From positions 690,001 through 722,000 of the forward strand of contig JBJLBP010000001.1 in assembly GCA_045568075.1 (NCBI GenBank): a stretch of DNA of 32,000 nucleotides, read 5' to 3'. A program made the translations under genes and the position numbers. Numbering within the stretch: position 1 is the first letter of the stretch; the number at the start of each line of letters is the position of its first letter. The notes under the pieces are model-generated. The model had not been told where the DNA came from and ran no database searches. It saw only the letters and a list, made by a program, of their open reading frames with translations. This DNA comes from Candidatus Thalassarchaeaceae archaeon. Lineage in GTDB: Archaea; Thermoplasmatota; Poseidoniia; Poseidoniales; Thalassarchaeaceae. Shown here in pieces: positions 1 through 32,000 of this stretch.

Positions 1-307
1 CTTCCAGTACGCGGCTTCCAACACCAATTCCCATCCAAGAAATTAGAAATCCAGAATCTTTGATTCCGATTGTCTGTGCCCTTCGTTGCATATTGCGGCG
101 CGCCTCCGGCAGCGCCGCGTCGACGATGGTCAGAGACTTCTGACCGACAGTGATCCGGTCGCCGATTGAATACCCTTCCAAAAGCTGCGCAGCATCGAAG
201 CGACCGAGCCCCTTCACCTTCAATTCCCCAGGCACTCGGTTGAGCAAGTATGCCCGCCCGTCGTCTTCACGGAGAGCCACCCAATTTGGGGTCTGGTCGG
301 TAGTCAT
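1..307 (-). CDS. trmI: tRNA (adenine-N1)-methyltransferase, TrmI/Gcd14 family; only the N-terminal ~102 codons, gene continues past the left edge
   Basis: Absent from the ORF track because it is open at the window edge. My minus-strand translation from the ATG at 307-305 is MTTDQTPNWVALREDDGRAYLLNRVPGELKVKGLGRFDAAQLLEGYSIGDRITVGQKSLTIVDAALPEARRNMQRRAQTIGIKDSGFLISWMGIGVGSRVLE. A small N-terminal beta domain followed by RRAQ-I--KD...G-RVLE, leading into the SAM-binding loop, is the TrmI layout. Confidence 0.65.
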   Translation of the reverse strand, partial: MTTDQTPNWVALREDDGRAYLLNRVPGELKVKGLGRFDAAQLLEGYSIGDRITVGQKSLTIVDAALPEARRNMQRRAQTIGIKDSGFLISWMGIGVGSRVLE

Positions 308-346
308 CTGAGTGAATGCGGGAGCGTCCTCGATTCAATACCTTCG

Positions 347-361
347 ATTGAAAATTTCAAT
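347..361. promoter_or_regulatory. Perfect palindrome ATTGAAA-A-TTTCAAT next to a TTTTAAAAAA TATA-like run (361-370), in the divergent trmI / surface-protein intergenic region
   Basis: Read directly: 347-353 attgaaa, 354 a, 355-361 tttcaat. It lies between two divergently oriented starts (307 minus, 456 plus). Any operator or promoter role is inferred. Confidence 0.3.
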
Positions 362-380
362 TTTAAAAAACAACATATTC

Positions 381-402
381 CGACCCTAAAGGGTCGTTTT
401 TT
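381..402 (+). other. Orphan hairpin CGACCC-TAAA-GGGTCG followed by T6
   Basis: A 6-bp GC-rich stem (381-386 / 391-396) with a 4-nt loop, then tttttt (397-402). It has the shape of a terminator but no upstream plus-strand gene to terminate. It sits about 55 nt before the ATG at 456. Confidence 0.3.
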
Positions 403-455
403 GCAAGAATCCGAAGCGGGGTAGCATTATACCTCGCCAAAAACTCGCGAAATCG

Positions 456-3400
456 ATGACCGCAGCGCAGCAATTGAACAAACTACCATCTCTCATGATG
501 GCCTTCCTGATGCTGACCATGTCAGCTGTTGGATATTTTGCCATCGAAGAGCAGAGTGCAGAGAAGGAAGAATTAGTCGCTGAGGACATGCCTCGATTCG
601 CAACGAGCCCTGGACATTCGGTCTTTGGTGAATATGTCGGAGCCCATTGGTGTGGACCTTGTATGGGAAGTGCTTCTCCATCATTGGTCAACCTGAAGAA
701 TAGTAATTCAGAGGATTTCACCTACGTGTCTTTCTTCGAAGGAGCTTCGACTGGCTGGCCATCCGATGGCCCGGTCAACAGGCAGAACCACGTAATGGCT
801 AATTCAGGCGGATATCCGACTTTCGCTTTCGCTGACGAGACCTCCGGTTCATGCTACAAGGTTGGTTCCTCAGGATCGAATTACTACGATGCGGACTTCA
901 CTACAGGTGGATGTATGCACGCTGATTCCAGCGATTTCAGTCTTGAAATGGGTATTGCTCTTGACTCCGCTGGAGATACCGTAACTACCTCTTTGGAGAT
1001 GACATATCTCGGTGCAGGCGATATTACGGTGTTCGTTTACGGAGCGATTACTGAGAAGGTGGGTGCAGAACCCTATGACGATGGAAGCAGCCCTCACCAT
1101 GTATGGCGAGAGTGGTTACTTTCAGATACCAACGATTTCACCGAGATCACTCTGACTGCAAATCAGGCTGAGACCTTGACTTGGGATAATCCACTCAGCA
1201 CTGTTCGCCCAGGTGGTGGATATACACAATGGGAGAACTTCTGGCCAGTATTTGCCCTAATGGATGGAGATTACTCGACATACAACGAGGTCTACGCTGC
1301 AATCGATTTTGACATGGGTCCATTAATCGATGTTGGAATCACCGACTTCGATGCTCGCAATTCAAACGACAACACTGGCTTCGTTGCCGGAGACATTCTC
1401 GAATTGGATGTAAATATCGCCAACAACGGTGCCGAAGCGTACAATGATGGTGGTAGCATCGACATTTACCACCTAACTGGTGGAGAGGAGATACACCTCG
1501 GTGGAATTTCGATCAATCAACTTGGAGTAGGCGGAACTCAGTCCTACTCGGCTACATTCGATACTAGCGATTTGACTCTGCTTCCGTCTGGCACTTCCTC
1601 CTTCCGTGCCCGCCTCTCAGGCCTGACTGGAGACAGGGTCGTTACCAATGATTACGAAGACGACCTCGCGTTGCACGATATGCCTCCAGTTCCTAACCGC
1701 CCTGCTGCGGTTGGTGCTGCTAGTGTTGAGCGCGGCACGCCGATTCAGTTTGAATCGACCGCTCTTCCTAACGATCTAGTCGACGAGATGTCGACAATGA
1801 CCGCTGTGATGGAATACTCAACAAGCGGTTCGGAGACATGGGATACTTCCTGGATTTCAGCAATAGATCTAATCGGTAGCGGCGGAAATGCACGCTACAT
1901 ACACACTATCTCTGCTCCAATGAATGCCCAGTCAGGAACTTACGATATTCGCATGCAGTGGACAGATGCAGGCGGCCAGTCATCTGATTGGGAAGTAACA
2001 ACTGACGCCTTCGAATTGCGCAATGCAATGCCGAAGATTCTCGGTGCCGGAGATGACGGTTACGCTGGCATTCCGACAGTTAAGGTCGAGACTGTTGAGA
2101 CAGTCTCAATCGTTGGAATGGTCAGTGATGCTGAAACTTCCCTCTCTGATCTCACTATCGATTCTGATGCTCACGAATTCATCTCGTTTGATCCACTCAA
2201 TCTCGAAATCACCGTGAGCTTCGATGAGATAGTCTACGACAGTCGCGGCACTCCGATCTCACAAGGTATCTTCATCACACTAGGTGACGGCGAGGACTTC
2301 AGTTCTGGAACTCTCATGTTCAACGTCATCGAGAACGGCCAACCACGATGGAGTGGGGTGCCTACACAATCCTTTGATGAAGGCAGTTCAGCCAGTCTTT
2401 CACTGACTGAGTTCCTCACGGATACTGACGATAATGGCAACCCGACTTCTACTGGCCTACTAACTCTCAGCGTTGTGAGTGTCAGTGACGAATCACTGAT
2501 GACTGCTTCGATAAATGGTCAAACACTCAACGTTGAATCAGTTGACGACGATAGCTTCGGAATGGCTGAAATCGTCGTCCGCGCCTCTGATGGAGTTAAG
2601 GAATCAGACACCGTGATAACCTTCCACATCAACAATATCAACGATGCTCCAGCCATCGAACTCGGTGAGCATGTATCTCTGATTGTACAGACTGGTGAGC
2701 GGCTGAATATCGATATCCTAGCAATGGTCTCCGACGTCGATGATCCATCAGAAGAAATCTGGGTCACGGTCACGACTTTCGTGCCGGGGGCAGTCCAGTA
2801 CAACCCGATTTCAGGAATCGCCACAATGAGTTGGAGCGAGTCTGGTCAAGAGATGGTTACCATCACTGCAGAGGACCGCCACGGAGCCTCAAGTGCTGCA
2901 ATAATGACTATCGAAGTTGTCAATGATCTTCCTCTACTGTGGGTCGATTCCAGTGGCTACGGGGACCTAGCAGTGTCGATGGACAATACCGATTACAGCT
3001 CCAATCCAAGCGTCTCAATTGCCAACGTAGGAACTCTTGAACTCTCTGATATCAAGGTCCTTTGGAGCGTTTGTAACAGCATCACAGGAATTTGCAACGA
3101 CTTTGGTGTCTCGCATAATTTAGGACCGTTCATCGTCCTTGCCAATAGCGGCGAGGGGTTGAAGGTCGGCGATTACGTAACTCTCACCGTTGACGCAGTT
3201 GACTCAACTGGCTTTGACAGGTCGACCCCTGACTCGTTCAAGGCATACGCAACAGAGGCAGTCGAAGAGATTCCCGAGGAGCCTGAGGATGAGCCTGAAA
3301 ATGTGGACAAGGGAACACTCTCAGTCATGACTGTAGGAGTCATGGCAATCGGGCTACTGCTTGCCGTATCTTTGGTTCTCGGTCTAGCGATTGTTCTACA

Positions 3401-3614
3401 GCGCCAGCGCCGTGACGGTGTCGGTGCAGAGGTCTACGATTACCATGAGGAATACGACTATTCTGATGAACCCCAAGTGAGCCCGCTTGTGGCTCCTCCA
3501 GTACCACCTGGAATGGCTCCTCCTCTACCACCTGAGGGACTGCCCGCGGGTTGGACAATGCAACAGTGGAATCACTACGGTGAGGAGTACCTTCGACGCC
3601 GCGAACAGTCCTGA
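456..3614 (+). CDS. Large membrane-anchored surface protein: N-terminal signal-anchor, thioredoxin-like domain (WCGPC), CARDB-like and cadherin-like beta-sandwich repeats, acidic stalk, C-terminal TM helix and Pro-rich cytoplasmic tail
   Basis: A 1052-aa ORF. The N-terminal hydrophobic segment is LPSLMMAFLMLTMSAVGYFAI. VFGEYVGAHWCGPCMG plus GGYPTFAFAD (cis-Pro loop) reads as a thioredoxin fold. DILELDVNIANNGAEAYNDGGSIDIYHL is CARDB-like. FHINNINDAPAI, IEVVNDLPLLW and the DVDD/DTDD motifs are cadherin-like. The stalk is EEIPEEPEDEPEN, the TM helix is VMTVGVMAIGLLLAVSLVLGLAIVL followed by QRQRRD, and the tail contains APPVPPGMAPPLPPEGLP. Confidence 0.85.
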   Translation: MTAAQQLNKLPSLMMAFLMLTMSAVGYFAIEEQSAEKEELVAEDMPRFATSPGHSVFGEYVGAHWCGPCMGSASPSLVNLKNSNSEDFTYVSFFEGASTGWPSDGPVNRQNHVMANSGGYPTFAFADETSGSCYKVGSSGSNYYDADFTTGGCMHADSSDFSLEMGIALDSAGDTVTTSLEMTYLGAGDITVFVYGAITEKVGAEPYDDGSSPHHVWREWLLSDTNDFTEITLTANQAETLTWDNPLSTVRPGGGYTQWENFWPVFALMDGDYSTYNEVYAAIDFDMGPLIDVGITDFDARNSNDNTGFVAGDILELDVNIANNGAEAYNDGGSIDIYHLTGGEEIHLGGISINQLGVGGTQSYSATFDTSDLTLLPSGTSSFRARLSGLTGDRVVTNDYEDDLALHDMPPVPNRPAAVGAASVERGTPIQFESTALPNDLVDEMSTMTAVMEYSTSGSETWDTSWISAIDLIGSGGNARYIHTISAPMNAQSGTYDIRMQWTDAGGQSSDWEVTTDAFELRNAMPKILGAGDDGYAGIPTVKVETVETVSIVGMVSDAETSLSDLTIDSDAHEFISFDPLNLEITVSFDEIVYDSRGTPISQGIFITLGDGEDFSSGTLMFNVIENGQPRWSGVPTQSFDEGSSASLSLTEFLTDTDDNGNPTSTGLLTLSVVSVSDESLMTASINGQTLNVESVDDDSFGMAEIVVRASDGVKESDTVITFHINNINDAPAIELGEHVSLIVQTGERLNIDILAMVSDVDDPSEEIWVTVTTFVPGAVQYNPISGIATMSWSESGQEMVTITAEDRHGASSAAIMTIEVVNDLPLLWVDSSGYGDLAVSMDNTDYSSNPSVSIANVGTLELSDIKVLWSVCNSITGICNDFGVSHNLGPFIVLANSGEGLKVGDYVTLTVDAVDSTGFDRSTPDSFKAYATEAVEEIPEEPEDEPENVDKGTLSVMTVGVMAIGLLLAVSLVLGLAIVLQRQRRDGVGAEVYDYHEEYDYSDEPQVSPLVAPPVPPGMAPPLPPEGLPAGWTMQQWNHYGEEYLRRREQS
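3489..3536 (+). repeat. Tandem 24-nt duplication encoding two xAPPxPPx units in the cytoplasmic tail
   Basis: GTGGCTCCTCCAGTACCACCTGGA (3489-3512, VAPPVPPG) is followed directly by ATGGCTCCTCCTCTACCACCTGAG (3513-3536, MAPPLPPE). The units are in frame with the 456 ORF and match at 18 of 24 nt by hand count. Confidence 0.8.
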
Positions 3615-3685
3615 TTGGACTGAGTTCGCGGCTGGGCACCTTCAAGAAGGTGCGATGAGCAGGACAAATCCCGAGGGGATGTGCG

Positions 3686-5716
3686 ATGAGCGACGAGCAA
3701 AAGCTGGATGACCCACTTGAGTCGTGGGAGGATGGTGCTGCTTTCGGTGTCGCTAGCAGCAAGGATCCTATCTGCAAAACTCCTGTCGAGGAATGGTCGG
3801 ATGCCCTCGATATCGTCTCGACCGAGGAGGTTCCTATCCCCGATAAATTGGTCGATCAGGTAATCGGACAAGAGGCAGCCTCTATCATTGTCCGAAAGGC
3901 TGCCGAGCAGCGCCGACACATCATCATGGTTGGCGAGCCAGGAACTGGCAAGTCGATGTTGTCTCGCTCGATGACCGAGTTCCTCCCAAAGGAGCAACTC
4001 GAAGATATCCTCGTCTATCGCAATCATGAGGATGAGAACGAGCCAAGAATCAGGACGGTTCCTGCTGGCCGAGGCTCGAGCATTATCTCTGAGCGCCGTG
4101 CCCACATCAAGCAGCAACGAGAGCGCACTAATCGCACACTACTATTCATCGCTCTCGTCGTAGGAGCTGCTCTCCTGCTTGCAACGATTTCCTCTGGCGA
4201 AATTCTTACCTTCATCTTTGGTTCATTCTTGCTGGTTTTCGGCTACTTCTTCCTCAGAACTCGTATGACATCAGGCGATGAAGGAAATATTCCGAAACTT
4301 CTCGTCAAACACGATAGAAACGAAGAGGTTCCATTCATTGACGCCACCGGAACTCTCGCTGGAGCTCTTCTAGGAGACGTCCGCCACGACCCCTTCCAAT
4401 CCGGTGCAGACCTTGCAACTCCTGCTCACGAGCGTGTCGAACCGGGAGCGGTTCACCGTGCCAACAAAGGCGTCCTTTACATCGATGAGATTCGCATGCT
4501 GCGAATGGAAGAGCAGCAGGCACTACTCGTCGCCATGCAGGAGAAAGCACTCTCTATCTCAGGTCGCTCGGAGCGTAGTAGCGGTGCGCTGACCAAGTCA
4601 GAGCCTGTGCCTACCGATTTCATTCTCGTCGCTGCCGGTAATCTCGACAGTATCCAAAATATGCATCCCGCTCTTCGCAGCCGTATCCGCGGATATGGAT
4701 ACGAGGTTTATGTCAACACAGACATGAGAGATACAGAGCTTAATCGCCGCCGTCTCGTAAGATTCGTCGCACAAGAAGTTCGCAACGAACAATCCAAGGA
4801 TTCGGGCAAGGCGATTCCCCACTTCTCACCAAAGGCGGTGGGACTGATCCTCAAGGAAGCCCAGCGCCGTAGCGGCCGCAGAGGCAAGCTCTCACTGAGA
4901 CTTCGTGAACTCGGCGGCCTAGTTAGAATCGCAGGAGATCTTGCAGCGGAGGAGAACGCCTCACTCGTAGAGCCCGTTCACGTCACTCGCGCGCGCATGA
5001 TTGCAAAGCCTCTCGAGCAACAAGTAGCAGATCGCTACCTCGAGCGTCAATCGGAATACGCGATGCTGGTCAATCGTGGAGAGCGCATCGGACGTGTCAA
5101 TGGACTCGCAGTCCTAGGCGCCGACACAGGACTCTCTGACTACTCAGGAGTCGTCCTACCAGTCGAAGCCATGGTTACGCCAACACAGGGCAGGTCGGGC
5201 AAAGTTATCGCAACCGGAGGCTTGTCAGACCTTGCTCAGGAATCGGTTACTAACATCAGCGCAGTAGTGAAGAAACTGACCGGTAAGGACATCCAAGATT
5301 ACGACCTCCACGTACAATTCCCTGGAACCCACAATGTCGACGGAGACAGTGCCTCGATTACCATGGCCACAGCAATCATCAGCGCCTTTGAAGGAGTTCC
5401 AATCGATCAGAACCTCGCAATGACAGGTTCGCTTTCGGTCCGTGGCGAAGTTCTGCCAATCGGCGGTGTCTCAGCGAAGATAGAAGCCGCTGTCAAGTCA
5501 GGAATCGAGCGCGTCATTATCCCGCGAAGCAACCAGCAAGACGTACTCATCGATGAGAAGTATGAGTCTCAGGTGGAGATTATCCCAGTCGATTCACTCG
5601 ATGAAGTTCTCCAACACGCACTCGTTGGAGCCGAGGAAAAGGTCAGTCTCGTCGAGCGCCTAGCAAATGTTGTCGACACTATCTCTAGTGGTCCCGACTC
5701 CCAACCTTCGGCCTGA
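3686..5716 (+). CDS. lonB: Archaeal-type membrane-bound Lon protease (LonB)
   Basis: Walker A GEPGTGKS and Walker B GVLYIDEI. Two hydrophobic helices are inserted in the AAA+ module (LLFIALVVGAALLLATI, LTFIFGSFLLVFGYFFL). The C-terminal Lon protease domain has DGDSASITMATAIISA (catalytic Ser) and GGVSAKIEAA (Lys). Confidence 0.95.
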   Translation: MSDEQKLDDPLESWEDGAAFGVASSKDPICKTPVEEWSDALDIVSTEEVPIPDKLVDQVIGQEAASIIVRKAAEQRRHIIMVGEPGTGKSMLSRSMTEFLPKEQLEDILVYRNHEDENEPRIRTVPAGRGSSIISERRAHIKQQRERTNRTLLFIALVVGAALLLATISSGEILTFIFGSFLLVFGYFFLRTRMTSGDEGNIPKLLVKHDRNEEVPFIDATGTLAGALLGDVRHDPFQSGADLATPAHERVEPGAVHRANKGVLYIDEIRMLRMEEQQALLVAMQEKALSISGRSERSSGALTKSEPVPTDFILVAAGNLDSIQNMHPALRSRIRGYGYEVYVNTDMRDTELNRRRLVRFVAQEVRNEQSKDSGKAIPHFSPKAVGLILKEAQRRSGRRGKLSLRLRELGGLVRIAGDLAAEENASLVEPVHVTRARMIAKPLEQQVADRYLERQSEYAMLVNRGERIGRVNGLAVLGADTGLSDYSGVVLPVEAMVTPTQGRSGKVIATGGLSDLAQESVTNISAVVKKLTGKDIQDYDLHVQFPGTHNVDGDSASITMATAIISAFEGVPIDQNLAMTGSLSVRGEVLPIGGVSAKIEAAVKSGIERVIIPRSNQQDVLIDEKYESQVEIIPVDSLDEVLQHALVGAEEKVSLVERLANVVDTISSGPDSQPSA

Positions 5717-5784
5717 CTTTCCTCTGTTGGAACGCGGGTTTTCAGGCCCCGATAATTTTCTAGCATTATCCAGGAGTTCAAGAC

Positions 5785-7134
5785 ATGATTGAGAAGAAAT
5801 CGAATCGATATCAGATTTGGATTCTGATGCTGGTTATTCTCGTCGATATGATTGGAATCGGCATCATTATTCCATTCATCACTTACATGGTTGATGACCT
5901 CTCTGATCCTGGCGAGAAGATCGGAATGTGGGTGGCTGCTCTGATGGCAGCATATGCCCTCGCTCAATTCATCTTCTCTCCATTCTGGGGTTCGTTATCT
6001 GACAGAATCGGTCGACGACCGGTCCTGATGATTGGATTGATGGGAAACACCATCGCGATGATTATTTTCGGACTCTCAAATACTCTGATGATGGCCTTAT
6101 TCGCGAGATTAATCGGCGGTTTGTTCAATGCAAATGTCTCGGTGACACGCGCATATATCGCCGATATCACCGAACCAAAGGATGTCGCAAAAAACCAAGG
6201 TTTGCTTGGCGTTGCTTTCGGAGTTGGTTTTTCGCTGGGTCCGGTCATCGGAGGTTTCCTATCATCACCAGCAGAATGGACTTGGACCACCGCATTCCAA
6301 TCGACAATTTTTGAGACGCAGCCGTATCTTCTGCCCTGCCTGCTCTCCTCTCTACTATCATTCAGCGGATTTATTATGGCGATCAAATTCCTCCCAGAGA
6401 GCCGTACTCCGGAGCAAATCGATACTGACAATGAAGGAAAGCCACGGCTCTCTGCGCTTCAGAAGATGAGAAAGATTCCATCAATGCTGTCTCGACCAGT
6501 GATTTCTCCAGTTCTTTGGTCACTGACTTTCTTCTGGATGGCTTTCACCATCATGCATGTCACATTCATTCTCTTCACCATGATGGATCCTTCAGAAGGT
6601 GGCCTTGGATTCAGCGAATCCGACAACGGTCTGATTTTCTCAACAATTGGAGTCATTGGAATCATCACCCAAGGAAAATTGATTGGACCACTTACCGATC
6701 GTTTCGGATCTTCGAAATTGTTGGCCACAGGCTTCGTCATCGCGGGAACTGGTCTAGCCGCGATTCCATACTCTTCTGCGGCTTATCCATTCCTGACCCT
6801 TCTACCGGCCGTCTTCTTGGTATCATTCGGCAATGGCTTGGTTACTCCTAGCAACATGGCGATGCTATCACACCTCTCGGGTCGTGACGAGCGCGGTGCT
6901 GTAATGGGAGTTTCAGAGAGCCTTCGCTCGTTATCAGCTCTGGTTGGGGTCAGCAGTGGCGGTATAATGTGGGATTTGACTAGTTCGCGCACCGATTTTT
7001 TCGACTATCACACAGCCTTCCGAATCTGTGGTATTCTAGCTTTGATCAGTGCGATTATCTTCAGATTCAGTTCAGGATGGAAGTCTGAGGAAGCAATCTT
7101 GAATCAAAATCGAGATAATCCGTCTGCTGCGTGA
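5785..7134 (+). CDS. MFS transporter (DHA1/TetA-like efflux type)
   Basis: Polytopic hydrophobic profile. MFS motif A, GSLSDRIGRRPVLMIG, lies after TM2. The substrate cannot be inferred. Confidence 0.85.
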   Translation: MIEKKSNRYQIWILMLVILVDMIGIGIIIPFITYMVDDLSDPGEKIGMWVAALMAAYALAQFIFSPFWGSLSDRIGRRPVLMIGLMGNTIAMIIFGLSNTLMMALFARLIGGLFNANVSVTRAYIADITEPKDVAKNQGLLGVAFGVGFSLGPVIGGFLSSPAEWTWTTAFQSTIFETQPYLLPCLLSSLLSFSGFIMAIKFLPESRTPEQIDTDNEGKPRLSALQKMRKIPSMLSRPVISPVLWSLTFFWMAFTIMHVTFILFTMMDPSEGGLGFSESDNGLIFSTIGVIGIITQGKLIGPLTDRFGSSKLLATGFVIAGTGLAAIPYSSAAYPFLTLLPAVFLVSFGNGLVTPSNMAMLSHLSGRDERGAVMGVSESLRSLSALVGVSSGGIMWDLTSSRTDFFDYHTAFRICGILALISAIIFRFSSGWKSEEAILNQNRDNPSAA

Positions 7135-7988
7135 CCGACCCGAGTGGTCGTATGCTGGATGAGGTCGAAGCGAGTTCAAGAGAGTCAATACGGTGTGCAG
7201 CAGTTGTACACGGCGGCGCTGGCCCTGGTCCAGACCGCCGTGCTAATCTCGAACCAAGTATCGCGAGAGTGAGAGAAGTTCTCGCGGCTGGCGGTGATGC
7301 GATTTCAGCCGCAGTTGAAGGCTGCGTGATCCTTGAGGACGATCCGGTTTTCAATGCTGGAACAGGGGGTGTCATGCGAACAGATGGCTCGGTTCTAACC
7401 GATGCCTCATTGCATGTTAGCGATGGCCGCCTCGGTTTTGTCGTCGCAATGAAGAATACACCTAATCCAATTCGCATATGTGCGGATTTACTCGACGAGG
7501 AAATCAACGGGTTATCTGGAGTCGGCGCACGTTTGTGGGCAGATGAACGAGGTCACACCAATGCGCCGGTCGTCGGGCGTTCTCCCAAGGGGCAGATCGG
7601 CGATACAGTAGGTGTAATCGTTCGAGATTCAACCGGTCTTATCGCCGCTGCAACAAGCACCGGAGGATGCAGTTACCGACCTCCTGGTCGTGTTGGCGAT
7701 GTCCCACTTCCTGGTTGTGGATTTTGGGCTGAGGGTAATCTTGCTGTTGCCTCCACCGGCATCGGCGAAGCGATTACTCAAGCATTACTTTCCTACCGAG
7801 TTCACGAGCGCATCCGAGCTGGAAATAATCTCTCACCCGATGCGCTCGCTGCCACGATGAAATGGGGCATCAACACTCTCGTCGCGCCAGACAAACAAGT
7901 CGGAATCATCGCATTAGGACCAGAGGGTGAAGGCGCAGGAGAAGCCAATACAGACATGCCTTGGGCAACCTGGTGCGAGGAATCATGA
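7131..7988 (+). CDS. Isoaspartyl peptidase / plant-type L-asparaginase (Ntn hydrolase)
   Basis: Motifs VHGGAG, NAGTGG, the autoprocessing site GDT-VGVIVRD, AAATSTGG and GRVGDVPLPGCG. The GTG start at 7131 overlaps the MFS stop (GTGA). ATG 7152 is an alternative start. Confidence 0.9.
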   Translation: MTDPSGRMLDEVEASSRESIRCAAVVHGGAGPGPDRRANLEPSIARVREVLAAGGDAISAAVEGCVILEDDPVFNAGTGGVMRTDGSVLTDASLHVSDGRLGFVVAMKNTPNPIRICADLLDEEINGLSGVGARLWADERGHTNAPVVGRSPKGQIGDTVGVIVRDSTGLIAAATSTGGCSYRPPGRVGDVPLPGCGFWAEGNLAVASTGIGEAITQALLSYRVHERIRAGNNLSPDALAATMKWGINTLVAPDKQVGIIALGPEGEGAGEANTDMPWATWCEES

Positions 7989-8060
7989 GCACTCAATACC
8001 AGTAGTCTGGGGATGCGCTTAAACAGGGACCGCAGGTGGGGCGGCCGTTGGAGGTATCGT

Positions 8061-8336
8061 ATGTCGAACATAGAGAGCCGCATCCAGCAGATCGCACAGG
8101 TTCTCGGCCAGCTTGAGGATACTCAAGTCCCTCGCAACATCCGCAACTCTTCTCGTGACGCCGTGCAAAAGTGGCTTCTCAACAAGGACAAGGAAATGGA
8201 TGTCCGTCTCGGAATGACTGCAAGCATTTTGGATGATATATTCAACGACGCAAATCTACCGACTCATTACGGCCCGTTGTGCTTGCAGATTCAAACCGCG
8301 CTTGAAGCGCTTCTCAACGAAGTCAGAGGCTCCTGA
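8061..8336 (+). CDS. UPF0147-family small helical protein (archaeal)
   Basis: MSNIESRIQQIAQVLGQLEDTQVPRNIRNSSRDAVQKWL...ILDDIFNDANLPTHYG matches the UPF0147 pattern (VPRNIRR...ILDEISNDPNMP). I prefer ATG 8061, which is preceded by GGAGGT at 8050-8055, over the track start at 8013. Confidence 0.7.
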   Translation: MSNIESRIQQIAQVLGQLEDTQVPRNIRNSSRDAVQKWLLNKDKEMDVRLGMTASILDDIFNDANLPTHYGPLCLQIQTALEALLNEVRGS

Positions 8337-8378
8337 GCCTTCAAGTGCATTAGTCTTCTAGCATCTACTGGGGATTAC

Positions 8379-9494
8379 TTGCCTGATTGGATAAATCTGT
8401 CATTTGCCAATGTTGCGACCACCTCTCCGGTAGCACACAAGGCCTCGATGGAGTGGTCAAATGCTCTGGCTAGAGGGGGAGCAGCGGAATTCGATGGCGA
8501 GGCCGAAAAGAATGGCATGATGCCTCTGAGGAGGGCTGCAGCCAGACTGCTTTCTTGCGAACTTGAGGATATCTGTGTAGGCTCCAGCGCGACCGAGTTA
8601 CTCTGCTCGATTGCTTGGGCGGTCTCTCCAGAGAGGGGTAGTAATATCGTATCCACGAGGGCTTCATTCCCTTCGACGGTCTATCCTTGGTCAAGGGTTG
8701 CAGATGCTAACGGGGCTGAGGTGAGGCTGGCAGATCACGACTCCGATCTCTACACCGACCCAGAAGACATCATCTCCCTAATCGATGAGAGAACCTCAGT
8801 AGTCACACTCTCTCATGTAGAGTATTCTAGCGGTCAGAGGTATGACCTGAGCCGATTTGCCAAAGCCGCACACTCGGTGGGTGCGTTACTAGTGGTCGAC
8901 GCCACGCAGTCGTTGGGAATGGTGCCAATAGAAGCGGCCAAAACTGGGGCTGATGCGATTGTCTCATCTGGCTACAAGTGGCTGCGTGGAACCTATGGGG
9001 CAGCCGTTGGTTACATCTCTCCCTCTGTACGGCCGCATCTCTATCCTGGTCTCTTGGGTTTCAGGAGCCATGACGATATCTGGGACCTGCAAGCCGATAG
9101 ATTGACTCTACCTGATGATGCCAGCCGCTTCGAGTATACTACCATACACTTTGGAGCCGTATTGGGGCTGGCCGCAGCGGTGGATGAGATCTACGAAATT
9201 GGCCCGGAGAAGGTATGGGCTCATGATATCGGCCTAGCGGACAAGGTTATCGAGGGAGCAAATAGGCTTGGACTCAGCATCGTCTCCCCGATGTCGGAAG
9301 ACGAGAGAAGTGCCATAGTTAGTTTGAGAATGCCCGAGGGAGTAAGCAGTGAGAACATCGCTCGTAGACTCCAGGACGAGCACTCGATTCTAGTCACCAG
9401 CAGAGCCGGGCTATTACGCGTGTCTCCTCACATCGACAACTCTGAGGAGGAAGTCGAGATGCTGTTCGATGCCCTAGAGATATTACTACCATAG
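8379..9494 (+). CDS. Class-V (fold type I) PLP-dependent aminotransferase / cysteine-desulfurase-like enzyme
   Basis: DATQSLG and SSGYKWLRGTYG (putative PLP lysine) at typical spacing, with the size expected for the family. The track start is TTG, so the true start is uncertain. The specific reaction is unknown. Confidence 0.8.
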   Translation: MPDWINLSFANVATTSPVAHKASMEWSNALARGGAAEFDGEAEKNGMMPLRRAAARLLSCELEDICVGSSATELLCSIAWAVSPERGSNIVSTRASFPSTVYPWSRVADANGAEVRLADHDSDLYTDPEDIISLIDERTSVVTLSHVEYSSGQRYDLSRFAKAAHSVGALLVVDATQSLGMVPIEAAKTGADAIVSSGYKWLRGTYGAAVGYISPSVRPHLYPGLLGFRSHDDIWDLQADRLTLPDDASRFEYTTIHFGAVLGLAAAVDEIYEIGPEKVWAHDIGLADKVIEGANRLGLSIVSPMSEDERSAIVSLRMPEGVSSENIARRLQDEHSILVTSRAGLLRVSPHIDNSEEEVEMLFDALEILLP

Positions 9495-10097
9495 ATGGGG
9501 CTGCATGATTGCTGCAGCGATTATGAACATAATACTGGCTATTGAGAGGTCGATATATCTCCAGGCCTTGGGCTTGTTCAGAACCTCTGAGAGACTCCTA
9601 GCTCCGTAACCGAGCGAGAAGAAGAACACGAATGAGGCGGTGGCAGCACCGATTCCGAAGGCAAGCCTATCATCCCCGAGATACCTGCTTGAGGTGCCTC
9701 CAATCAACAGTAAGGTGTCTACATACACATGCGGATTGAGGAATGTGAAAGCTGCGGCTGCGGCTATCGTTGGAGCAAGATCACTTTCTCCCTCCCCCTC
9801 TGTAGACATCCCGACGGGGCTAATTGCGGATTTTATTCTCAATAATCCATAACTAATCAAGAATATCGATGCTCCGATTGCTATCATAAATTCCGCTCCC
9901 TCAATTCCTGCTAGTATACTCCCCACACCGAGGACTCCTGCTGTAATTAGTAGGGCATCGAATACTGAACATGCCAAGCATACAGCAAATACATGAGATC
10001 GCATTAGGCCCTGTCTCATTACGAAGACATTTTGCGGTCCTAGAGCCAATATTAGCCCAATGCTCAGAGCGAAGCCCTCCAAAGCCGAGTCTAACAT
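9486..10097 (-). CDS. LysE/ArgO-family basic amino-acid exporter
   Basis: 203 aa with about 6 TM segments. The N-terminal LGLILALGPQNVFVMRQGL is the LysE/ArgO signature. Its 3' end overlaps the convergent aminotransferase by 9 nt. Confidence 0.85.
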   Translation of the reverse strand: MLDSALEGFALSIGLILALGPQNVFVMRQGLMRSHVFAVCLACSVFDALLITAGVLGVGSILAGIEGAEFMIAIGASIFLISYGLLRIKSAISPVGMSTEGEGESDLAPTIAAAAAFTFLNPHVYVDTLLLIGGTSSRYLGDDRLAFGIGAATASFVFFFSLGYGARSLSEVLNKPKAWRYIDLSIASIMFIIAAAIMQPHLW

Positions 10098-10179
10098 GAA
10101 AACTCCTCACGGGCTATGTTGAAAATCGTTGAGGCGTTACGTAATCAGACAAACGGATGAATACGAAGAATCAAGCAAC

Positions 10180-10201
10180 CGAATCGGGACTTGCCGATTC
10201 G
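10180..10201 (-). terminator. Hairpin 13 nt downstream of rpl40e (8-bp perfect stem CGAATCGG / CCGATTCG, 6-nt loop)
   Basis: Read directly. On the minus strand it is followed by the moderately T-rich GTTGCTTGATTCTTCG. A terminator function is inferred. Confidence 0.3.
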
Positions 10202-10213
10202 ATTCTGTTTCAA

Positions 10214-10369
10214 TCAAACCTTACGACGCTCGGCAGCCTTCAAGCGAAGACCTGTGTAACCGCACTTACGGCATACGCGGACCTTGGTGCCGCGGTGGGT
10301 GGCGCTGCACTTCATGCAGATCCACTTCTTCAGGAGGCGAGCCTCGGCCTCGGGAAAGCGCTGAGCCAT
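10214..10369 (-). CDS. rpl40e: 50S ribosomal protein L40e
   Basis: [51 protein letters not shown], 51 aa with a C4 zinc ribbon (CxxC...CxxC). The ATG is at 10369-10367. The 112-aa track ORF (10214..10552) is a 5' over-extension that runs into the purA start. Confidence 0.9.
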
Positions 10370-10477
10370 ACAGGCGCGCCGACCTGACTCCCCTTCATAA
10401 TCCATTCCCAACACAAACCGGCCGCTGAACGTCAGGCGTAGTCTGACCAATGGGTTCATACACCCTCCACAGAGCCA

Positions 10478-11833
10478 TTGACTACGGTGCCTGCGACCGT
10501 TATACTCGGAGCCCAGTGGGGCGATGAAGGGAAAGGCAAGGCCATAGACCAACTAGCCCCTCAATCGACGTGGGCTGTTCGCTTCCAAGGAGGCAATAAT
10601 GCAGGCCATACAATCGTCGTCGGAGACACCACTCTCAAGCTTCACCAGATTCCTTCGGGAGTGACTGCGAAACACTGCAATCTGGTTCTTGGCGATGGTA
10701 TGGTTATCGATCCGTGGGTACTGGATGAAGAGCTCGGTCGGTGGGAGGATCTCACGGGTGAGAAGCCCGATGGCGAGCGACTATTCATCAGTGAGAGAGC
10801 CAGTGTAATCCTTCCTTTCCATCGATTGTACGATGGTGCTGACAAGGTTGTTGGGACCACTGGTCGTGGAATAGGTCCAGCTTATCGTGACCGGATTGAG
10901 CGGGTCGGCATTCGATTTGCTGACATCCCAGGTGTACTTGCCGATCCGAAGCGAATTAAGCAGACGATTTCAAGGATGAATTCGCAACTCAAGACTGTCA
11001 AGGTTGAGACTGAAGTTAGTGCTGATGAACTGACCGCAGACCTACAATGGATTCTCGATAGGTTTGGTCAAGCGATTAGGCCGACTGGTCTGATGGTCGA
11101 CCTGGCTCTACGCAACGGTGAGAATGTACTTCTCGAAGGCGCACAGGGTGCTATGCTGGATATCGACCAGGGGACCTATCCTTTCGTGACCTCAAGCGTG
11201 GTCGGTCGGGCGAATGCCAGCCACGGGGCAGGCATTCATCCCGGACACGTCACCGAGTGCTTCGGTATCACCAAGGCATACTGCACTCGAGTAGGCAACG
11301 GTCCATTCCCTACTGAACTCTCTCTCGAAGAGGGTCCGGGTCACCACATGGCGCAGATAGGACACGAGTTTGGTACGACAACAGGAAGACCTCGACGCAC
11401 TGGCTGGCTCGACATTGTTGCTCTCAAGGACGCCGACCGCACTAGCGGCTACTCAGGACTCGTCGTAACCAAACTCGACGTGCTCGGCGGACTTGATGAA
11501 ATCAAGATATGCGTCGGTTACGAACTCGACGGCAAGCCCATTTCTTACGTCCCAACACTTGCCGAAGATCTCGATCGCTGCGTCGCTGTCTACGAGACTC
11601 ATTCAGGATTTCCAGCCATGTCTGACGAGGATTGGATCGACATGGCTGAGCGTAGCCGCACTGAAGGTAGCGGCTTCGCAGCGATGCCCGATGCGGTCAG
11701 AAACATTGTCGATCGCATCGAGCAACTGAGCGGAATTTCAGTTGTTTGCGTCGGAGTTGGACCAGACCGCAGGGCTTCGATAGCACGTAAGGATGGGCCG
11801 TTCGACATCGCATGGGGCGAGGCAACCTTCTAA
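10478..11833 (+). CDS. purA: Adenylosuccinate synthetase
   Basis: The [12 protein letters not shown]-loop, [18 protein letters not shown] and GTTTGRPRR. The start is TTG 10478 or GTG 10487. Confidence 0.95.
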
Positions 11834-11856
11834 TCGGTATGCAGGTGGGGCAAATC

Positions 11857-12147
11857 ATGGGATTCAAGTCCAAGGCACGCAAGAAGCGAGCAGCCGCGGA
11901 TGCAGCAGCCGGAAGAACCGGTAAGCGCGAGAAAGAGGAATTTGTCGGTGAAGTCCGCTGTGATGTTGCCGGCTGCGAGAATTTTGCTGACAAGAAAATT
12001 GGCGGACGCAGACTAGCTTACGATCGTGCTGCTGAAGTTTGGGGCGAGGCCGGTATTGAGGGGCAGTCTCGTCGTATCTCGATCTGCAAGGCCCACTATC
12101 GCGAGTGGAAGAAGGCCACGAAAGACGACTTTGATGAGTGGTCGTAA
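11857..12147 (+). CDS. Small basic Cys/His protein, unknown function (possible zinc-binding nucleic-acid-binding protein)
   Basis: MGFKSKARKKRAAADAAAGRTGKREKEE... then CDVAGCENF...SICKAHYREWKK. ATG 11857 is preceded by AGGTGGGG. I recognise no family. Confidence 0.5.
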   Translation: MGFKSKARKKRAAADAAAGRTGKREKEEFVGEVRCDVAGCENFADKKIGGRRLAYDRAAEVWGEAGIEGQSRRISICKAHYREWKKATKDDFDEWS

Positions 12148-12165
12148 TAGCGATTCGGTGGCCGA

Positions 12166-12537
12166 ATGAATTCAGAAATTCACACGGTCCCCCGTGTCGT
12201 ATCAATTTTTTTAGGACTATTCTTCATGTCCTTCGGATTACCTTTTGCTCTCGTACCATTCATGATGATTAGCGATGGGGTTATTGATCCAAATTATCCG
12301 TTTGAATCACTCTTTATGTTGGCATTCTCATCTCCTTTTTTCCTCGCAGGAACAGGCATTATGTACATGGGTGCCAGGGCAGTCTTGATGGGTATTAGAG
12401 GCGAAGAAACAACTCCTGATGCAAAATTTGTACATCCTGAATTAGTAGATGAGCCTGAATCTCAAATTGATATCGATAAATTCGACCCACCGGAGCCCGG
12501 AGAAGAGGGCTGGTGGGAGGAAGAAAGCGATTCTTGA
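12166..12537 (+). CDS. Hypothetical small membrane protein (2 TM helices, acidic C-terminal tail)
   Basis: Hydrophobic segments VVSIFLGLFFMSFGLPFALVPFMMI and LFMLAFSSPFFLAGTGIMYMGA. The tail is DEPESQIDIDKFDPPEPGEEGWWEEESDS. I recognise no family. Confidence 0.5.
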   Translation: MNSEIHTVPRVVSIFLGLFFMSFGLPFALVPFMMISDGVIDPNYPFESLFMLAFSSPFFLAGTGIMYMGARAVLMGIRGEETTPDAKFVHPELVDEPESQIDIDKFDPPEPGEEGWWEEESDS

Positions 12538-12582
12538 ATGTGAATCGGGATACGCAATTTTGTTAGAGGCGATTCCTTACGA

Positions 12583-14211
12583 ATGCTCATGCCCAGTCAT
12601 CCGATTAACGAACCGATACTCGGATATGCTCCGGGAAGTGAGGAAAGAAGAGCACTTCAAGCAGAGTTAGATCGTCAGATGGCAGAGGTAGTAGAGATAC
12701 CATGTATCATCAATGGCGAAGAAGTCTACACTGGAACCACGACGACACAGGTAATCCCTCACAAGCACGGTCACGTCATCGCCAATGTCCACTTGGCTGG
12801 AAGAGATGAGATGGAGGCGGCCTGCGAGGCTGCAGTAAATGCTCAGCAGGCATGGATCGATATTGGTCTCGAGGCCCGATGCGCCATTTTTGAGCGCTGC
12901 GCGGACTTACTTGCGGGTGACTGGCGCATGCGCGTCAATGCATCTACGATGTTGAATCAGTCGAAGACGGCTTTCCAAGCCGAGATAGACGCCGCTTGCG
13001 AACTAATCGATTTCTGGCGCTTCAATTGTCATTACGCGCGTGGATTCCACGATGATTTCCAGCCTCTGGTATCGCCAGAGGGTGTGCAGAACTCCACAGA
13101 GATTCGTCCGCTGGAAGGATTCGTACTCTCGATTACTCCGTTCAATTTCTCTAGCATTGCAGCAAATTTACCCAGTGCCCCAGCGATTGTTGGCTGCACC
13201 GGAGTTTGGAAGCCCAGCCGCAATTCCTACCACTCAAATTACGTCCTTATGCAACTGATGATGGAAGCTGGTTTACCAGCCGGAGTCATCAACTTCCTGC
13301 CCGGCTCAGGCGCTGAAATCACCGAGGTAGCGTTAGCAAACCCCAACTTCGCCGGCCTACATTTCACTGGCTCGACAGGAACATTCCAAGGACTCTGGCA
13401 AGAGATTGGCCTCGCTCTTCCTAGACTCAATTCCTACCCACGAATAGTAGGAGAAACCGGTGGTAAGGACTTCATCGTCGCTCATCCAGATTGTGACCGC
13501 CAAGGCCTCATTGTCGCTTTACTGCGCGGCTCTTTTGAGTATCAAGGCCAGAAGTGCTCAGCTGCTAGCCGAGCTTATATCGCTCGTTCAGTATGGGATG
13601 CAATCCGCGACGATCTTGTCGCTGAGATCTCCAAAATCAAGATGGGTGACGCCCGAGATTTCACAAATTTCATGACAGCGGTAATCGACAAGCGAGCGTT
13701 CGAAAAGATTGCTGGCTACATTGACCGAGCCAAGGGCCGCAGCTGCTGCACAGTCCTCTGCGGCGGCGGTTACGACGACTCGGTCGGCTACTTCATCGAA
13801 CCAACAATCATTGAGACGACCAACTCAACGAGTGAGAGCATGGTCGAGGAAATATTCGGTCCAGTCCTCACAGTCTATGTCTACGAAGATAACGAGTTCG
13901 ACGAGGTTCTAACCATGTGTGATGAGGCTTCACCATACGCACTCACTGGAAGCATTTTCTCAAGCAGTGAAGAGAACATCCAGAAGGCCTTCAATGCACT
14001 TCGATTTACCGCAGGAAATTTCTACATCAACGACAAGCCGACTGGCGCAGTCGTTGCACAGCAGCCATTCGGTGGTGCCCGCGCATCAGGAACCAACGAC
14101 AAGGCGGGCGGACCTCTGAACCTACTAAGATGGATTAGCCCACGCTCAGTCAAGCGCACACTAGACATCCCACAGGATTGGACTTACCCATTCCTCGGTG
14201 CGGACGAGTGA
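12583..14211 (+). CDS. pruA: 1-pyrroline-5-carboxylate (L-glutamate gamma-semialdehyde) dehydrogenase, ALDH superfamily
   Basis: VGETGGKDF (catalytic Glu region), FEYQGQKCSAASR (catalytic Cys in the P5CDH-type context) and the N-terminal NEPILGYAPGSEER are typical of the P5CDH subfamily. Confidence 0.9.
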   Translation: MLMPSHPINEPILGYAPGSEERRALQAELDRQMAEVVEIPCIINGEEVYTGTTTTQVIPHKHGHVIANVHLAGRDEMEAACEAAVNAQQAWIDIGLEARCAIFERCADLLAGDWRMRVNASTMLNQSKTAFQAEIDAACELIDFWRFNCHYARGFHDDFQPLVSPEGVQNSTEIRPLEGFVLSITPFNFSSIAANLPSAPAIVGCTGVWKPSRNSYHSNYVLMQLMMEAGLPAGVINFLPGSGAEITEVALANPNFAGLHFTGSTGTFQGLWQEIGLALPRLNSYPRIVGETGGKDFIVAHPDCDRQGLIVALLRGSFEYQGQKCSAASRAYIARSVWDAIRDDLVAEISKIKMGDARDFTNFMTAVIDKRAFEKIAGYIDRAKGRSCCTVLCGGGYDDSVGYFIEPTIIETTNSTSESMVEEIFGPVLTVYVYEDNEFDEVLTMCDEASPYALTGSIFSSSEENIQKAFNALRFTAGNFYINDKPTGAVVAQQPFGGARASGTNDKAGGPLNLLRWISPRSVKRTLDIPQDWTYPFLGADE

Positions 14212-14231
14212 AGCTTTTCCTCACTTTTGTA

Positions 14232-14263
14232 AATCAAATCCTCTATGAAAAGTTGATTTGATT
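14232..14263 (+). other. 9-bp perfect inverted repeat AATCAAATC / GATTTGATT with a 14-nt loop, between pruA and the symporter
   Basis: Read directly (14232-14240 pairs with 14255-14263). It lies 21 nt after the pruA stop. No T-run follows, so a terminator and an operator are equally open. Confidence 0.3.
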
Positions 14264-14365
14264 CCTCCCTCCAACTCAATTCACTGGGGAGCTTAGTGCT
14301 GAGAGGTCGCCGCAAGGTGACGACCCATGAACCTGAACTGGGTAATGCCAGCGGAGGGAGGAGAA

Positions 14366-15829
14366 ATGGAAACAAATACCGCATATTTGTTGATGACCTG
14401 CACGTTGATCGCTTTCGGATACGTTGGGTATCAGGCATCGTATGGGAAAGACTTGGATGCTGATTCGTATCTATCTGCCCGAGGGACACAGAGTTGGCAG
14501 AGAATTGGTCTCAGCCTCTTTGCTTCGGGAATGGGAATTTGGATTCTATTTGCTCCCTCGGAGGTCGGCTACTACGGCGGATTCTGGGATGTAGTCGGAT
14601 ATGCAGTCTCGGCCGCGACACCATTCCTGCTCCTGGCCTATGTTGGCCCTATGATTCGCGAGAGGCTGCCTTCAGGAGTCACACTCGCCGACTATGTCCG
14701 TATTCGTCTAGGCAGACCGATGCAAGTCTATGTCGGACTAATCTCAGTGCTCTACATGTTCACCTTCCTTTTTGCCGAATTTACAGCTATAGGAAAGGCG
14801 ATGGACACCCTTTCTGACATGGAACCACTAATCCCCATGGCAATGGTGGGAATAGTAACTGCAGCATACATCTCGCAAGGAGGGCTCCCTGCATCTCTGG
14901 CAACTGACCGTGTGCAAGCATGGACAATCATGTTCCTCGTTGTGGCATTGCTGTTGGTCCTGTTCGGAGGGGATTTCAACGGCCTCATTGCCGATGCCAA
15001 GGCATACAATCCCGAAGACTCCTGGAGCATTGGCTCAATGTCAGACATGGATTCATTCCAATCCGGACTAGCTCTGGTTGTGGCGATCACCGCTGCCGAG
15101 ATGTTCTCTCAGGGCAATTGGCAGCGGGCTTGGGCGTCCGAGTCGGACGAGGCCCTGACCAAGGGAGCTTGGCTAGCTGCGGGGCTTGTATTGCCACTGG
15201 TCTTCGTCATGGGTGTTCTCGGGACGGTGGTCGCCGGGCAGGGTGCAGTGGACGATCCTTCTGCAGCCTTCTTCTATCTCATCGAGGATGCAGGAGCCCT
15301 CTTCGTTGCCGCATTCATCGTCCTTGCAGTGGCACTGGTCTGCTCAAGCGTCGATACTCTACAGAATGCTGTTGTGGCTTCGATATCGAGAGATCTCAGT
15401 GATAACAAGATGGACCTAAAGAATGCACGTTACCTTACAATCGGTCTGATTCCTGTAGCAATCTATCTGGCCACTGGCCCTACCGTTCCTTTCAGTGTCC
15501 CCATCATTGGATTGTTCACCTTCGATGCACTCGGTGTGTTTCAGATATTCCTCTTCGCCGACTTGTTAGCTGCAGCCACGGTTATGCCAGTCCTTCTCTC
15601 ACTGTGGGGCGAGGTGTCGGCCAGAGGTGCACTACTGGGTGCAGTCTGCGGGTTGCTATCCGTAGTCGCATACGGCACATTCACAGGAGATCTTGGAACA
15701 GGCATAGGGTATGTTTTCTCGCCTACAAACGAATTCGGTCTAGCGAACCTCAATGTCTTCCTTTCGGCGGTCATGGGCTCAGCACTCGTGACTGTGTTGG
15801 GTTCATACGCCCTGCCCGATGAGTCCTGA
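14366..15829 (+). CDS. Sodium:solute symporter family (SSF) transporter
   Basis: About 13 hydrophobic segments. The N-terminal SYLSARGTQSWQRIGLSLFASGMG is typical of SSF. I prefer ATG 14366, preceded by GGAGGGAGGAG, over the track start at 14327. The substrate is not determinable. Confidence 0.85.
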   Translation: METNTAYLLMTCTLIAFGYVGYQASYGKDLDADSYLSARGTQSWQRIGLSLFASGMGIWILFAPSEVGYYGGFWDVVGYAVSAATPFLLLAYVGPMIRERLPSGVTLADYVRIRLGRPMQVYVGLISVLYMFTFLFAEFTAIGKAMDTLSDMEPLIPMAMVGIVTAAYISQGGLPASLATDRVQAWTIMFLVVALLLVLFGGDFNGLIADAKAYNPEDSWSIGSMSDMDSFQSGLALVVAITAAEMFSQGNWQRAWASESDEALTKGAWLAAGLVLPLVFVMGVLGTVVAGQGAVDDPSAAFFYLIEDAGALFVAAFIVLAVALVCSSVDTLQNAVVASISRDLSDNKMDLKNARYLTIGLIPVAIYLATGPTVPFSVPIIGLFTFDALGVFQIFLFADLLAAATVMPVLLSLWGEVSARGALLGAVCGLLSVVAYGTFTGDLGTGIGYVFSPTNEFGLANLNVFLSAVMGSALVTVLGSYALPDES

Positions 15830-15832
15830 TTG

Positions 15833-15985
15833 ATGGGCGAGCCCGAGAACCCGACCAATATACCGGCTGAGAATGCCTGCAATATCGGGGCGAAGGTGTT
15901 CATCCCTGGGCTTTGCCCCGAGTGCGGCGCAGAGGTGAAAATCGAGTGGAAGAAATGCGCCGAATGTGAAAATTTGCTTGGATGA
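15833..15985 (+). CDS. Small zinc-ribbon protein (50 aa), below the ORF-track length cutoff
   Basis: My translation is MGEPENPTNIPAENACNIGAKVFIPGLCPECGAEVKIEWKKCAECENLLG, with two CxxC knuckles (CPEC, CAEC). The ATG lies 3 nt after the symporter stop. The 152-aa minus-strand ORF over the same region is a shadow of the symporter. Confidence 0.5.
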   Translation: MGEPENPTNIPAENACNIGAKVFIPGLCPECGAEVKIEWKKCAECENLLG

Positions 15986-16179
15986 CCTCTTTCATGCACT
16001 TTTACTCATTCACTTTTAGCAGATTGTGAATTCTCCTACATCGACTGATTCAAGGGGTAAATCTCCCCCGGACATCTATGAGTTCCGAGCACCCTCTTGT
16101 TGGTCAACCCCATCCTACAAGGCTACATTCGTTGCTCATGCCATGGAAAATTTGGCGCCACAGTTGGTCGCGAAGAGAA

Positions 16180-16893
16180 ATGATGAATGGTTATTGGTTC
16201 CCTTTTGAGATGTTTCTTGTCGGCATGTTTTTCGTGGCTGTTCCTTACTTTGCATCGAATAATATTGCTGCTATTTTTCTCGATACTGTGTGGGATCCTG
16301 AGATTGCCTTCGACAGGCAAATTCCAGTAATTAATTGGATGATAATACCCTATACTGTGTTGTATTTATTTTATCCTGCTACACTAATTCTAACTCCAAA
16401 AAATGACAGAGGTAGGGCAGAACTAATTATCGCTATGCAGGGCTTGATACTCATCACACTTTTCTGTGTCTTTTTCTTCATGGTACTACCTGCTGAGATA
16501 GATCTCAGGGATCAACTCGACACACACTGGATTGACAATTCTCCAAATGCCTTCGAAGAGGCACTTTTCAGTTTCATCCATACTTCAGATAATCCATGGA
16601 ATGCATGGCCGAGTTTACACATCGTCCATTCTTATTTACTCGCTAGAATGATGACTTATTGGGTTCGTAGAGAGTATTCTGAAAATTCTCTAGCCAAGGT
16701 ATTTCTTGCCGCTCTGTGGATTGAATATGCACTATTGTGTATCAGTATACTAACAACCAAGCAACACTATCTGTTCGATCTCTTTACTGGTTTTCTAACC
16801 GCTGTGTTAGCTTGGAAACTGTTTGAGTATGCATTAGGTATTGCAGAGCGCCACTCTCCTAGTAGTATTGCTGAGAGTGCTGATTGGGTCTAA
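16180..16893 (+). CDS. PAP2_3-type (Aur1/Ipt1-like) lipid phosphatase/phosphotransferase membrane protein
   Basis: WPSLHIVHSY and HYLFDLFTG are the C2 and C3 PAP2 motifs in the PSLH/HYxxD form, in a multi-TM protein. The track ORF starts at 16078. I prefer ATG 16180 because composition drops sharply only from about there (16321-16380 is 17/60 GC). Confidence 0.7.
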   Translation: MMNGYWFPFEMFLVGMFFVAVPYFASNNIAAIFLDTVWDPEIAFDRQIPVINWMIIPYTVLYLFYPATLILTPKNDRGRAELIIAMQGLILITLFCVFFFMVLPAEIDLRDQLDTHWIDNSPNAFEEALFSFIHTSDNPWNAWPSLHIVHSYLLARMMTYWVRREYSENSLAKVFLAALWIEYALLCISILTTKQHYLFDLFTGFLTAVLAWKLFEYALGIAERHSPSSIAESADWV

Positions 16894-16918
16894 TCAGTTG
16901 TACACAATATCTACTCGT

Positions 16919-19039
16919 CTACTGGTAAACGATTGGTAGGAAGGCGTTCGCAGCGTCTTCGCAAGCGTTAGCGACATCATCCAGACGTTGCAAAACACGG
17001 TACATATGGACCGCCGCAAGTGGATCATCGCTTCCCTCTCTGAAGACAAATCCTGCGGCGCGACTCTCAACGATATCTGCCTCGTGCTCCGCGAGATTCA
17101 CCTGGTGGATTAAATCGCGTAGTTCGGTGCGTCCAGTCTTGGTGTATCCTGAAAGTGTCAGGTCGCGTAGATGAAGCACGGTGTCCTCGTAAATCGCTGT
17201 AGTCTTCTGCACAGCTTCGGCCATTTCCATTACCATTCCTCGGGCCTTGGCATTATCATATAGCGGCCTGAAAGAGAGTTGCTCTGCAACATTCTGTGCA
17301 TAATCTGCAATCCTGTCTTGCCGGCCGAGCATGTAGAGGAATTCATCTGAATCGATTAGTAACTTCCACTCACGAGCGCTGACTTTTTCTCTCAATGCGT
17401 TCTTGATGTCGTCAGCGTATAATTCTGCATCGATTGTCGCTTGAATTTCAGCGGAAGCATCCTCGCCAGCGGTGGCTTTGCTGACTGCAGTCAGCATGTT
17501 TTCGACGGTTGCTTCAACAGCCTCAGCATGCGTGTGGAACAACTCGAACACAGTAGGTTGTTTTGTTCCATCCCCTCCTACATCAGCTAACGCGTCCTCG
17601 ATTACTATCTCCTCATCTCTAGTGATCCACAGGACATATGCTACCGTGGCAAATGCTATTGGTAATACGACGATTAGATTGATTGCAGTACTTCCCATAG
17701 CGACGTACAGGGTAACTGCTCCGAATCCAGCAGCAGGAAGACTGGCCACCCATGAGGCGAAAATCTTTCCAAAAACTCTGAAATCTACATTTTTGGCTCC
17801 ACCTGCTAGGCCAACTCCAACCACTGCTCCGACTAATGTGTGGGTTGTGGATACTGGGACAGCAAGGAATGGCATTGAGAATACTAGAATTGTAGTAGCC
17901 GCGCCAAATTCAGCGGCGAATCCCCTTGTTGGAGTAATATCAGTAATTTTGTGGCCAATAGTTTCCATAACTCTCCAACCCCATGTTACTACACCTATTG
18001 CTATACCAGCTGAACCAAGCAATATTAGCCAAAGTGGAACGTCTACCTTTCCAGCTAGTTCCCCAGGAGTTGAGGTTAACAATTCGAAGACAGTAGCCAT
18101 GGGTCCGATAGCATTGGATCGATCATTTGCTCCGTGCGCGAATGCTACGTAGGCGGCAGTAATGACTTGTAACCAAACAAATATCTTCTCAACACCGTGG
18201 AATCCTTCTCCTTGGAATTCATAATTCCTGAGGACCCAGTATAGGATTAATGAACCAATAATTCCAATGACTAATGCAACCATAATCGCGTTGAATGGAA
18301 TCCAAGCATTTTCCGCCATTGGATTCCAAACACCATTTTCTTTGACTGGTAGCCAATCATACTTATCTGCGATTATACCTTCTCTTTCAAGTCTAGCAAT
18401 TAGGCCCTTTAGAGCCTTGAATTGTAAAGCAATACCAAGTACAAAAAAGGTTGGAAGTGCCATAAGTGGGGCCATCCACCTACTTCTTTCAATAGGATTT
18501 GGAGCTTCTAAAATCGTAGCACGGACAATGTAGAATGTGAAGAAAGCAAGTAAACCACCCATTAACGGACTTGCCACCCAAGACAAAACAACTTCAGTCA
18601 ACTTTTCCCAATTGATCAGAGAAGCATCATATTGCACTTCGAGAACTAGTCCGATTCCTACAATTCCTCCAATTATTGAGTGTGTAGTAGATACGGGTAA
18701 TCCAAATCTAGTTGCGATTGTAATCCAAACCGCTGCCGCCATCATAGCAGCAATGAATCCGTACATCAGATCATTAGTGAAAGCCGCATTGAAGTAATCC
18801 GCCTCTGTATCAAAGTAGAGTATTCCTTTCCTTACTGTGTCAGTAACGGCATCTCCGGCAAAGAATGCACCCATGAATTCGAAGACTGCAGCAATAACTA
18901 CCGCTTGCTTCAGAGTTAATGCTCTGGAGCCAACAGAAGTCCCCATCGCATTCGCTACATCATTCGCTCCAATGTTCCAAGCCATGTAGGCACAAACGGC
19001 AGTTGCAAGAATCAGGACGACCCACATTATCGGTTCCAT
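16919..19039 (-). CDS. pit: PiT-family inorganic phosphate transporter fused to a C-terminal DUF47 (PhoU_div, Pit accessory protein) domain
   Basis: The N-terminal ~480 aa carry GANDVANAMGTSVG and a second GANDRSNAIGP (the PiT internal repeat) with many TM helices. The C-terminal ~220 aa are soluble and helical, with IDAELYADDIK, DRIADYAQNVAEQL, NLAEHEADIVE and LDDVANACEDAANAF, which is the DUF47 pattern. It is one uninterrupted 706-aa ORF. Confidence 0.9.
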   Translation of the reverse strand: MEPIMWVVLILATAVCAYMAWNIGANDVANAMGTSVGSRALTLKQAVVIAAVFEFMGAFFAGDAVTDTVRKGILYFDTEADYFNAAFTNDLMYGFIAAMMAAAVWITIATRFGLPVSTTHSIIGGIVGIGLVLEVQYDASLINWEKLTEVVLSWVASPLMGGLLAFFTFYIVRATILEAPNPIERSRWMAPLMALPTFFVLGIALQFKALKGLIARLEREGIIADKYDWLPVKENGVWNPMAENAWIPFNAIMVALVIGIIGSLILYWVLRNYEFQGEGFHGVEKIFVWLQVITAAYVAFAHGANDRSNAIGPMATVFELLTSTPGELAGKVDVPLWLILLGSAGIAIGVVTWGWRVMETIGHKITDITPTRGFAAEFGAATTILVFSMPFLAVPVSTTHTLVGAVVGVGLAGGAKNVDFRVFGKIFASWVASLPAAGFGAVTLYVAMGSTAINLIVVLPIAFATVAYVLWITRDEEIVIEDALADVGGDGTKQPTVFELFHTHAEAVEATVENMLTAVSKATAGEDASAEIQATIDAELYADDIKNALREKVSAREWKLLIDSDEFLYMLGRQDRIADYAQNVAEQLSFRPLYDNAKARGMVMEMAEAVQKTTAIYEDTVLHLRDLTLSGYTKTGRTELRDLIHQVNLAEHEADIVESRAAGFVFREGSDDPLAAVHMYRVLQRLDDVANACEDAANAFLPIVYQ

Positions 19040-19124
19040 CTATAGTGTCTCAATAGGTGAGGCATATAGTCATATGATTATATAGAATATATATCTAACT
19101 ATAGAATACGAGTGCTGCTAGCCT
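19040..19124. promoter_or_regulatory. AT-rich divergent promoter region between pit and the AbrB-PhoU regulator, with repeated TATAG/CTATAG elements
   Basis: TATAG occurs at 19041, 19065, 19081 and 19100. CTAACTATAGA at 19095-19105 ends 19 nt before ATG 19125, which is archaeal TATA-box distance for a leaderless or short-leader mRNA. Confidence 0.5.
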
Positions 19125-20213
19125 ATGAAAGGTATATATTTCGCGAGTGGTGCGGCGAGATTCGTGGAAAGGGCCTCGAAGAACAAGTCTGAAGTCAGGA
19201 AACTTCAACTGACAGGTGGTTCAACTTACATTGTCAGTTTACCTAAGAGGTGGGTGATGGAGCACGACTTGGCTGCTAAAGATGAGGTTAGGATTGAATG
19301 GAGGCCTTCCGGTAGTTTACGGGTCAATGCAGAAACTAGTACGGTTCGAAAAAGACGACAAGTGGAAATTGATCTAGAAGAAACCGGTAAGGAGTTTATT
19401 CTAGATCACCTAATTGGTGCTTATCTTTCCGGGGCTCAAAATATTCGAATCACTTCAAAATCTGGAATAGATAGAGAACACAGAAGGGAGCTTCGGAAAT
19501 TCATCCAAACTACACGTGGAATTGAAATCTCTACCGAATCGGATTACAAGATAGAAATGATAACACTTCTTAATCCTGGAGAAATGCCATTACATTCCAG
19601 TATAAACAGAATGTACCTCTTAGTGTCAACCCAGATAAGGGATGTGGTGGAAGTTCTTTCCGGTGGAGATTTAACTATTTTAGAGGATAGTGAGGAGAGG
19701 GAAAAAGAGGTTGATGCATTACGTTTGTTACTTGAAAGACAGGTCGGGCAAATATTGGAATCAGCCACCATCGAAACTAGTTTTGGAACAACCAGATGGG
19801 AAGCGGCCGAATTGTCGAATATTGTCCGGACACTCGAAAGAATAGGTGATCACTGTTACATCCTAAGCAGACTGTGCATTAACCAAGATGTACCCAAGAC
19901 TCTGTCTACAGCAGAATTACCAGTTTCTGTAATTACAGTTTGGCAATCCTCGATTAAGCAACTAATTGCTAATTTACGGAAAAGGAAAGTTAAGGAAATC
20001 CATGACGCCAAATCGAATTTAGAATTAGCCATAATGAATCTGAGGGAATACGAAGATAGCTTATGGGATTTGAAATTACAATCAACTGATGCATTATTTT
20101 TAGATAAACTATCAGAATCTCTGAGGAGAATATTAGCATATACAGTGGACATGGCGGAGATATTAATCAACATACACACACATAGAAATTCAATAGAAGT
20201 AACAATTGAATAG
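19125..20213 (+). CDS. Archaeal phosphate-uptake regulator: N-terminal SpoVT/AbrB DNA-binding domain plus PhoU domains
   Basis: RKLQLTGGSTYIVSLPKRWVMEHDLAAKDEVRIEW is an AbrB-type swapped hairpin. NIVRTLERIGDHCYIL and the paired helical repeats are PhoU-like. Confidence 0.85.
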   Translation: MKGIYFASGAARFVERASKNKSEVRKLQLTGGSTYIVSLPKRWVMEHDLAAKDEVRIEWRPSGSLRVNAETSTVRKRRQVEIDLEETGKEFILDHLIGAYLSGAQNIRITSKSGIDREHRRELRKFIQTTRGIEISTESDYKIEMITLLNPGEMPLHSSINRMYLLVSTQIRDVVEVLSGGDLTILEDSEEREKEVDALRLLLERQVGQILESATIETSFGTTRWEAAELSNIVRTLERIGDHCYILSRLCINQDVPKTLSTAELPVSVITVWQSSIKQLIANLRKRKVKEIHDAKSNLELAIMNLREYEDSLWDLKLQSTDALFLDKLSESLRRILAYTVDMAEILINIHTHRNSIEVTIE

Positions 20214-20259
20214 ACTATTTTGTTGTGTTTTATCGGGGCGAAAATTAACATTTTTTCAC

Positions 20260-20270
20260 CTAACTATAGA
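20260..20270 (+). promoter_or_regulatory. Second copy of the 11-mer CTAACTATAGA, upstream of pstS
   Basis: Identical to 19095-19105. It ends 23 nt before ATG 20294 and 86 nt before the preferred pstS start at 20357. Confidence 0.4.
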
Positions 20271-20356
20271 GATTAGATAGGTTCCCTCCATCTATGTTAA
20301 CTTTACAGATTCATTTCAACATAGCATGCGATGTCGAAGCGAACGGAGAAATACGA

Positions 20357-21340
20357 ATGAACCGAACTCTATTGACGAATATGATGATTGTACTGTTACT
20401 CAGTGCCTCACTGGCCGGGTGTACAGGTGATGACGAAAAAGAAAGCTTGATCCAAACCGGATCCTCGACCGTTTTGCCGCTGGCGGTGGCTTGGGCGGAA
20501 GAATATGAAGGAGCAGATGTATCTGTCTCGGGAGGAGGTTCCAGCCATGGAATCAATGCTTTATTGAATGGGGAAACTGACCTAGGGGATGCTTCGAGAC
20601 TGATGAAAGGTAAGGACTACACAAAAGTAAACTGCGATGAATCAGGGGTTAGATCTGATGGAACTGCTTCTGAAGAATGCATGGGGGTAATGCCAACCAA
20701 GTGGGTCGTTGCTTTTGATGTCTTAGCGGTTATTACCCATCCTTCTAATGACTTTGCAAGCACTCTAACTTACGATCAGTTATACTCAATTTTCACAGAT
20801 GATAACCCAGCTGTTTATTGGGATGATGTGCCTGGATTAGACGGCGCTCCTCACGAAGAAATTGAAATCTACGCACCCGATGAGGCAAGCGGTACTTTTG
20901 ATTACTTTTTCGAAGAGATTATCGAAGATTGGGGTGACGACACCCAAGTCGCAGGGACTCGTCTAGAAGCTGGTGATGGTGTATATCACCCATCAGCGGA
21001 CGATAACGTGATTATGACCGCAATACAATCCAACGAATACGCAATTGGATTCCTAGGGTTCGCCTATGTTAGAGAGAATGCTGACACGATAAATGCGGTA
21101 TCGATAGATGATGGCAGTGGTGCTGTAGAGCCTTCCTTAGAGACGGTTGCAGATTATCCTATGGCTCGTCCACTTCACATATACACCGATGCGAATGCAG
21201 CAAATTCAGATGTTGTGAACGGCTACTTGAGTTTTGCAATGTCTGATGAAGGACAAGCAGTCTGTGACGAAGTAGGATACGTGAAGGTAGAGTTGGTCGA
21301 TGCCAATTTACTTTCACTCCAACGCGCAGCCTTGGCGTGA
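20357..21340 (+). CDS. pstS: Phosphate ABC transporter substrate-binding lipoprotein PstS
   Basis: MNRTLLTNMMIVLLLSASLAGC is a lipobox-type signal. GSSTVLPLAVAWAEEY and VSGGGSSHGINALLNGETDLGDASR match the PstS family. ATG 20357 is preceded by GGAG. The track start at 20294 would add an atypical 21-aa extension. Confidence 0.9.
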   Translation: MNRTLLTNMMIVLLLSASLAGCTGDDEKESLIQTGSSTVLPLAVAWAEEYEGADVSVSGGGSSHGINALLNGETDLGDASRLMKGKDYTKVNCDESGVRSDGTASEECMGVMPTKWVVAFDVLAVITHPSNDFASTLTYDQLYSIFTDDNPAVYWDDVPGLDGAPHEEIEIYAPDEASGTFDYFFEEIIEDWGDDTQVAGTRLEAGDGVYHPSADDNVIMTAIQSNEYAIGFLGFAYVRENADTINAVSIDDGSGAVEPSLETVADYPMARPLHIYTDANAANSDVVNGYLSFAMSDEGQAVCDEVGYVKVELVDANLLSLQRAALA

Positions 21341-21358
21341 ACGATGAAGTGGTAAATC

Positions 21359-23227
21359 ATGAATGAGACTGGCACTTTCCTAGAAGGCCGGGCTCCACGT
21401 AATCGATTTGCCTACAGTGCTTTGTTTTCTGCCGCCTCACTATCGGTGATTGCAAGTGCGCTAATCATATACACACTGGCATCAGGAACAATTCGCTTTT
21501 TTGAATACGAAGAAGCTACCTTCTTGGAATTCATAACTGGAACGGATTGGTTGCCTAATGGACGTAACCCCAGTTTTGGGATCTGGCCTTTACTTTCAGG
21601 TACAGCTCTCATTGCTGTGGGGGCACTAATGATTTCTATCCCCCTTGGAGTGGCTGCCGCTCTTCATCTTGGTGAATTTGCCTCGCCCAAATCACGACGT
21701 TTTCTGAAGCCAATTGTCGAGGTTCTTTCCGGTATTCCATCAGTAGTTCATGGTTTCTTCGCTCTTCTTGTTATTAGTCCATTTATGCAAAGAACCATCG
21801 ATGCAACATACTTCAACGCAGCCAGTGCAATAATTGTCGTGGCAGCAATGATTTTGCCGATTATAGTTTCAATATCAGATGATGCAATTAGAGCAGTTCC
21901 TAGGGAAATAAAGGAAGCAGCATTAGGCCTTGGAGCAACACGTTGGGAAATGGCGACCAAAGTTGTTCTACCGTCTGCTCGTTCTGGAATCGTTGCGGCT
22001 GTATTACTCGCACTCGCACGTGCAGTAGGTGAAACAATGGCTGTAACTATGGCTGCTGGCTCAGTTGCAGCACTGCATTTCGATCCACGTCTAGAAGTAC
22101 AAACTCTAACTGCATATATCGCCCAAGTTGCAACTGGCGATATACCTCCTGGACCAGCAACTGATGCGGGATTCGCGGTAGGCTCAGCTCTCTTTGTCCT
22201 AACATACTCGGTGAACATCTTGGCAATAGGGGCAACAAGGAAGCGACTGGGAGCAAATAAAGGAAAAATGTCTTCTCTATTTTTTGAGATTAAAGCGAAA
22301 TTATCGATGCTCTTAGAGAAACTTAGAGGAGAAGTCAAATATAATTTAACACAATCAAATCCATTTATTCCCACAAAATACGACTTATTTAGAAGAAGAA
22401 AAGAAAAGGTTTCTCGATTTTTTGTTGCAAGTAGTCTATTTGTGGGATTAGCATTTTTACTTATCTTACTGCAAACAATTCTGGAAACAGGACTGGCGGG
22501 TATTGATTTACAGTTTCTGACAAACTTCCCGTCCTACAGAGCTGATCAGGCGGGTATAGGCCCTACAATTTTGGGTTCACTTTGGTTAATCGCACTGACA
22601 ATGTTATTCGCATTGCCAGCGGGTGTTGGGGCTGCAGTTTACTTGACTGAACTTGCTCCCGAAGGTATTCTGAATCAATTTTTGAGGCGAACCATACAGA
22701 ATCTTGCAGCGGTCCCCTCGATTATTTTTGGTTTAGTCGGGTTGTATATCTTCAGCAGAATGTTTGGTTTTGGGCTTAGTTTACTCACAGGTTCTCTAAC
22801 TCTTGCAATGATGGTTTTACCAATGATTGTAGTGACTACAGAACAAGCATTGCTAGCGGTTCCGAAATCGTTTCGAGATGCAGCGTTGGGCGTTGGAGCA
22901 ACTAGGTGGCAGGCAGTCCGGCATCATGTCCTTCCAAATGCGGTTCCAGGAATAGCAACTGGAGCAATTCTTTCCGTCGCAAGAGCACTAGGAGAAACTG
23001 CCCCTATTCTATTCGTTGCAAGCCTATTTTCCAAAACGGCGCCAACAGGAATAATGGATGGATTCCTAGCTTTACCAATTCAGATATTTTTCTGGACTAG
23101 ACATCCAAAGGAAGCTTTTCATGATCTAGCAGCGAGTACTATTCTTGTACTACTGATGCTATTACTTATTTTGAATTTCATTGCTATATTCATTCGCAAT
23201 AGAGCAGAGGCTAGGAGGTCATGGTAA
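21359..23227 (+). CDS. pstCA: Fused phosphate ABC permease PstC-PstA in one 622-aa polypeptide
   Basis: The first half has the EAA loop [29 protein letters not shown] (PstC-like). The second half has [30 protein letters not shown] (PstA-like). The two are joined by a very AT-rich linker at about 22260-22400 with no stop codon. Confidence 0.9.
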
Positions 23228-23991
23228 TGTCGACAGGAAACAATAAGATCAGTGTGAAAGATCTGACAATAAAATATGGAGAAAAAGAAGCTATAATTTC
23301 TGTAAATTTAGATATCGAAGAATCTGGTGTAACCGCATTTATTGGCCCCTCAGGTTGTGGAAAAAGTACCTTACTTCGGGCCTTCAACAGAATGAATGAT
23401 GAGATCCCATCTTGCTCAATGATTGGTGAAATAGATTGGCGAGGAAAGAATTTACTTTCAGATGGAATAGACCCAGTTTTGTTGAGACGGGCAGTATCTA
23501 TGGTTTTCCAGAAACCAAACGTATTCCCCACCTCGATTTACGAAAATGTGGCATTTGGGCTACGCATTCAAGGAATCAAACATAAGTCAAAACTAGATGA
23601 AATAATTGAAGAAAGCCTTCGAGATGCCTTTCTTTGGGATGAAGTAAAAGATCGCTTAGAAGATGACGCCTACTCTCTATCAGGAGGTCAACAACAAAGA
23701 TTGTGTATTGCAAGAGCTTTAGCAAATAAACCATCAATTTTGTTAATGGATGAACCGACATCGGCATTAGATCCAATCGCTACGGCTAAAATTGAAGAAT
23801 TAATTCAAGCACTTCGTGAAAAAGTAACTGTAGTCATCGTAACTCACTCAATGAGTCAAGCAGCAAGAATTTCAGATCAAACTGTATTCTTGTATATGGG
23901 CGAGTTAATTGAGGCGGGTGAAACAAAGAAAATTTTCAGTGAGCCTGAAGAGGAATTGACAGGTCAATACATTACAGGAAGATTTGGGTAG
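23221..23991 (+). CDS. pstB: Phosphate ABC transporter ATPase PstB
   Basis: [36 protein letters not shown] and VTHSM. The ATG overlaps the pstCA stop (ATGGTAA) and is preceded by AGGAGG. Confidence 0.95.
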
Positions 23992-23999
23992 GTGGATAA

Positions 24000-24677
24000 A
24001 TGGCTCCAGTCAGAACAGGATTAGATGAAAGATTAGATCAATTGAGGAATCAATTGGTAGAGGATGCTAATGACTTAATGAGAATTTATTCAGTTGCGGT
24101 TGATTCTCTAATTTCCTTGGACGTCGAAAATGTAAATCAAGTGTTGACAGCAAGATACGAAGCTAGGAAAATTTTCTGGGAAAGAACTGGAGATATTCTT
24201 CTTGTTTTATCACTTAACCAACCGATGATGGGTGACCTTCGGATGATATCCACATTCCTCAGAGGCAGCGATACCATTGAGAGAGGCATGAGGCATGCCA
24301 GAGACATTTCACAAACTTCCTCTTTACTCGCAAATGAGTTAGAGATTGACAAAATACCCCACGATCTTATTGATTTGATTCAAACAATGAATAAATTACT
24401 AATGGATATGATCTCAAATATCTTCGATTCAATAAATTCCAAATCTGGCCTAAATATCGAATATATTTCAGATAAATGGGAAGAAATAGGGAATATTTGG
24501 GAAACTTGTCAAGAAGTTATTTCCGTTACTCCGGGTGCTGAAATCGGTAGTAAAACTGGGAGATTAAATCTCTTTAGAGCAATCTCTAGAATGGAGAGAA
24601 CTGGCTATAACTTTGTTAGATTCGCTGACCATTGGCATCATGCACTCAACAATGAGTGGATTTCAATTGAAAATTAA
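24000..24677 (+). CDS. phoU: Phosphate transport system regulatory protein PhoU
   Basis: 225 aa with two PhoU repeats. NQPMMGDLRMISTFLRGSDTIERGMRHARDI corresponds to the QPxAxDLR...LERIGD motif. It is the last gene of the pst operon. Confidence 0.85.
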   Translation: MAPVRTGLDERLDQLRNQLVEDANDLMRIYSVAVDSLISLDVENVNQVLTARYEARKIFWERTGDILLVLSLNQPMMGDLRMISTFLRGSDTIERGMRHARDISQTSSLLANELEIDKIPHDLIDLIQTMNKLLMDMISNIFDSINSKSGLNIEYISDKWEEIGNIWETCQEVISVTPGAEIGSKTGRLNLFRAISRMERTGYNFVRFADHWHHALNNEWISIEN

Positions 24678-24790
24678 ATCAATGAGGCAACAAGTTCTGG
24701 TTGAGTTAGGTAAACCAACAATCCAATACCAGCAAACATCATCATCCATGCTCCAGTAGCTTTGACTATCCCTGTGGACTTTCTAAGGAG
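24674..24790 (-). pseudogene. 3'-terminal fossil (38 codons plus stop) of a CcdA/DsbD-type gene, a diverged copy of the end of 25316..26782
   Basis: The minus-strand translation LLRKSTGIVKATGAWMMMFAGIGLLVYLTQPELVASLI* aligns with the intact gene's FLRRSTGVVKATGSWMMMFAGIGLLIYLTQPEVVVNLVG* at 29/38 identities by hand. Upstream it is closed by an in-frame TAG. Its stop (24676-24674) overlaps the phoU stop. Confidence 0.8.
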
Positions 24791-24985
24791 GCTCTAACCA
24801 GTGCCGGCCTCCGTCTCCAAGAATTCGAGGCATCATTGTGGGAAGGCGTGAAAGAGACCCAGGAGGCGTTATTCCTCGATAAATTGTCTGAGTCTTTACG
24901 GCGACTTTGCGCCTATTCGGTCGATATGGCGGAGATTCTCCTCAATATCGACGCTCACAGGAATGCTTCTGAAGTGACTATCTAA
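24782..24985 (+). pseudogene. 3'-terminal fossil (67 codons plus stop) of an AbrB-PhoU regulator gene, a diverged copy of the end of 19125..20213
   Basis: The plus-strand translation ...LRLQEFEASLWEGVKETQEALFLDKLSESLRRLCAYSVDMAEILLNIDAHRNASEVTI* aligns with the intact ...MNLREYEDSLWDLKLQSTDALFLDKLSESLRRILAYTVDMAEILINIHTHRNSIEVTIE* at 37/58 identities by hand. It has no start codon or N-terminal domains. Confidence 0.8.
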
Positions 24986-25036
24986 GCACATTTGACAAAG
25001 TACAACCTCAAGTAGTAGTGGCATCGCGGTCGGGCC

Positions 25037-25228
25037 ATGGCACAGGGAACGGTCAAGTGGTTCAATTTCACGAAAGGCTTTGGATTCATAGAACAAGAAG
25101 GGGGGGACGACCTTTTCGTCCACAAGTCTCAGGTCGAGGGTCGCATCGAAGAAGGTGACACCGTCGAGTTCGAGGTTGGCGAGGGCCCAAAGGGACCTAA
25201 CGCAATCAACGTGAAGAAAGTCGAGTGA
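25037..25228 (+). CDS. csp: Cold-shock domain protein (CspA family)
   Basis: [33 protein letters not shown] carries the RNP1 (KGFGFI) and RNP2 (DLFVH) motifs. It is 63 aa. Confidence 0.95.
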
Positions 25229-25315
25229 AACTCGTCTTCACTTTCACATCGGATTTACTCGGGCTTACGCGCGTTTAGCGTAGCCTCTATTTCGTCTCGC
25301 TGGGCTTGATTTTGT

Positions 25316-26782
25316 TTAGCCGACGAGGTTGACTACTACCTCAGGCTGAGTGAGGTAGATGAGTAGGCCGATTCCTGCGAACATCATCATCCAGGATCCG
25401 GTAGCTTTGACGACGCCAGTCGACCGGCGAAGGAATCCAATCATTGCTTGACGACCCATTCCAACGAGTCCAGTCACTATGATCATCAGTAGGGTTACAG
25501 ATAGCATCAGGCCACCGAGGCCTGAGATGAATGCACCTTTCCCAACAACCGTGAGCCAGGCGACGAATGGGAAGACGGCGGCTGCGGTGCAGTCGACCGA
25601 TGCCGCCGAGTAACCGATTCCCCATAGGTACATGTTTCGACGTGGGGTGAAGACCTCGTCAGTCTCCTGAGTTTGATACTTGTCGAGAATTCGTTGCACG
25701 CCGGCGAGTAGGTGACTCGTCCATCCGAGCAACATCAATCCTCCAAGAATAACCAGAATCCAAGCGATGGCGATAGCAACTTTGTGTAACACTCCGCTCA
25801 GGTTGATGACTTCGGATAGCCCGAAGATGATGAATCCGACAATTCCAAAGAAAGTCAATTGCCCAAGGGCTGCGAAGCCCCCTACCTCGAATGAACCAGG
25901 CATCCGACCATTCAATTTCCCAGCCTCTCGTAATTCTTCTTCGCGCATCCCGAGGCTGAGGTAGTAAGTGATGTACGAGGGCAAGACCGGGAAAGCGCAC
26001 GGCGAGAAATAGACCAGAACTCCAAGGAACAGTCCGATGATGAATACACCCATCACCGAGCGGTCAGCCTTCGCAATACCGATACGTAGCCCTTCCGCCT
26101 CGCCCTCGTTTGCCGCCTCGATGGCACCGTCGAATTCCGCCCAGCCATCGAGCGGAGTCCCCGTATTTTCCTTTGCAACGACGAATCCTTCGTGATCGAT
26201 AACCAGTGCTAGCGGAATCGCTTGCGCAGAGTAGTACTCCACCAAGTCCCCGCGCTCTCCTTCCTCAAGTAGAATCACATCGGTTCCACCATTGACGATA
26301 GGCCAAGGCATGTGCTTGTCCGATTCAGGGTCTCCAAAGGTCGAATTGATTGAGTCAAATGATTCGTATCCATACCACGAAGCTAGAGAAATCGCAACCA
26401 CAGGGTAAGGTCCGTCTAGAGCCTCCCATTCTGCTAAATTCTGATCGATATGCTCCTGCACATAATGGCAGTTAGAGCAATCGATTGCCATGAAGTCCAG
26501 TATGACTACGTTGCCTCGCAGACTACTCAACTGAATGTCACCATTTTCGTCAGCAATCGCGTCGTCGATCCCCTCACGATTCATCGAAGGGGCCAACCAA
26601 TCCGGTGCCTCGTTAACATCGTCTGAGGTGCCATAGACAGAGGAGGTTAGACCGAAGAGTGAGAGTGAAGCGTAGCCGATGATGCAGAATAGCACAACGC
26701 CGACTCCGAATGCCTTCCAGGTGTCCGATTCCCGGAGAACATCGAAGTCGAGCCCCGCCACCATAACTCTGCTGAACCTCAT
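25316..26782 (-). CDS. Thiol:disulfide interchange fusion: N-terminal TM anchor, TlpA/ResA-like thioredoxin-fold domain (CSNC), C-terminal CcdA/DsbD transmembrane electron-transfer domain
   Basis: LRGNVVILDFMAIDCSNCHYV and AQAIPLALVIDHEGFVV indicate a redoxin fold. YFSPCAFPVLPSYITYYL and SVDCTAAAVFPFVAWL are the two CcdA Cys/Pro motifs, set within about 6 TM helices. Confidence 0.85.
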   Translation of the reverse strand: MRFSRVMVAGLDFDVLRESDTWKAFGVGVVLFCIIGYASLSLFGLTSSVYGTSDDVNEAPDWLAPSMNREGIDDAIADENGDIQLSSLRGNVVILDFMAIDCSNCHYVQEHIDQNLAEWEALDGPYPVVAISLASWYGYESFDSINSTFGDPESDKHMPWPIVNGGTDVILLEEGERGDLVEYYSAQAIPLALVIDHEGFVVAKENTGTPLDGWAEFDGAIEAANEGEAEGLRIGIAKADRSVMGVFIIGLFLGVLVYFSPCAFPVLPSYITYYLSLGMREEELREAGKLNGRMPGSFEVGGFAALGQLTFFGIVGFIIFGLSEVINLSGVLHKVAIAIAWILVILGGLMLLGWTSHLLAGVQRILDKYQTQETDEVFTPRRNMYLWGIGYSAASVDCTAAAVFPFVAWLTVVGKGAFISGLGGLMLSVTLLMIIVTGLVGMGRQAMIGFLRRSTGVVKATGSWMMMFAGIGLLIYLTQPEVVVNLVG

Positions 26783-26876
26783 CCTGTTTTTGACACCGGC
26801 GGGGCTAGGGGCGTAGTTGAAAGTCGATATGAAGCGTCATCACGGTTAAGTCGGGCCCTCAGGTCGGGCGCTTGCC

Positions 26877-26952
26877 GGGCTCGTGGTCTAGGGGTTATGA
26901 CGTCGCCTTCACATGGCGAAGATCGCCAGTTCAATTCTGGCCGAGCCCACCA
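26877..26952 (+). tRNA. tRNA-Val: tRNA-Val (anticodon CAC) with genomically encoded CCA
   Basis: Hand-folded cloverleaf. The acceptor stem is GGGCTCG/CGAGCCC, the anticodon stem TCGCC/GGCGA, the anticodon loop TTCACAT, the variable region AGATC, and the T arm GCCAG-TTCAATT-CTGGC. The discriminator is A, followed by CCA at 26950-26952. Confidence 0.9.
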
Positions 26953-26981
26953 CCTAGAATTGTTGTAGTGGATAGAATCGA

Positions 26982-27683
26982 TCAAAGCGAGTCAAGAAGG
27001 GAACTTGCTCCAATTCTGAATCGCTTTGAACCAGCATCGATGATTGAAGGGTCTTGGAGATGGACAAGATTGGTCAGGCGGCTAACATCATCGACGGTTC
27101 TGATGCCACCTGAGAGCTTCACACCTCGCCTTTCTCCGAACGCGCGCTCGTGGCGCATCACTTCGTAGGCCAGAATTGATGCGGCATCATCAGAACATGC
27201 GCCACGTTTTCCGGTACATGTTTTGACGAAATCAGCACCAGCTGCCAGAGCCATTCGAGCGGCGGCTCGCATGGGTCTCTCTTCCAGCATAGGAGTCTCG
27301 AGGATGACCTTCAGCACACACTCACCGGCAGCCTCGCGCATTGCGACAAGTCGAGCCAAATCAGCCTCGCTGGGAAAATCCTCGTCTTTACGAGGCTCAA
27401 GCACCACGTCAATCTCATCCACGCCAGCGGACACGGCTGCCGCAACCGCGGTGCGAATTTCACCATCATCAACGCTACCTACTGGAAAACCACCAGCAAC
27501 AACTGCCAACTGAATACCATCATCAAGCAACCCGCGAACGTACGTAGCATGCTCGCTGAAGACACATACTGCTCCAACGCGGTTCGAATTCGCTCGAGCC
27601 ACAAAACCAGCTAACTGCTCTTCGCTCGCACCATGATCTAGCAGAGTGAAATCAAGGCATTCGATGATGTCTTTCGCGTCCAA
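26982..27683 (-). CDS. deoC: Deoxyribose-phosphate aldolase
   Basis: TIM-barrel class I aldolase pattern. DFVKTCTGK holds the Schiff-base Lys, with VKLSGGIRT and IGASS near the C-terminus. Confidence 0.9.
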   Translation of the reverse strand: MDAKDIIECLDFTLLDHGASEEQLAGFVARANSNRVGAVCVFSEHATYVRGLLDDGIQLAVVAGGFPVGSVDDGEIRTAVAAAVSAGVDEIDVVLEPRKDEDFPSEADLARLVAMREAAGECVLKVILETPMLEERPMRAAARMALAAGADFVKTCTGKRGACSDDAASILAYEVMRHERAFGERRGVKLSGGIRTVDDVSRLTNLVHLQDPSIIDAGSKRFRIGASSLLDSL

Positions 27684-27692
27684 GCAGATCCC

Positions 27693-28796
27693 TCAGGAAT
27701 GCCGCTCAGCAAACTCACGCATGAATGCAACGAGCGCCTCGACAGACTCGATAGGGCAGCCATTGTACAGACTCGCACGAATTCCGCCAACCGAGCGGTG
27801 CCCCTTTAGTCCACCAAGTCCAGCCGCAGCAGACTCAGCTAGGAAAACCGACTCAAGCGATTCATCTGCGCAACGCCATGTCACATTCATCACCGAACGA
27901 GCCTCAACTTGTGCGTGAGGAGCCCAGAAATCAGTTCGGTCGAGCTCACCATACAATAGAGCCGCCTTCGCTCGATTTCGTGCTATAGAACCATCCAGGC
28001 CACCATTTTCTTCTAGCCATTTGAATACGCAATCAAGAACGAAGATTCCGAAGGTGTTAGGGGTGTTGAACAACGATCCCTTCGAAGCATGAACTGTGTA
28101 ATCAAGCATGGTAGGTAGTCGACCAGCATCGGAGTTTTCCTGCGCCCGTGCCATAGCCCAAGGAGAGAGGATGACCAGTGTGACTCCAGATGGACCGAGG
28201 TTTTTCTGAGCTCCAGCATAGATCAAATCGTGGGCTGAAACATCAAGAGGAACTCCAGCGATATCCGAAGAAGCATCGAGCACTCGTGGCTTCCCTCCGC
28301 TATCTGGTAAATCGTGATACTGCGTTCCCATCAAGGTGTTGTTTGAGGTGTAATGGACATACAATGAATCTTCACTAACAGCATATTCTCCTGCACTCGG
28401 AACAGAACGGAAACCATTCTCAGAATCGCTCCATATTACGCTTACTCCACCGATTCTCTTCGCCTCCACTACTGCCTTTTTTGACCAGCCACCGGTTTCG
28501 AGGAAGTCTGCTCGCTCACCTGGTTGCATAAGGTTCAGGGCAGTCATGTAGAATTGTGTTGAAGCTCCGCCCTGCAAGAATAGAATTGTGTAGTCTTCAG
28601 GTACCGACAGCACCCTCCTGATTCTCTCCATGGCGCTGTCGACAACCGCTTGGAAAGTGGGGCTTCGGTGGCTGATTTCGCACAGTCCGAAGCCGCTGTT
28701 GTTGAGGTTAGGTAGGGCCGCTTGAACCTCTTCGACGACTGACAGGGGTAGGACTGCTGGCCCGGCACCGAAGTTGTGGATGCGTGATTCACTCAC
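27693..28796 (-). CDS. serC: Phosphoserine aminotransferase
   Basis: HNFGAGPAVLP at the N-terminus, YAGAQKNLGPSGVT (PLP Lys) and GGIRASLYN near the C-terminus. Confidence 0.95.
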   Translation of the reverse strand: MSESRIHNFGAGPAVLPLSVVEEVQAALPNLNNSGFGLCEISHRSPTFQAVVDSAMERIRRVLSVPEDYTILFLQGGASTQFYMTALNLMQPGERADFLETGGWSKKAVVEAKRIGGVSVIWSDSENGFRSVPSAGEYAVSEDSLYVHYTSNNTLMGTQYHDLPDSGGKPRVLDASSDIAGVPLDVSAHDLIYAGAQKNLGPSGVTLVILSPWAMARAQENSDAGRLPTMLDYTVHASKGSLFNTPNTFGIFVLDCVFKWLEENGGLDGSIARNRAKAALLYGELDRTDFWAPHAQVEARSVMNVTWRCADESLESVFLAESAAAGLGGLKGHRSVGGIRASLYNGCPIESVEALVAFMREFAERHS

Positions 28797-28879
28797 GCCC
28801 TTAGGGCGTGGGCGAGAGTCTTTCAGGACTTCTGCGGAACATGGGTTGGATTGAAGCCGGATGCTTCTGCCGTCGGGTC

Positions 28880-29482
28880 GTGCTTCGTATCGGCTTGGTC
28901 ATGCTGCAAGGCGCGCGCCATGTGCATATGGCAGCCCTGCGCGCCGCTGCAAAATCAGTCGATATCGAAATCGAGATCCACGAGTTGCGTAAGGCGAGCG
29001 ACCTCGAAAAAGCCGCACCGCATGCGCTCGTATTTCCAGGAGGCGAATCTACCACGATGCGCCTAACAGGCAACGACCCCGCATCGGGACTGCTCCCAGC
29101 GGTCTTCGAATGGATTCGCTCTGACCCAACCCGCCCAGTTCTCGGAACTTGCGCGGGTGCAATCTTACTCTGCGACCCTCTTGACGGCGGCGCGCCAATA
29201 ATCGCCGCCGAAATCGATCGAAACGCCTTCGGCAGCCAAGCGGATTCCTTCCAAAGCGCTCTCGAATCTGCCCTGCTCAGACGCCAATTCCCTGGCGTCT
29301 TCATCCGAGCGCCCCGCTTCACCAGTCTTGCCCCTCCCGCCGAGCCAGTAGCCATGCTCGGGGAGGAGATTGTGGGTGTGCGTGAGGGTAACCGTTTAGC
29401 CTTGACTTTCCATCCAGAATTATCTGAAGATGCGGGTTTCCATGAATGGCTAATCAAAACTGCAAAAGAGGTGACAGCGTGA
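28880..29482 (+). CDS. pdxT: Pyridoxal 5'-phosphate synthase glutaminase subunit PdxT
   Basis: (M)LRIGLVMLQGA, PGGESTTM, GTCAGAILL (catalytic Cys), RNAFGSQ and FHPEL. I prefer GTG 28880, which restores the conserved first beta-strand. The track start at 28808 adds an unconserved extension. Confidence 0.9.
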   Translation: MLRIGLVMLQGARHVHMAALRAAAKSVDIEIEIHELRKASDLEKAAPHALVFPGGESTTMRLTGNDPASGLLPAVFEWIRSDPTRPVLGTCAGAILLCDPLDGGAPIIAAEIDRNAFGSQADSFQSALESALLRRQFPGVFIRAPRFTSLAPPAEPVAMLGEEIVGVREGNRLALTFHPELSEDAGFHEWLIKTAKEVTA

Positions 29483-30636
29483 CATTTTCTGTGCGTTTAC
29501 CGAGTATACCTGAACTTCCAGAGGCGGCTGATGCCAACGATACCGAGGGCTGTATCCAATGCCAAATGGGCTCGAAACTCGTGCTCTTCATCACTGGTCA
29601 CTGCCACTGGATGTGCGACTACTGTCCCCTCTCTGAAAACCGTCGTGAAATTGACTTCATGTACGCTAACGAACGCCGAGTCGAAATCGGCGATTGGGAT
29701 GCTGTAATCGAAGAGGCACGCGCCATGAATGCGACCGGTGCTGGTATTACAGGAGGAGATCCTGTGATGGCGCGTGATAGGGTTCTGGAGGCTTGTCGGA
29801 TTCTGAAAGCGGAGTTTGGTTCAGGTTTCCACCTGCACATGTATACGAGTATTCCATTCAAGGCCGAATGGGCTGCAGAATTTGCTGAAGCCGGTTTGGA
29901 CGAGATTCGCTTCCATTTCTTAGATTTGAAGTCTGAGAAATATGCCGATACAATGGCTGCTTGTGTCGAATCTGGGATGCTTACCGGCGTCGAAATCCCA
30001 TGTGAGCCTGACAAGTCTCACGAGTTGATGGTGCTGCTAGAGACGCTGCGCGGGATGCCTGTACAATTCCTCAATCTCAACGAGTTGGAGATTACCGTTG
30101 GAAACCACGACAATATGGAAGTTCGCGGATTCAATTTGTCCGATGAGATTACTGCTGGCGCCGCTGGTTCTGCTGAATTAGCCGTGCGCATGCGTGACCG
30201 TGTCACTGCGGCGCAAATTGGTGCTCCTGACCCTGAGGATGGCGTAATCCGCGAGCCTTATCCGTATCATCTGAAGTTCTGTACTGCGACCTACAAGGAT
30301 AGTGGGCAATTGCGTCGCAGATTTTTGCGGCGTGGTGAGCATACGATTGCACCGCATGAGATTTTGACTGAGGACGGGACTCTTGTTTTCGGCGCAATCG
30401 ATTGTGAGCCTGAAGACGCGCCGGATTGGATTGAAGAGATTAACCAAGAGACAGGATTGCCTCGTCGATTCATGCTTTATGATGAGGATAATCGGCGCAT
30501 CGAATTACCACTTTCGATGGCTGAGGAACTGATTGAAGCCATCGATGCACCGATTGCTCTAGTCGAAGTTCATCCGACTCATGAGCGACTCGAAATGACC
30601 GTTGTATATCTCGGAGAAGATAGCGAAGAGCAGTGA
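29479..30636 (+). CDS. Radical SAM domain protein of unknown function (PflA-related, archaeal type)
   Basis: CHWMCDYC is the CX3CX2C cluster motif, and GITGGDP is the SAM-binding GGE-like motif. GTG 29479 overlaps the pdxT stop (GTGA) and follows GAGGTGA. ATG 29446 is the alternative start. Confidence 0.8.
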   Translation: MTFSVRLPSIPELPEAADANDTEGCIQCQMGSKLVLFITGHCHWMCDYCPLSENRREIDFMYANERRVEIGDWDAVIEEARAMNATGAGITGGDPVMARDRVLEACRILKAEFGSGFHLHMYTSIPFKAEWAAEFAEAGLDEIRFHFLDLKSEKYADTMAACVESGMLTGVEIPCEPDKSHELMVLLETLRGMPVQFLNLNELEITVGNHDNMEVRGFNLSDEITAGAAGSAELAVRMRDRVTAAQIGAPDPEDGVIREPYPYHLKFCTATYKDSGQLRRRFLRRGEHTIAPHEILTEDGTLVFGAIDCEPEDAPDWIEEINQETGLPRRFMLYDEDNRRIELPLSMAEELIEAIDAPIALVEVHPTHERLEMTVVYLGEDSEEQ

Positions 30637-30700
30637 GCAAGCGAAACTGAAGACCTCCTCTCTCGACTCCTTCAAGTACTCTCATTGAATATCGCAGGGT

Positions 30701-32000
30701 ATGCCCGTGCAGACTTTCGACGCCGAGGGCAGTGAGGTCGACACTTTCCGTCGTCTTTCCGCCTCACAGTTGGGCGTTTGGCATTCATGCCCGAGGCAGT
30801 GGTATTACAGTTACGAAGAGCGATTGAAGGGACCGATGCCACCACATATCATTCGCGGAAATGCGGCTGAGGAATGCGTTTGCAGAGTACTCAGGGACTC
30901 GCCAGTGCTCATTGCTCCTGACTCCACCGACGTGCTTACCTCACCACTCAACTCCGACGGAGCTCCCGATTGGGAAGATACTGGAAATTGGATGGGTTCG
31001 AGACTACCGGCTAGGTCTGAAGATGATTGGCCGGGCTCGCGCGACGCGCTGATGGAATGGGCCACTGCGCGCGTTGAGGTCCATTTCGATCGATGCTGGG
31101 ATGCTGCCGTCGCGGACTGGCAAGCAACTCGGAACCGCGCTGGTTCGCTCGACGATATCGATGTGGAAGAATGTCGAGCGATGGTCATCGAGGGCATTAG
31201 GATGCACCTCGATGAGGTTGAACGATGTATCGAGGCGAATGGTGGACCGAGCCTTGCCGCTTGGCGGGCGGGCGAGGCTCGTGAAGCGATTCCTGCTCCA
31301 GATGGCTTCCCTCTGACCTGGACAACCCCTCATCCAGCCGCTCGCACGGAAGGTGACGTGACTTGGTTAGAGGCTTGGGAAATCGCCCGACCGTGGTTTG
31401 TTGATCCAGATGCTAAGTCATTCACTCAGACGAGTTGTATCCCAGAAGGATGGTTCCAAGGCGAATACGATTTGGTCTATCGATGGGATGGCTCAATCAA
31501 TATCATCGACATCAAAGCCAGCGTTGGCAAGGGTGATAGATCATACAGTTATATCGCACAACTGCGCCTCTATGCCTGGCTCTGGTGGGAATCTCACGGG
31601 CGCTCTGAACAAGCGACCTCTCTGGCTATTTGGTACCTTGGGACTGGCACAGTCAAGCCGATTGTATTGCCGACCGTCGCCGAGATGGAAGCCTACGAGA
31701 GCGAGCTCGGCGACCTCTATCGATTGCTGCGGGCGGGCAATCCAACAATCGACCAATGCCCGCCTGACCCATCTCCCTACCGTCACTTCGATGCGGGAGG
31801 AATTCCAGCAGATCCACCCATCGATCCCGACCCACAAGCCCGATGCAAGCGCTGTGATTTTCGTGGCTTCTGTCCGAAGGGTGGCCACGACCTCGAACTC
31901 ACCGCAGAGCGTCGTATCGAGCGTCTAGGTCATGCTTGGCCAATTACCCCATTCGCAGAGATTGAACCCCGTGTCAATGCCATCGGTGAAGTCATTGGTC
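30701..32000 (+). CDS. Cas4/RecB-type PD-(D/E)XK nuclease with Fe-S cluster cysteines; N-terminal 433 codons, gene runs off the right edge
   Basis: Absent from the ORF track because it is open-ended. My translation from ATG 30701 has no stop to the window end. Motifs are LSASQLGVWHSCPRQWYY (N-terminal Cys), GEYDLVYR...INIIDIKAS (D...DxK), SYIAQLRLYAWLW (QxxxY) and ARCKRCDFRGFCPK (CxxCx5C). The three listed plus-strand ORFs in this span are in other frames. Confidence 0.75.
   Translation, partial: MPVQTFDAEGSEVDTFRRLSASQLGVWHSCPRQWYYSYEERLKGPMPPHIIRGNAAEECVCRVLRDSPVLIAPDSTDVLTSPLNSDGAPDWEDTGNWMGSRLPARSEDDWPGSRDALMEWATARVEVHFDRCWDAAVADWQATRNRAGSLDDIDVEECRAMVIEGIRMHLDEVERCIEANGGPSLAAWRAGEAREAIPAPDGFPLTWTTPHPAARTEGDVTWLEAWEIARPWFVDPDAKSFTQTSCIPEGWFQGEYDLVYRWDGSINIIDIKASVGKGDRSYSYIAQLRLYAWLWWESHGRSEQATSLAIWYLGTGTVKPIVLPTVAEMEAYESELGDLYRLLRAGNPTIDQCPPDPSPYRHFDAGGIPADPPIDPDPQARCKRCDFRGFCPKGGHDLELTAERRIERLGHAWPITPFAEIEPRVNAIGEVIG

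Follow-up and report, generated by a model that had tools for sequence, protein, structure and literature searches.

Why do two gene tails, each lacking its 5' part, lie back to back directly after phoU in an archaeal genome? The host is an uncultured marine archaeon of Marine Group IIb (MGIIb, Thalassarchaeaceae), and the tails are found at 24.7-25.0 kb of the window, by which we mean the whole 32,000-nucleotide stretch of contig JBJLBP010000001.1 that was analysed. One is the end of a ccdA-like gene (hereafter ccdA'), the other the end of a gene for an AbrB-PhoU regulator, with csp next in line (Table 1). A first-pass annotation had translated both stumps as found here and had read them as the right junction of an imported phosphate-uptake cassette. 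The evidence described below makes it highly probable that a lower-GC MGIIb relative contributed a 5.74-kb Pst cassette through homology on one side and an illegitimate join on the right, leaving a footprint of the type known as homology-facilitated illegitimate recombination (HFIR). The locus offers a clean natural instance of a recombination type already described; it does not represent a novel kind of element.

Table 1. Features of the locus, in window coordinates.
Feature	Coordinates	Strand	Basis or remark
PitPhoU, PitA-like phosphate transporter, chimeric gene	16919..19039	-	Pfam PHO4 1e-111 and C-terminal PhoU_div 3e-15
Putative homologous anchor, donor-clade-like tract	17525..19039	.	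also in cassette-free L096/L100
Foreign DNA, absent from conspecific empty-site strains	19040..24782	+	GC about 0.42; 5.74 kb
AbrB(SpoVT)-PhoU regulator, donor-type, intact	19125..20213	+	Pfam MazE_antitoxin/AbrB-like and PhoU
pstS, phosphate-binding protein	20294..21340	+	Pfam PBP_like_2 3e-28; 95-96% aa to donor clade
pstC-pstA permease, fused	21359..23227	+	two BPD_transp_1 domains; 95% aa to donor clade
pstB ATPase	23221..23991	+	Pfam ABC_tran 1e-30; 96-97% aa to donor clade
phoU	24000..24677	+	Pfam PhoU; weak TIGR02135 match; 94-96% aa to donor clade
ccdA-like remnant, donor's last 38 codons and stop, predicted pseudogene	24674..24789	-	nucleotide identity to donor clade
Illegitimate junction, 7-nt microhomology CTAAGGA	24783..24789	.	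three-way alignment L007/L100/window
Resident AbrB-PhoU remnant, last ~66 codons and stop, upstream of csp	24790..24985	+	conspecific alignment
csp, cold-shock domain protein, resident backbone	25037..25228	+	Pfam CSD 1e-21
Intact resident 488-aa membrane protein, ccdA-like	25316..26782	-	98% aa to L001/L002

The DNA of ccdA' is 91-96% identical to the ccdA 3' ends of three genomes of another clade (L005, L007 and L011; hereafter the donor clade) and 74% identical to the window's own gene, whose C-terminus matches the stump at 29 of 38 residues (BLASTP E 4e-20). The AbrB-PhoU stump is that of the intact gene in conspecific strains L100, L096 and L092 except for one SNP, at 24808 (99.5%), and shows 83.6% amino acid identity to the intact gene of L003. 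It also resembles the complete regulator at the left of the cassette (40/67, E 6e-24; the 37/58 reported earlier covered a shorter span). The crossed composition that had been noted is real, ccdA' deriving from a low-GC clade and the AbrB-PhoU stump from the higher-GC resident backbone: GC is 0.44-0.45 at the donor-clade locus and 0.52-0.54 in the resident backbone, and the corresponding GC3 values of ccdA are 0.39-0.40 and 0.58-0.63. The name ccdA is used as a handle only. The product of the intact gene has no significant match to CcdA/DsbD or thioredoxin-like profiles, and no Pfam or NCBIfam family was found in it at E<=0.001 (AhpC-TSA, with E 0.0074, fell below the cut-off); the earlier label TlpA-CcdA is thus not supported.

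Both stumps are predicted to be non-functional. Two population variants (L088 and L090) carry a 1-nt deletion in ccdA' at 24728, and this frameshift supports its pseudogene status. Short ORFs annotated at 24.7-25.0 kb are to be regarded with caution, as pseudogene stumps. In two assemblies a gene caller has named a 100-aa ORF in this interval. Around 24.4-25.4 kb no Rfam hit was obtained, and searches for promoter and terminator motifs returned nothing relevant above shuffle expectation.

The gene order in L005, L007 and L011 is ccdA><phoU-pstB-pstCA-pstS-AbrBPhoU<>PitPhoU. In these genomes phoU and the ccdA-like gene converge, with a stop-codon overlap identical to that between phoU (24675-24677) and ccdA' (24674-24676, minus strand) in the window, so that the overlap first taken as the mark of a native convergent pair does belong to one. 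The donor clade is collinear with the window (blastn) from ~16923 to 24792, that is, until 116-119 nt into the donor ccdA. It provides the lower-GC relative with the same local synteny, and with phoU convergent on ccdA, that the first-pass annotation had predicted. Cassette DNA is 87-94% identical to that of the three genomes, whose mutual identity in this region is 96-100%; the low match indicates that the true donor is unsampled.

The other predicted arrangement, AbrB-PhoU directly followed by csp, was found in L092-L096, L098 and L100. The csp protein is 100% identical in L001, L002, L034, L081 and L092-L101. A csp look-up showed L096 and L100 to be 99.46-99.47% identical to the window over 24783-32000, with an intact AbrB-PhoU gene before csp and no cassette; L092-L095 and L098 are 98.3-98.5% identical and have the same gene order. 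The homology of L096 and L100 to the window ends at ~19040 and restarts at 24783 (blastn). Relative to these strains, 5.74 kb (19040-24782) has been gained and ~0.98 kb of resident DNA lost, the missing ~980 nt comprising intergenic DNA and about 295 codons of AbrB-PhoU (1-~295). In a three-way alignment the junction reads ...GATGCTAAGGAGGCTCTAACC in L100, ...ACTTTCTAAGGAAGCCAATC in L007 and ...ACTTTCTAAGGAGGCTCTAACC in the window. The motif CTAAGGA is common to the donor, as the antisense of ccdA, and to the resident AbrB-PhoU gene; on this right side the donor and resident sequences (antisense ccdA and AbrB-PhoU, respectively) are unrelated. The seven shared nucleotides bear out the illegitimate join inside resident AbrB-PhoU proposed earlier. 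They also narrow its position: the stumps do abut within the interval 24782-24793 originally given, and the junction itself can be refined to 24783-24789. The description of the stumps as fossils holds insofar as they are real, but the single SNP separating the stranded tail from the intact conspecific gene shows that it overstates their age; judged from the sequence, the gain of the cassette is very recent.

The left end of the import was resolved by homology within the neighbouring PitPhoU gene, a refinement of the first-pass annotation. PitPhoU codons from 16919 to ~17522 belong to the resident allele and those from ~17525 to 19039 to the donor-clade allele. Sliding identity to conspecific L092 is 93-100% at 16900-17500 (about 82% to L003) and only 67-86% at 17525-19039, the latter tract being 93-95% identical overall to L004, L007 and L011 (82-100% per 100-nt window). 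L100 matches the window at about 100% identity through the PitPhoU start codon, window-specific SNPs lying at 18898 and 18929, and the two diverge right past it, from 19040, where donor-like sequence begins in the window and where identity to the sampled donors falls sharply, from 93-95% to 84-88%. The left crossover probably sits somewhere inside the 17525-19039 anchor. The reading of the whole low-GC block at 16.0-24.8 kb as one import was rejected, as three of its stretches are not import-specific: the PAP2 region (15950-16900) is low in GC yet species-wide (identity is 94-100% for every conspecific and for L001), the 3' third of PitPhoU is resident, and the 5' tract of PitPhoU is shared with cassette-free L096 and L100. 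Foreign-only DNA starts at 19040.

The cassette contains, in one operon, the Pfam domains of a PstSCAB-PhoU system (PBP_like_2, two fused BPD_transp_1, ABC_tran and PhoU) and is predicted to encode high-affinity phosphate uptake. Its regulator shares 89-90% of its amino acids with those of L005, L007 and L011 and about 60% with the resident type. Traceable cassette-bearing contigs all come from Mediterranean projects. The Mediterranean is a phosphate-poor sea (PMC12379486), and this origin suggests, without proving it, that the cassette may confer an adaptive gain in such water.

These data are best accommodated by the following course of events. The recipient ancestor would have had the order PAP2 - PitPhoU <-> AbrB-PhoU -> csp -> <- ccdA-like, and the donor the order PitPhoU <-> AbrB-PhoU - pstS - pstCA - pstB - phoU -> <- ccdA-like. 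A linear fragment from a lower-GC MGIIb relative would have been taken up; to our knowledge, no DNA-uptake route has been described for MGIIb archaea. Its left end may have undergone homologous recombination in the 5' 1.5 kb of PitPhoU (93-95% identity overall), while its right end, 116 nt inside the donor ccdA-like gene, would have been joined illegitimately at CTAAGGA within resident AbrB-PhoU. As a result, the donor regulator, Pst transporter and PhoU would have replaced ~295 codons of the resident regulator and the adjoining intergenic DNA. Two steps are envisaged, with the PitPhoU patch acquired earlier and the cassette later.

Alternatively, the 17525-19039 tract could have arrived together with the cassette, in one larger import of 7.3 kb (about 17525 to 24789) received by an L092-like ancestor, and L096 and L100 could later have shed the cassette when homologous recombination with a cassette-free conspecific brought back resident AbrB-PhoU. 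Such a history would explain why these two strains have the window's donor-clade-like PitPhoU 5' tract, and the slot is evidently recombination-prone. We nonetheless consider it unlikely. AbrB-PhoU of L100 is about 2% off that of L092, like the remaining backbone, and thus bears no trace of a recently restored tract. The backbone joins the window with L096 and L100 (99.5%) and leaves L092 outside (98.4%), a grouping under which a patch followed by the cassette requires no loss. The abrupt drop in sampled-donor identity at 19040 further argues against one continuous import.

Insertion by a mobile element or a site-specific recombinase was suggested by the presence of a tRNA-Val gene 1.9 kb to the right, such islands often being integrase-borne. 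It appears very improbable: the tRNA gene (26877-26952) is away from either boundary, the cassette genes encode phosphate-related functions only (Pfam), with no integrase or transposase among them, and a search of the boundaries for flanking repeats, whether direct, inverted, att-like or terminal, found none. Furthermore, each end is located within a gene, and the ends agree with the synteny of the donor chromosome.

Where MGII populations are mixed, MAG contigs may prove chimeric, and the sharp change in composition at the junction might indicate that two co-occurring MGIIb populations were misjoined in assembly at about 24.79 kb. This possibility, which the first-pass annotation had itself raised, is excluded for practical purposes by 11 other distinct contigs with the identical join (99.83-99.98%). 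The window-type structure occurs at 12 loci on these contigs, which belong to other assemblies from several projects and assemblers and are 99.8-99.98% collinear across the junction over 11.7-15 kb of alignment; moreover, the 7 nt shared by the parents at the join are far fewer than any assembler k-mer.

An old, lineage-wide rearrangement would predict stumps common to related species, and three relatives with about 93% backbone identity (L001, L002 and L101) do have an AbrB-PhoU tail alone upstream of csp. That tail arose by a different event, however, an internal deletion of ~945 nt between CATT repeats that kept the resident intergenic region, and it was rejected as a counterpart of the window's scar. 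None of the three contains a ccdA' remnant or the cassette, and a search of L001 for a mini ccdA' remnant of an L017-like donor found none. Given also that much closer strains (98.4-99.5%) keep the intact gene, we attach almost no credence to this explanation. Equally little remains of the idea that the stumps are decayed in-genome duplicates, prompted by the intact paralogue of each within 5 kb: the lineage assignment of each tail refutes it, and the in-window pairs are too diverged for recent internal duplication, as previously argued, at about 74% DNA identity over 84 nt for ccdA and about 52% over the whole tail for AbrB-PhoU, whose conserved 3' part is ~70% identical in DNA and 60% in protein to donor-type copies, including the window's own.

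The HFIR-type import may have had a sequel. In contig L081 the same junction and backbone recur (99.8% identity), and beyond the stump lies a different phosphate cassette, encoding a choice-of-anchor I protein, a CYTH protein, two thymidylate-kinase-like proteins, PhoU, PstB and giant PstA/PstC. This cassette is 99.2% identical to that of donor-clade genome L102, where it abuts full-length ccdA. The second parent of L081 is of the L102/L104 type, and the two parents share just 34 identical nt (24756-24789). L081 represents either a biological crossover or a low-k misjoin; a search for an independent contig of its type found none. Tentatively, the imported 116-nt ccdA' stump might act as a portable homology anchor for swapping whole phosphate-acquisition cassettes. 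If L081 is real, remnants brought in by illegitimate recombination provide starting points for subsequent homologous exchange, and a single event becomes a modular slot in an archaeal population.

Sampling covers the recombinant, the conspecific site in its unmodified state and a genome of the donor type, and both joints can be read to the nucleotide, a rare view of gene flow among uncultured marine archaea. It indicates that MGIIb archaea gain nutrient-uptake modules of several genes from relatives with only ~70% identity in the flanking backbone DNA. A literature search on MGII, pstS and genomic islands found no paper about the present locus.

The closest parallel is HFIR, known from Streptococcus pneumoniae, Acinetobacter baylyi, Pseudomonas stutzeri and E. 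coli conjugation and demonstrated experimentally in bacteria only; its hallmarks are one-ended homology, an illegitimate join at 3-10 bp of microhomology, and insertion coupled to deletion (PMC3240628). The locus shows a left-hand anchor (17525-19039) with unrelated sequences on the right, a 7-nt microhomology within that range, and 5.74 kb in place of about 0.98 kb of L100, with mobile-element machinery absent. It differs in that the footprint arose in nature, in an uncultured archaeon, and not in an experiment, and in its insert of 5.7 kb, against about 1 kb typical of experiments. The definition of HFIR includes a linear DNA substrate and a RecA-family recombinase; here a linear fragment is presumed, and RadA would be a candidate for the recombinase.

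Prochlorococcus and SAR11 have phosphate-related flexible genomic islands. Those of the HIMB59 clade of marine bacteria (PMC10734472) offer a similar picture. As in these islands, pst, phoU, regulators and putative phosphatases occupy a hypervariable slot between conserved genes, the content of which differs between close relatives. The present host, in contrast, is archaeal, and the joints, donor-type genome and empty site are resolved to the nucleotide.

Finally, T6SS effector modules of Vibrio cholerae undergo sequential displacement that leaves orphan gene remnants, and HFIR has been discussed as a possible route (PMC5361080). There, too, an incoming module displaces the resident one and strands 3' remnants beside it. 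The function involved is toxin and immunity there and nutrient uptake here, and whereas immunity-gene remnants can stay functional, the remnants at the present locus are predicted pseudogenes.

The minus-strand translation of 24674-24790, LLRKSTGIVKATGAWMMMFAGIGLLVYLTQPELVASLI followed by a stop, matches the C-terminus of the 488-aa product of the gene at 25316..26782 (29/38 identical residues, E 4e-20 in BLASTP), and the plus-strand translation of 24782-24985, SKEALTSAGLRLQEFEASLWEGVKETQEALFLDKLSESLRRLCAYSVDMAEILLNIDAHRNASEVTI followed by a stop, matches that of the AbrB-PhoU gene at 19125..20213 (40/67 identical, E 6e-24). At the DNA level, the first pair is about 74% identical over 84 nt and the second about 52% over the whole tail alignment. 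The two stumps noticed in the first-pass annotation and their kinship to intact genes of the window are thus confirmed, and the evidence supports its reading of them as the right junction of an imported phosphate-uptake cassette, though boundaries, age, mechanism and history had to be refined. The name TlpA-CcdA given there to the 488-aa protein found no support in profile searches: no significant Pfam or NCBIfam family was found (best AhpC-TSA, E 0.0074), and "ccdA-like" serves here only as a handle for this protein, which is conserved across Marine Group IIb (MGIIb) and unclassified by either collection.

When one genome per species was scanned with the 488-aa protein, 80 loci were found, every one of them from Marine Group IIb / Thalassarchaeaceae; the window proteins were mapped onto these. 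The slot between the ccdA-like gene and PitPhoU, a phosphate transporter gene, is variable among these loci (see table). In a donor-type clade (L005, L007 and L011), the ccdA-like protein is 84% identical to the window's, and its gene and phoU are convergent with overlapping stop codons, as are phoU and the minus-strand stump of the window; such relatives had been predicted. By blastn, these loci are collinear with the window from about 16923 to 24792, the latter point lying 116-119 nt inside their ccdA-like gene. Identity of the stump is 91-96% with the ends of these genes and 74% with the window's own. The anticipated lower GC of the source clade is also found, locus GC being 0.44-0.45 and ccdA GC3 0.39-0.40 in the donor-type clade versus 0.52-0.54 and 0.58-0.63 in the window and related loci L001 and L003; for the cassette, GC is 0.42 (window) and 0.43 (L007). 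Compared gene by gene across 19040-24677, L005, L007 and L011 share 87-94% identity with the window but 96-100% with each other, so none of them is the actual donor. The pst cassette (e.g. L007 11446-16996) shows this 96-100% identity among three GTDB species representatives, with L005 and L007 about 100% identical. The sequences suggest that the cassette also moves within the donor-type clade.

An exact-sequence look-up of the window's cold-shock (csp) protein retrieved long contigs from other metagenomes. Seven of these (L092-L096, L098, L100) lack the pst genes and carry PAP2, PitPhoU and, divergent from it, an intact AbrB-PhoU gene (348-359 aa) directly before csp, the recipient order that had been expected. 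Across window positions 24783-32000, L096 and L100 are 99.46-99.47% identical to the window, and L092-L095 and L098 98.3-98.5%. The plus-strand stump differs from the 3' end of the empty-site AbrB-PhoU by a single SNP, at 24808, a position that is also polymorphic among window-type contigs; at the amino acid level, the stump shares 83.6% identity with the intact gene of L003 and just 60-61% with donor-type copies. The stump is therefore the tail of the resident AbrB-PhoU gene, as proposed, but it is very young and hardly the "fossil" it had been called. In a three-way alignment of the right junction (resident L100, ...CACGATGCTAAGGAGGCTCTAACC...; donor L007, antisense of ccdA, ...GGACTTTCTAAGGAAGCCAATC...; window, ...GGACTTTCTAAGGAGGCTCTAACC...), L007- and L100-type sequence meet at a 7-nt microhomology, CTAAGGA, and the two parents show no other similarity there. 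This bears out an illegitimate join inside the resident gene and places it at 24783-24789.

Features of the locus and of compared loci and contigs (L numbers) from related genomes and metagenomes.
Feature	Location	Strand	Remarks
Zinc-ribbon small ORF	window 15830-15985	+	51 aa; between SSS and PAP2
PAP2 gene	window 16078-16893		in low-GC region 15950-16900, GC 0.41
PitPhoU chimera	window 16919-19039	-	PhoU_div resident, PHO4 donor-clade; switch at about 17522-17535
Sister-lineage AbrB-PhoU tail	L001 11798-12016; L002 6978-7195; L101 7731-7949		window equivalent about 24836-24985
L081 (JGI Ga0114933_10004061)	1-13938		window 24673-26333 plus foreign DNA
L081 cassette	L081		choice-of-anchor I protein, CYTH, two thymidylate-kinase-like, PhoU, PstB, 1195-aa PstA, 774-aa PstC (giant)
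Slot: nothing	L016-L023
Slot: csp only	L014, L015
Slot: csp + AbrB-PhoU	L003
Slot: second type of AbrB-PhoU	L004, L008-L010, L012, L013
Slot: phoU-pstB-pstCA-pstS-AbrB-PhoU	L005, L007, L011
Slot: other pst-type cassettes	L035-L040, L065

The left side was mapped by sliding identity along the window against relatives. The interval 15500-16900, with the low-GC PAP2 gene in it, belongs to the species backbone; it matches all conspecifics at 94-100% and, up to about 16800, L001 at 95-99%. Within PitPhoU, 16919 to about 17522, which encodes the PhoU_div domain, is of resident type (identity 93-100% to L092, 82% to L003), and about 17525 to 19039, which encodes the PHO4 domain, carries the allele of the donor clade (overall identity 93-95% to L004, L007 and L011, 67-86% to L092). 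This chimera is present in the cassette-free L096 and L100 but not in L092-L095. As far as the PitPhoU start codon, L096 and L100 are about 100% identical to the window; from 19040 on, the window is donor-like, and L100 continues with the resident intergenic sequence. In comparison with the closest empty site, the window has 5.74 kb (19040-24782) in place of about 0.98 kb. The left crossover lies somewhere in the 1.5-kb high-identity tract.

A two-step history, patch then cassette, is the most parsimonious. First, in the ancestor shared by the window, L096 and L100, a homologous patch would have replaced the 5' part of PitPhoU; the window lineage would then have received the cassette, anchored on that patch. 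A single import of 7.3 kb with later loss of the cassette in L096 and L100 seems improbable: the backbone groups the window with L096 and L100 (99.5%) and leaves L092 outside (98.4%), identity to sampled donors falls abruptly at 19040, and the AbrB-PhoU gene of L100 is about 2% from that of L092, the same as the surrounding backbone, and so bears no sign of recent restoration.

In L001, L002 and L101 (about 93% backbone identity), just an AbrB-PhoU tail precedes csp, beginning about 47 nt further 3' than the window's. The resident PitPhoU-AbrB-PhoU intergenic region is kept, the break falls between two CATT repeats, and PitPhoU is another allele, 82% identical to that of the L017-L021 clade. 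This tail is the product of a simple internal deletion of about 945 nt, an independent loss of the regulator, and is itself decaying, with an in-frame TAG in L001 and 1 nt deleted in L002. It is no evidence of an old lineage-wide rearrangement, to which the same stumps in relatives would have pointed.

Ten contigs (L082-L091), from several projects and assemblers, were retrieved by exact match to the window's PhoU protein; to these the csp look-up added L097 and L099, the latter being the same contig as L085. Collinearity of the resulting 11 distinct contigs with the window spans the junction over 11.7-15 kb, at 99.83-99.98% identity, and recurrence of the same join in all of them rules out an assembly artefact, a concern of the first-pass annotation. 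Within 24660-25000 they vary only by the 24808 SNP and, in the ccdA-like stump of L088 and L090, by loss of 1 nt at 24728, a frameshift that fits an unconstrained pseudogene. Due to this deletion, a spurious 100-aa ORF is called across both stumps in L088 (6683-6985) and L090 (5981-6283), at window positions of about 24682-24985.

The JGI metagenome collection has a single occurrence of the junction 30-mer, in contig L081. Compared with window 26333-24673, L081 has 3 mismatches in 1541 nt of backbone (99.8%) and 5 in the 117-nt stump, and the junction is identical; past the stump's stop codon lie a hairpin and a different phosphate cassette. Homologue searches and context look-ups found the L081-type cassette adjoining a full-length ccdA-like gene in donor-clade genomes L102 and L104, and the 99.2% identity between L081 and L102 extends as far as the junction. 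The two parents of L081 are identical only over window 24756-24789 (34 nt), and a search for an independent L081-type contig found none. L081 reflects either a real second exchange, for which the stump served as the homology anchor, or misassembly at the 34-mer; a stump-anchored cassette swap, if true, would raise the interest of the locus.

A low-GC block (0.36-0.47) occupies about 16.0-24.8 kb of the window, between flanks of 0.50-0.57. Pfam searches confirmed SSS, PAP2, PHO4+PhoU_div (PitPhoU), AbrB-like+PhoU, PstS, a fused PstC-PstA, PstB, PhoU and the cold-shock protein. The PAP2 region, 94-100% identical to all conspecifics across 15950-16900, is mostly 93-99% identical to L001 and only 31-65% to L003; it probably goes back to an earlier replacement event, distinct from the pst import. 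The zinc-ribbon ORF is consistently called in conspecific contigs, at 50 aa, with a weak Zn_ribbon_3 match. L100 and L092, otherwise 98-99% identical, differ in tracts with 65-72 mismatches per 400 nt at about 2000-3600 of L100, in the SSS (sodium:solute symporter) gene (window about 14300-15800); these tracts are further recombination mosaics.

The net effect on the cell is the gain of a predicted PstS-PstCA-PstB high-affinity phosphate importer and PhoU, with the resident AbrB-PhoU regulator replaced by the donor's (60% identical) and the resident low-affinity-type PHO4 transporter kept as a chimera. The traceable window-type contigs (among L082-L091, L097 and L099) come from Mediterranean projects PRJNA257723 and PRJEB26919, the latter presumably the NW Mediterranean SOLA/SOMLIT coastal series. 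A link between the cassette and phosphate-poor water is suggestive only. The Mediterranean has been described as phosphate-limited (PMC12379486).

Marine bacteria are known to carry flexible islands with phosphate-related functions (PMC10734472). In the literature searched, no account of this locus in MGII turned up. The locus is a well-resolved further case of a process already known and is of moderate interest. Pfam searches detected no integrase or transposase among the cassette genes, no boundary repeats were found, and the tRNA-Val gene lies away from the cassette ends. The cassette has a homologous anchor at one end and a microhomology join at the other, and its insertion is coupled to a deletion. 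The incoming substrate would have been a linear fragment and the reaction recombinase-dependent. Homology-facilitated illegitimate recombination involves microhomologies of 3-10 bp and deletion alongside insertion (PMC3240628); its defining features are matched by the window, with its one-end anchor, 7-nt join and coupled deletion.
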